Positions 1 to 64,000 of a stretch of DNA of 64,000 bases are shown here, one piece after another. A model generated the notes under the pieces. That model did no database searches, was not told the DNA's origin, and saw only the letters and a list, made by a program, of their open reading frames with translations. The DNA is from an uncultured Actinomycetes bacterium. Its GTDB lineage: Bacteria; Actinomycetota; Actinomycetes; S36-B12; UBA10799. Position 1 is the stretch's first letter. Every line of letters begins with the position of its first letter. Position numbers and translations under genes: made by a program. The stretch is from contig CAZVKB010000002.1 of NCBI GenBank assembly GCA_964627505.1, forward strand, positions 3,434 through 67,433. The letters are read 5' to 3'.

Positions 1-1546
1 AGGCGTCCTCGGCACCGAGGATGTCGGTGAGGGCGACATAACGGGTTTCGCCGTCCACCTGGTCACTCACGAGACCCATGGCGATGCCGGCGACTGGCGC
101 GCGCAGCGGCACGCCAGCGTTCATCAGCGACATCGTGGACGCACACACAGAACCCATCGACGTGGAGCCGTTGGACCCTAGCGCCTCCGATACCTGCCGA
201 ATGGCGTACGGGAATTCTTCCCGGCTGGGCAGCACCGGCACCAACGCGCGCTCGGCCAGCGCACCATGGCCGATTTCGCGCCGCTTCGGTGATCCCACGC
301 GTCCGGTCTCGCCGGTGGAGTAGGGCGGGAAGTTGTAGTTGTGCATGTAGCGCTTGCGCGTGGTGGGTGACAGCGTGTCGAGTTGCTGCTCCATCCGCAG
401 CATGTTCAGCGTCGTGACTCCCATGATCTGGGTTTCGCCGCGCTCGAACAGTGCCGAACCGTGAGCCCGCGGAACGACTTCGACCTCCGCAGCCAACACG
501 CGAATGTCGGTGATGCCCCGACCGTCGATGCGCACCCGGTCCCGCAGGATCCGCTGCCGCACCAACTTCTTGGTCAGCGCGTTAAACGCCGCCCCAAGTT
601 CCTTTTCGCGACCCGCGAATTGATCGGCGAGCGCCGACACCAGGTCGTCTTTGATGTCGTCGGTGGCGCTTTGCCGCTCTTGCTTGTCGGCAATCGTCAG
701 GGCTACTTCGAGGCGTGCCGCCGCAAAGTCGGTGACGGCCGTGAGCGCATCGGGCTGGTACTCCGGGAACACCGGGAACTCCCGGGTGGGCTTGGCCGCC
801 TGGGCAGCGAGTTCGGATTGCGCCCGGCAAAGTTCGCTGATGAAGGGCTTGGCCGCTTCGAGACCGGCTGCCACCACTTCTTCCGTGGGAGCGGTCGCCC
901 CGCCCGCCAGCAAGTCCACAGTTTCTTCGGTGGCCTCTGCCTCAACCATCATGATGGCGACATCGTCACCCACGACCCGACCGGCCACCACCATGTCGAA
1001 GACTGCGCGCTCGAGCAGTTTGTGGCCTGGGAAAGCCACCCACTGATCGTCGATCAGGGCGACGCGGACTGCCCCGATCGGCCCGGAGAAAGGCAAACCG
1101 GAGAGTTGCGTGGACAGTGATGCCGCGTTGATCGCCACTACGTCATAGATGTGGTCGGGGTTCAGCGACAGCACCGTGACCACAACCTGCACCTCATTGC
1201 GCAGGCCCTTGACGAACGTCGGGCGCAGGGGCCGGTCGATCAACCGGCAGGTGAGGATGGCGTCTTCGCTGGGACGGCCTTCCCTGCGGAAGAACGAACC
1301 GGGGATCCGCCCAGCGGCGTACATCCGTTCTTCGACATCGACGGTGAGGGGGAAGAAGTCGAAGTGCTCTTTGGGGTGCTTGCCAGCCGTGGTGGCCGAC
1401 AGCAGCATCGTGTCGTCGTCGAGGTAGGCCACGGCCGAGCCGGCAGCTTGCCGAGCGAGCCGACCGGTTTCAAAGCGAATGGAACGCGTGCCGAACCGAC
1501 CGTTGTCGATGGTGGCAATCGCGGTGTAAATATCAGGACCCTCCAT
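1..1546 (-). CDS. pnp: Polynucleotide phosphorylase (PNPase), N-terminal ~515 aa; the gene runs off the window at position 1
   Basis: Not in the ORF track because no stop lies in the window. Reverse-complement reading from the ATG at 1546 gives [34 protein letters not shown]..., a typical PNPase N-terminus, and the frame stays open to position 1. GGAGGA sits 5 nt upstream of the ATG. rpsO-pnp synteny. Confidence 0.93.
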
Positions 1547-1702
1547 GGGTTCCTCCTTCGAGTGGGACCCGGGGGCCGTACCGGACGATCATCGCGAACC
1601 GATCTTCGATCGAGGGCTCCGTGACGCATCGCGCCGCGGAGGCCACCACCGAGGACCGAAGCGAGGGCCGTCGAGGTACCCCCGGGTGGGTGAGACTACG
1701 TG
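1547..1702 (-). promoter_or_regulatory. Structured rpsO-pnp intergenic leader (candidate PNPase autoregulatory / Actino-pnp-like element)
   Basis: 156-nt gap. On the minus-strand RNA, ACCCGGGGGUACC (plus 1672-1684) can pair with GGUAC-GG-CCCCGGGU (plus 1569-1583), closing a ~100-nt domain. An inner hairpin CGAUC-GAA-GAUCG is present. Folded by eye only. Confidence 0.35.
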
Positions 1703-1966
1703 TTAGCGGCGCAAGCCGAGGCGCTCGATGAGCGAGCGGTAGCGTTCGATGTCCGTCTTGGCGACATAGTTGAGCAAGCGCCGCCGACGGCCGACGAGCA
1801 GCAACAGGCCGCGCCGGGAGTGGTGATCGTGCTTGTGATCTTTGAGGTGCTCAGTGAGGTGCGAAATCCGGTGCGACAGCAGTGCGATCTGCACTTCTGG
1901 GCTGCCGGTATCCCCCTCGTGCGTGGCGTACTCGGTGATGATCGATTGTTTTGTTGCTGCATCCAT
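1703..1966 (-). CDS. rpsO: 30S ribosomal protein S15
   Basis: Internal Met of ORF 1703..2044: [68 protein letters not shown]... Typical S15 sequence and length (87 aa). Confidence 0.95.
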
Positions 1967-2103
1967 GACACATCTTCCTCTCGGACGCGGCACTGTTCCC
2001 AAACGTGAATGTCGTGGGGTGCGTGGATACGCGAAACGGCCCACCGGGCGTCCGTCCAGTGGCCGTCGCAGGCGATTCTAGCCCACAGCCGGGTGCGCAG
2101 CGC

Positions 2104-3057
2104 TCACAACCCTAGGAGTCGCCGCACCGTCGCCACATCAGCGGCCATCTTGGTGATCAGTTCCTGCTCGCCGCGGAAGGTGACCTGGTCGCGCACTTTG
2201 GCCACAAAATCGATGGCCACATGAGCGGAATACAGGTCGAAGTCGGCCGGCGCGTCGAGCACGTAGGCTTCCACGCGCCGTTCCGCACCCCCAAAGGTGG
2301 GGTTGCTGCCCACGCTGATGGCTGCGGGCCACGCCCGAGCGTTGTCCGTGTAGGGGGCCGTCACAAGCCGGCCGGCGTAGACGCCATCGCCGGGGACAGC
2401 TGCCAACGTGGTGGTGGCCAGGTTTGCGGTGGGGTAGCCCATACTGCGTCCGCGTTGGTCACCGATGACCACTTCCCCTTCGACGCGATGCGGGCGGGCG
2501 AGGGCGCGGGTGGTCGCAGCGATGTGACCGTCGGCGACGAGGCGCCGGATCTCCGTGGAACTGATCGGCACATCCGGGCGACCCACGAGTTCTTCTCGCA
2601 GCAGCGGCACGGCATCCACCGTCATCCCGCTCGGCGCCCCGAATTGGCGCAGCGCTTCGACGTCCCCGCTCGCCCGGTAGCCGAAGCGGAAATTCTCCCC
2701 CACCACCACACACGAGGCGCCGAGGGCATCGACAAGTACATCGTGGACGAATTGCGCCGGGGACAGGCGTGACATGTCGGTGTCGAAGTCCAACACCAAC
2801 GTGGCATCCACACCCAGACTCTCGATCAGCAGCAACCGCTGCTCCAAGGTGGCCAAGCGCAGCGGTGGATGCTCACGGACCACCTCCGCTGGGTTGGGAG
2901 AGAATGTCACCACCACCATCGGGTGGCCACTGCGACGCGCATCTGACAGCGCGCGACGAATCAACAGGCGATGACCGCGGTGCACTCCGTCGTAGACGCC
3001 GATCGCGGCGATCGGGGCAATCTGTTCGGCCTGCTCGAGTCCGTACCACCGCTTCAC
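2104..3057 (-). CDS. ribF: Bifunctional riboflavin kinase / FAD synthetase
   Basis: Motifs GVYDGVHRGH, GYPTANL and PTFGG. GTG start at 3057 forms a GTGA overlap with the truB stop. The N-terminal part of the 454-aa track ORF overlaps truB and is rejected. Confidence 0.9.
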   Translation of the reverse strand: MKRWYGLEQAEQIAPIAAIGVYDGVHRGHRLLIRRALSDARRSGHPMVVVTFSPNPAEVVREHPPLRLATLEQRLLLIESLGVDATLVLDFDTDMSRLSPAQFVHDVLVDALGASCVVVGENFRFGYRASGDVEALRQFGAPSGMTVDAVPLLREELVGRPDVPISSTEIRRLVADGHIAATTRALARPHRVEGEVVIGDQRGRSMGYPTANLATTTLAAVPGDGVYAGRLVTAPYTDNARAWPAAISVGSNPTFGGAERRVEAYVLDAPADFDLYSAHVAIDFVAKVRDQVTFRGEQELITKMAADVATVRRLLGL

Positions 3058-3998
3058 GGGGTTATGTCCTTTCTCCGGTATGGGTAGGGCTCGGCGAAGA
3101 CCACCGTTGGATGCAGCATTCCATGGTCTGCTCGGGCTTGACAGACCACGTCCCCGGTTGGACCGAGCACCAACACTGGCGTGGGTGTGTGGTCGGTCAG
3201 GGCGAGGTCGGCTGGTGTGGGCGTGGCGCGGCCATGACTGAGATCGGCGGCTTCGTCGGCTGCCACTGTGACTGTCGGAAGCCATGCGGGGGCTACGGCA
3301 GCGATGGTTCCCACGCGGGGATTGGCCGCGAAGTCTGCCATCGTCTGACAGTCCTCCACCGTGACCGGACCGATCGCGGTGCGGCGCAGTTCGATGACGT
3401 GCGCGCCCACTCCCAACACCGCGCCCACATCGCGCGCCAATGCTCTGACATAGGTACCTGATGAACACCTCACCCGCACTGCCACGTCTGGATTGCCGGG
3501 AGAAAATTCCGTGATCTGGAAATCGAATATGTGCACCGTCCGGGCGGGCAACACCACCTGTTCACCGGCGCGCACCCGGTCGTAGGCGCGCCGACCGGCC
3601 ACCTTGATGGCGCTGACGGAACTCGGTCGCTGGGGGATCTCCCCGCGAAACTGCGCGATCGCCGCTTCCAGATCGCTGCGCTGCACGCCGCCAGCATCGT
3701 GTACCTCCACACTTTCGCCTTCGGCGTCATCGGTGGTGGTGGTTTCGCCAAGCCGAAAGATAGCTTCGTAGGTCTTGGTCTCGCCCGAGATGGCGCCTAA
3801 CAAGCGAGTGGCGCGACCCACTCCGAGTACGAGCACACCCGTGGCCAGCGGGTCCAATGTGCCGGCGTGCCCAACACGCCGGGTTCCGAGGATCCGCCGG
3901 ACTCGGGCCACAACATCGTGACTGGTCCAACCGGTTGGCTTGTCGATGCAGACGAATCCACCTGCTGCATCCAGCGCGACTGCTGGGCTCTGACTCAT
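3054..3998 (-). CDS. truB: tRNA pseudouridine(55) synthase
   Basis: MSQSPAVALDAAGGFVCIDKPTGWTSHDVVARVRRILGTRRVGHAGTLDPLATGVLVLGVGRATRLL (catalytic GTLDP motif). The ATG at 3998 overlaps the nrnA stop (ATGA). Confidence 0.92.
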   Translation of the reverse strand: MSQSPAVALDAAGGFVCIDKPTGWTSHDVVARVRRILGTRRVGHAGTLDPLATGVLVLGVGRATRLLGAISGETKTYEAIFRLGETTTTDDAEGESVEVHDAGGVQRSDLEAAIAQFRGEIPQRPSSVSAIKVAGRRAYDRVRAGEQVVLPARTVHIFDFQITEFSPGNPDVAVRVRCSSGTYVRALARDVGAVLGVGAHVIELRRTAIGPVTVEDCQTMADFAANPRVGTIAAVAPAWLPTVTVAADEAADLSHGRATPTPADLALTDHTPTPVLVLGPTGDVVCQARADHGMLHPTVVFAEPYPYRRKDITP

Positions 3999-4996
3999 GG
4001 CGCGATCGGTGCAGCTGTGAGCAGGTCCAGGATTTCCGTGACGGCTGCCTTCGCCGTGGTGGCCTGCGCAGTGAAGCCCGCAGCTTGTCGATGTCCGCCG
4101 CCGCCTCGGGCACTGCACAGATTCCCGACGTCGGTCCCGCCCCGGCTGCGCATGGAGACCCGCCACACTCCGCGATCGTCTTGCTTGGCGATCACTGCGA
4201 CGTCTGTGGCGGTGATTGCCGCGAAGTCGGTGATGATGGACTCCACATCGTCGTAGTGCACCCCGAACTCGGCTCGGTCGGCTTGGGAGATCACGCCGAG
4301 CAGCGCGCCCTGTCCGCCGGCCGCTTCGGGCACGACCGTGGCCGCCCCCAAGGTGCGTGCGGCCAGCCGGGCCACCGACAGCGACCTAGCAGCGAACAAC
4401 TGCCGACCGACGTATTCCGGGTCCACGCCCTGGTCCAACAGGCCCGCGACGAGCCGATGCGTGTCGCTGGATGTGCCGGCGAAGCGGAAGCCGCCGGTGT
4501 CGCTGGCGATGGCGGCATAGAGGTCAGTGGCGATTGCCGGCGAGCTGGGCAAGTCGGCCCGCTCCAGGAGTTGCGCCACCAACACCCCGGCCGCCGGAAC
4601 CGTGGGATCGATCAATTGCACGTCGCCGAAACCAGGGTTCGAGCGGTGATGATCGATCACCAGGAACGCCCGCGCGGCCTGCGCCAACGCCAGCAGCCGC
4701 CCAAGTCGATCTGCGGCCGCGCAATCCACGGCGATCACGGTGTCCGGCTGCTGTGGACAATCCGCCGGCGCCCGCAGCAACTCTTGGTGCGGCAGCCATC
4801 GCAATGACTGCGGCACCGCGAACGGCTCGGCGTCGAAGGTCGCACACGCCTGCACGCCAGCGGACCGCAACGCAGCCGCCAACCCCAGAGCCGAACCGAG
4901 AGCATCGGCATCAGGATTGATGTGACCAACCACCACGGCAACCTGCGCACCCTGCACGACGGCAACTGCTGCTTCCCAGGGCTGAGTGCTCGTCAT
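3995..4996 (-). CDS. nrnA: DHH/DHHA1 family phosphoesterase (NrnA/CnpB-like oligoribonuclease/pAp phosphatase)
   Basis: GHINPDADALGS, DHHRSN and GGGGHRQAAGF motifs. Located between rbfA and truB, as with Rv2837c in mycobacteria. ATGA overlap with the rbfA stop. Confidence 0.85.
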   Translation of the reverse strand: MTSTQPWEAAVAVVQGAQVAVVVGHINPDADALGSALGLAAALRSAGVQACATFDAEPFAVPQSLRWLPHQELLRAPADCPQQPDTVIAVDCAAADRLGRLLALAQAARAFLVIDHHRSNPGFGDVQLIDPTVPAAGVLVAQLLERADLPSSPAIATDLYAAIASDTGGFRFAGTSSDTHRLVAGLLDQGVDPEYVGRQLFAARSLSVARLAARTLGAATVVPEAAGGQGALLGVISQADRAEFGVHYDDVESIITDFAAITATDVAVIAKQDDRGVWRVSMRSRGGTDVGNLCSARGGGGHRQAAGFTAQATTAKAAVTEILDLLTAAPIAP

Positions 4997-5418
4997 TCCG
5001 GTTGGTCAGGCGCCCGATACGGGTCGGGATCGCCAGCGAACGTGGCTTGCGCGGCTGCGTCAGCAATTGCAGCGTCCCGCGCCGCAGCATCCCGCAGCAA
5101 CTCCTCAATGTGCTGTGCGGTTTCCGGGACCACGTCTGGCTGGAACGTCAGTGTAGGAGTGAACTTCACTCCGGTACCGGCACCCACCTCAGTGCGCAGC
5201 ATGCCGGTTGCCGACGCCAGCGCCGCAGCCGTGGCCTGCTGCTCCTCGGCATCGCCGAGGACCGTGTAGAACACGGTGGCATCGCGCAGATCGGCCGTCA
5301 CCCGCACATCAGTGACAGTGACAAACCCCAATCTCGGGTCCTTCACTTTGAATTTCAGCGCTTCGGCCACAATCACGTGGATACGTTCGGCGAGGCGCCG
5401 GGCTCGGGCTTCGCTCAT
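4993..5418 (-). CDS. rbfA: Ribosome-binding factor A
   Basis: [55 protein letters not shown]... The ATG at 5418 overlaps the infB stop (ATGA). The upstream extension of the track ORF is rejected. Confidence 0.9.
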
Positions 5419-8381
5419 GCGCGGTCCTTCTGTCGCATTTCGAAGGTTTCGATCACGTCGTCGGTCTTGATGTCGTTGAAGGAACCCAAGCCGATGCCGC
5501 ATTCGAAGCCTTCGCGCACCTCGGTAGCGTCGTCCTTGAACCGGCGCAGCGACTCGATGGAGAGGTTGTCTGCCACCACTGTGCCGTCGCGGACGAGACG
5601 GGCCTTGGAGTTGCGGCGGATCTCTCCGGATCGCACGATGCACCCGGCGATGTTCCCGAACTTGGACGACCGGAACACTTCGCGCACCTCGGCGGTGCCG
5701 AGTTGGGCTTCCTCAAACTCAGGCTTGAGCATGCCCTTGAGCGCGGCCTCAACCTCGTCGATGGCCTGGTAAATGACGCTGTAATAGCGCACGTCGACGT
5801 TTTCCCGTTCGGCGAGTTCCCGCGCCTTGCCTTCCGGCCGGACGTTGAAGCCGATGATCACCGCGTCGGAGGCACTCGCCAAAGTGACATCGTTCTCGGT
5901 GATCGCACCCACGCCGCGGTGGATCACCCGCAGGGAGACATCGTCGCCCACGTCGAGTTTGACCAGCGCATCTTCCAGGGCTTCCACCGAACCGGATACG
6001 TCACCCTTGATGATGAGTTTGAGTTCTTCGACCTCACCGCGCTCCACCTGCTTGAGGAAGTCCTCGAGCGTGCGTCGACCGCGCTGCTGGGCCAGTTGGG
6101 CGTTGCGTTCGCGAGCCTGCCGGGTGTTCGCGATCTGGCGTGCCACCCGGTCCTCTTCCACCACGAGGAAACTGTCACCGGCGCCTGGCACCGATGTCAG
6201 ACCCAGCACCTGGACGGGGCGTGACGGGCCCGCCTGGGTCAGCATTTCACCCTTTTCGTCCAGCATGGCGCGGACTCGGCCGTGAGCGTCGCCAGCCACG
6301 ATTGAGTCGCCGGGGCGCAGCGTGCCGCGTTGTACGAGCACAGTGGCCACTGGTCCACGGCCCTTGTCGAGGTGAGCTTCGATGGCCACACCTTGCGCGT
6401 CTTGATCGGGGTTGGCCCGCAGGTCGAGGGCGGCGTCGGCGGTGAGCAACACTGCTTCCAGCACCTCGTCGATGCCGATGCCCTGTTTGGCGGACACATC
6501 GACAAAGATGGTGTCGCCGCCGTATTCCTCTGCGACCAGACCGTATTCGGTCAACTGACCGCGAACTTTGGTGGGGTCGGCACCTTCCTTGTCGATCTTA
6601 TTGACTGCGACCACGATCGGCACATCTGCCGCTTGGGCGTGGTTGAGCGCCTCAATCGTCTGTGGCTTCACGCCATCGTCAGCGGCCACCACCAGAATGG
6701 CGATGTCGGTGACCTTGGCGCCACGGGCACGCATGGCGGTGAAAGCCTCGTGACCGGGGGTGTCAATGAACGTGATCTTGCGTTCGGTGTCTGTGCCAGC
6801 CCGCGCGCGCACTTGGTAGGCGCCGATGTGCTGGGTGATGCCGCCGGCTTCGCCACCGACGACGTCGGTGTTGCGGATGGCGTCGAGCAGGCGCGTTTTA
6901 CCGTGGTCGACGTGACCCATGACCGTCACCACGGGCGGCCGGGCGGTCAGATCGTCCTCATCGCCTTCGTTCTCCCCGAATTCGATGTGGAACCGCTCGA
7001 GCAGTTCGCGGTCCTCATCTTCGGGCGAGACCACTTCGATGTGGTAGTTCAACTCCGCACCGAGCACCTCAAGGGTGTCGTCACCCACAGATTGCGTGGC
7101 TGTCACCACCTCGCCAAGTGCGAAAAGGGCCGCCACCAGCGCAGCGGGGTTGACATCGATGCGTTCGGCCAGATCGGTGAGGGACGCACCGCGGGGCAAG
7201 CGGATGGTCCGACCGTCGCCCATGGCGATTTTGGCGCCGCCGATGGTGGGTGCGGCCATGTTGTCGAACTCTTGACGCTTGGCCTTCTTGGACTTGCGAC
7301 TCTTGCCCCGAGGTCCGCCCGGCCGACCACCGAAACGACCGCCGGGTTTGCCGAATGCGCCACCGGGTTGGCCCGGGCGGCCAGGACCACCGGTGCCTGG
7401 GCGGCCACCGGTTCCCCCACCGCCTGCGCCACCGCCGGGTCGGGCACCGCCGTAACCGCCACCAGCACCGCCACCGCTGGGACGCGCGCCGGCTCCACCG
7501 GGACGGGCACCCGGACCACCGGGACGCGCACCGGGGCCACCGGGACGGGCACCCGGACCACCGGGACGCGCACCGGGACCACCGGGACGGGCTCCCGGGC
7601 CACCGGGACGAGCGCCCCGAGTCGGTCCGGCAGGCTTACGGGGACGCGGCGGCATCATGTTCGGATTCGGACGTGGGCCACCGGGGCTGCTCTCACCGGC
7701 ATCGGGGCGAGCCGACGGTGCCCGCATCCCCTGGCTGCTGCTGAACGGGTTGTTGCCCGGGCGCGGTGCGCCCGCGCGCATCCCTTGGTTGCTGCTGAAT
7801 GGGTTGTTGCCCGGGCGAGGTGCGCCGGGAGTGCGACCGGCCGCCGGAGTCGGCGTCGGTCGACCGGCGCCAGGCTGAGTGGGGGCGCTGCCGACCGGTG
7901 GTGTCGTCCCGGTGGCTGGTGCGGTTGGCGGGGCCGAGGGCGCCGGAGTCGCCGGCGCCGCGCTTGTGCTCTCGACGACTTGTGCCTCCGCTGCAAGTTG
8001 CTCAGACTCTTTGGTCGCAGCTTGCGGTGGTGTGGCGGCCGCTGTGGCCGGGGCGGGCTTGCGTGCGCCTGGCCTGGGCGCAGGTGTGGCCCCGGTTGCC
8101 GGCGTCATGGGTTTGCGCGCGTCAGGGGCGGCAGTCGACGTTTCTTGGGATGCCGTTTTCCGCGCCGACGGACTCGCGGTGGCGCCGCGCGGTTGGGCTG
8201 ACGCCGGCGCGGCCGGTGTCTCGCTACCTGCATAGGCCGCCCGCAACTTCTTAGCGACTGGCGCTTCAATACTCGATGATGCGCCCTTGACGAACTCCCC
8301 CAGCTCTGAGAGCTTGGCGACTGCCTCTTTACTGGTGATGCCCAGTTCTTTGGCGACCTGGTGTACCCGAACCTTTGACAC
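5415..8381 (-). CDS. infB: Translation initiation factor IF-2
   Basis: 988 aa. N-terminus [19 protein letters not shown], a long Pro/Gly/Ala-rich region, a GTPase domain ([17 protein letters not shown]) and a conserved C-terminus. GTG start with GGAGA upstream. Confidence 0.97.
7490..7615 (-). repeat. In-frame 21-nt tandem repeat (about 6 copies) encoding (GARPGGP)n in the IF-2 N-terminal region
   Basis: The plus-strand string ccaccgggacg recurs at 7495, 7516, 7537, 7558, 7579 and 7600, an exact 21-nt period. Peptide: [21 protein letters not shown]... Confidence 0.9.
7711..7818 (-). repeat. In-frame 54-nt tandem duplication in infB encoding [12 protein letters not shown](N/S)QGMRA twice
   Basis: Two near-identical adjacent units are visible at 7711-7764 and 7765-7818. 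The peptide repeat is seen in the IF-2 translation. Confidence 0.85.
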
Positions 8382-8462
8382 TTTTCTCCGTTCTGGCCCG
8401 GGTCAGATGTTGGCTCGAGCCGCTTATTGCAAGGACGTCATGACTGCCCGTTCATGGGGTGT

Positions 8463-8738
8463 TCATCCTGCGCTCCTCGTGGCAACTGATTGGTAGTGAT
8501 ACTGCTCTGCCCAAACCCGCTCCACCTCGGAGACATCGACGGAACCGCCGATCCGTAAGGCCCGGGCGAACGCCCGCTTCCTCACGGCGAGGGTGAGACA
8601 GTCGGCTTGACGATGGAGGTAGGCACCTCTGCCGTCGAGCACCGCACGTTGGTCGAGCACCACAGTGGCGCCTCGGCTGACGAGTCTGAGCAACTCGGCC
8701 TTCCCCGCCGAACGTCGACATCCAATGCACATGCGCAT
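8463..8738 (-). CDS. ylxR: YlxR/DUF448 family RNA-binding protein
   Basis: MRMCIGCRRSAGKAELLRLV...DGRGAYLH motif. Canonical position between nusA and infB. Start set at the Met downstream of the nusA stop. Confidence 0.8.
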   Translation of the reverse strand: MRMCIGCRRSAGKAELLRLVSRGATVVLDQRAVLDGRGAYLHRQADCLTLAVRKRAFARALRIGGSVDVSEVERVWAEQYHYQSVATRSAG

Positions 8739-8776
8739 GGGTTGACGACCGATTGCCGGTTGAGCCACAGCGCAGT

Positions 8777-9778
8777 CTAGCCTGCCGTGGTCGCCGCATC
8801 CGTGAGCGGGTCGGTCTCGGTATCTGGGCGAATATCGATCCGCCAACCAGTGAGCCGCGCGGCCAAGCGCGCGTTCTGACCTTCTCGGCCGATCGCCAGC
8901 GAGAGTTGAAAATCCGGCACGATCACCTGGGTTTGTCGCAGTTCCAGATCCACCACTCGAGCCGAGAGTACGCGCGCGGGGGACAGTGCGTTCGCGACGT
9001 AGGTAGCCGGATCGTCGTCGTAGTCGATGATGTCGATCTTTTCGCCGTCCAGTTCAGCCGTGACCGCGCGGACCCGCTGTCCCATCGGTCCGATGCAGGC
9101 GCCTTTGGGATTCAATCCAGGCACCTCGGTACCTACGGCAATCTTCGTGCGATGTCCAGCTTCCCGGGCCACCGCGTGGATCACCACCGAACCATCGGCG
9201 ATTTCCGGGGCTTCCAAAGCAAAGAGTCGGCGGACGAGATCGGGATGGCTGCGGGAGAGCACAATCACCGGCCGTTTTGTTCCACGGCGCACCTCGGTCA
9301 CCACCGCTTTGATCCGGCGACCGTGTTGGTAGGACTCGCCGGGCACCTGTTCGGCGGCGGGGATCATCCCCTCGACCCCGGATCCAAGATCGACCAGCAC
9401 TTTGGTGGGGTCGCTGCCCTGCTGGATCACTCCGGAGACCAGGGCGCCGACTCTGCCTGTGAAATGTGCGACCGTGGCATCGTCAGTGGCTCCCAACAGC
9501 CGCTGGCGAAGCACTTGGCTTGCCGTCGTCGCTGCGATCCGGCCGAAGTTCTTCGGCGTGTCATCGTACTCGCCGATCGCCTGCTCACCGTCGAATTCCA
9601 TCGCCCACACCACCACGTGACCGGTTTTCCGGTCCAACTCCACCCGTGCCTGCTTGGCCGCGCCGGGCGTGCATTCGTAGGCGACGAGCAAGGCTTCTTC
9701 AATCGAGTCCACCACTGCGTCCAGCGATAGCTGCCGATCCTGTACAAGTGTTTTCAACGCGCCGACGTCGATGTCCAT
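8777..9778 (-). CDS. nusA: Transcription termination/antitermination factor NusA
   Basis: 333 aa with N-terminal domain, S1 and KH regions (…[17 protein letters not shown]…). rimP-nusA-ylxR-infB synteny. Confidence 0.96.
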
Positions 9779-9782
9779 GGTG

Positions 9783-10274
9783 CTATTCCCCTGGCTCCGA
9801 AAACTCCACTTGGACTACCGCGCGGGCGATGTCGTCGTATTCCACCACCGCGCCACCGATCTCTGCCTTGCGCTTGCCGCAGTCCCCGATGCGACCGGTG
9901 AGTGCAGTGCCGTCGCTGAGGGTGACGGCAACTAAACGGCCCCGGTTGCGTTTCCAGTGCCGGGGCAGGGTCAGCGGGCGGGATACCCCGCGGGAGGAAA
10001 CTTCCAAGGTATAAGCAGCGTTTCCGAAACTGCCGTCGGCGTCCAGCGTGTCGGATAGCGCGTGCGAGAGCGTTGCGAGGTCGTCGACCTTGACACTGTC
10101 GCCGTCGACGGTGACGACCACCACTGTGCGGCGACCCGCGGACCGCAGTTCCAGTTCCTCCAGGTCAAACCCAGCGGCCACGATGACTGGCTCTAGGAGC
10201 GCTGCCACCCGCGCTTTTTTGCCTGCCACGTCGATCCCTTTCACCGGTGCGGGGCGACTCCCCGCTATTGCCAC
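9783..10274 (-). CDS. rimP: Ribosome maturation factor RimP
   Basis: [32 protein letters not shown]...[14 protein letters not shown]. Immediately upstream of nusA. The exact start is uncertain. Confidence 0.88.
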
Positions 10275-10318
10275 GGGCGAACACCCGCGGCGTCCCAGCG
10301 TAGCGGGCGCCTACTCTG

Positions 10319-10801
10319 GTGCTTATGACCCCGACCCGTCCGCTCGCACGTCGGACTGTGCTTGGTGTCGGGCTGATCACGCCGCCGCTGGTGCTGGCCG
10401 CGTGCGCGGAACCGGCCACCAGTCGGCAGCGAGCGGCTGACCAACCCGTGCTGCTGGAGACATGGGCCTCGGAACTGGCGCTGATCGCAGCCTATGAGCA
10501 AGCGATCGCAATCCGGCCAGACCTCACCACGACTCTTGCTTCGATTGCCGAGCAGCATCGTGAACATGCGCAGGCAGTCGCACGCGACATCACTGCCCGG
10601 AGTCCGTCGGCCGCACCTGTTCCCAGTGTGTCCGCAGCCCCGGCAGATCTGGTGGCTGCGCTGCGGGACCAGGAACGCGCAGCGGCAGCGGCCCGCGCGG
10701 CCGCGGCAGTCCGGGCCAGCGGCGGCCCGTTGGCTGCTCTCTTATGTCTGATCGGTGCCTCCGAAGCCCAACACGTCGCCGAACTCGGAGGCATCGGGTG
10801 A
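10319..10801 (+). CDS. Ferritin-like (DUF4439-like) protein with Tat/lipoprotein-type signal
   Basis: N-terminus RRTVLGVGLITPPLVLAAC (twin-Arg plus lipobox-like LAAC), then an Ala-rich helical body (AAYEQAIA...EQHREHA). Family call from memory of the rimP-proS neighbourhood in Actinobacteria. Confidence 0.55.
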   Translation: MLMTPTRPLARRTVLGVGLITPPLVLAACAEPATSRQRAADQPVLLETWASELALIAAYEQAIAIRPDLTTTLASIAEQHREHAQAVARDITARSPSAAPVPSVSAAPADLVAALRDQERAAAAARAAAAVRASGGPLAALLCLIGASEAQHVAELGGIG

Positions 10802-11328
10802 CCACTTCGCCGACACCCCGTACATCGTCAGCGGCACCAGGAAGTTCGGCCGAGTTCGCCGAAGCCCTCATCGCGGAGTACGCCGCGATTTTTCTGTACG
10901 GCAGTGCCGGGGCGCAGATGACCGGTACGGCCCGCTCTGCAGCCGCCGCCGACCTCGATGACCACCGGCGGGGCCGGGATTGGCTGCGCGCAGCGATGTT
11001 GGCGGCGGGGGCCAGTCCACCACCTCCGGCCCCCGCCTACGACACCGCAGGCATCACTGATGAAGCTACCGCTGTGGCGGCGGTCCAGCAGGCTGAATTG
11101 GCCCTCATCCCGCGGTGGGCTGCCCTCGGTGGTGTGGTCACCGGCGATCAGCGGGCGTACTGTGCTGGGCAGTGCCGAAGCGCAGCAACCCGCGCGATGC
11201 GGTGGGGGGCAGCAAGCGCGGCCTTCCCCGGCACCACGGCACCAGCGTCGCCCGCGGACTCAGCGCCGACGGCGGGTGCGGGCGCAGGCAGTGTCGGCAC
11301 GGGCCCGGCGAGTACCGCCACGCCGTAA
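10798..11328 (+). CDS. Ferritin-like (DUF4439-like) protein, paralogous neighbour
   Basis: The in-frame GTG at 10798 overlaps the upstream stop (GTGA). ...FAEALIAEYAAIFLYGSAGA...DDHRRGRDWL... resembles the previous gene. Confidence 0.55.
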   Translation: MTTSPTPRTSSAAPGSSAEFAEALIAEYAAIFLYGSAGAQMTGTARSAAAADLDDHRRGRDWLRAAMLAAGASPPPPAPAYDTAGITDEATAVAAVQQAELALIPRWAALGGVVTGDQRAYCAGQCRSAATRAMRWGAASAAFPGTTAPASPADSAPTAGAGAGSVGTGPASTATP

Positions 11329-11330
11329 CC

Positions 11331-13100
11331 TCACCCGCGCACTGTTGCGACGATCTGATGCACGGCATTGACCAGTTCCACATCGACTCGTTCGCCGCTG
11401 GCACGGTCCTTGATTTCCACCACACCATCTGCCAAGCGCTTTCCCACAACCACGATCGTGGGCACGCCGAGTAGTTCGGCGTCGTTGAATTTCACACCCA
11501 CCGAAGGCCCCCGGCGATCATCGAACATCACGTCCAACCCGGCTTCGAGCAAGCCCGCTACCAGCACCTCGCTGGCCTCGAAAATGTCATCACTCTTGCC
11601 CGCCGCCACCACATGGACGTCTGCCGGCGCCACCGAGCGGGGCCACACGATGCCGTGCGAGTCGTAGTGCTGTTCGACAATGGCTGCGACCGCGCGCGAG
11701 ACACCAATGCCATAACTTCCCATGGTGACAGTCACTTGACGACCAGATTCGTCGAGCACTTTCAGATCGAGCGCTTCGGCATACTTGCGACCCAACTGGA
11801 AGATGTGACCAATCTCGATGCCGCGATCCAGTGAAACCGGTGCCCCACATGAGGGACAAGGATCGCCGGGCCGCACCTCGGCGGCTTCCAACACGCCATC
11901 TCCGGTGAAGTCGCGTCCTGCGACCAAATGATGGACGTGGCGGCCAGGTTCATCGGCACCGGTGATCCAGCTTGTGCCGGGGGCCACTCGCGGATCGAGC
12001 AGATAGCGCACGCCGGTGGGCTTGGCTGCGCCGAGCACGCCGGGGCCGATGTATCCCTTCACCAGCGCAGGGTGAGCCGCGAAGTCGGCTTCTTCGAACG
12101 TGCGCACCTCAGCCGGGTGCACGGCTGCTGCCAGCCGTTTGAGGTCCACCTCCCGATCGCCGGGCAGTCCGATCGCCAGCGGCGTCTGGGTGCCGTCCGG
12201 CGCCACGAGCATCACGACGACGTTCTTCAAGGTGTCTGCTGCAGTCCAGGCGCGTTCGGGGTGGGCGAGGTCTGCCCGCTCGTTGAATAGGGTGACCAGG
12301 GTGTCGATCGTCGGCGAATCAGGAGTGTCTGCGACAACAGCCGGGGGCAGATCAGCCAAATCCACAGGTTCGGGCGGGGCGGTGGTGAATGCCTCCACGT
12401 TGGCCGCAAACCCGCACGCCGCACATCGCACGAAGGTGTCTTCGCCGTGTTCGCACGGTGCGAGGAACTCTTCGCTTTTCGACCCGCCCATGGCGCCGGC
12501 CTGCGCGGAAACGATGACGTAGTTCAGTCCGAGGTTGGCGAATGTGGACTGGTAGGCGCGGCGATGGGCGTCATAGGAAATTGCCAGACCCTCGTCATCG
12601 AGGTCGAAAGAGTAAGAGTCTTTCATCACGAATTCCCGACCGCGCAGAATCCCGGCGCGGGGTCGGGCTTCATCGCGGTACTTCGTCTGAATCTGGTAGA
12701 GCGACAGCGGCAGGTCTCGGTACGAGGAGTACTCGCCCTTCACCAGGGTGGTGAACATCTCCTCGTGGGTAGGGCCGAGGAGATAGTCCGAACCGCGCCG
12801 ATCCTGCAGGCGGAACAGGGTGTCGCCGTATTCCCGCCACCGGCCAGTCTGTTCGTAGTACTCCCGCGGCAACAGGGCGGGGAAATGCACCTCCTGGAAT
12901 CCGGCGGTGTCCATGTTGTCGCGCACGATGGCCTCCACCCGCCGCAGCACGCGATAGCCCAGTGGCAACCAGCTGAAGATGCCGGGCGCAACGCGACGGA
13001 CATAGCCCGCACGCACGAGCAGGCGGTGACTGGGGACCTCCGCGTCGGCCGGGTCTTCGCGCAGAGTGCGCAGAAACAGCGACGACATCCGTAGCAGCAC
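11331..13100 (-). CDS. proS: Proline--tRNA ligase
   Basis: 589 aa. [36 protein letters not shown], class II motifs, an editing-domain insertion and an anticodon-binding C-terminus. Confidence 0.97.
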
Positions 13101-13187
13101 GGCTGATACCCCTTTCCAAGGTGAGAGGCCAGCCTATAGACCACCGCCACCACAATGTGGGCACGGTGGCGTGGGCGCAGGTGCGGG

Positions 13188-14051
13188 TCAAAAGTAGACG
13201 GTTGCCAGCGTGCCCACTTGGTGAAATCCCGCATGCTCATATGCCCGCAAGGCCGGCACGTTGTAGCTGTTGACGTACAAGCTCACCGTTGGAGCGAAAC
13301 GGCGGGCGATGGCGACCGTCGCGCGCATGCCGGCGGTGCCGATCCCCTGGTTCCGCCGTTGTGGCCGCACCCACACCCCTTGGATGTGACAGGTGTGGGC
13401 GGTGACTGCGGCGATCTCGGCTTTGAACACCACACCATCAGGATCCCTGGCCAGTAGCAGCCGCTGATGAGCCACCAGCAGCGCGATCCGGGCCCGGTAA
13501 GCCGTAGCCGTGCTGCCGCGCAGTGGCGATACCCCCACTTCTTCGGTGAACATGTCGACCGAAGGCTGGTACAAATCGGTGACGTCCTCCGGTTGCGCGA
13601 TGGTGACGCGCAGCGGTTCGGGCGCGTGGCTGGAGGTTGTGCCTGGCTGCAGCCCGCGAGTGAGCAACAGCGGTTGCTCAGGGCGGAGGTCTCGGGGTGG
13701 CCCCCAAGCCGGTGCCAATGGTGGCCAGAATTCGGCGAGCAGCCACCTCGGCCCCACAATCGACACGCATCGTCGCGGAAACGCTCCCACATGCGCTCCC
13801 AACGCTGCCGCAGCGGCGCCGGTGGCAGCGGGAGCGTCTGCTTCGGGCGCGCCACTGAGAGTCACGTTGCCGCCGACATGGGCTAAGGCCAGAAGGTGGC
13901 CATGGCGAAAGGCCCCCCACGTGTCACCGCCCGAGCGGGACACACCTGTCATCTGGAAACGCGCGATCAGCATGGCGGCAGCGATGGGGTCGGCGTCCAA
14001 GAGCGCTCTGACCACGGGCAGGTCCGAGTCGGTCAACCGCTGAATGTCCAC
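13188..14051 (-). CDS. GNAT family N-acetyltransferase (two-domain)
   Basis: The C-terminal domain carries the acetyl-CoA motif VRPQRRNQGIGTAGM and ...NVPALRAYEHAGF. Adjacent to proS. Confidence 0.75.
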   Translation of the reverse strand: MDIQRLTDSDLPVVRALLDADPIAAAMLIARFQMTGVSRSGGDTWGAFRHGHLLALAHVGGNVTLSGAPEADAPAATGAAAAALGAHVGAFPRRCVSIVGPRWLLAEFWPPLAPAWGPPRDLRPEQPLLLTRGLQPGTTSSHAPEPLRVTIAQPEDVTDLYQPSVDMFTEEVGVSPLRGSTATAYRARIALLVAHQRLLLARDPDGVVFKAEIAAVTAHTCHIQGVWVRPQRRNQGIGTAGMRATVAIARRFAPTVSLYVNSYNVPALRAYEHAGFHQVGTLATVYF

Positions 14052-14174
14052 AGTGGCAATCTAGACCGTTCCGGACGCACAGGCAGGCAGTCGAACAGTA
14101 CCTGGACGGACCTAAATGTCCGACCTGAACCGCACGGACCCGACCGCGGATAACGTCGACGGTCGGCTGCGGAA

Positions 14175-16931
<2,757 letters not shown>

Positions 16932-17081
16932 GGTTCTCCTTTGCGAAGGTCGTGGACGTACCCGCCAACCGACGGGATCGCCCGTGGTAGCCAACCAGCG
17001 CCGGGGTGAATGAGGGCACCGGCGGGGTCGCTGCGGCCAGCCTAGCCACATCCGTCACATGAAGTAAACTTCAGGCGTCGC

Positions 17082-18230
17082 TCAACTCACAGACACTTCA
17101 GGCTCGCCTGCGCCTTCCATGGTCTCCGCTAAGCGCATCGCCTCGGCGATCAACGTTTCCACGATTTGCGCTTCTGGCACTGTGGCGATCACTTCCCCCT
17201 TGACAAAAATTTGGCCCTTGCCATTTCCAGAAGCCACGCCCAGGTCGGCATCCCGAGCCTCTCCCGGTCCGTTCACCACGCATCCCATCACCGCCACCCG
17301 CAGCGGAACATCGAGACCCTCCAACCCGGCGGTCACCTGCTCGGCCAGCGTGTACACGTCCACCTGGGCGCGGCCACAGGACGGGCAGGAGACGATCTCC
17401 AGCCCACGCTCCTTGAGGTTGAGCGACTCGAGAATCTGGTTGCCCACCCGGACTTCTTCGATCGGCGGTGCCGACAGTGACACCCGGATGGTGTCGCCAA
17501 TGCCCCTGGACAACAACGCCCCGAAGGCCACCGATGATTTGATCGTGCCCTGGAAAGTGGGTCCGGCCTCTGTCACTCCAAGGTGCAACGGGTAGTCGCA
17601 CCTCTCAGACAGCAACATGTACGCCTTGATCATCACCACCGGGTCGTGGTGTTTCACCGAGATCTTGATGTCCCGAAAGTCGTGCTCCTCGAACAGCGAG
17701 GCCTCCCACAATGCCGACTCCACCAGCGCCTCGGGAGTGGCTTTGCCGTACTTGGCCATCAGGCGTTTGTCCAGCGACCCGGCGTTCACACCGATCCGGA
17801 TCGGGGTGCCGTGGTCTCTGGCGGCTTTGGCGATCTCGCCCACCTTGTCGTCGAAACGTTTGATGTTCCCGGGATTCACCCGCACTCCCGCACATCCGGC
17901 TTCGATGGCGGCAAACACGTACTTGGGCTGGAAGTGAATATCGGCGATCACCGGGATTCCCGACTTCCGAGCAATCTGCGGCAGCGCTTCGGCATCGTCC
18001 TGGCTCGGTACCGCCACCCGCACCACCTGGCACCCGGCCGCGGTGAGTTCGGCGATCTGCTGCAACGTGGCATTCACGTCGGCGGTCACTGTGGTGCACA
18101 TGCTTTGCACGCTCACCGGCGCTCCCCCACCCACCGCCACCGGATGACGCGGATGGTCCAGCAGGATCTGCCTGGTGGGCCGCCGCGGTGCGACGGTGGA
18201 CACGGACGGAATACCGAGCGCAATGGTCAT
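17082..18230 (-). CDS. ispG: 4-hydroxy-3-methylbut-2-en-1-yl diphosphate synthase (flavodoxin)
   Basis: 382 aa with full-length GcpE-type sequence (…[13 protein letters not shown]…[10 protein letters not shown]…). Confidence 0.96.
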
Positions 18231-18301
18231 GATGCTCTCCTCAACAAAGCGATACCCGCCATTATCGCCCCTGGGCCAGATGTCGCCTTGTCGAAGGTGC
18301 C

Positions 18302-19045
18302 GTGTCGTATAGCGTGTCGGTCATGTCTTCCACCCGTGGCCTGCGTCGTTCGGCGCATTTGCTGGGCACATTTCGCTTGGAGCAGACGCAGCCCGAGGTC
18401 TTTTACCGCGCGATTGCCGAAGACAGCATCGACCTGATCTCCGACTATGCCCGAGTAGGCGATGCCCTTGTGCTCGATGTCGGCGCCGGTCGGGAGCAGT
18501 TCGCAGAAGTATTCGCCGCCCACGGCGCTCGCTACATCGCCATCGACCCGGATGTCTCGCTGCTCGACGACACCCCGGCGAGTCGTTCCACAGTGGTGGG
18601 TGACGGCTACCACCTGCCGTTCGCCGACGGCAGCAGCGACATCACGTTCTGTTCGAACGTGCTGGAGCATGTGACGGATCCCGCGCGTCTAGTCGCGGAA
18701 CTGGCCCGGGTGACTGCACCGGGTGGAGTCATCGCGGTCTCCTACAGCAACTGGCTGGGACCCTGGGGCGGCCACGAGACCTCGCCCTACCACTATTTCG
18801 GCGGGCACTGGGCAGCCCGCCGATATACCCGCCACTACGGGCACCCGCCGAAGAACCGTCTGGGCGTCAACATGTACGCGCTGTCGGTGGCGGAGGGCTT
18901 GCGAATCGCCCGCCCCACGCCGGGCACCACGTTGCTGGACGCGCGACCGCGGTATCACCCGGATTGGGCAACCTGGGTGCTCGCGATCCCCGGCCTGCGC
19001 GAGTTCATCACTTGGAACCTCTGGTTTGTCTTGCGTAAGGTATGA
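18302..19045 (+). CDS. Class I SAM-dependent methyltransferase
   Basis: Motif [13 protein letters not shown], plus ...NVLEHVTDP...PGGVIAVS. Its stop overlaps the next start (ATGA). Confidence 0.8.
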
Positions 19046-21012
19046 CCCAAATGACCACCATAACCACCAGTGCAGGCACCGACAGCGACATTTCCAACCA
19101 GCAGGAGCCGACCGGCACACGCTGGTCCCACATCAAAGCGCTTGATGGCCTGCGGGCAGTCGCCGTCCTTGCCGTGATGATTTTTCACTTCGGTTCAGGC
19201 TTCCTCTCAGGCGGCTTTCTGGGGGTGGATCTCTTCTTCGTCCTCAGCGGTTTTCTCATCACCTCACTGCTCGTGGTCGAGTGGCGGCGTTGGGGCGGCA
19301 TCGACATGTTCGCCTTTTGGGGCCGCCGCATCCGACGCCTGATGCCAGCCCTCATCGTCGTGACTATCTTCACGTTGATCCTGGCGTGGGCAATCGATCA
19401 CCCGCGCGGCGGCAGCAACGGTTTTGATGCGCTGGCGTCACTGGTGTATCTGAACAATTGGAACCAGGTGATCGATGGTTCGAACTACTTTGACTCGTTC
19501 GTCGGGCCCTCGCCGTTTCTCCACACTTGGTCTTTGGCAATTGAAGAGCAGTTCTACCTGGTGTGGCCGCCGGTGTTGTTGGTGCTCCTGGCGAAGTGGC
19601 GCGGAAAGTTGAGCAACGTCGCAGTCGTCGTCATCGGAGTCGTGCTGTTGTCTGCGGTGCTCATGGCTGTGCGGTATTCCGATGCGAATCCCACCGTGGC
19701 CTACGTCTCCACCGACACCCGACTGCAGACGATCGGCTTGGGCGCTCTCATTGCCCTCTTCACCGCCGGAGCCGCCGGAGCGACGGCACCGACGTTCTTT
19801 GGCCGGCATCGATTCTTGGCGCAAGTGGTCTCCCTGGCCCTCATCGTCGCTCTGATTATCGGTTTCGCCACGGTTGATGGGATGGATCCTTGGATGTATC
19901 GGGGTGGCTATCTGCTGTTTGCCGCCATCTCTGGACTTCTGATTTGGGTGGTGGTCACAGCACCCAGCACTGCGATCTCGCGCGCATTGTCGATTCGTCC
20001 AGCCGTAGCGATCGGTGTGATCAGCTATGGCCTCTATCTCTGGCACTGGCCGATGTACGTCTTTCTCACTCCGGAATCCACCCGACTAGACGGCGCAGCG
20101 CTGTTCGCCACGCGAACCGCCTTGACGTTCGCTGCCGCCATCGGCAGCTATTTCGCCATCGAACGGCCCATCCGTCGGCGGGCAGTCCGGGATCGGTTCG
20201 GTCCGCGTGCGGAAACGGCGGTGATGGTTGTGGGTGTGCTGGTGGCCATGGCCATTGCGGTGACCACACTGGCCACACGCCCAGCCGTGGCCAAGGACGG
20301 CATGTCTGTGGCCACCTCGTCGAATGCAACCTTCGGCGCCACCCGCACACTGCTGTACGGCGACTCTGTGACATTCGCCATCAACAAAGACTTTGACGAG
20401 GCAGCACACCCGAACATCGATCCCGTTGCCAGTTCCTGGCTTGGCTGCCCCTCGTTGCCGCTGACCCAGCGCATCGAAGGCGTAGATGAGCCTCCGCGGG
20501 ACTATTGCCAAAAGTGGTACTCCACCTGGCAGCAGACCATGGTGCAGGCCAATCCGGACGTGGCGTTGATGTTCGCCGGACAATGGCTGATGTTCGACAC
20601 CGTGAAAGATGGCGAAGTGCTCGAGTTCGGTACCCCGCAATGGCGGGACTACATGACCGCGCAATGGGATGCCTACATCGGACCGATGACCGAACAGGTT
20701 CCCACTGTCGCCATCGTGAATGAGCCCTGTTACCGACTGTATGCCGGCGGTGGCTCTTTCCACGCCTCGATCCTCAACGACGATCAGAGAATCGAGACGA
20801 TGAACCAGTTCCTGGCGGACTATGCAGCCGAGCGAGGACTACCCATCGTGGATTTCTACGACTTCCGCTGTGGCCCTGGGAAGGATCCCGAAATCATCGG
20901 CGGAACTAAGGCCACTGACGACGGCGTCCATCCCACACCCGAAGCAAATCAATACATCTGGGATTGGCTCGCCAGCGAGATCACCCGCTTGTCGCAAACC
21001 CAAGACACCTGA
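19042..21012 (+). CDS. Acyltransferase-3 family membrane O-acyltransferase with C-terminal SGNH domain (OafA-like)
   Basis: N-terminus LDGLRAVAVLAVMIFH, about 10 hydrophobic segments, and a C-terminal domain with LLYGDSVTF (GDS) and DDGVHPT (DxxH). Confidence 0.85.
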   Translation: MTQMTTITTSAGTDSDISNQQEPTGTRWSHIKALDGLRAVAVLAVMIFHFGSGFLSGGFLGVDLFFVLSGFLITSLLVVEWRRWGGIDMFAFWGRRIRRLMPALIVVTIFTLILAWAIDHPRGGSNGFDALASLVYLNNWNQVIDGSNYFDSFVGPSPFLHTWSLAIEEQFYLVWPPVLLVLLAKWRGKLSNVAVVVIGVVLLSAVLMAVRYSDANPTVAYVSTDTRLQTIGLGALIALFTAGAAGATAPTFFGRHRFLAQVVSLALIVALIIGFATVDGMDPWMYRGGYLLFAAISGLLIWVVVTAPSTAISRALSIRPAVAIGVISYGLYLWHWPMYVFLTPESTRLDGAALFATRTALTFAAAIGSYFAIERPIRRRAVRDRFGPRAETAVMVVGVLVAMAIAVTTLATRPAVAKDGMSVATSSNATFGATRTLLYGDSVTFAINKDFDEAAHPNIDPVASSWLGCPSLPLTQRIEGVDEPPRDYCQKWYSTWQQTMVQANPDVALMFAGQWLMFDTVKDGEVLEFGTPQWRDYMTAQWDAYIGPMTEQVPTVAIVNEPCYRLYAGGGSFHASILNDDQRIETMNQFLADYAAERGLPIVDFYDFRCGPGKDPEIIGGTKATDDGVHPTPEANQYIWDWLASEITRLSQTQDT

Positions 21013-21087
21013 GATCCAACCGCCGCCGCACCGCGAACAAGTCCAACCGCCGCACCGCAACCGGTTCCGCTCACGGACTAGTTCCAG

Positions 21088-21489
21088 TCACGGACTCGGG
21101 CTCCGAGCAACTTCCACCCGGCGATTCAACCCGAAGGTGGCAATGCCGGCGATACCCACGATCATCGAGGAGCCCACCAAACCGGCCGCCAGCAGGCGCT
21201 GTCGCGAGGTGGCTTGTTGACAACTGGCAGTTGCCCGCGGGGTGCTGGTAGTCGCGTTTCCGCAGATCAGTGTTTCCCCTGTGGCACCTGCCACGGTCAC
21301 GGGCCAGTAGACAGCCACTCCGGCCCACATCAACAGACACAGGACTATCGCCAAGGAGAGTTTGCTACCCCGGCTGAGGACCGCCACATCCCGCTGCGAC
21401 CGACCGGGTGACGGTGCCGCAGACTCAGCAGCCCTGGCTGTGTGGGCGGACACGCCGGGACTCGCTACTCCACTAGACTCTGGCACCAT
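21088..21489 (-). CDS. Hypothetical small membrane protein (two predicted TM helices)
   Basis: ORF only, with hydrophobic stretches LSLAIVLCLLMWAGVAVYWPV and LLAAGLVGSSMIVGIAGIATF. Divergent from the AftD-like gene. Start uncertain. Confidence 0.4.
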   Translation of the reverse strand: MVPESSGVASPGVSAHTARAAESAAPSPGRSQRDVAVLSRGSKLSLAIVLCLLMWAGVAVYWPVTVAGATGETLICGNATTSTPRATASCQQATSRQRLLAAGLVGSSMIVGIAGIATFGLNRRVEVARSPSP

Positions 21490-24400
21490 GCTGTCTCTCT
21501 CCCACCGGTCGAACGGGGTGTCGTCCCCAACGGTTGTATCGGCCCGGGAGAAACTTGTCTACGCCGTGCTCGGTCTACTTCTACTCTTGTTGCTATTCAC
21601 GAGTCAACGCGGGCTCTTCACCCCTGATATCAAACCAGAGGTTTACCTTAACCCGATCCTACGGCTGAAACTGGACCTCGGCACCTGGCTACCCAACCCC
21701 AGTTTGGGCACATCGAATTACAACATGGGTCTGGCCCCGTATGACGGCCTCAACGCCGCGCTGCATGTTGCGGGCGTTCCGCCGGAAGCGGCACCTCGAA
21801 TCATTCGGTGGGTCTTCTATCTCTTGGGTGCGTGGGGCGCCGTGAGGCTGATTCGCACCCTGGCACCCGGCGCGGACTCGCCGGCCCTCAGGTTGACCAC
21901 GGCAGTTGTCTTCGTGCTCAATCCCTACTCTGTTGTGGCTGGCAGCACGGCTGCGATTCTGATCCCCTACACGCTGTTCCCATGGTTCCTGGCAGCCACC
22001 ATCAGTACCCTGCGCAATCGTTCTTGGCGCTCGGCCGCCGCTGCCGCGTTGCTGTTCGCCGCGATGACCGGAATGAATGTGGGGGCTGTGCCGCTGTTGC
22101 AACTCGCTGCGCTCCCAGCACTTGTGGGCTGGTTACTGTGGCGCCGCGAAATCACTGTCCGCCATGCGCTGGCAGGTTTGACCAAACTCGCCACGCTGAG
22201 TGTCGGGGTGTCGCTGTACTGGCTGTTGCCCTCGGTATTTGCCGCAGGAGCTGCCACCACGGTTATCGACAATTCCGAAACTCTGACCAGCGTCGCCAGC
22301 ACCAGCAGTTGGTCTGAAGTATTGCGTGGCCTTGGTCTTTGGCCGCTGTATGGGCAGTCGATCAGTGGCCCCTGGCAACCAGGTTTCGTCCCCTATCTCG
22401 CCGATATCGCCGTAATCTTGGCCTCATTCGCGGTCTTGGTGCTGGCAATTTTGGGAACTGTCGTCACGAAGTTGCCGGTGCGCACATTGATTCTGGCGCT
22501 GTTCTTGGTGGTCGGCTCGGTGATGGTGGGGATGCACCCACCGGAACACCCCTCGCCCCTGGGCCGTCTATTGTTACGCGCTTTCGAAGCGTTCCCCAGC
22601 CTGCTGGCATTGCGCACCACCAACAAAGCCGGTGCCGGCGTGGCCCTCGCCCTCACGTTCGGGGTGGCTCTGCTGGTGGTCTGGCTCAGTCGGCGCCAAC
22701 TCAGCGGGCTCATGCGAGCAACAAGTCTGACGATGGTGGCGGCGACCGTGCTACTGGCCTCACAGCCGGTGTGGGCAGGCCAGTGGTTCTTGGGTCGGTG
22801 GGCAATCCCGGACTACTGGCAGCGCGCCTCCAACTATTTGAACACCTCGCAACCAGGTCGACTGTGGTTCGTACCCGGCGAGGTGCTCGCCCACTACACG
22901 TGGAGCACTTCCAGTGTGGACGACGTCAACCTGTCGTGGTTCGGCAATCGGGAATCTCTCGTGCGCACCGTATTGCCGACTGAAAGTCCGGAATCCACCA
23001 ACTTGCTGTTCGCCATCGATAATCAGTTGCAAAACGGCCGTGCCACCGGAAATTCGCTGTCCTACATGGCGGCATTGCTTGGGGCTGATCAACTGTTAGT
23101 TCGCAATGACACGAACTGGGAGGATTACGACGGCGCGGCACCCGACCAGGTGATGGCGCAGGTGCAAGCCGATCCGGGGCTGTCCCCCATCGTCGCTTTC
23201 GGATCTCCCGGCGAAAATGTGGACCTGCCGGTGACTGCCACCGAGCCGGCGCCATCCCCATTGGCGGTGTTCGCGGTTCCCGGTGCGCAACCACCCACAC
23301 GGGCACTTCCGGAAGACGCCACCACCGTTCTGGTGGGTGATGGTTTGGGCATCATCAACACCCGATCCTTCGGATTGTTGCCAGCGGAACCGGTGCTGCG
23401 CTATGCCTACCAGTTGGACCGTGACCAAGCGCTGGCACTCACGGGGGCTAGCCACAGGTGGCTGTTGACCGATACCAATCGGCGAACCGAAGTCGCCTCC
23501 GGTCACTTACGCGACGCGGTCGGCCCGCTACTCACTCCGGAGCAGATCCCAGCCAGCACTCGGGCATTGGGGAGTGAGGGTGATCAGACTGTTGCCTACT
23601 ACAAGGGAATCGATAGCCTCAGCGCATCCACTTACGGGGTGATGGGGCGAGGCGGGCTCTACGGCAACCCGAACTACGCAGTGGATGGCGACTCGAACAC
23701 AGCGTGGGTCGCGGGTGTGTTCGCAGACGCTACTGGCGAATGGTTGGAATTGCGTTTTGACCAGCCGCAGCCGCTAGACGTCGTGCAGATTCAATCGCTG
23801 GTGACCGGGGAGAGCCGGATCTCCAGTTTCACCATCCAGGCCGATGAGCAAGCTCGGACTGCTGTGGTCCGCCCCGACGGCACCGCCACTACGGATTTCC
23901 GCGGGCTCACCAGCGACACGCTGCGCATCACAGTCGGCGGCGAAGACAACCCAGGCGTGAGCCCGGTCGGGATTTCTGAGCTCAGGATCGACGGTGTGGA
24001 GATCCAGCGCGGCGCCCGGCTGCCCCAAACCATGTCGGCCATCGCCGACCTCGATGGCGGGGCGTTCGCGGACGAACTCGCCACGAGCCCGATCGACATC
24101 ATGATGACGCAGAGTTATGACTCGATTGGCCTGCTCGATGATCAGCCGGTGATGTTGCGGGCCTTCTCCCTGCCCGTGAACAAGACCTACCAGGCGCATG
24201 GATTCGTGCGACCGACAATCCCCGGCACGCTACCCATCCAAGACGAACGCGGCTGCGCCCGAATCGCCACATTGGATGGCGAACCGCTGTGGGCCGCCCC
24301 CCTCCTGGGAGCAGTGTCAGCCACGGATCCATGGCCTTTCACCACCTGTGACCCAGTCTTCGTCAGTGCCGGGTCACACGAGTTGGCACCCGTCCCGGAG

Positions 24401-25180
24401 ACCAGCATCAACACCGTGGTGTGGCGCGACCAACTAGACCCGCAGGTGGCTGAACCCAGCACGACTGCCTCGGCCAAAGTTATGTCCCAATCCCCCACGG
24501 CCATGCAGATCGAAGTGACCAACCCCGACGGCGAGGAACTGTACCTGGCCTCCGGCATGAGCGTCGATCAACGCTGGCGCGCAAGCGTTGCCGGTGAATC
24601 ACTGGGCGAGCCTGTGACGGTCAACGGTCATTCCATGGCGTGGGTGACGTCTCGGCCCGGCACATATGTTGTGGACTTGGCGTTCGCACCTCAAACCACC
24701 GCGGTGGTTGCACGATGGCTCTCTGTCGCGGTGGTGGCGATTGCGTTGTACCTGGCAGCGTTTGGACGCCGCCGCCCTGACTGGGCCTGTGCGCCCCCAG
24801 CGGGACGCTTGCCGTGGTTACCCAATCCGTGGACAGTCGCCACGCTAGGCACCGTCTGGCTGTGGCTCACCCTGGGTCCGCGCGGCGCCCTGGCTGGTGC
24901 GGTGTTCGGGCTCCTCGTCGGCACTCGCCTCCTGTCCGCAGTCACCGTGACATGGCTGGGCATCACGATGCTCTGCGCCGTCCCGCTGGCCTGGATCATC
25001 GGTAACACTTCGGTGTGGGGACTGGTGTCGCCGACGCTGGTATTGGGCAATCCGCTACCCGCATGGCTGGCGCTGGGCGGCCTCACGATCGTCACGATGG
25101 GGATTGCCCTGCACGCCTGGGATCGTCGACCCGTACGATCTGACACCACGACTGGCCGTGAGGATGTGAGCGTTCCCTGA
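21488..25180 (+). CDS. AftD-like alpha-(1->3)-arabinofuranosyltransferase family protein (DUF3367) with F5/8 type C (discoidin) domain
   Basis: About 1230 aa. The polytopic N-terminal half begins ...LFTPDIKPEVYLNP. An internal NYAVDGDSNTAWVAG...EWLELRF discoidin-like segment is present, followed by C-terminal TM helices. Start set at the Met at 21488 (MLSLSHR...). Confidence 0.78.
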   Translation: MLSLSHRSNGVSSPTVVSAREKLVYAVLGLLLLLLLFTSQRGLFTPDIKPEVYLNPILRLKLDLGTWLPNPSLGTSNYNMGLAPYDGLNAALHVAGVPPEAAPRIIRWVFYLLGAWGAVRLIRTLAPGADSPALRLTTAVVFVLNPYSVVAGSTAAILIPYTLFPWFLAATISTLRNRSWRSAAAAALLFAAMTGMNVGAVPLLQLAALPALVGWLLWRREITVRHALAGLTKLATLSVGVSLYWLLPSVFAAGAATTVIDNSETLTSVASTSSWSEVLRGLGLWPLYGQSISGPWQPGFVPYLADIAVILASFAVLVLAILGTVVTKLPVRTLILALFLVVGSVMVGMHPPEHPSPLGRLLLRAFEAFPSLLALRTTNKAGAGVALALTFGVALLVVWLSRRQLSGLMRATSLTMVAATVLLASQPVWAGQWFLGRWAIPDYWQRASNYLNTSQPGRLWFVPGEVLAHYTWSTSSVDDVNLSWFGNRESLVRTVLPTESPESTNLLFAIDNQLQNGRATGNSLSYMAALLGADQLLVRNDTNWEDYDGAAPDQVMAQVQADPGLSPIVAFGSPGENVDLPVTATEPAPSPLAVFAVPGAQPPTRALPEDATTVLVGDGLGIINTRSFGLLPAEPVLRYAYQLDRDQALALTGASHRWLLTDTNRRTEVASGHLRDAVGPLLTPEQIPASTRALGSEGDQTVAYYKGIDSLSASTYGVMGRGGLYGNPNYAVDGDSNTAWVAGVFADATGEWLELRFDQPQPLDVVQIQSLVTGESRISSFTIQADEQARTAVVRPDGTATTDFRGLTSDTLRITVGGEDNPGVSPVGISELRIDGVEIQRGARLPQTMSAIADLDGGAFADELATSPIDIMMTQSYDSIGLLDDQPVMLRAFSLPVNKTYQAHGFVRPTIPGTLPIQDERGCARIATLDGEPLWAAPLLGAVSATDPWPFTTCDPVFVSAGSHELAPVPETSINTVVWRDQLDPQVAEPSTTASAKVMSQSPTAMQIEVTNPDGEELYLASGMSVDQRWRASVAGESLGEPVTVNGHSMAWVTSRPGTYVVDLAFAPQTTAVVARWLSVAVVAIALYLAAFGRRRPDWACAPPAGRLPWLPNPWTVATLGTVWLWLTLGPRGALAGAVFGLLVGTRLLSAVTVTWLGITMLCAVPLAWIIGNTSVWGLVSPTLVLGNPLPAWLALGGLTIVTMGIALHAWDRRPVRSDTTTGREDVSVP

Positions 25181-26088
25181 TGGCAACGAGCGCAGAACGA
25201 CCGAGCTATTGGCAAGCTGATGCGCCACACTGCGAGGCCTGCGGGAGCCCCTACCTGGCTTGGCAGATTGCACCGCTGTGTGTGTTGTGGCGCTGTCCGC
25301 GATGTGGACATATCGAGCGTGATCTGGCGTTGGCCCCGGCTGGGGCGAGGCCGGAGGCGATCGGCGGAAACGTGCATGCGGACCCGCTGCGCACCCGCCT
25401 CACCGCCAGCCGTCTTCGCCGCCATGTCCGGGGGCGTGATCGCGGTCGGGTCCTGGAAATCGGTGCCGGGGCCGGCGGGTTAGCACGACTGCTGGCCCCC
25501 CAAGCATCGTCATATGATGCCTTGGAACCGTTTTCCGATGCGAGTATCGCTGCCGAGATGGCCGCTCTGGGCGTGAATTGGCAGCAGCTCGGCGTGACCG
25601 AGGCGGAATTCCCACCTGCGAGTTTCGACCTCATCGTGGGCATTCATGTGGTGGAACACATCCACGACATCGCCCCGGCATTGACCCGGATGTCGCAATG
25701 GTTGGCCCCCGGCGGAGTGCTGTATGCGCTCACCCCCAATGCCGACTCGGCCGCACTTCGCACTTTCGGAGCTGATTGGTGGATGCTCGAAGATCCCACC
25801 CACCGGCGCTTTTTCAGTGCCGCATCGGCCCGGATCATGTTGGAGTCGTCTGGATTCACGCGAGCGGTGGTCCGCCCTGTCGTGACGGACTCCCTGATGT
25901 GCGAACCCGCTTCCCTAGCCCGTCGTTTGGGCGCCCGCGGGGTGAGTAGCGAGGCAGACAAACGCGTGATCGCCTTGGGCTTGGCTGCAACTCCTGGACT
26001 TATGGCCTTGCGTACTGTGCGCCCACGATGGTGCGCCGCCATTGAGATCATGGCGGTCAAGGGAACTCCCGCGGAAGTATCGCCATGA
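25180..26088 (+). CDS. Class I SAM-dependent methyltransferase with N-terminal zinc-ribbon
   Basis: CEACGSP...CPRCGH (CxxC...CxxC), motif I VLEIGAGAGGLA, and HVVEHIHD...PGGVLYA. Its ATG shares 1 nt with the upstream TGA. Confidence 0.8.
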   Translation: MATSAERPSYWQADAPHCEACGSPYLAWQIAPLCVLWRCPRCGHIERDLALAPAGARPEAIGGNVHADPLRTRLTASRLRRHVRGRDRGRVLEIGAGAGGLARLLAPQASSYDALEPFSDASIAAEMAALGVNWQQLGVTEAEFPPASFDLIVGIHVVEHIHDIAPALTRMSQWLAPGGVLYALTPNADSAALRTFGADWWMLEDPTHRRFFSAASARIMLESSGFTRAVVRPVVTDSLMCEPASLARRLGARGVSSEADKRVIALGLAATPGLMALRTVRPRWCAAIEIMAVKGTPAEVSP

Positions 26089-27176
26089 CCAGGTCCATCC
26101 TCTGGATGTCGCTACAGGATGAACGACCACATCGGGAATACCACTGGCTCTCCCGTATGCCCGATACCAGCGTGACGGTCGCCGGTGGGCCGCCACCGTC
26201 ACCGGCTGATGGCTGGATCCCCCGCGACTACCGGCGCCTGACCCGGCGCTTCACCGAAGCCGTCTCGCTGTCGTGGATGGCCAAGACGGCCACCCTCCCA
26301 GGCAGTTTCGATTGGGTGGCGTCGCTGGAACTGTGCTCGCTGGTGTCAGCTCAAAGTGCCCAGGTGGCCCGGCGGATCGGCGCCAAACACGTGGTGACGA
26401 TCTGGGCGAATGACCCGGAGTTGATGTTCTACCGACTGCCGCCCTATAGCCTGGCTACCCGCGCTACTCGGCATGCGGATCTCTACCTGAACTTCATTCG
26501 CGCCGGGTACGACCACTGCCTGGCTCTCGGGCTCCCGGAAGAGCGATGCTTCTACGTGCTCCCTGGAGTTGATACCCAGGCATTCACGCCGGCGAGCACC
26601 GCTCCGGACCGGCCGACTCTCATGTTCGCCAGCGGCCTGGTGCCGAAGAAGGGCATCGAACTGATCCTGCGCGCTTTCGTCGATGAGGTGCTACCCAGCC
26701 GACCCGAGGCACTGCTGCGCTTCATGGGTGCAGGTCCGGAAGTCAGCCGGGTGCAACGCGCCGCGCTACGACACCCGCACAACATCGAACTGTTGCCGCC
26801 TGGCGGCCAGGAAGATGTGGCGGCACGTTTGCGGGAGGCCACCGTCTTTGTGACTGCCCCGGTGGCGCAGCGTCGCTGGAACGAGCAATACGGCTTGGCG
26901 TATCTGGAAGCGATGGCCTCAGGACTCCCCATCGTCACGACCATCACGGGCACCAACCATGAAGCGGTCCGGCCACCCAACATCCGCACCCGCCACGATT
27001 CCCGTGATTTGGGGCAGGCTTTGCTGTATCTGATCGACAATCCTGCGGAAGCCAGCAGAATCGGCGCCTACAACCGACGCCTGGCGATATCGGATTTTGA
27101 TTTGGACACACAATGCCGACGGATGGGTGAGGTGTTCGACACCGTCGAAGCCCGAACTGACGCTGCACCCGGCTAA
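26085..27176 (+). CDS. Glycosyltransferase family 4 (GT-B)
   Basis: GLVPKKGIELILRAF... and the EX7E-type motif EQYGLAYLEAMASGLPIV. ATGA overlap with the upstream gene. Confidence 0.85.
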   Translation: MTRSILWMSLQDERPHREYHWLSRMPDTSVTVAGGPPPSPADGWIPRDYRRLTRRFTEAVSLSWMAKTATLPGSFDWVASLELCSLVSAQSAQVARRIGAKHVVTIWANDPELMFYRLPPYSLATRATRHADLYLNFIRAGYDHCLALGLPEERCFYVLPGVDTQAFTPASTAPDRPTLMFASGLVPKKGIELILRAFVDEVLPSRPEALLRFMGAGPEVSRVQRAALRHPHNIELLPPGGQEDVAARLREATVFVTAPVAQRRWNEQYGLAYLEAMASGLPIVTTITGTNHEAVRPPNIRTRHDSRDLGQALLYLIDNPAEASRIGAYNRRLAISDFDLDTQCRRMGEVFDTVEARTDAAPG

Positions 27177-27183
27177 CAACTGA

Positions 27184-27230
27184 CCGACCCCCGCTCCCCG
27201 CAGCCAGCGGCTGGGAGGAACGGGGGTCGG
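27184..27230. terminator. Bidirectional intrinsic-terminator-like hairpin between convergent GT4 and rpsA
   Basis: Perfect 10-bp inverted repeat CCGACCCCCG (27184-27193) / CGGGGGTCGG (27221-27230), with further internal pairing (CTCCC/GGGAG, CAGCC/GGCTG). Confidence 0.6.
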
Positions 27231-27247
27231 CTTGCGTCGGGAAGCGG

Positions 27248-28738
27248 TTACGCGCCGCCGGTGAGTTTCTCACGCAGGGCACGCAGAGCTTCGTTCTCTT
27301 CTTCGTCGAGGGCACCCGAGGGTTCCGCCGGCGTGGACGAGTAACCGGTGCCGGCAGCGGCAGCAGCCGCGCTCGCTGCTTCGGCGTCGGCCTTGCGAGC
27401 TTCGGTGATCTGCTCGCGGTGCTGTTCCCAACGGGCATATGCCTCGTTGTACTGGCGCTCCCACTCGGCCCGTTGGGCGTCGTAGCCCTCCAGCCATTCG
27501 CCGCGCTCGGGGTCGAAGCCTTCCGGCCCCACGTAGGCACCGTTGTCGTCGTAGGACAGCGGCATCCCGTAGAGGTAGGGGTCGAACTCCTCCACCTCGT
27601 CGCCGGCGCCCGAATCGTTGGCCTGCTTGAGGCTCAGCGAGATCCGGCGGCGTTCCAGGTCGATGTCGATCACCTTCACGAAGATGTCGTCGTTGACCTG
27701 CACCACTTGCTCGGGGATTTCCACGTGGCGCTCGGCCAGTTCGGAGATGTGCACCAGACCTTCGATCCCTTCGTCCACCCGGACGAACGCACCGAAGGGT
27801 ACGAGTTTGGTGACCTTGCCGGGAACCACTTGGCCGATGCCGTTGGTGCGGGCGAAGTGCTGCCACGGGTCTTCTTGGGTGGCCTTGAGGCTCAGCGACA
27901 CCCGTTCGCGGTCCATGTCGACATCGAGCACCTCGACGGTGACCTTGTCGCCCACCTCCACGACCTCGTTGGGGTGGTCGATGTGCTTCCAGGACAGTTC
28001 GGAGACGTGCACGAGACCGTCCACACCACCGAGGTCCACGAACGCCCCGAAGTTGACGATGCTGGAGACCACACCCTCGCGCACCTGCCCCTTCTGCAAG
28101 GTGTTGAGGAAGTTGTGACGGGTTTCGGACTGGGTCTGCTCCAGCCACGCCCGACGCGAGAGCACCACGTTGTTGCGGTTCTTGTCGAGTTCGATGATTT
28201 TGGCTTCGATCTCCTGACCCACATAGGGCTGGAGGTCGCGCACCCGGCGCATCTCCACAAGAGATGCGGGCAGGAAGCCACGCAGGCCGATGTCCACGAT
28301 CAGCCCACCCTTGACGACCTCGATGACCGTTCCGGCCACCACTTCGTCGCGCTCCTTCTTGGCTTCGATGTCGCCCCAGGCGCGCTCGTACTGGGCGCGC
28401 TTCTTGCTCAGGATCAGCCGACCGTCCTTGTCCTCTTTCTGCAGGACCAGGGCCTCGACGTGGTCGCCCACGGAGACAATTTCGGTGGGATCGACATCGT
28501 TCTTGATGCTCAGCTCGCGCGAGGGGATGACGCCCTCGGTCTTGTAGCCGATGTCCAGCAAAACTTCGTCACGGTCAACTTTGACGATTTCGCCCGAGAC
28601 AATGTCGCCATCGTCGAAGTTTTTGATGGTCTTATCGATCGCTGCGATCATCGCGTCGTTGTCGCCGATGTCGTTGATGGCGATTTCGCGGATCGGGGTG
28701 CTGGGCTCGGTGGGGAGTGTGGGGTCGGTGGACGGCAT
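27248..28738 (-). CDS. rpsA: 30S ribosomal protein S1
   Basis: Starts at the internal Met: MPSTDPTLPTEPSTPIREIAINDIGDNDAMIAAIDKTIKNFDDGDIVSGEIVKVDRDEVLLDIGYKTEGVIP. Four S1 repeats. 496 aa. Confidence 0.95.
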   Translation of the reverse strand: MPSTDPTLPTEPSTPIREIAINDIGDNDAMIAAIDKTIKNFDDGDIVSGEIVKVDRDEVLLDIGYKTEGVIPSRELSIKNDVDPTEIVSVGDHVEALVLQKEDKDGRLILSKKRAQYERAWGDIEAKKERDEVVAGTVIEVVKGGLIVDIGLRGFLPASLVEMRRVRDLQPYVGQEIEAKIIELDKNRNNVVLSRRAWLEQTQSETRHNFLNTLQKGQVREGVVSSIVNFGAFVDLGGVDGLVHVSELSWKHIDHPNEVVEVGDKVTVEVLDVDMDRERVSLSLKATQEDPWQHFARTNGIGQVVPGKVTKLVPFGAFVRVDEGIEGLVHISELAERHVEIPEQVVQVNDDIFVKVIDIDLERRRISLSLKQANDSGAGDEVEEFDPYLYGMPLSYDDNGAYVGPEGFDPERGEWLEGYDAQRAEWERQYNEAYARWEQHREQITEARKADAEAASAAAAAAGTGYSSTPAEPSGALDEEENEALRALREKLTGGA

Positions 28739-28894
28739 GAATGAAGTGGACTCCGGATAGTTGTAGACAGCGGTTGGGTACTGCTGGTGCACGACACAGT
28801 GCAAGGGCAGCCTACCGGGTAGTGCGCCGGGATGGGTCAAGCCCCCTGGGCCAGCTGCCCGACCGGTGCACGGCACGTCGGCAGGGCAGCTGAC

Positions 28895-28917
28895 CCAGGT
28901 TCACTTGCGTGCGCTGA
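28895..28917 (-). terminator. Hairpin downstream of the DUF3068-like gene (possible terminator, no U-tract)
   Basis: TTGCGTG (28895-28901) / CACGCAA (28911-28917): a 7-bp perfect stem with a 9-nt loop, 16 nt after the stop codon. Confidence 0.3.
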
Positions 28918-28932
28918 GGTCACGCAAACAAA

Positions 28933-30120
28933 TTACTTCTCGGACTTCGGCTGGGTATCGTCGTCCGATGCCGGGGACTCATCCGATGCCTGGGAGTCGT
29001 TCCCGGTGCTGGCGTCGCTCGCAGTGCTGTCGGCTTGCGTGGCAGAGTCACTCGATGCCGCACCGGCGGCCACACCGACCTTCGCCTCGGATGCGGCGTG
29101 CGCAGGCACCACCTTCGTGCGTTTGCGTCCGATGGCGATCAGCACGATGCCCATGATGGCCAGCACCAGACCGAGCACACCGAGCATGATCGGCACCAGG
29201 AAGGTGCCCGTGGTGAGTAGTTCCACCTGACCCTTGACCGTTTCGGCGTTCTCCTCGACGTTGGCGCTCTTGGCCTCTGTCTGGAGCACCTTGACGATGT
29301 CCGTGTCGCCGCCGTTGAGGCGCAGCGTGAACGTGGAGTTGATGGTGCCATCCACGATTTCCCCGGTGACCGGTTCTACCAGGAAGGTGTTCTGCGCAGT
29401 GTAGAACTGGTACAGCCCGACTTCTTGATCAACGGGAAGCGCGTCCACCGCTGGCGAAATGTTCGGCGCAATCACGCTCACCAGTAGCTTGGCTTGGTTC
29501 AGCGGCAACTTGATGTAAGGCTCACCGGGCACCTGCACAACGGCGATGTCCTGGGTGAACTTGTACAACTCCAGACCGTACGCCTGCTCCGTACCCTGGT
29601 AGATGGTGGGAACTGGCGCCAACAAGGTGGGGTCGAATACCTGTAGGTCAGCTTGCGGCACATTGAACGGGAACTTCAGCGGCATGATGCCGGCAAACTC
29701 CACATCCGAATTGCCATTGACGCTGGCCCCGCAGCAGTTGATCAACTCGCTGTTGTCTTCATTGAAGGCGTAGGTGGCGGCACTGGCGATCAACTCTTGG
29801 TTGTTGTCGGTGCGGGTGACCACGTTGGTAGTGGTGAACACCGTGGCGCCGGTTTCCTGTGCGGCCGGTTCCGCCATTGCCGCGGCGTCGGCCTTGGTGA
29901 CCCGGGTGGACTTGGCGGTGATGGCCTCATACGGGTCGTTCGGGGCGCTCAGCAGACGATCGGTGTTCAAAATCTGGCCGGTGATGTCGCCATAGGTGGT
30001 GGAGTCGGTGGATCTCAACTCGCTCGACACCATATTTGGCACCACCACTGTGGGTACAAGCACAGCGGCGATCAGGGCGATCACACCGGCGATCAGCAAG
30101 ACGATGCCGGTCGGTTTCAT
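28933..30120 (-). CDS. DUF3068-like (PorA-family-like) membrane protein with acidic Ser/Asp-rich C-terminal tail
   Basis: Start at MKPTGIVLLIAGVIALIAAVLVP, preceded by AGGAGGAG. N- and C-terminal TM helices flank a ~330-aa extracytoplasmic body. Family call from memory. Confidence 0.6.
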   Translation of the reverse strand: MKPTGIVLLIAGVIALIAAVLVPTVVVPNMVSSELRSTDSTTYGDITGQILNTDRLLSAPNDPYEAITAKSTRVTKADAAAMAEPAAQETGATVFTTTNVVTRTDNNQELIASAATYAFNEDNSELINCCGASVNGNSDVEFAGIMPLKFPFNVPQADLQVFDPTLLAPVPTIYQGTEQAYGLELYKFTQDIAVVQVPGEPYIKLPLNQAKLLVSVIAPNISPAVDALPVDQEVGLYQFYTAQNTFLVEPVTGEIVDGTINSTFTLRLNGGDTDIVKVLQTEAKSANVEENAETVKGQVELLTTGTFLVPIMLGVLGLVLAIMGIVLIAIGRKRTKVVPAHAASEAKVGVAAGAASSDSATQADSTASDASTGNDSQASDESPASDDDTQPKSEK

Positions 30121-30225
30121 AAGTCTCCTCCTTGAAGCGTCAGGAGTTGTGACTGTAATGCACACGCCGCGCAGCTTTGTGACATCGGCCCGCTGCACGC
30201 GATCTAGGCCACATCCCCGGCGGAC

Positions 30226-33087
30226 CTAAGCGAAGGCCTCCGGAGGCGGACAGGCACAGGCCAAATTGCGGTCACCATAGGCCCCATCGATGCGTCCCAC
30301 CGGCGGCCAATATTTGTCCCGGGTACCGGCCGGGAACGCACCTACTGCGCGCGAATACTCCCGATCCCACTCCCCGGCCAGGCTGCTAGCAGGGTGCGGC
30401 GCGAGTCGTAGCGGGGATTGCGCCGCCGCGATTCGACCAGCCTCAACCTCGGCGATTTCGGCCCGAATCCGCACCATGGCATCGATAAAGCGATCGAGCT
30501 CGGCCAGGTCTTCACTCTCAGTCGGCTCCACCATGAGCGTGCCGGCCACCGGGAACGACATGGTCGGAGCGTGAAAACCGTAGTCCACGAGGCGCTTGGC
30601 AACATCATCGACGGTGATCCCAGAGTCCTTGGTGATCGGCCGCAAATCCAGAATGCATTCGTGTGCGACGAAACCACCTGGCCCGGTGTAGAGCACCGGA
30701 TAGTGCTCACGCAGTCGAGTCGCGACGTAGTTTGCCGCCAGCACCGCCATGGAGGTGGCCCTGCGCAAACCCTCCGCGCCCATCATCCGAACGTAGGCAT
30801 AGGAGATGGGCAGCACCCCTGCGCTCCCCCACGGCGCGCCGCTGACAGGGCCGATGCCACCGTCCGGGAAGCCCCGCCCACTCGGCCCGGCGTCGGGGCG
30901 CAGGGGGTGTCCGGGCAGGTAGGGCGCTAGATGCGCGCGCACCGCTACCGGACCCACGCCGGGACCGCCTCCCCCATGAGGGATGCAAAAGGTCTTGTGC
31001 AGGTTCAGGTGCGAGACGTCCGCACCGAACTTGCCGGGTCGGGCCACTCCAACCAAAGCGTTGAGATTGGCCCCATCGAGATATACCTGGCCACCGGCGT
31101 CGTGCACCATGGCGCACACCTCGGCGACATCGTGTTCATAGACGCCATGGGTGGAGGGGTAGGTGATCATCAGCGCAGCCAGTTGGTCGGCGTGGGCGGC
31201 GATCTTGGCGGCGAGATCACCGAGATCGACATTGCCCTGGTCGTCACATGCCACGACCACCACCCGCATGCCAGCCATGACCGCACTGGCGGCGTTCGTG
31301 CCGTGCGCGCTGGACGGGATCAGACACACGTTGCGCTGCGATTCACCCTGAGCCCGCAGATAGGCGCTGATCGCCAGGAGCCCGGCGAACTCCCCCTGGC
31401 TGCCCGCGTTGGGCTGCACCGACACGGCGTCGTATCCGGTGATTGCCGCTAGCCACGACTCCAGATCGGTGATGAGTCGGGTGTAGCCGCGACTCTCGTC
31501 TGCGGGTGCGAAGGGGTGCAGATCGGCGAATTCCGGCCAGGTGATGGGTTCCATTTCGGTAACAGCATTCAGCTTCATCGTGCATGAGCCCAGCGGAATC
31601 ATGCTGCGATCCAGCGCCAGATCGGCGTCCGCCAGGCGGCGCAGCAGACGCATCATGGCGGTCTCACTGTGGTAGTCGTGAAACCACGGATGGGTCAGGA
31701 AGTCGCTGCTGCGGACCAGTTCGGCTGGAATGCCCACCTCGGGGGCAGCAGCGGCATTGGCAGCGGCCGACCGGTCATCGGCGGTTTCCAGGCCAAAGGC
31801 AGCCAGCACCGCCGCCACGTCGCCATCGGTGGTGGTCTCTGAGAACGACACCCCCACCGTGTCCTCATCTACGAGCCGCAGGTCGATGCCACGTTCCCGA
31901 GCTGTGCTCACCACTGTGCGCGCTGTCCCCGGAGTCAGCACCGTCACGGTGTCAAAAAAGTACTGCGCACCCAGGGTGAAGCCCGCATTTTGCACCACCG
32001 AGGCAAAGTCGCGCGCTTGCTCGGCCACTTTGCGCGCAATCTCGGTTAAGCCCTCGGGACCGTGATAGGCGGCATACATGGCGGAGACCACCGCGAGCAG
32101 CACCTGGGCGGTGCAGATGTTGCTCGTGGCCCGTTCCCGGCGGATGTGTTGTTCACGAGTCTGCAGGGCTAGCCGATAGGCCGGCGCTCCGTCGGCGTCT
32201 TTGCTCACTCCCACCAGCCGCCCGGGCAACTGCCGAGCCATGGCGTCGGTAGTGGCCATGAATCCGGCGTGCGGGCCACCGAAACCCATCGGGACGCCGA
32301 ATCGCTGTGCCGACCCGATGGCGATCGCTGCTCCCAATTCGCCCGGCGGGGTCACCAGGGTGGCGGCGAGCAGATCCGTCGCAACTGCCACCACGATGTC
32401 TTGTGAACTCAACTTCGCGATCACCGCAGCGACCTGCGGCAGCAGTCGCCCGGAAGAGCCCGGATAACTGATCAACGCCCCAAAGGCGTCTCCGTCTGGG
32501 ATGTCACCGCTGGCTGGATCGAAGGCCACCAACTCGACTCCCACCGGGGCAGCCCGGGTGGCGAGCACTGCCCATGTCTGCGGGTGGGTGTCGATATCTA
32601 CCAAGAACTTCGCACTCGGAGTCGAGCTCACCCGGCGTGCCAGCGACATCGCTTCAGCGGCCGCTGTGGGCTCATCGAGCAGGCTGGCGTTGGCGAGTGG
32701 TAGTCCGGTGAGGTCGGCCACCATGGTTTGAAACATCAGCAGCGCCTGCAAGCGACCCTGGGAGATTTCTGGTTGATACGGCGTGTAGGCGGTGTACCAA
32801 CCTGGATTTTCCAACAGGTTTCGTCTGATCACCGCAGGTGTGATGGTGCCTGCGTAGCCCATCCCCAGCATGGCGATTCGAGGGGCGTTTGCCGACGCGA
32901 TCGCACGCAACTCGGCAGCTGCGGCAACTTCGCTGAGTGCCGGCGGCAACGGCAACTCCGTAGCAAAAATATCCTTCGGCACAGCTGCGACAAGTAACTC
33001 TTCGAGACTGTCGACACCGACGGTTGCCAACATGCGCGCTACTTCATCACCCTGGGGGCCGATGTGGCGATCAGCAAATGAACTCAC
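30226..33087 (-). CDS. gcvP: Glycine dehydrogenase (aminomethyl-transferring), glycine cleavage P protein
   Basis: 953 aa, single-chain P protein: (M)[10 protein letters not shown]..., with a PLP region ...[22 protein letters not shown] start at 33087. Confidence 0.97.
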
Positions 33088-33179
33088 TGGTAAACGCTAT
33101 CCGCACCTGCGGGATTGCGCCTGCGCGCCCTTCGCCTTACCCGCTTGTACGGGTGCGAGCAAGGCCTGGACGGTGCAGG
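33088..33179 (-). ncRNA. Candidate (weak) single-aptamer glycine riboswitch-like leader of gcvP
   Basis: Minus-strand RNA ...GCACCCGUACAAGCGGGUAAGGCGAAGGGCGCGCAGGCGCAAUCCCGCAGGUGCGGAUAGCG... has a hairpin (ACCCG/CGGGU), a GCGAAGGG segment resembling the CCGAAGG(A/G)GCAA core, a second hairpin (GCGC/GCGC) and CGCAGG...GGAUAG resembling CUCAGGCAAAAGGACAG. The conserved GGAGAG is missing. By eye only. Confidence 0.25.
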
Positions 33180-33752
33180 TCAGCCGGTCTTGCGGGAGCG
33201 CCGAGCGGCCAATTCGTCCGACACTCCGCCAGGGACGACCAGTTCGCCTGACAGGTTCTCCTGCGGGAAGCGGGCAAGCGTGCCTGCGACCTCGGAGCGG
33301 ACCTTGCCGATGGCTATCCCGAACACTCCTTGGCCACCGCGCATGATGTCGATGACTTCGTCTTCGGTGGTGCATTCGAAGATCGAGGCTCCGTCGCTCA
33401 TGAGGGTGACCTCGGAGAGGTCCTCCACGCCACGCTCCCGCAGGTGGTCCACTGCGCGACGGACGTTCTGCAACGAGACGCCTGTGTCCAGGAGTCGCTT
33501 GATCACTCGCAGCACGAGGATGTCCGTGAAGGAGTACAGCCGTTGACTGCCGGATCCTGTGGCCGAGCGAATACTCGGCACCAGCAGACCGGTACGCGCC
33601 CAATAGTCCAACTGCCGGTAGGTGATCCCGGCCGCCGCACACGCTGTGGCACCCCGATACCCCACCCCGTCGGCGAATTCCTCATCAGACTCGAACAGCG
33701 TCTGCTGTTGGCCATGGCTCGCCAAGGTCGCCGCAGTCTCCGACTCCGACAT
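33180..33752 (-). CDS. MerR family transcriptional regulator (Rv1830-like)
   Basis: ...GYRGATACAAAGITYRQLDYWARTGLLVPSIRSATGSGSQRLYSFTDILVLRVIKRLLDTGVSLQNVRRAV. Start set at MSESETAA. Confidence 0.8.
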   Translation of the reverse strand: MSESETAATLASHGQQQTLFESDEEFADGVGYRGATACAAAGITYRQLDYWARTGLLVPSIRSATGSGSQRLYSFTDILVLRVIKRLLDTGVSLQNVRRAVDHLRERGVEDLSEVTLMSDGASIFECTTEDEVIDIMRGGQGVFGIAIGKVRSEVAGTLARFPQENLSGELVVPGGVSDELAARRSRKTG

Positions 33753-33936
33753 CAGATCTCCTCCTCGCGGGCCCATTCGACACATCGCCGACTTCGACGA
33801 TTGAAAGCCACAAATGCAGGCTATGGACCGATCTCGCCCACGTCAACGACAACACTCAATAACACACCCATGAAATTCCACTCCTGCAACTCTAAATCTA
33901 GATTAGAGGTTGAGACTTGAGATGGTTCACGGTGTT

Positions 33937-34410
33937 TTATGAACTCTCCTGTTCAAAATCTTCCGGGTTGACGGTGTCCAGGAACTCCCGAAAAGCTTCG
34001 ACTTCGTCCTCTTCTTCGTCGGGCACCTGAATTCCAGCTTCGGCTAACACTTCCTCAGTGCCAAAGATCGGCGCCCCAGTGCGCAGCGCCAATGCGATCG
34101 CATCACTTGGTCGGGCGCTGATTTCCACACCGTCCCCCAGGTCAAGCAAGGAGTAAAAAACACCGTCAGCCAAGTCGGTGATCGTGACTTTGACCAGCGG
34201 GCGTCCGAGTTCCGCCAGGATGGTAGCGAGTAGATCGTGGGTCAATGGCCGCGGTGGCGTCACACCTTGCTGGGCAAAAGCGATCGCGGTTGCTTCCACC
34301 GCCCCGATCCAGATCGGGAGAAAGCGGTCACCGGCAGCCTCCCGCAACAGCACGAGCGGTTGATTGGAGGGCATCTCAACTCGGACGCCCACGATCTCCA
34401 AAGGCTCCAT
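33937..34410 (-). CDS. Bifunctional nuclease family protein (DUF151, Rv1829-like)
   Basis: MEPLEIVGVRVEMPSNQPLVLLREAAGDRFLPIWIGAVEATAIAFAQQGVTPPRPLTHDLL...ARPSDAIALALRTGAPIF. Confidence 0.82.
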   Translation of the reverse strand: MEPLEIVGVRVEMPSNQPLVLLREAAGDRFLPIWIGAVEATAIAFAQQGVTPPRPLTHDLLATILAELGRPLVKVTITDLADGVFYSLLDLGDGVEISARPSDAIALALRTGAPIFGTEEVLAEAGIQVPDEEEDEVEAFREFLDTVNPEDFEQESS

Positions 34411-34421
34411 AGCTCCAGACT

Positions 34422-35114
34422 CTACGCCAGATCAGGCGAGGGCAACGTTCGGACGTAGGTGGCAAGGATTCCCAATTCCATCCGGGCGCTCAGCGAGACA
34501 ATGGCGGCGGCTGCCTCAGCACGCTCCGCGGGAGTACCGCGCATCGCACTCAGAGCCGCATCCACGAGCCCGACGTGGCGTTCTGCGGCTAACTTCACCG
34601 TCCGCAAGTGCCGTGGAGTCAGTCCAAATTCCGCCAATCCTGCGATTGCACGCGCCACCTCCACATCTGGCGCCCCGTACAATCCGTCCGCGCCTGGCGC
34701 CAGCAGGTTCAAGTTGCGAGCCTCGGCCCACGCTTGCGCCGACACACCGGAGTTCCGGATCACCTCCGACTCAGCCAAGCGCACACCTTCACCGGTTCGG
34801 GCCCCAAGCAGTTGCTCGACTGCTGCTGTTGCCGGACGGGTGGTTGGCTCCGGGCTAGTTGGCGTCACCCCCCGGCTCATGGCGTCCAGGTTTTCTTTGA
34901 TTACCCGCAGCGGTAAGAACTGATCGCGCTGCACCGTCAGGATGTAGCGCAGGCGTTCCCGGTCATCCACGGAATAGCGCCGATAGCCCGATGGTGTCCG
35001 CACCGGTGTCAACAAGCCGGCAGTCTCCAAGAACCGCACTTTTGACACCGTCAACTCGGGGAACTCCGCCGCCAGGGAATCGATCAGGGCCCCAATCCCT
35101 ACCAGTTGACTCAC
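34422..35114 (-). CDS. MerR family transcriptional regulator (Rv1828-like)
   Basis: ...LTVSKVRFLETAGLLTPVRTPSGYRRYSVDDRERLRYILTVQRDQFLPLRVIKENLDAM. Start taken as the GTG at 35114 (VSQLVGIG...), just after the FHA gene stop. Start uncertain. Confidence 0.75.
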   Translation of the reverse strand: MSQLVGIGALIDSLAAEFPELTVSKVRFLETAGLLTPVRTPSGYRRYSVDDRERLRYILTVQRDQFLPLRVIKENLDAMSRGVTPTSPEPTTRPATAAVEQLLGARTGEGVRLAESEVIRNSGVSAQAWAEARNLNLLAPGADGLYGAPDVEVARAIAGLAEFGLTPRHLRTVKLAAERHVGLVDAALSAMRGTPAERAEAAAAIVSLSARMELGILATYVRTLPSPDLA

Positions 35115-35121
35115 GCGGGGC

Positions 35122-35601
35122 TCACACCGAACCGCCGCCTGCCCCGGACATGAAGCGGAACCGGTATTTGCCGATCTGCACCTCATCACCACTGGCGAGC
35201 ACCGCCTCGGTGACCGGCTGCCGATTGACATACGTGCCGTTCAACGAACCCAAATCGGCGATCCGCCAGCCTTGGTCGGTCAGCCGGAGTTCCGCGTGTC
35301 GACGCGACACTGTGATGTCGTCAAGAAAAACCTGTTGATCGGCGCCCCGACCAACACCGACCACCGGTGGTGTCAATGGGAAAGCCGTACCTTCGTGGGG
35401 CCCGCGATGCACAATGAGCACGGCATAGGGTGCACCCGCCCCAAGGGCTGTCTGTGGTCCGGAATCGACGAGGGCATCGATCGACGCCAGCGCACCAGTC
35501 GCTTCCACATCCGTGACTGGCTGGGCAGCACCACATGAGCTACAAAAACGGGCGCCAACCGCCACCGCTGCGCCACACTCTGGACACGTCACGCTAGCCA
35601 C
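35122..35601 (-). CDS. FHA domain protein (GarA/OdhI-position homologue) with N-terminal zinc-ribbon
   Basis: C-terminal FHA ...VGRGADQQVFLDDITVSRRHAELRLTDQGWRIADLGSLNGTYVNRQPV...GDEVQIGKYRFRF is close to mycobacterial GarA. The N-terminus has CPECG...CSSCG. The GTG start (35601 or 35592) overlaps or abuts the gcvH stop. Confidence 0.85.
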   Translation of the reverse strand: MASVTCPECGAAVAVGARFCSSCGAAQPVTDVEATGALASIDALVDSGPQTALGAGAPYAVLIVHRGPHEGTAFPLTPPVVGVGRGADQQVFLDDITVSRRHAELRLTDQGWRIADLGSLNGTYVNRQPVTEAVLASGDEVQIGKYRFRFMSGAGGGSV

Positions 35602-35974
35602 CCACCAACTCCAGGTATGCCGCCTCGGTGAGGAACGTCTCAACGTCTACTTCAGCGTCAGGTTTCAGGTCTAAGAGCCAGCCGGCACCATAGGGATCGT
35701 CGTTGATGGTTTCCGGGGCAGTTTCCACTGCATCATTTACTGCCACCACTTCGCCCGCCAGCGGCGAGTACACCTCACTCACACTCTTCGTGGACTCCAC
35801 CTCCCCCAGTGGCCCATTCGCCACTACATGGGTGCCCAGCGCAGGTAAGGCCACAAACACAATGTCGCCGAGACTGTCTTGGGCAAACTCGGTGATGCCA
35901 ACTCGAATCGTGCCGTCGTCGCGGACCTGCAGCCATTCGTGCTGCTCTGTGAACCGGAGGTCAGGAGGAGTCAT
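35594..35974 (-). CDS. gcvH: Glycine cleavage system H protein
   Basis: 126 aa with the lipoyl-lysine motif GEVESTKSVSEVYSPLAGEVV. Confidence 0.95.
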   Translation of the reverse strand: MTPPDLRFTEQHEWLQVRDDGTIRVGITEFAQDSLGDIVFVALPALGTHVVANGPLGEVESTKSVSEVYSPLAGEVVAVNDAVETAPETINDDPYGAGWLLDLKPDAEVDVETFLTEAAYLELVGG

Positions 35975-35993
35975 GGCATCACTCTAGCCACCA

Positions 35994-38516
35994 TCAGGTC
36001 TCGCCGTCAGCCCCAAGGCGGTCCGCAGCTGTATCGGCCACCAATACCTCCCACTCGTCGAGGATGTCGGCCACTTGCGCCTCGGTGGGGGCCTCCGCCC
36101 ATAGCCGGACCGCAGCCTCACTCGGATCGGGTGCGACCAGCACCCACGACACCTCATCCAGAATGACCCGCAGGCCTTCAGTCTCATCCACTGACCGCTC
36201 CCCGGCATACCGACGCACCATGCGCATCACTGCGCCCTTGCGGGCCCACGGTGTGGCCACGAGTCGACGTTGCAGCGCCGTCGACGGGATTCGGGTGTCG
36301 ATCTCCCGCAGGGTCAGACGGGTTCGAGCCACAAGTCCCAGGATTGCCAAGAGCGCAGCCATGGCGTCCGGCGCTCGGCCGACGGCCGGGATCACGAATC
36401 CACCATCGGCATCGCCTGCCAGGATCAGCCCCTCACTGGTGCTGGCAGCTGCCAACGCTTGGGCACCGGTGGCGGTCCACAGCACATGGACACCGTGAAA
36501 GGACGTCACCCGTTGGGCGACCCGGGTAGTTGTCACCGGCAGCGCCACGGCACCACCGCGCCGTTCCGCCGCGATGAGGTCCAGCACGACGAGTAGGGCT
36601 CGGTCATCAGACAGCACGCGTCCGGTCTCGTCCACGATCGACAACCGCTCCCCAGTGGGATCTGTGCGCGCTCCGAGAGATGAGCGGGAAGAAGCCACCA
36701 TGGCTGACAACTGCCGCAATGCCTGATCCCGCATCTCGGCCGTCTCGGTCGCAGAATGCGGTGTCACCCTGGCGTTGACGTTGAGGACTTCGACCTCGGC
36801 GGCGCCCATCAGGGAGGGTAGAACGTTGGCACAGGTGCCACCAGCGGTGTCGACGACAATGCGCAATTTGGCTTCCGCGATGCCGCGCATGTCCGTTGCC
36901 GCCACCACGGAGGCCACATAGTCCTCCACGACCCCCTGCGGGGAGTTGGTCTGACCCACGCCACTGGCTTGCGGTCGGCGCGTGTCCTGGCGATTGATGA
37001 TGCGCTCGAGGTCCTGACGCGCGCGCACGCCAATCTCCACTCCTGCGCCATCCAGCAAGAGCACATCCAGCGAATCCGGCCGACCGGGAGACGTCCGCAC
37101 GTAGATTCCGCCGGCACAATGTCGCCGCACGAAAGACCGACTCACTGGCACCGGCACCGGACCGAGCACCATGGCCTCAGCGCCCGCTGCCGTCAGCGCA
37201 CCCATCAGACACAAGGAGAACGCGTGGGAGGACTGGGAGTGATCCCGCGCCACCATCACCGCCGCGCCTTTGGGCAGGATGGTGGCGAAGGCCCCGGCCA
37301 ATCGAGCTGCCGATTCCGCGGTGATATCAATATTGACCACTCCGGAGAATCGCTCCGCAGCCAGCATCTGCCTGGGCGAACGCGAGTCCCAGACGACGTC
37401 CTCGGTCACCACCTCGCCAGCCTCGATGGTCTTGTACGGGTACACGTCCACACCGGCAGAGATGATCGACTCGGTTTCTAGCCGGCAATCGTCGCCAATG
37501 CTCGCCCCCTCCTCCACGCGGGCCCGGGCCCTGATATCTGAACCCTGACCCACCACGCAGCCCCGCAATTCCGCCCCACGACCCACGAATACGTTGTCCA
37601 ACAGCACCGAACGCTCGACGGTGGCCCCCTCGCTGAGCACCGTGTGGCGGCCCAAAACGGTGTAGGGCAAGATGCTCGCTCCACGCTCCACCCGGGTGAA
37701 ATCCCCGAGCACCGCTGGCCCTTTCACGACCACTCCGGGACTGACCTCGGCGCCCGCTCCTAACCACACACCCTGCGCAGTCTGGAACCCTGGGATATCC
37801 AGGCGAATCTTGCCGTCGAGGGCATCGGCCTGCACCCGCCGATAGGCATCCAAAGTGCCAACGTCTTCCCAGTACCCGGCACTGACATAACCAAAGAGCG
37901 GCGCACCGGCCTCGAGGAGTCTCGGAAAAACGTCCTTCGACCAATCCACCATGGTCTCGTCTGGGATGTGATCGAGCACGGATGGTTCCACCACGTAGAT
38001 TCCGGTGTTGACCGTGTCGGTGAACACCTCCGACCAACTCGGCTTCTCCTGAAAACGGATGATCCGACCATCTGGCTCGGTCACTACCAAGCCAAAATCC
38101 ACAGGATTCTCCCGACGGGTCAGACACACTGTCACCGCGGCTCCCTGGTGGCGGTGAAAGTCGATCAGCGCTGCGAGATCGACGTCGGTCAGACCGTCAC
38201 CGGAAATCACCAGGAACGGGTCATCACGAAGTTTGGCGGAGGCGTATTTCACGCTCCCGGCGGTCCCGACTGGTCGCGGCTCCGTGGCATACGACAAGGT
38301 CATCCCGATATCGGCGCCGTCACCGAAGTAGGTGCGGATTTTGGCACCGAGATATTGCAGCGTGATGACCGCGTCGGTGATGCCGTGGTGGCGCAAGTGC
38401 CGCAAAGCGTGTTCCAGTAGCGGACGACCCGCCACCGGCAACAACGGTTTGGGAGTGGAGGTGGTCAGCGGACGCAGCCGAGTGCCTGCCCCACCGGCCA
38501 TGACAACGGCTTTCAT
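35994..38516 (-). CDS. Sugar-phosphate nucleotidyltransferase (ManC-like, with left-handed beta-helix) fused to a phosphomannomutase/phosphoglucomutase-like domain
   Basis: N-terminus MKAVVMAGGAGTRLRPLTTSTPKPLLPV and hexapeptide-repeat region. The C-terminal ~450 aa has PGM/PMM-like architecture with altered catalytic motifs (see findings). Same size class and neighbourhood as S. coelicolor SCO1388. Confidence 0.82.
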   Translation of the reverse strand: MKAVVMAGGAGTRLRPLTTSTPKPLLPVAGRPLLEHALRHLRHHGITDAVITLQYLGAKIRTYFGDGADIGMTLSYATEPRPVGTAGSVKYASAKLRDDPFLVISGDGLTDVDLAALIDFHRHQGAAVTVCLTRRENPVDFGLVVTEPDGRIIRFQEKPSWSEVFTDTVNTGIYVVEPSVLDHIPDETMVDWSKDVFPRLLEAGAPLFGYVSAGYWEDVGTLDAYRRVQADALDGKIRLDIPGFQTAQGVWLGAGAEVSPGVVVKGPAVLGDFTRVERGASILPYTVLGRHTVLSEGATVERSVLLDNVFVGRGAELRGCVVGQGSDIRARARVEEGASIGDDCRLETESIISAGVDVYPYKTIEAGEVVTEDVVWDSRSPRQMLAAERFSGVVNIDITAESAARLAGAFATILPKGAAVMVARDHSQSSHAFSLCLMGALTAAGAEAMVLGPVPVPVSRSFVRRHCAGGIYVRTSPGRPDSLDVLLLDGAGVEIGVRARQDLERIINRQDTRRPQASGVGQTNSPQGVVEDYVASVVAATDMRGIAEAKLRIVVDTAGGTCANVLPSLMGAAEVEVLNVNARVTPHSATETAEMRDQALRQLSAMVASSRSSLGARTDPTGERLSIVDETGRVLSDDRALLVVLDLIAAERRGGAVALPVTTTRVAQRVTSFHGVHVLWTATGAQALAAASTSEGLILAGDADGGFVIPAVGRAPDAMAALLAILGLVARTRLTLREIDTRIPSTALQRRLVATPWARKGAVMRMVRRYAGERSVDETEGLRVILDEVSWVLVAPDPSEAAVRLWAEAPTEAQVADILDEWEVLVADTAADRLGADGET

Positions 38517-38525
38517 ATGACCAAC

Positions 38526-39116
38526 CTACATTCGGCGGCGAACTGCCAGGATCCGACGAGCCTGTTCTACATATAGAATGCCCGCCCACCAGTACAAAGC
38601 CGTACCCCAAATCACAAATGCCCACCCAATCACCCGACTCACATCCGCCAACGACCCCGAACCCGCACCCAGCAGAATGAGCGGGAAGGCGTAGAGCAGG
38701 CAAAACGTGGCCGCCTTACCCACAAAATGCACCGGCAACCCGACGACTCCCACCCTTTTGAGTAGCCAGAGCACCACTGCCATCACCACATCCCGACCGA
38801 TCAACAGCACGACCAACCACCAGGGGATGATGCCGCGCGCTAACAAGCCGATGAGGATGGCCAAGATATAGAGCCGATCCGCGATGGGATCGAGAAGTTG
38901 CCCCAGGCGGGAAATCTGGTTGAGCCGGCGGGCAAGGTAACCGTCCAGGTAATCGGTAATACCCGAGAGCACAAGCAGCGCAACAGCCAGCACATCTGCT
39001 TGCGGAACGAGGATCAGCCAGAGAAAAATCGGCACCCCCACCAACCTGGCCATACTCAGCACGTTGGGGATCGTGAAGATCCGATCGGTGGTGACCGAGG
39101 TTTTCTGAACCTCCAC
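38526..39116 (-). CDS. CDP-alcohol phosphatidyltransferase (PgsA/eukaryote-type cardiolipin synthase-like)
   Basis: Complete motif D-YL-DG-YL-AR-x8-G-x3-D-x3-D (DYLDGYLARRLNQISRLGQLLDPIADR), plus multiple TM helices. Confidence 0.9.
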   Translation of the reverse strand: MEVQKTSVTTDRIFTIPNVLSMARLVGVPIFLWLILVPQADVLAVALLVLSGITDYLDGYLARRLNQISRLGQLLDPIADRLYILAILIGLLARGIIPWWLVVLLIGRDVVMAVVLWLLKRVGVVGLPVHFVGKAATFCLLYAFPLILLGAGSGSLADVSRVIGWAFVIWGTALYWWAGILYVEQARRILAVRRRM

Positions 39117-39123
39117 TTGAGGT

Positions 39124-39765
39124 CTAGCCTTGACCGGTTTGGCGCTTACGGCGGAATCCCAGTACCAGCAGTACCACCGCCAGCATCACCAGCAGAATCC
39201 CCACTCCGCCTGCGACATAGATCGCCATAGTCACTTGATCTGACTGCATGGCGGCGGTGAGTTCGGCTTGCACGCCGGGGGAACCATCGGCATTCATCAC
39301 CATCAGCACATTGCCACCTTCACCCGGCCAAGTGATCGTGGCCGGGTTGCCGGTGTCATCTGCCACCCAAAACGTCTGCTCTGCCGGGGGAGTCGCCGCA
39401 GGTTTGGTTCCCGGCACGGTGCTTAGTGTGAATACCCCATCCCGTAGGTCAGACGCAGCTTCGTAAGGCACACCAGCCAGGTACGGCTGCACGGCGGAGG
39501 TCGGACCGAGGCCTAAAAAGAGGTCTTTGCCGCTGGTGTTGGCGGCCGACAACGTGACATTGACGTATTCCGACGGCAACGTGCTCTGTTCGAGGTTGAA
39601 AGAACTTACGTAAAGGGCGGCCGAGGTGGTACCCGCATTCGCGACCTTGACGTCGTAGCGGCCTTCCAGCCCGAAAGTTGAATACAGGAAACCGGACAAT
39701 CCGATCCCCGCCATCCCCACCAGCAGCAGCAGAAAGCCCAGGACCACCAAAACAACCCTCTTCAC
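39124..39765 (-). CDS. Hypothetical membrane-anchored protein (N- and C-terminal TM helices)
   Basis: ORF with MKRVVLVVLGFLLLLVGMAGIGL... and a C-terminal ...AIYVAGGVGILLVMLAVVLLVLGF. 8 nt upstream of the pgsA-like gene. No recognisable family. Confidence 0.55.
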   Translation of the reverse strand: MKRVVLVVLGFLLLLVGMAGIGLSGFLYSTFGLEGRYDVKVANAGTTSAALYVSSFNLEQSTLPSEYVNVTLSAANTSGKDLFLGLGPTSAVQPYLAGVPYEAASDLRDGVFTLSTVPGTKPAATPPAEQTFWVADDTGNPATITWPGEGGNVLMVMNADGSPGVQAELTAAMQSDQVTMAIYVAGGVGILLVMLAVVLLVLGFRRKRQTGQG

Positions 39766-39872
39766 TGGTGCATCACCCTCCGACGTCTCCTGCTGACTTC
39801 TGCCCTAGCGGATCAGGGTACACATGGTTGCGGGAGTCGACGGACAGGCGCGGCGCGTGGCACAGTAACCAC

Positions 39873-40415
39873 ATGAAGTTGCAGCGCACTCGACCTGACA
39901 ATCCGTTTGACCATATGCCGGTCCTGCCGGAATTCACCGTGACCAGCACAGACCTCCGCGCTGGTGAGGTCATGGCGAGCACCTTCGCGCACTCCAGCGC
40001 GGGCGGCGAAAACGTCTCACCGCAACTGTCGTGGGAAGGCTTTCCGGACACCACGCGGTCATTCGCAGTGGTGTGTTACGACCCTGACGCACCCACCCTC
40101 GCAGGTTGGTGGCATTGGCTGCTGGTGGATCTCCCGGCATCGTGCACCGCTCTGCCGCAGGGCGCTGGCTCCGCCGCTGGAGACTTGCTGCCCGCAGGCG
40201 CCCGGCACTTGCGAAATGACTACAGTAGTTACGACTACGGCGGGGCTGCCCCGCCAGCTGGCGATCACTACCATCGCTACATCTTCACCGTGTATGCCCT
40301 CGATGCCGCTGACATCGGACTACCGCCGGACCCGAGCCCAGCCGTGTGTTCCTTCATGCTCAACGCCCATGCCCTTGCTAGAGGTCACCTGATGGCACGT
40401 TTCCAGGTCGAATGA
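39873..40415 (+). CDS. YbhB/YbcL (PEBP/Raf-kinase-inhibitor-like) family protein
   Basis: From the internal Met: MKLQRTRPDNPFDH...NVSPQLSWEGFPDTTRSFAVVCYDPDAP...WWHWLLVDLP...HRYIFTVYALD. Confidence 0.85.
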   Translation: MKLQRTRPDNPFDHMPVLPEFTVTSTDLRAGEVMASTFAHSSAGGENVSPQLSWEGFPDTTRSFAVVCYDPDAPTLAGWWHWLLVDLPASCTALPQGAGSAAGDLLPAGARHLRNDYSSYDYGGAAPPAGDHYHRYIFTVYALDAADIGLPPDPSPAVCSFMLNAHALARGHLMARFQVE

Positions 40416-42007
40416 CCACAGAGACGTTCGCCTCGGTCGACAACCTGGTCTGGATCGCAGTAGTCGCCGTCGGCTTAAGTCTGTTATTGCGCAGCCGCGG
40501 GATCGGAACCGCCCTGCCGCTGCTCGGGTGTGGCATCGTCATTGCCCTTCTTCCGATCGGACCGACCGCACCTGCGGCGCCGGAAGCCATCCAAGCGCTG
40601 GTACTGGCCCCGCTGGTGTTTGGGGAAGCGCTGTCGTCGTCCTACATTGACATTAAGAAGGTTCGTCGGCCGGTGCTCGCGTTGGCGGTGCTGCTCGTCG
40701 CTGCTACCACGCTGGTGGTGGGCGGGGTCGTGGCAGCACTGCTGGTGGCCATCCCGGCTGCCATGGCTTTAGCTCTTGGCGCCATTCTCGCCCCAACTGA
40801 CGCGGTGGCGGTGGCCACTGCCGCCCGCCGGGCCAACCTGCCAGCGAGAATCGTCTCCGTCCTCGAAGGTGAGAGCCTCGTCAACGACGCTACCGGACTG
40901 ACCGCCCTGCGGGTTGCGGTCGTGGCAGCCGTAGCCGGTTCCATCACGATCGTCGACGCGGGTGCGGTGTTGGTGCAGTCGGTGACGGTGGGATTGGCCA
41001 TCGGCGTGGCCAGCGGCTGGATCCTCGTGATGATGCTGCGCCACAGTTCGGACGTCGTCGGCTTCGGTGGGCTGTTGCTGATCGCACCGCTACCGATCTA
41101 CATGGTGACCGAAGAACTCGACGGCTCGGCCATCCTGGCCATTGTCACCGCGGCGCTCATGGCATCCCACGCCAGCCATTCCGACCCCAGCTATCGCGGT
41201 CGCCTTGCGGTGGCCACAGTGTGGCGACAAATCACTTTCATCTTGCAGTCGATCGCCTTTCTGCTGCTCGGCCTCGAATTGCCGTTCGCCATCGGTGACC
41301 TGCCGGAAGCCCAGGTGCGCCTCTTACCGGTGACCGTGCTCGCCGTCACGGTCGTGTTGATCACCACGCGCATGATTTTTGTGTTCGGGATGTTCGGCCT
41401 CGAGCGCGCCACCAGCAAGAGTCCCACCGGTGGTTGGCGCAGCGCCGTGGTCATCGGTTGGGCGGGTGCCCGTGGGCCAGTGTCGGCTTTGGCTGCCTTC
41501 TCCCTGCCCTTCATCGCCGAGTCCGGCTCGCCGATCCCCTACCGGGATTTTGTGGTGGCCACCGCGTTGTGCGTAATTTTGGTTACCCTGATGATTTCCC
41601 CGACACTGGGACCGTTGGCTCGCGCCCTGCGGATCGAAGACACCAACGCACCGTCCACCCAGGGGTGGGTGCGCTCCGCGTTGGCTCGGGCTGCCCTGGC
41701 GGCGTTGGAGTCGGCGGAGACGGATGCGGACCGCGATGGCGAGCCGCTATCTCCGGAGACGGTGCGCACACTTCGGCATCAAATGGAGCAACGACTGCAC
41801 CCAGATGCCGACAACACCGCAGCCGTCACCCGGGTGCGCCAGTTGGCCGAAGTTGGTCTCGCCATGGCGCAAGCCGAACAACGCGAGCTCATTCGGCTGC
41901 GCACCGAGGCCGGCTTGCCCGATGCAGTGGTCCGCCCACTCATGACCGATATCGATCAGCGGATCGCCAGTTTGCGCGCCGCCCGGAAATCCCCGGGGAG
42001 CGCTTAG
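40412..42007 (+). CDS. Cation:proton (Na+/H+) antiporter, CPA1/NhaP-type
   Basis: 531 aa. About 12 TM helices (…LAPTDAVAV…) and a ~120-aa cytoplasmic tail. ATGA overlap with the upstream gene. Confidence 0.82.
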   Translation: MTTETFASVDNLVWIAVVAVGLSLLLRSRGIGTALPLLGCGIVIALLPIGPTAPAAPEAIQALVLAPLVFGEALSSSYIDIKKVRRPVLALAVLLVAATTLVVGGVVAALLVAIPAAMALALGAILAPTDAVAVATAARRANLPARIVSVLEGESLVNDATGLTALRVAVVAAVAGSITIVDAGAVLVQSVTVGLAIGVASGWILVMMLRHSSDVVGFGGLLLIAPLPIYMVTEELDGSAILAIVTAALMASHASHSDPSYRGRLAVATVWRQITFILQSIAFLLLGLELPFAIGDLPEAQVRLLPVTVLAVTVVLITTRMIFVFGMFGLERATSKSPTGGWRSAVVIGWAGARGPVSALAAFSLPFIAESGSPIPYRDFVVATALCVILVTLMISPTLGPLARALRIEDTNAPSTQGWVRSALARAALAALESAETDADRDGEPLSPETVRTLRHQMEQRLHPDADNTAAVTRVRQLAEVGLAMAQAEQRELIRLRTEAGLPDAVVRPLMTDIDQRIASLRAARKSPGSA

Positions 42008-42112
42008 CGGTTGTCACGCAAGGCATCGGTAAGCATCACGTGAGATGTTGATCAAGCCTTGATCCCGCCATGTTTCTGCGATCACCGAAAGAATAGGTCT
42101 ATTGTGACGCGC

Positions 42113-43609
42113 ATGGCAACGACTTCCGCGCCGACGCCGACCTCTGAGGATCGGGCATTCTTTGGGCAACCCAGAGCACTCTCCACACTGTTCTTCACGG
42201 AAATGTGGGAGCGCTTCTCCTATTACGGTATGCGCGCCCTTTTGGTGCTCTACCTCACTGCGCCGCTCGTCAGCGAGGACGGGCGTGAAGGCCTCGGGAT
42301 CGACGACGGCACCGCTATCGCGATCTACGGCGCCTACTCGGGCTTGGTCTACCTCACGCCCATCGCCGGTGGGTGGGTGGCTGACCGCATCATGGGTCCG
42401 CGGCGCACCGTGCTCTACGGCGGCATCGTCATCGCCGTCGGCCACTACCTCATGGCCGCACCGGTGGAAATCACTTTCTGGCTGGGTCTGCTCGCCATCG
42501 CACTGGGCACCGGGATGCTCAAGCCGAACATCTCGGCGATGGTCGGTGACCTCTACGACGACGCCGATACCCGCCGGGATGCCGGATTCTCGATTTTCTA
42601 CATGGGCATCAACCTTGGGTCGCTCTTCGCCCCGCTGATCACGGGATATGCAGCCGCTCAACGCGGTTTCCACTGGGGCTTCGCGATCGCCGGGATCGGC
42701 ATGACCTTGGCAGTGATCCAGTACGTCCTTGGGTGGAAGAACTTCCATGGAGTGGGCGCGAAGGCTCCCGACCCGGCTAACGCAAAGGAAAAGCGCAACT
42801 TCTATTTCGTCCTCCTAGGCGCTGTTGTGTTCATCGGAATCTTGGCAATCGTGATCGGCCTGTTCGCCGCAGGCGGAGTGGCTGATGACATCGCCACTGC
42901 GATTACCGTGTTCATCCTGATCGTGCCATTTGTGTACTTCTACAAATTGTTCAAGCGCAAGGACTACACCAAACGCGAACGCTCCAACGTGAAAGTTTTC
43001 GTGTGGGTGTTCTTAGCGGCGGCCTCGTTCTGGATGGTGTTCGAGCAGTCCGGTTCGACACTCAACATCTTCGCCGAGAACGTCACGGACTTGAACTTCG
43101 GCGGCTGGGAGATGCCCGCAGCGTGGCTGCAATCGGTGAACCCGTTGTTCATCATCATCTTCGCGCCCATCTTTGCCGCGGTATGGGTCAAGCTCGGCAA
43201 CAGAGCGCCACGCACCTCGCTGAAATTTGCGATGGCCCTGATCGGTGTCGGCATTTCGGTGTTGATCCTGGTGATCCCCATGTCGGCCTACCAGGACTCC
43301 GGCACCGAAGCCGTGGTCTGGTGGCTGTTGACCACCTATCTGCTGCAGACCTGGGCCGAGTTGCTGCTCTCTCCCCAGGGGCTGTCGGCCACCACCAAAC
43401 TGGCACCGGAAGGGGCGAGCGGACAAATGTTGGCGCTGTGGTTTCTGGCCACGTCAGTGGGTACAAGCGTGGGTGGACAGATCGGCAAGTTCACGGCGGG
43501 TGACCCGGTCAACACCTTCATCGTCAGTGGTGTGGTGCCCATCGTGGTCGGCATCATTACGCTGACCATGATGAAGTGGATCAACCGTTCCATGGATCCG
43601 GTGCACTAG
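42113..43609 (+). CDS. POT/PTR2 family di/tripeptide:proton symporter
   Basis: Signature FFTEMWERFSYYGMRALLVLYL and ...GGWVADR...FYMGINLGSL. Start set at MATTSAPTP. Confidence 0.9.
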   Translation: MATTSAPTPTSEDRAFFGQPRALSTLFFTEMWERFSYYGMRALLVLYLTAPLVSEDGREGLGIDDGTAIAIYGAYSGLVYLTPIAGGWVADRIMGPRRTVLYGGIVIAVGHYLMAAPVEITFWLGLLAIALGTGMLKPNISAMVGDLYDDADTRRDAGFSIFYMGINLGSLFAPLITGYAAAQRGFHWGFAIAGIGMTLAVIQYVLGWKNFHGVGAKAPDPANAKEKRNFYFVLLGAVVFIGILAIVIGLFAAGGVADDIATAITVFILIVPFVYFYKLFKRKDYTKRERSNVKVFVWVFLAAASFWMVFEQSGSTLNIFAENVTDLNFGGWEMPAAWLQSVNPLFIIIFAPIFAAVWVKLGNRAPRTSLKFAMALIGVGISVLILVIPMSAYQDSGTEAVVWWLLTTYLLQTWAELLLSPQGLSATTKLAPEGASGQMLALWFLATSVGTSVGGQIGKFTAGDPVNTFIVSGVVPIVVGIITLTMMKWINRSMDPVH

Positions 43610-43653
43610 CGGTTAACGGTCACTGCCAGACTTTGCTGCGATGAGCACGACGC

Positions 43654-44556
43654 GTGCGAAGGCGCCGTCCGCACCGACCCCCTCTCGCCGAAAGGTCTGC
43701 TGTGGCTAGTGATCCCAACCCCGCGTCTTCGCCCCTGGACCAGTTGTCGGTCGAGCACCGAGATGCACTGTTGGGAGCGGCGCCAAATTTTCGCGACGTG
43801 GGCGGTTGGCCGACTGTCAGCGCGACGATGCGCACCGGCGTGATGTACCGCACCGATCACCTGGCGGGCTTACCCGCAGCTGCGCAAACCGCGCTGACGC
43901 ATCTGGAAGTGACTGAGGTGTACGACTTGCGCACGGACGCCGAGCGCACCCCGGCACCCGACGCCCTGCCGAGCACCATTGCTCTGCAAATCGCCGACGT
44001 ACTTGCTGATCGTCCTGACAGTGGCGCGGCCCAGGTGGCCGCACTCGGCGCTGCCCTCGCCGGTGGTGACGGTACCGCGATGGCCACCATCAATGCCGCC
44101 ATCGGCGACGGCAAGGCGGCCGACTTCATGATCGAGACCTATCGGGACTTCATCCGCTTGCCTTCGGCCAATCAGGCATATGCAAGTTTTTTGCGCGGGG
44201 TCGCCCATGGATCGTCTGCCATCGCCTTCCACTGCACTGCCGGCAAAGATCGCACCGGCTGGGCAGCGGCCATCACGCAGATGTTCGTCGGCGTAGACGA
44301 TGCAATCATCATCCGTGAGTACCTTGCCAGCAATGAGCTCACCAGCGCGATGTTCACCCCGATGCTGGCGGCATTCCGCACTGCCGGCGGTGATGCTGAA
44401 TCCTTGGCGACCGTGATGCAGGTGCGCTCGGAGTACTTGGACGCCGCCATCAGCTTGATGACGAGCACGTACGGAGATGTGGAGGGCTACCTGCGCCAGG
44501 GGTTAGGGCTGCAGGATGAAGACCTCGCGGCCTTGCAGCACCGACTTGTAGGCTGA
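43654..44556 (+). CDS. Tyrosine-protein phosphatase (CX5R, Y_phosphatase3-like)
   Basis: Active-site HCTAGKDRTG, and an N-terminal ...NFRDVGG. Start uncertain (GTG at 43654 or 43702). Confidence 0.8.
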   Translation: MRRRRPHRPPLAERSAVASDPNPASSPLDQLSVEHRDALLGAAPNFRDVGGWPTVSATMRTGVMYRTDHLAGLPAAAQTALTHLEVTEVYDLRTDAERTPAPDALPSTIALQIADVLADRPDSGAAQVAALGAALAGGDGTAMATINAAIGDGKAADFMIETYRDFIRLPSANQAYASFLRGVAHGSSAIAFHCTAGKDRTGWAAAITQMFVGVDDAIIIREYLASNELTSAMFTPMLAAFRTAGGDAESLATVMQVRSEYLDAAISLMTSTYGDVEGYLRQGLGLQDEDLAALQHRLVG

Positions 44557-44601
44557 AGTCTCGTCCGGCACCGCGCAGCTCGGCAGGCTGAGGAGGCAGT
44601 A

Positions 44602-45234
44602 ATGAGTGTGGTCCTGTGCTTCGGCGATTCACTCACGTGGGGGTTCGACCCGGCAACGGCTACCCGACTACCGGCCGCCGATCGCTGGCCCACAGTGCTC
44701 GCGAGCGGTCTCGGGCCGGATGTCCACGTCATTGCCGAGGGACTTAACGGACGGACAACCACCGCTGATTCTCCCTTTCGAGCCATGCGCAGTGGGGCGG
44801 CAATGCTGCCGGCGCTGTTGGAGTCGCACACACCCATCGACATAGTCGTGATCATGCTCGGCACCAACGATCTGCAAACTGCGCTGGGACTGTCGGCGAA
44901 TTACGCCGCATCCGGCGTGGCCAGCCTGCTAGATGTGGTGGCTCGCAGCTTGGCCGGACCCGACCGGAGTTCCCCGCGGGCACTGCTGGTCTCACCGCCG
45001 CATGTGATCGCACCCTGCGGTTTCATGGGCGTGCTGTGGGAAGGACGCGAGGCAGAGTCTCGTCGCCTGGCCGACCGATACCGGGCGGTGGCCGAGATGT
45101 CCGGTGCCGGCTTCTTCGATGCCGCCTCTGTCGTATCGCCGAGCCTCACCGACGGTGTGCACCTGGACCCCGCAGGTCAACGCACGCTGGGGGTCCACCT
45201 CACAGCGGAAGTCGCCGCGCTGCTCGACAAGTGA
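44602..45234 (+). CDS. SGNH/GDSL hydrolase (arylesterase-like)
   Basis: Block I VLCFGDSLTWG, block III GTND, block V DGVHLD. Confidence 0.85.
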   Translation: MSVVLCFGDSLTWGFDPATATRLPAADRWPTVLASGLGPDVHVIAEGLNGRTTTADSPFRAMRSGAAMLPALLESHTPIDIVVIMLGTNDLQTALGLSANYAASGVASLLDVVARSLAGPDRSSPRALLVSPPHVIAPCGFMGVLWEGREAESRRLADRYRAVAEMSGAGFFDAASVVSPSLTDGVHLDPAGQRTLGVHLTAEVAALLDK

Positions 45235-45244
45235 TCGGCTGGTG

Positions 45245-46705
45245 TTAGGCGATCGGGCCACTCGCGGCGGTGACCATCGCCGGGCGACCCAAGTTGTCCA
45301 GCGGCAACGGATTCGTGGCTGCTGGCGTGCAGGTGACCACCTGGCCGCGATATGCGGGATTCGTGCTCGCCAGCTCGTGACACGCCGCTAGCGCCCGTTG
45401 CCCCCAGTAGTTGGGGTGTGCCGGCATCTGCTGCAAGTTCTTCGTCGCCACCCCGCAGGCGCCGTCTTTCCACGAGTTCCAGCCCCAGCCACAATCCTTT
45501 GGTCCATCGACGGCCTGCCACAGCATCGGGTAGCGCTTGAGCGGGGAGTCCCCGATGGGGCAGAAGCCGCTGTCCTGCACACAGTTGATGATTACGGGAG
45601 TCATCCAGTACCCGTTTTGCCCACCTTCGGTGGCACTGGTCCACTGCGGATTCATGGAATGACCGCCGGGGCTGGCCACCGTGGGCAGGACGGCACTTTT
45701 CGCGCACAGTTCGTGACCGGCAAAAGCATGCGTGGCATCGACTACGACGATATTGGCTTTTTCACCCGATTCGGCCAGCACGGTTTTGGCACCCTCGATG
45801 ACGCGCGTACGCAGCGTGGGCCCGAGTGTGTCGTTGAAGTAGTTGAAGTCACTATCGGTAAAAGGACAGCCACCATAGATTTGCCGACCCCAATCGTGGT
45901 CCCCGCCGAGGCTCGGGTCAACGTTGGCCGCGGTGGGAATACCGATGGGGTAGGTCTGCACGGCGATCGTGTAGGACTCTTGCGGGATGCCGGCGTTCGC
46001 CATCGCCTGCCGCACATTGCGCAAGGACGTCTCGACGGCGGTCTTCGCACCAACGAGCCCCGTAGCCATCTGCTGCTGCAGCACCGAACCGCTGTCCGGT
46101 CGGGAGCATGCGGACTTCCCCGGGGTCACGAATCGTGCGGTGCAGTCTGAGACGATCGGGCCAAAACCAACATCGTTGCCACCGATGGACACCGCAACAG
46201 TCGTGATGCGGTCACCGTGTGCCTGCACTTCGCGGGCGAACGCTTCCAGCTGGCTGGCTTGCCCCTGCGGTGAGGTGGCGAAATCGATCCCTGGCTTTCC
46301 TGGCACAGAGGTGGAAATCGCACCCGAGCAGGCCAGGTTCTTGCCGGTGTACTGGCTGGCATCGCCCCACATCATCAGCGCGGACGCGGAGCGGTGGCAG
46401 AGTGTGCCGACACCAGTCGTGTCGCCCGGGTAGGTCTGCTCGAGCGAGCCGCCGAATGTCCACGTCCACCACTGCGCACCACCGCCGTAACGGGTGAACG
46501 TAGCTCCTTCCCCGGACATGTACGAATCGCCGAGCCCGACCACCCACTGGCGCTGGCCGTCGGTGTCCGCGGCCGGTGCGACTGCTGCTGCGTTCGGAGC
46601 TGTGGCCGGGGTCGCTGCCACTGCGGGATTCGCGGTGACGAGGGCTCCGATGGTGAGAACTCCTGCCGAAATAGCCGATGCCACATGCCGACCGTTGACG
46701 TTCAT
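45245..46705 (-). CDS. Secreted SGNH/GDSL-type hydrolase with Cys/Trp-rich C-terminal domain
   Basis: Signal peptide (…LVTANPAVAATPA), VVGLGDSYMSGEG and SIGGNDVGF. Convergent with the previous gene, 10-nt gap. Confidence 0.7.
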   Translation of the reverse strand: MNVNGRHVASAISAGVLTIGALVTANPAVAATPATAPNAAAVAPAADTDGQRQWVVGLGDSYMSGEGATFTRYGGGAQWWTWTFGGSLEQTYPGDTTGVGTLCHRSASALMMWGDASQYTGKNLACSGAISTSVPGKPGIDFATSPQGQASQLEAFAREVQAHGDRITTVAVSIGGNDVGFGPIVSDCTARFVTPGKSACSRPDSGSVLQQQMATGLVGAKTAVETSLRNVRQAMANAGIPQESYTIAVQTYPIGIPTAANVDPSLGGDHDWGRQIYGGCPFTDSDFNYFNDTLGPTLRTRVIEGAKTVLAESGEKANIVVVDATHAFAGHELCAKSAVLPTVASPGGHSMNPQWTSATEGGQNGYWMTPVIINCVQDSGFCPIGDSPLKRYPMLWQAVDGPKDCGWGWNSWKDGACGVATKNLQQMPAHPNYWGQRALAACHELASTNPAYRGQVVTCTPAATNPLPLDNLGRPAMVTAASGPIA

Positions 46706-46868
46706 GGCGTGACGCCTCCTGAAATCGCGCTCAAACTATCCCGCCAACGTATCGCCGACGCCGCTGCCGGCGCCACCGACCAAAGTCCTCACCTACATCC
46801 CACGGAGTAGGCGCTACTCCCCAGGAAGGCTCCGCAAACCCTCCGGGCGGCGCTAGCGACTCGGAGGT

Positions 46869-47435
46869 GTGTCCGTCCATATTGTTCCCATGACCTCCAC
46901 ACCGGAAAATCCCCAAACACCCAACCCCGATCCAACCGAACTGATCAGCGACCCTGCCACCAGCCAACCTGCGGCTACCGGTCCAAGCCAAAGTAGTGCG
47001 CCTGCCGACGGTGGCCCTGTCCCCGGACAGTGGCAGCCCACCGGTACCACCGCCACTCCGGTGGAACCACCTGAGGGTTGGCAAGCGGGCTACGCCAAGC
47101 AGAAGCGCCGGGCGCAAGGTTTCATGATTGCCACCATCGCGCTCGGGATCACGACGATCCTGGCTGGGGTGATGGCGCTGGGCTTGGGTACCGCGATGGT
47201 GGTGCGCAACGTTGCAGATGGACCCGCCGGGCACTCCCGGATGGATGACGGGCGCGACTTCGATGATCGCGGTGACATGCGCGGGTTTGACGATCGCGGT
47301 GACATGCGCGGGTTCGGCAACAACCCGAACCTGGGCAACGGCCAGCGCGGCAACCGGATGACACCAACACCCACCCCAACCCCCACAGCACCTACCCCTG
47401 CTCCTGCCACCCCAACGCCCACACCTACATCCTGA
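46869..47435 (+). CDS. Hypothetical Pro/Thr-rich single-pass membrane protein
   Basis: Proline-rich N-terminus, TM FMIATIALGITTILAGVMALGLGTAMVV, a duplicated DDRGDMRGF and a (PT)n tail. Preferred over the antisense 286-aa ORF. The start may be 46890. Confidence 0.5.
   Translation: MSVHIVPMTSTPENPQTPNPDPTELISDPATSQPAATGPSQSSAPADGGPVPGQWQPTGTTATPVEPPEGWQAGYAKQKRRAQGFMIATIALGITTILAGVMALGLGTAMVVRNVADGPAGHSRMDDGRDFDDRGDMRGFDDRGDMRGFGNNPNLGNGQRGNRMTPTPTPTPTAPTPAPATPTPTPTS
47252..47305 (+). repeat. 27-nt in-frame tandem duplication (DDRGDMRGF x2)
   Basis: gatcgcggtgacatgcgcgggtt occurs at 47255-47277 and again at 47282-47304. Confidence 0.9.
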
Positions 47436-47484
47436 CCCGACCCACTTGCGCGGCTGCCGGAGGGTATGCGTAAGGCTTGCGGTC

Positions 47485-48027
47485 ATGAGTGTCACCGACC
47501 CTTCAGCAGCCGACGACGTGGTAGTTCTGCTCGATGAGCACGACCGACCCTGTGGTACCGCACCCAGGGTGAGCGTCCACACCGAGCACACTCCCCTGCA
47601 CCTGGCGTTTTCGTGCTACCTGCGCCGCGCAGATGGCAAGGTCCTGATGACCCGGCGCGCGCTGACCAAGCGCACCTGGCCGGGGGTGTGGACCAACTCC
47701 TGCTGCGGACATCCGCGACCGGGCGAGCCGATGACCGACGCCATCCGTCGCCGGTTGGCCGATGAGCTGCAAGCCAGCGCCACCGGCATCGAACTCGTGC
47801 TTGCCGATTTTCGGTACCGGGCTGTGGACGCTTCGGGAGTGGTGGAGAACGAGTTCTGTCCCGTTTATGTGGCGACGTTGGTTGATTCGGTGCACCCCGT
47901 CACTGCCGAGGTGGCTGAGATTGCATGGGTCGAACCAGCTGACGTCATGATGGTCGCCGCTCGCACGCCGTGGTTGCTGAGTCCATGGTGCGTGAGCCAG
48001 TTGGCCCAGTTGCATCGTGTCTTCTGA
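47485..48027 (+). CDS. idi: Isopentenyl-diphosphate delta-isomerase, type 1 (Nudix)
   Basis: ...HLAFSCYL...WPGVWTNSCCGHP...ENEFCPVYVA. Start at MSVTDPS. Confidence 0.9.
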   Translation: MSVTDPSAADDVVVLLDEHDRPCGTAPRVSVHTEHTPLHLAFSCYLRRADGKVLMTRRALTKRTWPGVWTNSCCGHPRPGEPMTDAIRRRLADELQASATGIELVLADFRYRAVDASGVVENEFCPVYVATLVDSVHPVTAEVAEIAWVEPADVMMVAARTPWLLSPWCVSQLAQLHRVF

Positions 48028-49402
48028 CTTCCAGCGCGCGCCGTCATTGGCACCGGCGGCCAGGGTCATCAGATCGCACTACGGCGTCGTCATCGGTGAT
48101 CGGGATATGGCGCGGGTCAACGCGCAACTGGGCCGGATCGCGGCGCGGGATGGTCTGGCCGTTGCGCTGCTTGTCGCCTGGCAACACGGGCTGACGATCG
48201 GCCACATTCCCGTGGACGACCACGCCAACGCCCAACTGCTCGCGGTACCCGCCAGCGCGCACTGTCCCTACGTTTTCGTGCATGTGCCGGTGCGCACCAT
48301 TCGCGGTGATCACAGCGAACTCATTCGCCGCGGGATCATGAATCCGCAACCGGATCCCGCTCGACTGCGCCGACACGACCCTGTGCGCTCGCGGCACCAT
48401 GATTCCGAGGGAGTTCCGGACTCCTGGGTGACGTCGGAGTTATTGAGCACGCGCCGTGGCTCGGGTGAAGCACACGCCGACGCCGCAACCGGAGCGTGCT
48501 TCCTGTGCTCCGAGGCGGAACTTACTCCGCACGAAGCGTCTTTCGGGATTCCCGCGGACTCAGCGCATGCGCCCACCGCGCGCGACTATGCCGTCGGATT
48601 CACCTTCGCCCCCTTCGGCGACCCCGCCGAGGTGTGTCACTTTCTCGCGTGGGATCACCCGGGCAATGATGCGCCAGTGCTGAGCATGCAGCCAACGGAT
48701 TTCTCCACCACCGACCTGCTGACCATCACCAGTCGCGTGAATGACGGCCTCGCCCAATTCTGCCAGGACTACCAACTCGGTGCGCCACCGACGATCACCG
48801 GCGTGTGCAACCACTGGGCAGGCAACACCATCGATCACCAGCACTATCAATTCTTCAGCCTGTCCACGCTGCCGCTGTTGGTTGCAGCGCGCGAGCCGGG
48901 TTCGGTGATCACGATCGGACAGGGGTTACGAGTTCGCCGAGTCACGTCCTGGCCGGCGGCTGCCTACGTGATTGAGCCCATGCCGGGAGATGATGGCGTT
49001 TGGGATGCGCACGATCCCGACCCACAGGTGCGAACGATGGTCGGTCGGGCAGCCGATGCGCTTGCTGCCCTGTGGAACGACCTTGCTGCCAGCCACACGC
49101 AGAACACGGTGGCGTACCGATGCGAAGGCACCGACCGGGCACTCGTGATCCCCCGCGATCGGAACCGAACGGCCACACTTCCCACGTTGACCGGATTGCG
49201 CAAGGTCAACGCCGGTGTGTTGGAGATGTTGGGCTACTTCCTCATTGACGACGCCGACGACCTGCAACGGATCGCCGGACTCGGCTCTGCGCAGCGCACC
49301 GCTCTGGGCGACGCATGGCTTGCGGCGCTGACCCCACCGGCTGCAGAGATCGCGGAGTTTGAAGCCGAGGTGCGAGCAGCCCCACTCGCGTTCACGTCAT
49401 AA
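48017..49402 (+). CDS. Hypothetical protein with GalT-like (HIT superfamily branch III) nucleotidyltransferase/phosphorylase motifs and an unknown ~150-aa N-terminal region
   Basis: GACFLCSEAE (compare E. coli GalT DPDCFLCAGN) and NHWAGNTIDHQHYQF (HxHxQ). The GTG start overlaps the idi 3' end by 11 nt. The start could be further downstream. Confidence 0.55.
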   Translation: MSSDFQRAPSLAPAARVIRSHYGVVIGDRDMARVNAQLGRIAARDGLAVALLVAWQHGLTIGHIPVDDHANAQLLAVPASAHCPYVFVHVPVRTIRGDHSELIRRGIMNPQPDPARLRRHDPVRSRHHDSEGVPDSWVTSELLSTRRGSGEAHADAATGACFLCSEAELTPHEASFGIPADSAHAPTARDYAVGFTFAPFGDPAEVCHFLAWDHPGNDAPVLSMQPTDFSTTDLLTITSRVNDGLAQFCQDYQLGAPPTITGVCNHWAGNTIDHQHYQFFSLSTLPLLVAAREPGSVITIGQGLRVRRVTSWPAAAYVIEPMPGDDGVWDAHDPDPQVRTMVGRAADALAALWNDLAASHTQNTVAYRCEGTDRALVIPRDRNRTATLPTLTGLRKVNAGVLEMLGYFLIDDADDLQRIAGLGSAQRTALGDAWLAALTPPAAEIAEFEAEVRAAPLAFTS

Positions 49403-50663
49403 GCCCGAGTTCGCTGCACAGCAGCAGAATCGAGGACATCGCCGAATAGCGCGTGAATGGCTCCTGGAGTTCGCGCGAGCCCATCGTCTTGTACCAGGGC
49501 CAGGTGTCGTAGGAGAGATCCCAGTGGTTGGCGTGGAACATGGCCGGGTGGACCGCATGCGCCGTCGGCGGGGTGGCCTCTGCCTGCGTGAGCTGCATGT
49601 CGTTGTAGGGATCCAACTTATGCAACTCCTCCTCGCCGGACCGATTGAAGTAGGCGACTTCGCGGGCAGAGGTGGAACCGGTGAAGTAGATCGTGGGGAT
49701 CCCGTAGGACTGCAACGTGGCCGCGTGTTCGGAGTTGAACTCTTCCCGACGCATGGTGGTGAGCGAATACAGCGCGCCTTTGACGTCGTACTCATCCAGT
49801 CTGCGGTCGAGCCGAGTGATGTCTGGAAATGGAAAGAAGCGCTTTGCCAGGCCAGCCAGCTGTTCGGCCAGTTGGTCAGCCAGTTGCGAATTGGGCACTG
49901 CGCTGACCTCGTGGTACATGTCGTTGGCCAGTGGCGAACCGCCATGGGCACCAGCCCAACTCACAACTGCCCGTACCCGGGGCACCAGATCCGGTCGGGC
50001 CACCAGGAAAGTCGAAATGTCGGGCGCACCCTTGGAGTAGCCCATCAGCACCACATCACCGGGGGGCGTGGGGTGATCCTCCGCAGTCAGCAGTGTGCCT
50101 TCTGGATCAGGAGCATTGCCGATTCCGTTTTCCATGGCGTTGACCAAGTCAGCGACATTGGCTTCCGATGATCGCACCGGATGGGAATCGGCTGACAGGA
50201 TCTTCACGCCGAACCGTTCGACCATCTGCGGGAACACGGTTTGGAATGCCAGAGTCGGCATGTAGCCGGTGATCAGTCCTGGAGCGAACAACAAAGTCGT
50301 GTCGGCGAAGCCGTCGGCATTCGCGCGTGGCATTTCGCGATGGATCTCTTCTGGATCGATGTGGCGAAAGAAGCGCTCGGCCACCCGCTCGCGGTCGTCG
50401 CGCCGGTCCAGGAAACTCATCGGGAAGCGGCGACCTGCATGGGCCAAGGCATCTGGACTGGCCGTGGCTTCGTCCAGAAAGATGTTGCGGTACCGCTGGG
50501 CAATCCACTCAGCAACGACGGGGTCGGCCATAGCAGCCACCCGATCGGCGGTGAGAAAGTCACGGACGCGTGCGATCACTTCGTCGTACGCGCCTTGTGT
50601 GATCGCTAGTTGAATCGCAAAGGAAGCCTCTGTGGGGTCAATGGCCTGGGCGTCGCTGGTCAT
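49392..50663 (-). CDS. Alpha/beta-hydrolase-like protein (GYSKG nucleophile elbow), lipase/esterase-like
   Basis: From MTSDAQAIDPTE... (ATG at 50663, ATGA overlap with the upstream PAP2 stop). ...VVLMGYSKGAPD... The 719-aa track ORF extension runs in another frame across the PAP2 gene and is rejected. Confidence 0.68.
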   Translation of the reverse strand: MTSDAQAIDPTEASFAIQLAITQGAYDEVIARVRDFLTADRVAAMADPVVAEWIAQRYRNIFLDEATASPDALAHAGRRFPMSFLDRRDDRERVAERFFRHIDPEEIHREMPRANADGFADTTLLFAPGLITGYMPTLAFQTVFPQMVERFGVKILSADSHPVRSSEANVADLVNAMENGIGNAPDPEGTLLTAEDHPTPPGDVVLMGYSKGAPDISTFLVARPDLVPRVRAVVSWAGAHGGSPLANDMYHEVSAVPNSQLADQLAEQLAGLAKRFFPFPDITRLDRRLDEYDVKGALYSLTTMRREEFNSEHAATLQSYGIPTIYFTGSTSAREVAYFNRSGEEELHKLDPYNDMQLTQAEATPPTAHAVHPAMFHANHWDLSYDTWPWYKTMGSRELQEPFTRYSAMSSILLLCSELGLMT

Positions 50664-51616
50664 GGGTTCGCTCCTCGCTCTGGAGTCCGGGTTGTGGTGG
50701 GTGCAGTTGGGGTGGCTGGTGCTGTTGGAGTGGCTGGAAGTGCCATCACATGGACGTGCGGCCAGCCGGTGGGCAGCTCCGTGTGCGGAACCAATTGGGG
50801 CCGCTCCACGAGGAACATCACACCCCAATACGTGGCGAAACCGACAAACAAGCCGGCGTAGACATCCATCAGGTAGTGCTGGCGCAACATCACAGTGGCC
50901 GGCCAAATCAACGCCACCCACAGCATGAGGATCCAGGCCGTGCGCGGAATCACCCGACGCAATCGCCACAGACTGATGATCAGAATTGTGCTCCACGTGA
51001 CGTGCCCGGACGGGTAGCCATTGAAGGGGGCATCGTTGCCCCAGACAAGTTCCACCAGGGAGGCAGCAAAGCCACCCTGGGCGACCACATCCTGCGCTTG
51101 CGCGTCGCGCAGCACCTCGGTCTGGAAGAAGAAGTACGCCACGTCGAGAAAAAGTTGGCTGACGATGAGGGCTAAACCCACCGTCAGGAAGCGGCGAAAC
51201 GAACTCAACCATAGGTTCAAAGCTGGGATCACAGCCACGACGACGAAGAGACTCAGGTAGGGCAGTGCTAACAGCGGGACGAACGGAAGTTTGGCATCGA
51301 GCCAACTGCGCAACACAAAAGTGTGGGTTTGGGAGCCGGGATCCGGCACACCTGACGGTGCGGCGTCGAAGTTGGAGTCGTACGGCTGCGTGAGGACGGA
51401 TCCGGGCTCGGGTTGTGGGTCGTAGGCCCAAAACGACGGCCATCGCCACTCCGGCGGCGCGAAATTGAAGCGCTCGTAGGACACAAATACTGCTATCACT
51501 CCAAGTGCCACGAGTACGACCCCGACCCACTGGTGACGGCTGATCTGCCACCGCGGAATTGTGCTTACCGGCGTCGAAGATGACTGCGGTTGTCCCGCCG
51601 GCGGGGTGGGTGTCAT
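50660..51616 (-). CDS. PAP2-superfamily membrane protein of the sphingomyelin-synthase/Aur1-like type (PAP2_3-like)
   Basis: About 6 TM helices. YPSGHVTWS (C2) and RQHYLMDVYAGLFVGFATY (HYxxDV-type C3). No KxxxxxxRP C1 motif seen. Start set at MTPTPPAGQ. Confidence 0.75.
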   Translation of the reverse strand: MTPTPPAGQPQSSSTPVSTIPRWQISRHQWVGVVLVALGVIAVFVSYERFNFAPPEWRWPSFWAYDPQPEPGSVLTQPYDSNFDAAPSGVPDPGSQTHTFVLRSWLDAKLPFVPLLALPYLSLFVVVAVIPALNLWLSSFRRFLTVGLALIVSQLFLDVAYFFFQTEVLRDAQAQDVVAQGGFAASLVELVWGNDAPFNGYPSGHVTWSTILIISLWRLRRVIPRTAWILMLWVALIWPATVMLRQHYLMDVYAGLFVGFATYWGVMFLVERPQLVPHTELPTGWPHVHVMALPATPTAPATPTAPTTTRTPERGANP

Positions 51617-51761
51617 GCGAGACTCCTCACGTGCATGTGAATATTGTTCCACTCTAGGGATATCAAAATATCCATGTAGTGGTACACAAGATTTCATAGA
51701 AAACTCTTCGTGCTACTTTTATCGCGTCCCCGAACGTGCGATCACTCAACGGAGGTGTCCT

Positions 51762-52274
51762 ATGGGACTGTCTGACATGGCCCGCGAAACCGCTCAGGAA
51801 CAATTGCAGAAGGCACAGACGGATCTCACGCGTCACACCTCTGAACTAGAGGCAGCGCAGGCCCGGGTGGCCGTGGCCCAAAAAGCCATTGATGACCGGT
51901 CGCAAGCCGCAGCATCGTCTTCCGACGCCACCATCGCGGATTTGCAGGTGCAACTCAGCGACGCCGAAGCCACTCTGGAAGAGGCTCAGGCATCCGCCAA
52001 TTTGGCCGACACGGTGACCAGCCCCGGCCTTATCCATGACGCTACCGCACCCATCCGCCAGTCCGCCGATGCCAAGGTGACGTCGGCACAGGCTGCAGTG
52101 GATGACATCAAGGCCAAGATTTCCGAGGCGCAGGCAGTCGCGGTCACCCCGGTAGCGGCGACCTCACCCGAACTCACGTCTGCGCAGACAGACGTCACTG
52201 TTGCCGAGGCGAAGATCGCGTCAGCCAAGACCCGGGTTTCACTCGCCCAGAAGGCGCTCGACGCGCTGGGCTAG
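51762..52274 (+). CDS. Hypothetical Ala/Gln-rich coiled-coil-like protein
   Basis: ATG at 51762 preceded by GGAGG. MGLSDMARETAQEQLQKAQTDLTRHTSELEAAQARVAVAQKAI... No family recognised. Confidence 0.55.
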   Translation: MGLSDMARETAQEQLQKAQTDLTRHTSELEAAQARVAVAQKAIDDRSQAAASSSDATIADLQVQLSDAEATLEEAQASANLADTVTSPGLIHDATAPIRQSADAKVTSAQAAVDDIKAKISEAQAVAVTPVAATSPELTSAQTDVTVAEAKIASAKTRVSLAQKALDALG

Positions 52275-52355
52275 TGCTGGCCTTCTACAGCATCAGGTAA
52301 TTCCGCACGTTTGCAGCGTGGGAACCCATGTCCTGAAGCCGGTGCCCGCACCAAA

Positions 52356-52943
52356 TCAGTTGCGGGCGTCTCGCTTCGCCTGTTTCCGCGCGCCATGCGC
52401 GCGTTGCACGGCCCGCTGCTTGGCAGAAATCGGATTGCGCACGGACTGGTCGCGGCCTGGCGCGGCACCCCCCACGTCCGGACTCGTGGTCATGGCAGCG
52501 TCCGCACCCGACGATTTCGGGTGCTTGCGGCCCGCCTTGGCCGCGCGCGCCGCCGCCAATCGCTCCTGCCGCAACTCCGCCGCACTCTGCTCGGCCAGCA
52601 CGGCCAGTCGCGCGCTCACCCGCGACAACGCGATCTCGAATGCCTCGGCCTTCTTGCGGGATCGCTTGTTCTTCGGCCCTGCCTTGCCGCGCCCACCGTG
52701 CTGGTGCACCCCTTTTGCGGCCTTGCGCCGATATTGCCCAACATACTTGTTGCGGGCCCGCCGAATCCGTCGGTGGAGCTCCACCACGTCGTCCTCATTG
52801 AGCAGTTCGAGCGTTGCGGGCTCGGTCTCGGCCACCAACAGCCGCTCGGTGACATTGAGCGTGGACAGCAGGGATGCCTCCATGAAAGAGCTCCGTTCCG
52901 CAAGGTGGTGGGTAGCGTGGCTGGAAGTCTTGAGAATAGCCAC
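52356..52943 (-). CDS. Hypothetical highly basic protein
   Basis: ORF with a Lys/Arg-rich centre (…RRIRRARNKYVGQYRRKAAKGVHQHGGRGKAGPKNKRSRKKAEA…). The start may be the Met at 52883. No family recognised. Confidence 0.45.
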   Translation of the reverse strand: MAILKTSSHATHHLAERSSFMEASLLSTLNVTERLLVAETEPATLELLNEDDVVELHRRIRRARNKYVGQYRRKAAKGVHQHGGRGKAGPKNKRSRKKAEAFEIALSRVSARLAVLAEQSAAELRQERLAAARAAKAGRKHPKSSGADAAMTTSPDVGGAAPGRDQSVRNPISAKQRAVQRAHGARKQAKRDARN

Positions 52944-52970
52944 ACCGATTGCTGTGCGCGGATCCAGGGA

Positions 52971-54233
52971 TCATGCCTCAGACATCAGCTCGCCACTCAG
53001 CTTCCGCCCTCGCTGCGCCACCACCACCAGCGGCACTGCCAGCACAATCAACACGGCGGCAGCAACCGACATCCGCACCCAATCGTCCCCCGCGCCAGCC
53101 ACGGCCGCACCCAAGACCGGGGCGAGAAACCCACCCACCAAGCTCGCTCCGCCGACCACAGCGGCCAGGCGGCCAGCCGGATCGAGGTCCGCCGCGGCGG
53201 CAAACATCAAAGGCGTGAAACAGTAATAGGCCAGATTCACGGCCAGTAATCCGAGAAAGAACACTCCGCCGTTCGGCGCCAGTCCCATCAACAAATTACC
53301 GACTGCCACGATCAGAATGGCCCCAGGCAGCACCGGCCACCTACCCACCCACCCGCGCGTAACGGCGGCGAACAAGGCTCCTGCCAGTCCAAGGATTTGC
53401 GTGATCCCGAGCGCTTGTACAGTCCGCTCGCTACTCAAACCTGCAACCTGGCCGATCTCCGCAGCAAAGGTCCACATGGCGAAGTTCCCGATGCTCAGTG
53501 CCAGCATCGCGAGTACGAGGAGCGCGGCCGGACCGCGCAACCATGGCTGGACACCTGCAGGCTCGGATTCCACCCCACTGGGAGCCACCGATCGAGCAGC
53601 GGGCTGGAACCGGATCGCAGCCCGCGATCCCGGGGTGCTTAAGGCAACCCCCAACGCCACCACCACGATGCCCGCCGCCGCGGTAAACAGCCCCCAGAAC
53701 GGTGATGCCGAGGCCAGCGTGGGCAAACCCGCGAGCAGCGCCGAGCCGATGAGCACCGTCACCACTGTGGCGACACTGAATGCTCGCACTGAGTTGCGAG
53801 CGTGCGACAGGGTGGCATTGCCCGTGGCGGAGGCCACCCCCGCGCCAAGTCCTACCGCGACTTGGGCTCCGATGACAGCCGGCGTCGCCGTGACCACGCT
53901 GGCCACGCTCCAACCCAGCAATGACAAGGTCATGCCCGAAACCCCCAGGAGAAGTCGATTGCTGCGAGCCAACAGCGGCACAATCCCCAGCGCCCCTACC
54001 GCCAGTGATCCCTGCGTGACGCTGACCACGGTGCCGGCCAACGCCGTGCTCAACCCGAGGTCGCTTTTCAGGTAGGACGACAGCAGCGGGGCCAGAAACA
54101 CCGGCAACAAACTCACCACCAGCAGGCTGATGGCCGCCGAAGTCACCTGGACGTCGCTGGGACGCGGTGCGGCATTGCTCACGCCTAAACTCCTTGAGTT
54201 GTGCCCAATCTGGGAATATAGTTCAATCCTCAA
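52971..54233 (-). CDS. MFS transporter
   Basis: About 12 hydrophobic segments across 420 aa, with two 6-TM halves. Start uncertain. Confidence 0.7.
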   Translation of the reverse strand: MRIELYSQIGHNSRSLGVSNAAPRPSDVQVTSAAISLLVVSLLPVFLAPLLSSYLKSDLGLSTALAGTVVSVTQGSLAVGALGIVPLLARSNRLLLGVSGMTLSLLGWSVASVVTATPAVIGAQVAVGLGAGVASATGNATLSHARNSVRAFSVATVVTVLIGSALLAGLPTLASASPFWGLFTAAAGIVVVALGVALSTPGSRAAIRFQPAARSVAPSGVESEPAGVQPWLRGPAALLVLAMLALSIGNFAMWTFAAEIGQVAGLSSERTVQALGITQILGLAGALFAAVTRGWVGRWPVLPGAILIVAVGNLLMGLAPNGGVFFLGLLAVNLAYYCFTPLMFAAAADLDPAGRLAAVVGGASLVGGFLAPVLGAAVAGAGDDWVRMSVAAAVLIVLAVPLVVVAQRGRKLSGELMSEA

Positions 54234-54400
54234 CCACTTTTGCAGGTGATACGCAGCCTACTCACACGCTATTCCCCGCCCGAGGAGCCATCTTGGCCAC
54301 CACACCCAGGTCGACCCCTGGCGCCGCTTTCGACACGTTCCTGCGCGAACTCGCACCTGCTGCCCACCAACGCCGGCCGTGGACTCCGGAGGCAGGCCCG

Positions 54401-55168
54401 ATGCCGGCGGTGTTCCTCAGCCACGGCGCACCACCGCTTTTCGACGACGCCGAATGGATGTCCGAATTGTTCACGTGGGCGCAGTCGTGGCCGCAACCCA
54501 CCGGCATCGTCATCATCAGCGCACATTGGGAGGCCGCGCCGCCGGCGCTATCAGCCACCGCTGCACAGACGCCCCTGGTGTATGACTTCGGTGGATTCGC
54601 GCAGCGCTATTACTCGATGACCTACCCCACGCCGGATGCCAGCCAGCTCACGGCTGATGTGCGGGCCGTCATGCCGGATGGCACCTCACTGCATCAGCAT
54701 TCCGCACGGGGGCTGGACCATGGGGCTTGGGTGCCGCTGAAGGTGATGTTCCCGGATGCGGATGTACCTGTCGTGCAGTTGAGTCTGCCCAGCGATGCAC
54801 CGGCACAACTGCTGACGCTCGGAGCTCGGTTGCGGCCGCTGCGCGAATCAGGCGTGTTAGTGATCGGTTCCGGTTTCGCTACCCACGGGTTGCCGTTCCT
54901 GACCCGCGAGATGTTCGTGGACAATCGACCGGCACAGTGGTCCCGCGACTTCGACGCCTGGACCGCCTCGGCGCTGGCTGCCGGCGATCTCGACACCTTG
55001 GTCAATTTCCGTACCGCCCCTGGCATGCCCTACGCCCACCCCACAGTGGAGCACTTCACTCCGATGTTCGTTGCCTTGGGCGCGGCCAGCTCGAGCGCCG
55101 CCCCACTCACCACTGCGATTACGGGCTTCGCCATGGGGTTGGCCAAACGCTCCTTCGAGGTGTACTAA
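54401..55168 (+). CDS. Class III extradiol ring-cleavage dioxygenase (LigB/YgiD, 4,5-DOPA dioxygenase-like)
   Basis: MPAVFLSHGAPP..., IVIISAHWE, GLDHGAWVPL, VIGSGFATHG. Start set at the Met matching the YgiD-family N-terminus. Confidence 0.82.
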   Translation: MPAVFLSHGAPPLFDDAEWMSELFTWAQSWPQPTGIVIISAHWEAAPPALSATAAQTPLVYDFGGFAQRYYSMTYPTPDASQLTADVRAVMPDGTSLHQHSARGLDHGAWVPLKVMFPDADVPVVQLSLPSDAPAQLLTLGARLRPLRESGVLVIGSGFATHGLPFLTREMFVDNRPAQWSRDFDAWTASALAAGDLDTLVNFRTAPGMPYAHPTVEHFTPMFVALGAASSSAAPLTTAITGFAMGLAKRSFEVY

Positions 55169-55197
55169 TCCTCTGAGGTACGCCTTAGGATCGATGC

Positions 55198-56004
55198 ATG
55201 TCTGACCCTGAGGTGCCGGGACGCCACAGCTCCGATGTGCTCGATGCTATTTGGGAGAAAGTTGCCGATAAGCCCGAACACTCAGCCAGTGCCCAAGTGC
55301 TGTTTCGCGCCAAAGCCCTCAAGCAGCTCGATGTCGCCGATGAGCTGGACAACCAACTGCCACTAGTCTCCCGGCGCAGTTGGCTGTTGCTGGTTGGGGT
55401 CGCACTGTTAGTCGCGGCGCTGTTCCTCTGGGCATCGTTGACCCCGAGTGTCACGAGCATCGCCGCTGCCGGTCGGATCACTGCCGCTCCCGGGGCAACG
55501 CCGGTCGTCACTCCGGTGGGTGGGGTGATGGCAGCTGAACTCGTCACCGTCGGCACGGTCGTGCAACCAGGACAAACCGTGTCCACGCTGCTCGTGGCGG
55601 ATGGCGAAACACCGATCAAGGCAGTCGGCGGTGGCACCGTGTGGCAGGTGTTGGCCACCACCGGTGAGGCCGTGTCGGCCGGAGCGACCGTGATCACATT
55701 GCTCCCGCCCGGCAGCGAGACCTCGGCTCTGCTGGCTGTCCCCGAGACCCAAGCTTTCGCGATCCGTCCGGGCATGACAGTCGACGTGATCGCCGGCGGC
55801 CAGGTGCGCGGCGAGGTCACCGCCCTCAGCGCCCCCCTCCCAGCTGTGGACGCGGGTCAGCGCACTGGCCTAGCCCTCTCGCCGGCCGAAAACTACGTCC
55901 TTGTGACGGTTGCCATGAACAGCCCATTGCCTGCCGGGACTGCCGCCACCGGCCAAGTGATCTTGTCGAACAGCACAGTGTTTGAGCGGGTGCTCGGCGT
56001 ATGA
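55198..56004 (+). CDS. HlyD-family / NHLM-bacteriocin-system-type secretion (membrane fusion) protein, short form
   Basis: LFRAKALKQLDVADELDNQLPLVSRRSWLLLVGVALLVAALFLWASL...GRI matches the characteristic N-terminus of RiPP-export HlyD proteins. One TM plus a beta-rich periplasmic part. 268 aa. Confidence 0.8.
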   Translation: MSDPEVPGRHSSDVLDAIWEKVADKPEHSASAQVLFRAKALKQLDVADELDNQLPLVSRRSWLLLVGVALLVAALFLWASLTPSVTSIAAAGRITAAPGATPVVTPVGGVMAAELVTVGTVVQPGQTVSTLLVADGETPIKAVGGGTVWQVLATTGEAVSAGATVITLLPPGSETSALLAVPETQAFAIRPGMTVDVIAGGQVRGEVTALSAPLPAVDAGQRTGLALSPAENYVLVTVAMNSPLPAGTAATGQVILSNSTVFERVLGV

Positions 56005-58187
56005 CCACTACCGCTGCCGACTCACCCACCACGACAAAGCGCCCGCGCCGACGACGCCGCACGCCGGTGCCCGCTGTGCTCCAGATGGAGGTGACCGAAT
56101 GCGGTGCCGCGAGCCTGGGCATGGTGCTGGCGCACTACGGCAAGTTCGTGTCGCTGGAGGACCTGCGAATCACCTGCGGCGTGGCTCGGGATGGGTCCAC
56201 CGCCCGCAACATTTACGCAGCTGCGCGTGCCTACGGTCTGGAAGTACGTGCCTATCGGCGGGAACCCGCGAACCTCAAAGACCTCACCTTCCCGCTCATT
56301 GTGCACTGGCGCTTTGCCCACTTCCTGGTCGTGGAGGGCTGGTATCCCGGCGGGTGGTATCTCAACGACCCGGCGATGGGGCCGCGCCGGTGCGACGATC
56401 AGGAGTTTGATGAGTGCTTCACGGGTGTTGTCCTGGAGTTCACTCCCGGTCCCGACTTCCTCCCTGGCGGCTCCCGGCCAGGCGTGCTCGGGCGACTGCT
56501 TCGAGCGGCGGGAAACATCAACCCGATCCTGACCTATGTCGCCATGCTGGCGCTGCTGCTGCTGGTGCCGACGCTGGTGGTCCCGCAAATCGTGCGCTTG
56601 TTCGGCAACCAGTTGGCCGGCGCAGCGGGACTCGCAGCATCGGTCGCCGTCGTTGGATTGCTGATGGCCACCGGTGTGCAAGCGGCGCTGCTGTGGCTGC
56701 AAGGTTCACTCTCGGTCAAGATGGCCACAAAAGTGTCGGTCCGGTTGGGATCGGCCATGGTGTACCGACTCTTGCGATTGCCCGCCGCTTTCCACGCGCA
56801 GCGCGGGGCGGCGGCCCTCACGCAGCGGGCGGTTCTCGCCGATCAGTTGAGCAACGGCGTCTCCGCGTTGGCTGTGACCGCGGCCACAGGCATCCTGACG
56901 TCCGCGGCCGGGGCGGTGGCGCTGGTGATTGTGGATCCCCCCACCGGGGTGCTGGCAATCGTCATCGGGCTCGCTGCCGCGTGGTCGATGAATTGGACGA
57001 TGAAGCGGTCCCGAGACGAAGCCGCCCGGGTGGTGCGGGAAACGGTCGAAGTCGGCGCAGTGATGTCCTCCTCGCTCAACCAGATCGAGTCGATCAAGGC
57101 CGGCGGGAACGAAGACGGGATCATCGCCCGTGGTCTGGCGGCGCAGAATCGGCTCTTGGAAGCCCAACAGCGCATCGGCGTGCGCTCGTTACTGCTCACC
57201 CTGTTGCCCAGTGTTCTCACCGGCACAGGCACAGTGCTGATTGCTGCGCTTGGAGCTTGGCGGGTCTTGCAGAACGCCGTGAGTCCGGGCACGTTTTTGG
57301 CCATCCTCACGTTGTCGGCCGTCGTGATCGCGCCGCTCACGCAGGTAGTCATCGCTTTGGACATGGCCCAGACGCTGCGGGCCACGCTCGATCAAGTTGA
57401 CGATGTGTTGCGCACACCCGAGGACCCCGAGTACACCGATGTACCTTCCGGTGACTTGCCGGCCGTCTTACAGGGCGACTTGCGCCTGGTCAATGTGACG
57501 TTCGGCTACAGCCGCCGGTCGTCACCGGTGATCACCGATCTCAACCTGCACATCGCCCCCGGACATCGCGTCGCGCTGGTGGGTCCAAGTGGCTGCGGCA
57601 AGTCCACTGCCGCAAAACTGGTCACCGGTTTGTACGCGCCGTGGTCCGGCGAAGTGTTGATCGACGGCAAACCCCGCAGCGCCCACGCCCGCGATGTCCT
57701 CACCGATCAGATTGCGTTGGTCGATCAGGACGTATCTGTCTTCGCAGGCACCTTCCGGGACAATGTCACGCTGTGGGATCCGACCATTCCCGATGAGGAC
57801 GTGCGGGCAGCCATCCTGGATGCCCAACTCGGACCCGACGTCGCCCGTCGACCTGGCGGGCTGGACGCAGTGCTCACAGAAGGTGGCGCCGATCTGTCCG
57901 GCGGACAGCGGCAACGACTGGAAATTGCGCGCGCTCTGGTCCGAAATCCGGCGCTGCTTGTGATGGACGAGGCCACCAGCGCACTGGATCCGCTCACCGA
58001 GCAAGCCATCGATGAAGCCGTCCGACGCCGCGGCATCTCCTGCCTGGTCATCGCCCATCGACTCTCGACCATCCGCGACAGCGATGAGATCGTGGTACTG
58101 AGCGAGGGCTCCGTCGTGGAGCGGGGCACTCATGAACAATTGCTCGCCGCAGGCGGCTCCTACGCGGCCCTGGTGGGATCTGCATGA
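56001..58187 (+). CDS. C39 peptidase-domain ABC transporter (bacteriocin/RiPP leader-cleaving exporter; peptidase/permease/ATPase)
   Basis: C39 residues are intact: Q-x5-C (VLQMEVTECGAASLGMV), HFLVVEG, NDPAMG. Six-TM domain. Walker A GPSGCGKST, signature LSGGQRQRLEIARAL, Walker B LLVMDEATSALD. ATGA overlap upstream. Confidence 0.9.
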   Translation: MTTTAADSPTTTKRPRRRRRTPVPAVLQMEVTECGAASLGMVLAHYGKFVSLEDLRITCGVARDGSTARNIYAAARAYGLEVRAYRREPANLKDLTFPLIVHWRFAHFLVVEGWYPGGWYLNDPAMGPRRCDDQEFDECFTGVVLEFTPGPDFLPGGSRPGVLGRLLRAAGNINPILTYVAMLALLLLVPTLVVPQIVRLFGNQLAGAAGLAASVAVVGLLMATGVQAALLWLQGSLSVKMATKVSVRLGSAMVYRLLRLPAAFHAQRGAAALTQRAVLADQLSNGVSALAVTAATGILTSAAGAVALVIVDPPTGVLAIVIGLAAAWSMNWTMKRSRDEAARVVRETVEVGAVMSSSLNQIESIKAGGNEDGIIARGLAAQNRLLEAQQRIGVRSLLLTLLPSVLTGTGTVLIAALGAWRVLQNAVSPGTFLAILTLSAVVIAPLTQVVIALDMAQTLRATLDQVDDVLRTPEDPEYTDVPSGDLPAVLQGDLRLVNVTFGYSRRSSPVITDLNLHIAPGHRVALVGPSGCGKSTAAKLVTGLYAPWSGEVLIDGKPRSAHARDVLTDQIALVDQDVSVFAGTFRDNVTLWDPTIPDEDVRAAILDAQLGPDVARRPGGLDAVLTEGGADLSGGQRQRLEIARALVRNPALLVMDEATSALDPLTEQAIDEAVRRRGISCLVIAHRLSTIRDSDEIVVLSEGSVVERGTHEQLLAAGGSYAALVGSA

Positions 58188-61042
58188 CCAGCGAGGATGC
58201 CGCCGCACCGCTCACGGCTGCCGCCTCCGTGACCTCAGTGACTGCAGCCGACATCGTCGAGTTGGCTGCGGGGGACGCCGTTGTGGTCGTGTCCGGGCAG
58301 GCTCTGGTTTTCGTGCAGGATCCCGGTGGACGCCGGATCCGACTGGCCACCGTAAATGTCGGCGAAGCAATCGTCGGGTGCGACCCGATGCGCTCAGGCG
58401 CCCGCATGATTGCTACCGGGCTGCCGGGAACCACTGTGCGGCACGTCCAGGTCGGGCCAGACACGCCCGCGGCACTGCTGCTTGGCTGGATTAGCACGTT
58501 GGGGCGCGCGATTTCCGCGGGCCGCTGGCCCCAACGCTTGCTGGCTTTCGACCAGGAACTGTCCATGCTGGCACCCGGCCAACACATTGGTGTAGGCCGG
58601 GACGTCAGTCAGATGGTATGGGCACAGCTCACCGCTGGCACTGCCACTCTCTGTGACGAGCCGGCTGCCGAAATCACCACCTTCGACCCCGCCCTCCCCC
58701 TGCCAGCGGGCACATGGCTTACCACCGGCATGCGGGCACGGGTGCGGCCGGTATCCGCTCCTGCGCACCTGGCGGAATGGTCGGAGCCGCTGGCTGTGCT
58801 GGGTCGGTTGACGATCTCGACGATGCTGGCGCGGCGCCAGAAAAGGGATCAAATAGCAGTAGCACGGTTGGAGACCCGGGAGGCCGTGTCCGATGCCGCC
58901 ACCCAAGAGGCTGTCGATCTGTTGGGCTCAGCAGTCGGCGGGAAGCAACGCCTCCCCACCCTGTCTGACCAGCGCCGCGCTGCGGAACTGGCCACCGCGG
59001 CCGAGGTGGCGCGGGCGACGGGTTTGGTCCTCGAAGACGATGCTTTGTCGCGGGCCGCAGCAGAGGTGGAGTCGGGTCGCGAGCCCGCCGCCGCGGTCGC
59101 TGATGCCTGCAACGCCCGGGTTCGACCGGTGACGTTGGCGGCGGGCTGGTGGCAGCGGGAAGGTCCACCAGTGGTGGCGCGCGTGACTCCGCTCAACGCC
59201 GGCCCCGCGCAACCAACAGCAGTCGTGTGGCGGCGCGGCTGGGTACTGCTAGATCCGCAGACGGGTGTCACCACGAGCGTCGATGATGACGTTGCGGACC
59301 GGGTGGATCGACACGCCATCGAGATGCTCCCCGTGTTGCCACCTAGCCCAAGCTCACTGCCGGATCTCTTGAGATTGGCGCTGCGGGGCAGTCGCGCCGA
59401 ACTGGTCGTTGTGTGCGGAATCACTGCGCTGTTGGCCGGCTTGTCGTTCGTCACGCCTTTTCTCATGGGCCAACTCGCCAACCTATTTCTGGCATTCGCC
59501 CCCACGAGCGCCTACCTCGGACTGTTCGGCGCATTGCTGCTGGTGATGTTCGCCGGGACCACCTGGCAAGCTGTGCGCGCGTTGGCCTTGTTACGAGCCC
59601 GCTCCCAAGCTGCGGTCATCGCAGCCGGAGCAGTGTGGGAGCGCGTGCTGCGCCAACCGGCCACATGGCACGCGAAGCACCCACTGGGGGAACGTAGCGC
59701 CCAGGCCTACGCTGTAAACAACGCATCGGGGGCGTTGCCGGACGAAACCATCGCCCGGCTGCTGGATGTCACTATTGTGATCGGCAGCCTCGCAGCAGTT
59801 GCCACCACCAATTCCGCGTTGCTGTTTGGTCTTATGGCTGTGCTTGCGGCGCAATTACTTGTCACGTTCTGGATGCTGCGGGCGTCCGCCCTGCGGGCAG
59901 GAGAACGAGTCTCCGCCGCAGCTACCGCTACCGGTCGACTGATGGAGATTTTGAAATCTGTCAATCGTTTGCAGGTCGCCGGCGCCGAGTCGCGGGCCTT
60001 TCTGCGTTGGGCGCAGGTGCAGGCGCATTTCGCCCGGGCCGACCAGCGGTTGCGCCGGATCACGATGGCGCAAGGCCTGGTGATCGCCGTGTGGCCGATC
60101 CTGACTTTGGCGGTGGTGATCGCCATGACGTCGATCACAGCTGCCAGCTTCGGTGAGTTCGTCACCGCCCAGACAGCAGCCACCGGGGCCACGATGGCCG
60201 TGGCTGCCATGATGCTGTCCGCCAATGGCGCGCTCGTGGCTCGACAGTCGTTACGCCAGGCCGCCCCCGTCCTGGAGTCAGTACCGGAAGGTGGCGCGGA
60301 TGGAGCCCTGCCGGGGGTGCTCAGCGGCGGATTTGAGGTTCAAGACCTGGTGTTCCGCTACGAACCAACGCTGCCCGCCGCATTGGAGAACGTCAGTTTC
60401 GCCATCGCACCCGGCGAACATGTCGCGATTGTGGGGCCTTCCGGGTGCGGCAAGACCACCCTGATGCGCATCCTGCTTGGCCTGGAGGAACCCGAGTCGG
60501 GGGTCATCACAGTGGATGGCCGGGATCTCGCAGCGCTGAATCGCCCAGCCGTGCGACGCCAAATCGGCTCCGTATTGCAGTCGTCCACGCTGTTGCCGTG
60601 TTCGATTAAGGACAACATCACGATGGGCCGTTCCATGAGTCACGACGAGGTGTGGGCAGCCTTGGAACTGGCAGCGGTAGCCGATGATGTCCGGGCCATG
60701 GCCATGGGGATTGACACTCCGGTGACCGATGGTGGGGGCACCCTCTCGGGAGGGCAACGCCAACGGGTTTTGATCGCACGGGCGCTGGCGGGCAACCCCC
60801 GCATGCTGATCCTGGACGAAGCCACGAGTGCGCTGGACAATCTCACCCAGGCGGCGGTGGTGGAGGCCCTGCAGAACTTGGCGATCACCAGGGTGGTCGT
60901 GGCGCACCGGCTGTCCACGATCAGGCAGGCCGACCGGATCATTGTGATGGCAGACGGTCGCGTGGTCGACCAGGGCACCTACGACGAACTAGTGGCTCGA
61001 CAGGGCGCGTTTCGAGAACTCGCGATGCGGCAGCAGGCGTGA
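58184..61042 (+). CDS. ABC transporter permease/ATPase with ~400-aa N-terminal cytoplasmic extension (NHLP-type bacteriocin export partner)
   Basis: 952 aa. TM region starts near residue 410. Walker A GPSGCGKTT, LSGGQRQRVLIARAL, MLILDEATSALD. ATGA overlap with the upstream gene. Confidence 0.88.
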   Translation: MTSEDAAAPLTAAASVTSVTAADIVELAAGDAVVVVSGQALVFVQDPGGRRIRLATVNVGEAIVGCDPMRSGARMIATGLPGTTVRHVQVGPDTPAALLLGWISTLGRAISAGRWPQRLLAFDQELSMLAPGQHIGVGRDVSQMVWAQLTAGTATLCDEPAAEITTFDPALPLPAGTWLTTGMRARVRPVSAPAHLAEWSEPLAVLGRLTISTMLARRQKRDQIAVARLETREAVSDAATQEAVDLLGSAVGGKQRLPTLSDQRRAAELATAAEVARATGLVLEDDALSRAAAEVESGREPAAAVADACNARVRPVTLAAGWWQREGPPVVARVTPLNAGPAQPTAVVWRRGWVLLDPQTGVTTSVDDDVADRVDRHAIEMLPVLPPSPSSLPDLLRLALRGSRAELVVVCGITALLAGLSFVTPFLMGQLANLFLAFAPTSAYLGLFGALLLVMFAGTTWQAVRALALLRARSQAAVIAAGAVWERVLRQPATWHAKHPLGERSAQAYAVNNASGALPDETIARLLDVTIVIGSLAAVATTNSALLFGLMAVLAAQLLVTFWMLRASALRAGERVSAAATATGRLMEILKSVNRLQVAGAESRAFLRWAQVQAHFARADQRLRRITMAQGLVIAVWPILTLAVVIAMTSITAASFGEFVTAQTAATGATMAVAAMMLSANGALVARQSLRQAAPVLESVPEGGADGALPGVLSGGFEVQDLVFRYEPTLPAALENVSFAIAPGEHVAIVGPSGCGKTTLMRILLGLEEPESGVITVDGRDLAALNRPAVRRQIGSVLQSSTLLPCSIKDNITMGRSMSHDEVWAALELAAVADDVRAMAMGIDTPVTDGGGTLSGGQRQRVLIARALAGNPRMLILDEATSALDNLTQAAVVEALQNLAITRVVVAHRLSTIRQADRIIVMADGRVVDQGTYDELVARQGAFRELAMRQQA

Positions 61043-63324
61043 GCTTCGACGTCGGTGGTGGGCCCGGCGATGCCGCAATTCTGGTGGGTTGGCGGGCCGA
61101 CCGGGTAGCGCTGGTCACTCCGGACGATCACGAAGTGTGGCTGTTCGGCGGGCCCGGGCCCGTCCGGCTGGCCGGTCGCGGCGCTGGCCCGTTAGCGCGG
61201 GCGATCACCGGCACCCAGGCCCTGGCCGCGGCAATCGCGGAAGCTGTCGCGGGTGGGATGTCCCCAACCGAGGCCGATCGGATTGCCCAGAAGTGGTGGA
61301 CAGCCGGTCACATTGGGCCCGCCGTTCCAGATGAGTTGGCGAGCGTCACTGCTGACCCTGCGGTAGCCGTGCTGGTGGTCAATATCGATGATCGAGCCGC
61401 GGACCGTTTCCTGGCCACTTGGGCGCATACCGGGATGTCGATTGCTGCAGGCGCCCCGGATCTCACCGTGCTGCTGGTGGCTGACGTACTGTCGGTCACC
61501 ACAGTCGCGCCAAGCCTCACGGGACCGACGATCGCCGTTGCTATTCACGGCGAACGCATGATGATCAGCCCGGTGCTGACCGCACCGGACGCACCCAAAG
61601 TAGGGGCATGCGTGCAATGCCTGATATCCCGGGTGGCTCAACGTCGGCAACCAGAACTCTTTGCGGCTGCCCGGGTCGGTCGTGACACCCCGCCCTTGGC
61701 CCCCGCACCCCGACCGGGAAGCGAAGCGGATCGTCGGGCCGCTGCCGCGATTCCGATCGCGACCGGGATTGCAGCGCATCTGGCACGTGCCTGGGCTAAC
61801 CCAGGCCACGCCCCGGAACCGCCACACGTCACCACTATCGCGGCGCACAGCGGTGCAATATCCAGACATGAGCTCGTCGCCGTTGCGGGCTGTCCACGAT
61901 GTGATCCACACGGTTCATCGGTGATGTCGCGGCATGGCTCGGGCATGTCCCCACTGACCGATCCGGATCCGCCAGTTGACGGAAAACCCGGTCCCGACTT
62001 CGACAGTTCCAGCACCGGGGCGTTTCGGGTGGTCGATCCAGCTGAAACGTGGGCACGGTATGCCCATCTGATCAGCGATGCGGTTGGGGTGGTGCCGTAT
62101 GTCGAAGCCTCAGGTATGCCGCAGTTACGGGCGTTCACAGCAGGCATGAACGTCGCGGCAACCGGCGACGTGGGACACCTGCATTCCCGTCTACGTGCGG
62201 TGGCCAGCGGTAAAGGGCTCACCCTCACCGGCGCGCGCACCGGGGCATTGGCCGAGGCGCTGGAGCGCGAGAGCCTCCGCGCCCGCGGCGATGAGCCGTA
62301 CCTGCGAACCTGCATGAGGAACTTAGACGGAGCGATCCACCCCAATCGCATCCAACTCTTCAGCGACGCACAGCTGCACCGACAAGCGCAACTGGCCGCG
62401 TTGGGCCTCGCCGACCCACTCACCAGCCATGGGTTTCATCGGGTGCCTTTGCCGTTCGACGAAACCGCAGAGCACGACTGGAGCGCTGTGACAAACCTGC
62501 GCACAGGTGCGCAAGCATGGGTTCCCAGCGCGCTGATGTGGTTGGGATGGCCAGATACCCCGGTGGGCTACCCACAGGGCTGTTCGAATGGCGCCGCTGC
62601 CGGCAACACCATCGCCGAGGCGTTGTTGGCGGGGCTGCTGGAACTGGTGGAACGTGATGCGGTGGCGCTGTGGTGGTATCCGCGTTGTCATCGGCCAGCA
62701 TTCGATGTGCTCTCCTGGGACGATCCGCGGATAGCGGCCGCTGCAGCACCGCAACATGCCCTGGGTACGCGTTTTTGGGTGCTGGACCTCACCACCGACA
62801 TCGGTATTCCTACCGCTGCCGCGATCGCCACCGGAGTCGGACCGAAACCGGAAGTCCCTCTGGTGGGTTTCGGCGCCCACCTGGACCCAGCGTTGGCGGT
62901 GGTGCGCGCGCTGACCGAACTCGCCCAGGTGCAAGCTCCAATCTCACAATTCTCGCCCGCGGAGTTTGCGCAGTTTCCTGGCGAAGCCGAGCGGCGCTGG
63001 TTTGCCTCGGTGACCCCCGAAGCCGAACCCTGGCTGGTACCAACCGGGGTGGTCGAGCCACCGGATGCACCGACGTATACCGATGTCCGAGACGCTTTGA
63101 CCGATGCAGTCGCTCGGGTGCACGATTGCGGGGTGGACGTGTGGTGGGCAGACTGCACCCGTCCGGATCTCGGACTACCAGTGGTGCGCACCTACGCACC
63201 TGGGCTGCGCCACTTCTGGGCCCGGTTCGCACCTGGTCGGCTCTACGATGTTCCACCCGCACTTGGGTGGTGCGCACCGGGATACGGCGAGGCCGACCTC
63301 AACCCGTTGCCGATGATCCTATGA
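61039..63324 (+). CDS. Fused RiPP cyclodehydratase: E1-like/leader-docking N-terminal domains plus a YcaO domain
   Basis: N-terminal part has GRGAGPLA, and CVQCLISRV...CPRCDP (CxxC...CxxC, as in E1-like Zn sites). YcaO part has ASGKGLTLTGARTGALAEALERES, CSNGAAAGNTIAEALLAGLLELVERDAVALWWY and a Pro-containing C-terminus ...NPLPMIL. GTGA overlap upstream. Confidence 0.85.
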   Translation: MSFDVGGGPGDAAILVGWRADRVALVTPDDHEVWLFGGPGPVRLAGRGAGPLARAITGTQALAAAIAEAVAGGMSPTEADRIAQKWWTAGHIGPAVPDELASVTADPAVAVLVVNIDDRAADRFLATWAHTGMSIAAGAPDLTVLLVADVLSVTTVAPSLTGPTIAVAIHGERMMISPVLTAPDAPKVGACVQCLISRVAQRRQPELFAAARVGRDTPPLAPAPRPGSEADRRAAAAIPIATGIAAHLARAWANPGHAPEPPHVTTIAAHSGAISRHELVAVAGCPRCDPHGSSVMSRHGSGMSPLTDPDPPVDGKPGPDFDSSSTGAFRVVDPAETWARYAHLISDAVGVVPYVEASGMPQLRAFTAGMNVAATGDVGHLHSRLRAVASGKGLTLTGARTGALAEALERESLRARGDEPYLRTCMRNLDGAIHPNRIQLFSDAQLHRQAQLAALGLADPLTSHGFHRVPLPFDETAEHDWSAVTNLRTGAQAWVPSALMWLGWPDTPVGYPQGCSNGAAAGNTIAEALLAGLLELVERDAVALWWYPRCHRPAFDVLSWDDPRIAAAAAPQHALGTRFWVLDLTTDIGIPTAAAIATGVGPKPEVPLVGFGAHLDPALAVVRALTELAQVQAPISQFSPAEFAQFPGEAERRWFASVTPEAEPWLVPTGVVEPPDAPTYTDVRDALTDAVARVHDCGVDVWWADCTRPDLGLPVVRTYAPGLRHFWARFAPGRLYDVPPALGWCAPGYGEADLNPLPMIL

Positions 63325-64000
63325 GTCCGCCAGCTGAGGTCCGGCCCACGCAACCCGACCCCGCGGCTGCTGGCGACCAGTCACTGACAACGGCGATGGC
63401 TGCCATCTTGGGCCGGATTCCCGAGACCTTGGTCGATACGTCTGCTCGGCGCAGCGTGCTACGAGTTGCGGCGGCACTGCCAGCATCGCTCACCCAGGGA
63501 CCGCTGGGTCTGGAATTGCGATTGGCCGGCCCGACCCGCGTGGATGTATTCGCCGCAGCGACCCCACGCACCACGTCGTTTCAAGGTCTGCTGGCATGTC
63601 TATCCCCGCGATCGTCAGGAGACCAACCACAGGGGTCCGCTTGGGCTGACCCCCAACGGGCTGACGACCTCGCTACGGTGCTGCGGCAGTGGCAGGCAGG
63701 CACGGGAGCCATCAACACGGTCGCCCGGTACCTGCTCGTGGAGGCCGACGCTCCGCCGGACCCGGAATCACAACTAGCTGTTCCCAGTATCTTTCTGGCC
63801 CCCCGGGCACCTCGTGACATTTTTCGTCCCGGTCAGCCGCCCAACGCCTTTCATCGGCACGTGGAGGCCACTGTGCTGGCCGCAGCGGAACTCAGCGGAG
63901 TGTGGCCTGACCCGGCCACGGCAGAACAGTTGGCTGCCGTAGTGCAAGTGCTCGCAGACAGCAGCACCGACGGGGGGCCTGGCGTCGGCGACATCTTTGC
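63321..64000 (+). CDS. Hypothetical protein (5' partial, continues beyond the window), translationally coupled to the cyclodehydratase
   Basis: Not in the ORF track (no stop in the window). The ATG at 63321 overlaps the YcaO-gene TGA (ATGA). My translation is open for all 226 codons: MSPPAEVRPTQPDPAAAGDQSLTTAMAAILGRIPETLVDTSARRSVLRVAAALPASLTQGPLGLELRLAGPTRVDVFAAATPRTTSF... No motif recognised. Confidence 0.65.
   Translation, partial: MSPPAEVRPTQPDPAAAGDQSLTTAMAAILGRIPETLVDTSARRSVLRVAAALPASLTQGPLGLELRLAGPTRVDVFAAATPRTTSFQGLLACLSPRSSGDQPQGSAWADPQRADDLATVLRQWQAGTGAINTVARYLLVEADAPPDPESQLAVPSIFLAPRAPRDIFRPGQPPNAFHRHVEATVLAAAELSGVWPDPATAEQLAAVVQVLADSSTDGGPGVGDIF

What the first reader, a model, noticed from the sequence alone, without database searches (positions are those of the whole stretch)
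55198..64000. Five-gene, translationally coupled RiPP locus: NHLP-style export triad plus fused YcaO cyclodehydratase, with no precursor or dehydrogenase in view
Five ORFs (55198-56004, 56001-58187, 58184-61042, 61039-63324, 63321->) are chained by 4-nt ATGA/GTGA overlaps, so they form one operon. The first three match the triad described for nitrile-hydratase-leader/Nif11-type bacteriocin systems: a HlyD-like protein, a C39-peptidase ABC exporter and a long ABC partner. The fourth is a fused E1-like/YcaO azoline-forming-type cyclodehydratase. The C39 catalytic Gln/Cys/His/Asp all appear intact, which predicts a double-glycine-type leader on the substrate. No plausible small precursor ORF lies in any intergenic space here, because there are essentially no gaps. 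No SagB-type FMN dehydrogenase is recognisable. The gene order is export first, modification last. The product, its precursor and the role of the fifth gene are therefore unknown from this window. High-GC actinobacterial examples of this architecture are, to my knowledge, poorly characterised. This is the best candidate for something new in the window.
Basis: partly seen in the sequence, partly recalled or inferred. Interest (0 to 1): 0.75.

Follow-up and report, generated by a model that had tools for sequence, protein, structure and literature searches.

The report
Terpene-decorated, thiazole-forming ribosomal peptide operon
The five overlapping genes are the front part of an eight-gene operon in an uncultured sewage actinobacterium that most likely makes a short ribosomal peptide carrying thiazole rings and a cyclised terpene on a tryptophan, a hybrid chemistry first reported in 2024, and the peptide's own gene is not nearby.

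Summary
Five ORFs are chained by ATGA/ATGA/GTGA/ATGA overlaps. They encode a short HlyD-like adaptor, a C39-peptidase ABC exporter (Gln28/Cys34/His107/Asp123), a long second ABC protein and a fused E1-like/YcaO cyclodehydratase. The 'missing' dehydrogenase is a window-edge artefact. Near-identical sewage-metagenome contigs continue the operon with gene 5 (379 aa), gene 6 (310 aa) and a SagB-family dehydrogenase. The main new result concerns genes 5 and 6, which match no Pfam or NCBIfam family. High-confidence models place gene 5 in the ABBA aromatic prenyltransferase fold. Gene 6 is a single-domain class II terpene cyclase with an invariant DxDD motif. The two occur fused in some metagenomic proteins. 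All 11 NHLP-leader precursors found beside homologues carry a Trp at core position 3 or 4. This matches the prenyltransferase–cyclase maturases (NctPC) that geranylgeranylate Trp and cyclise the chain (Hubrich et al. 2024, known here only through a review). The variant features are the split enzyme pair and the pairing with YcaO/SagB. No precursor lies within 55 kb upstream or 4.4 kb downstream. pN/pS of 0.06–0.29 indicates the genes are maintained. Verdict: new variant of a known kind; interest 0.6.

The parts
54194..54222 (+). Only sigma-70-like promoter match near the operon (TTGAGT-17-TATAGT). It lies upstream of the LigB-type gene in the divergent gap facing the MFS gene.
   Evidence: This is a consensus match only (1 found; 0.4 expected in shuffles).
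54293..55168 (+). LigB-type extradiol dioxygenase gene. It may be co-transcribed with the operon but is not part of the conserved gene set.
   Evidence: PF02900 LigB, 92 bits. Its stop is 29 nt from the gene 1 ATG, with no promoter-like or terminator-like site between them. It is present in the near-identical contig L002 but absent from relatives L003 and L005.
55198..56004 (+). Gene 1: short (268 aa) membrane-anchored HlyD-like adaptor.
   Evidence: HlyD_3, 34 bits. TIGR03794 matches only profile positions 6-89 of 421 (45 bits, cut-off 156). A transmembrane segment (SWLLLVGVALLVAALFLWASL) is visible in the translation.
56001..58187 (+). Gene 2: C39 peptidase / permease / ATPase exporter, predicted to cut the leader after Gly-Gly and export the product.
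   Evidence: Peptidase_C39 115 bits, ABC_membrane, ABC_tran. TIGR03796 scores 788 bits over positions 2-709 of 710 (cut-off 853). Gln28, Cys34, His107 and Asp123 are present. Full-length matches to PCAT1 (4ry2) and ComA (8hf7). pN/pS 0.06-0.13.
58184..61042 (+). Gene 3: second ABC permease/ATPase (952 aa) with an unassigned 268-aa N-terminal extension.
   Evidence: TIGR03797, 565 bits over residues 269-950 (cut-off 709). The N-terminal 269 aa has no Pfam hit. pN/pS 0.06-0.11.
61039..63324 (+). Gene 4: fused E1-like leader-binding domain and YcaO cyclodehydratase. It is predicted to convert core Cys to thiazoline.
   Evidence: PF02624, 254 bits (residues 390-724). TIGR03882, 47.3 bits (cut-off 36.9; residues 163-352). 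TIGR03604, 186 bits (cut-off 219). Closest solved: LynD 2.4e-76, TruD, MusD. pN/pS 0.17-0.27.
63321..64000 (+). Gene 5, first 226 of 379 codons: ABBA-fold (PT-barrel) aromatic prenyltransferase. It is predicted to attach a polyprenyl group to the core Trp.
   Evidence: No Pfam or NCBIfam hit. The AF2 model of the full-length 99%-identical protein has pLDDT 91.5, pTM 0.90 and ten strands in five alpha-beta-beta-alpha repeats. The top 39 Foldseek PDB hits are all ABBA prenyltransferases, including FamD1, DMATS1, AmbP3, EpzP, CloQ, 6-DMATS, LimF, PatF and KgpF. It occurs fused to the gene 6 homologue in P0188, P0235 and P0236.

Best explanation
The finding is the first five genes of an eight-gene operon: HlyD-like adaptor, C39-ABC, ABC2, E1-YcaO, prenyltransferase, terpene cyclase and SagB dehydrogenase, perhaps preceded by a co-transcribed LigB-type gene. 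It matures and exports a short NHLP-leader ribosomal peptide. Proposed mechanism (enzyme types are shown; chemistry is inferred): the E1-like/RRE part of gene 4 binds the structured NHLP leader, and its YcaO domain uses ATP to cyclodehydrate core cysteines to thiazolines. The SagB/ThcOx-like flavoprotein, two genes past the window end, oxidises them to thiazoles. Gene 5, an ABBA prenyltransferase, alkylates the invariant Trp at core position 3 or 4 with a polyprenyl diphosphate; C20 is likely by analogy with NctPC. Gene 6, a monodomain class II cyclase, protonates the terminal double bond through its invariant DxDD aspartate and cyclises the chain to a polycyclic terpenoid. The C39 domain of gene 2 then cuts after the ...VAGG motif, and the two ABC proteins with the short adaptor export the lipophilic product. 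In this lineage the precursor gene(s) lie elsewhere in the genome.
For: Operon structure. Export and YcaO families. Operon continuation in contigs 98-99% identical at the DNA level (L002, L006-L009), including a SagB gene with TIGR03605 at 106 bits (cut-off 78.4). Gene 5 ABBA fold. Gene 6 class II cyclase fold: pLDDT 95.8; TMq 0.78 to drimenol synthase AsDMS and 0.73-0.75 to MstE. D94-x-D96-D97 is invariant in 46 homologues and lines up with squalene-hopene cyclase PDVDDTA. Natural gene 5-gene 6 fusions. Gene order YcaO-PT-TC is conserved in L003, L005 and L012. The precursors tested from L003 and L005 pass TIGR03793 (57-62 bits, cut-off 50.9). All 11 precursors next to PT/TC homologues have Trp at core position 3 or 4. 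The two precursors in L001, which has the YcaO and exporters but no PT/TC, have no Trp. Cys content tracks YcaO presence: 1-4 Cys per core in loci with YcaO, 0-2 in loci without. Precedent: NctPC is an ABBA PT domain fused to an MstE-like cyclase domain that geranylgeranylates Trp and then cyclises the chain (review PMC13290415, citing Hubrich et al. 2024). The genes are maintained: pN/pS 0.06-0.29.
Against: No precursor gene was found for this organism. None lies in the 64-kb window or in the 4.4 kb past SagB in L008, so the substrate and its Trp and Cys content are extrapolated from relatives with 50-55% identical enzymes. The rSAM, sulfotransferase and DUF2332 genes that accompany PT/TC in most relatives are absent here. 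Enzyme functions rest on predicted folds and motifs, with only 8-22% identity to solved structures. PT TM-scores are moderate (0.42-0.57). The prenyl donor, attachment site and order of steps are not known. All three export proteins score below NCBIfam's curated cut-offs. I could not obtain the NctPC sequence, so homology to it, as opposed to analogy, is untested.
Confidence: 0.62

Rival explanations
1. This is a plain NHLP-type linear azole peptide (TOMM) system. Genes 5 and 6 would be accessory or scaffolding proteins that add no terpene chemistry to the peptide.
For: YcaO, SagB and the export set are the only parts with sequence-family support. A characterised NHLP YcaO/oxidase pair (MprC/MprD) needs nothing more to make thiazoles (PMC12455567).
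Against: Genes 5 and 6 have confident prenyltransferase and terpene cyclase folds and an invariant DxDD motif. They co-occur with NHLP precursors even where YcaO and the exporters are absent, as in L011 and L018-L020. Trp is invariant only in precursors next to PT/TC.
Confidence: 0.12
2. Genes 5 and 6 make a small-molecule meroterpenoid, in the manner of MstE, and merely sit in the same operon as a RiPP system.
For: The closest structural relatives of both proteins act on small molecules: FamD1, AmbP3, CloQ, MstE and drimenol synthase. A LigB-type aromatic ring dioxygenase lies 29 nt upstream.
Against: The pair is translationally coupled between YcaO and SagB. The only conserved neighbours across relatives are NHLP precursors and peptide-modifying enzymes. 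No aromatic-acid or polyketide biosynthesis genes are conserved with it. LigB is lineage-specific. Peptide-modifying ABBA PTs (LimF, PatF, KgpF) are also among the structural hits.
Confidence: 0.1
3. The cluster in this lineage is a remnant. It has lost its precursor, rSAM, sulfotransferase and DUF2332 genes and makes no product.
For: No precursor lies within -55 or +4.4 kb. Genes present in most relatives are missing.
Against: All seven ORFs are intact and keep the family-invariant residues. Strain-level pN/pS is 0.06-0.29 across ABC1, ABC2, YcaO and PT.
Confidence: 0.12

Closest known systems
NctPC-type prenyltransferase-cyclase RiPP maturases (Hubrich et al. [quoted passage not shown]
   Same: An ABBA-barrel prenyltransferase with low similarity to cyanobactin PTs is combined with an MstE-like monodomain class II cyclase. 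The target is Trp in a ribosomal peptide. Fused forms of the family found here exist (P0188, P0235, P0236).
   Different: Here the two activities are separate, adjacent genes. They are embedded between a YcaO cyclodehydratase and a SagB dehydrogenase and preceded by an NHLP-type export set. Sequence relatedness to NctPC could not be tested. Whether the published nct cluster has YcaO genes is unknown to me.
MprC/MprD NHLP-leader azole system (PMC12455567)
   Same: An NHLP leader is recognised by an RRE-containing YcaO cyclodehydratase, and an FMN oxidase then gives thiazoles. Relatives' leaders show a similarly spaced Leu pair just before the cleavage site (DLELVAGG), which may correspond to the L(X)4L motif described for MprE; I did not test this.
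   Different: The text of that paper read here mentions no prenyltransferase or cyclase. Cores here are much shorter (10-19 aa) and centred on an invariant Trp.
NHLP/Nif11 bacteriocin export system, TIGR03794/03796/03797 (Haft, Basu & Mitchell 2010, cited; NHLP/Nif11 TOMM group of Cox et al. 2015, PMC4603692)
   Same: The same three-component layout is present, and these models are the best NCBIfam hits. The YcaO groups with cyanobactin-type D proteins, as Cox et al. describe.
   Different: All three proteins fall below the curated equivalog cut-offs. The adaptor is 268 aa rather than about 420 aa. ABC2 has an extra 268-aa N-terminal region. No NHLP precursor is nearby.
Cyanobactin pathways (LynD/TruD heterocyclase, ThcOx oxidase, F-family prenyltransferases)
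   Same: The closest solved YcaO relatives are LynD and TruD. The SagB protein has a ThcOx-type N-terminal domain. An ABBA PT acts on a peptide.
   Different: No PatA/PatG proteases or macrocyclase are present. The leader is NHLP and cut by a C39-ABC. The PT has no detectable sequence similarity to F-family PTs. A terpene cyclase is present.
MstE, monodomain class II terpene cyclase of merosterolic acid biosynthesis (PDB 6sbb and related entries)
   Same: Similar size (about 310-350 aa), a single alpha/alpha-barrel domain, and action on a prenyl chain already attached to an aromatic ring. TM 0.73-0.75.
   Different: Only 18-20% identity. MstE's substrate is a small-molecule prenylated benzoate, not a peptide.

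Membership tests
NHLP/Nif11-type bacteriocin export system | C39 peptidase-ABC fusion matching TIGR03796 at the curated cut-off | tested here: not met
   Best hit and full length (positions 2-709 of 710), but 788.1 bits against a cut-off of 853.3.
NHLP/Nif11-type bacteriocin export system | Second ABC subunit matching TIGR03797 at the curated cut-off | tested here: not met
   Best hit, 564.9 bits against a cut-off of 709.4. The match covers residues 269-950 only.
NHLP/Nif11-type bacteriocin export system | HlyD-family secretion protein matching TIGR03794 | tested here: not met
   44.7 bits against a cut-off of 156.2, covering only profile positions 6-89 of 421. Pfam HlyD_3 is passed (34.4 bits, cut-off 22.2).
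NHLP/Nif11-type bacteriocin export system | Intact C39 catalytic residues (Gln, Cys, His, Asp) | tested here: met
   Gln28, Cys34, His107 and Asp123 read directly from the translation. Peptidase_C39 scores 115 bits.
NHLP/Nif11-type bacteriocin export system | NHLP (TIGR03793) or Nif11 precursor with a Gly-Gly cleavage site encoded with the system | tested here: not met
   None in the window, L002 or L008. Met in relatives: the precursors tested from L003 and L005 score 57-62 bits against a cut-off of 50.9. Those of L011, L012, L018 and L021 were identified by the custom precursor HMM or by inspection.
Azol(in)e-forming TOMM/LAP machinery | YcaO domain with an E1-like/RRE partner (fused here) | tested here: met
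   PF02624 253.7 bits. TIGR03882 47.3 bits (cut-off 36.9). TIGR03604 185.8 bits is below its cut-off of 219.25. LynD and TruD are the closest solved structures.
Azol(in)e-forming TOMM/LAP machinery | SagB-type FMN dehydrogenase | tested here: met
   Not in the window. It is present two genes downstream in 98-99% identical contigs, with TIGR03605 at 106.2 bits (cut-off 78.4), plus Nitroreductase and ThcOx domains.
Azol(in)e-forming TOMM/LAP machinery | Cys/Ser/Thr-bearing core peptide | not testable with these tools
   The precursor of this organism was not found. Relatives with a YcaO have 1-4 Cys per core.
Prenyltransferase-cyclase RiPP maturases (NctPC type) | ABBA (alpha-beta-beta-alpha barrel) prenyltransferase | tested here: met
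   AF2 pLDDT 91.5 with ten barrel strands. The top 39 Foldseek hits are all ABBA PTs, probability 0.84-1.0. This is fold-level evidence only; no sequence family matches.
Prenyltransferase-cyclase RiPP maturases (NctPC type) | MstE-like monodomain class II cyclase with a catalytic DxDD motif | tested here: met
   AF2 pLDDT 95.8. TMq 0.73-0.79 to AsDMS and MstE. D94, D96 and D97 are invariant in 46 sequences. The gene lies just outside the window.
Prenyltransferase-cyclase RiPP maturases (NctPC type) | P and C domains fused in one polypeptide | tested here: not met
   They are separate adjacent genes in this lineage (L002 12283-13422 and 13423-14355). Fused forms occur in relatives P0188, P0235 and P0236.
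Prenyltransferase-cyclase RiPP maturases (NctPC type) | Trp acceptor in the core peptide | tested here: inconclusive
   Trp is present in 11 of 11 precursors next to homologues and in 0 of 2 in the PT/TC-less locus L001. The precursor of this organism is unknown.
Prenyltransferase-cyclase RiPP maturases (NctPC type) | Sequence homology to NctPC; C20 donor; cyclised product | not testable with these tools
   The primary paper and the sequence are not held.
Cyanobactin pathway | PatA/PatG-type subtilisin proteases and macrocyclase | tested here: not met
   No such domain is among the called genes of the locus or its extensions.

The most novel reading that the evidence does not exclude
This would be an undescribed RiPP subclass in which one short NHLP-led core (consensus x-x-Cys-Trp-x-x-Cys...) receives two modifications. 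One is YcaO/SagB thiazole formation, including on the Cys directly before the Trp. The other is polyprenylation and class II cyclisation of that Trp by a split prenyltransferase/cyclase pair. The prenyltransferase belongs to a sequence family of only about a dozen 50%-identity clusters among 1.84 billion proteins. In this Mycobacteriales-like lineage the substrate would be encoded in trans.
Probability: 0.4. Interest if true: 0.75.

Novelty: new variant of a known kind. Interest (0 to 1): 0.6.

Why it matters
Cyclised terpene groups on ribosomal peptides were reported only in 2024, and few examples are characterised. This locus and its relatives suggest the chemistry also exists as a split enzyme pair. 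They also suggest it is combined, in uncultured actinobacteria from sewage and lakes, with thiazole formation and a dedicated leader-cleaving exporter. Genes 5 and 6 match none of the Pfam or NCBIfam models searched here, so searches with those libraries alone would not flag the prenyltransferase/cyclase pair; I did not run a dedicated RiPP or BGC mining tool. The conserved x-x-Cys-Trp core and short product length (10-19 residues) make the predicted product easy to test by heterologous expression. The example also carries two practical lessons: a 'missing' tailoring enzyme can be a window-edge artefact, and an unannotated gene in a RiPP operon deserves a structure prediction.

Tried and rejected
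- Exact look-ups of the window's own YcaO, ABC2 and SagB proteins found no contigs, although the proteins are in the collection on a 71,134-nt NCBI contig.
- The genome-contig scan gave only one distant locus, L001 (37% identity).
- GC3-based gene calling did not discriminate coding ORFs in this 65% GC genome, so I used a greedy longest-ORF map instead.
- Intergenic gaps of the window hold rpsO but no precursor-like ORF.
- Pfam and NCBIfam gave nothing for gene 5 and only a sub-threshold SQHop_cyclase_C hit for gene 6.
- A gene 5 profile against PDB sequences gave nothing useful.
- hhalign of the gene 5 profile against the N-terminal halves of other cyclase fusions (P0330, P0278) found no relation, so those carry a different P domain.
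- Name look-ups for the fusion proteins returned only 'hypothetical protein'.
- The primary paper by Hubrich et al. 2024 is not held in the library.
- I considered that the assembly breaks about 350 nt after SagB (L002, L006, L007) marked tandem precursor repeats. I rejected this because L008 and L009 read through into a DUF4436 gene.

Full report
**1. The observation**

A fifth frame opens at 63321 and runs off the window. The junction sequences are ATGA, ATGA, GTGA and ATGA, so every start codon overlaps the preceding TGA stop.

- Gene 1 has a HlyD_3 domain and an N-terminal match to TIGR03794.
- Gene 2 has Peptidase_C39, ABC_membrane and ABC_tran. TIGR03796 is its best, end-to-end hit.
- Gene 3 has TIGR03797 as best hit.
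- Gene 4 has a YcaO domain (254 bits) after a TIGR03882 leader-binding/E1-like region that passes its cut-off.

The C39 residues Gln28, Cys34, His107 and Asp123 are present. One caveat applies: all three export proteins score below NCBIfam's curated equivalog cut-offs (788 vs 853, 565 vs 709, 45 vs 156 bits). They are therefore relatives of the NHLP export set, not certified members. The closest solved YcaO structures are the cyanobactin heterocyclases LynD, TruD and MusD. Gene 2 aligns full length to PCAT1 and ComA.

**2. What lies beyond the window**

The window's proteins are on record from a 71,134-nt NCBI contig that the position index does not serve. Sewage-metagenome contigs 98-99% identical at the DNA level (L002, L006-L009) carry the same locus. 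They show that the operon continues as follows.
- Gene 5 is 379 aa.
- Gene 6 is 310 aa and starts one base after the gene 5 stop.
- Gene 7 is 422 aa and overlaps gene 6 by 4 nt.

Gene 7 passes TIGR03605 (SagB family, 106 bits against a cut-off of 78.4) and has Nitroreductase and ThcOx domains. The 'missing dehydrogenase' is therefore a window-edge artefact. L008 extends 4.4 kb further and shows a DUF4436 membrane protein, an unassigned 499-aa protein, a TetR regulator and one more gene. Its end corresponds to window coordinate of about 71,090. That is close to the length of the source contig, so the source contig probably ends there too (inference).

**3. Genes 5 and 6**

Neither protein matches any Pfam or NCBIfam family. 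Gene 6 gives only a sub-threshold SQHop_cyclase_C hit. About 50 homologues of each exist, nearly all from metagenomes and all unnamed.

*Gene 5.* An AlphaFold2 model built on 49 sequences has pLDDT 91.5 and pTM 0.90. It shows ten strands in five alpha-beta-beta-alpha repeats. Its top 39 Foldseek matches in the PDB are all ABBA aromatic prenyltransferases. They include the indole prenyltransferases 6-DMATS and IptA and the peptide prenyltransferases LimF, PatF and KgpF. Invariant Arg, Lys, His, Tyr and acidic residues sit on the barrel strands. That pattern fits a diphosphate/Mg site, but this is inference.

*Gene 6.* The model has pLDDT 95.8. It matches the class II cyclase domain of drimenol synthase (TMq 0.78), the monodomain cyclase MstE (0.73-0.75) and small squalene-hopene-cyclase-like proteins. 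A profile of the family finds AstC, SsDMS and squalene-hopene cyclase in PDB sequences. The motif D94-T-D96-D97, within PPDTDDSAMCALAL, is invariant across 46 homologues. It lines up with the catalytic PDVDDTA of squalene-hopene cyclase (a weak local alignment; the motif identity is directly visible).

*Fusion.* P0188 (657 aa) is a natural fusion of the two proteins, 47% identical to gene 6 over its C-terminal half. An exhaustive search of 1.84 billion representative proteins found two more such fusions, P0235 and P0236. It found only about a dozen clusters for the prenyltransferase half. The cyclase half has several hundred relatives.

**4. The substrate**

Loci with 50-55% identical enzymes keep the order YcaO-PT-TC (L003, L005, L010, L012). 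L011, which also has the ABC pair, has PT-TC without a YcaO. In L003, L005, L011 and L012 a sulfotransferase follows, with an rSAM, a DUF2332 gene or both. These loci carry NHLP precursors on the opposite strand. The precursors tested from L003 and L005 pass TIGR03793 (57-62 bits against a cut-off of 50.9).

The cores that follow ...VAGG are listed below.

| Locus | YcaO in locus | Core(s) |
|---|---|---|
| L003 | yes | GACWDNCNCGV |
| L005 | yes | EMCWGNCGNCAP; NIRWTNVCGFR |
| L012 | yes | DMCWSHGCALCKVN; GVCWDDCAGCTC; GECWGHAEMCQL |
| L011 | no | DTCWADSTGSIP |
| L018 ('Ca. Contendobacter' MAG) | no, and no exporters | VCWSNCSDMGP |
| L021 (fused PT-TC) | none in view | ISWIAGSKTPVSQKPASGY; ADWFSDPNSPLRGW; IDWLNNSSAP |

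Trp sits at core position 3 or 4 in 11 of 11 precursors. The Nanopelagicales locus L001 has related exporters, YcaO and SagB but no PT/TC. Instead it has a second YcaO and a TfuA protein, and its cores (SKACCMV, GSCCTLSCAT) lack Trp. Cys counts are 1-4 per core where a YcaO is present and 0-2 where it is not. The numbers are small, but both patterns point the same way: Trp goes with PT/TC and Cys goes with YcaO.

**5. No precursor here**

Three searches found nothing in the 64-kb window or in L002 or L008: tblastn with three precursors, an HMM built from nine precursors run over all six-frame segments, and a GG-x-x-x-W motif scan. The gaps in a greedy ORF map hold only rpsO and noise.

The cluster is nevertheless maintained. 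Between the window and five near-identical strains, pN/pS is 0.06-0.13 for ABC1, 0.06-0.11 for ABC2, 0.17-0.27 for YcaO and 0.15-0.29 for the PT fragment. The precursor is therefore most likely encoded elsewhere.

**6. Comparison with what is known**

A 2026 review (PMC13290415) summarises Hubrich et al. 2024 (Chem 10:3224). [quoted passage not shown] It transfers a C20 geranylgeranyl group to Trp and then cyclises it. ChrPC does the same with a trans-IDS-like P domain. The kind of chemistry inferred here is thus already known.

I could not read the primary paper or obtain the NctPC sequence. Whether gene 5 is homologous to the NctPC P domain is therefore open, and so is whether YcaO-containing clusters were already catalogued. 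Other cyclase fusions in the representative search have N-terminal halves with no detectable relation to gene 5.

The NHLP-YcaO-oxidase part has a characterised counterpart in MprC/MprD (PMC12455567). It falls in the NHLP/Nif11 group of Cox et al. 2015 (PMC4603692).

**7. Context**

The window is chromosomal. It holds ribF, nrnA-like, infB, nusA, proS, ppc, ispG, an AftD-type arabinofuranosyltransferase, a PorA porin, rpsA and gcvP. AftD and PorA point to a Mycobacteriales-like actinobacterium (an inference from my knowledge of where these two families occur). The S15 cluster includes a MAG named 'Actinomycetota bacterium'.

A LigB-type dioxygenase gene ends 29 nt before gene 1, with no promoter or terminator signal between them. 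The only promoter-like site lies upstream of LigB. LigB is not conserved in relatives.

**8. Verdict**

The locus is best described as an NHLP-leader, azole-forming and terpene-cyclising RiPP operon with a split prenyltransferase/cyclase pair. It is a new variant of a kind described in 2024. Enzyme identities are well supported at fold level. The chemistry, the prenyl donor and the substrate in this organism are inferred.

Noticed in passing
window 54293-55168 and 54194-54222: A LigB-type extradiol dioxygenase gene ends 29 nt before gene 1. There is no promoter-like or terminator-like site between them, and the only promoter-like match lies upstream of LigB. It may be co-transcribed with the RiPP operon in this lineage, but it is absent from relatives L003 and L005.
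   Followed up: partly
window 58184-58990: The second ABC protein has a 268-aa N-terminal region that lies outside the TIGR03797 model and has no Pfam hit. Homologues in L001, L003 and L005 are equally long (950-979 aa).
   Followed up: partly
window 55198-56004: The HlyD-like adaptor is only 268 aa (255 aa in L003), whereas the TIGR03794 model is 421 positions long and the L005 homologue is 422 aa. It appears to lack the long helical hairpin.
   Followed up: no
window about 46700-52950: This stretch has lower GC (0.59-0.61 around 49.5-52 kb). Its longest ORFs (46731-47591, 48017-49402, 49392-51551, 51561-52274, 52356-52943) have no Pfam hits. It could be a foreign or poorly called region directly upstream of the MFS/LigB/RiPP block.
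   Followed up: no
L002, L006 and L007 ends (about window 66990-67063 equivalents): Contigs from three separate metagenome assemblies (L002, L006, L007) end within about 70 nt of each other, roughly 330-400 nt after the SagB stop and inside a DUF4436 gene. L008 and L009 read through. This suggests a strain-variable junction, not a repeat.
   Followed up: partly
L001 4089-11898: A Nanopelagicales MAG locus has a fused E1-YcaO, a second stand-alone YcaO, a TfuA protein (a thioamide-type pair), two NHLP-like precursors with CC-containing cores, SagB, and the two ABC genes on the opposite strand. It has no PT/TC pair.
   Followed up: partly
L018-L020 10001-15740: A minimal version of the module (PT, TC, sulfotransferase, DUF2332, rSAM, one precursor) sits in a MAG labelled 'Candidatus Contendobacter sp.' (GCA_020890935.1). 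It has no YcaO and no ABC/HlyD genes, and a pentapeptide-repeat protein lies beside it. By my own knowledge Contendobacter is gammaproteobacterial, so the module would not be confined to actinobacteria; I did not check that taxonomy or the binning.
   Followed up: partly
L003 16731-22120: Next to the L003 cluster are an fn3-domain protein and a class II lanthipeptide synthetase (DUF4135 plus LANC_like). They flank the NHLP precursor, so that precursor family may be shared between maturases.
   Followed up: no
window 17082-18230 and 21362-25180: The window holds ispG (MEP pathway) and an AftD-type GT-C arabinofuranosyltransferase, and a PorA porin gene lies at 28933-30198. These are markers of a mycolata-type cell envelope. 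No polyprenyl diphosphate synthase gene is near the operon.
   Followed up: no
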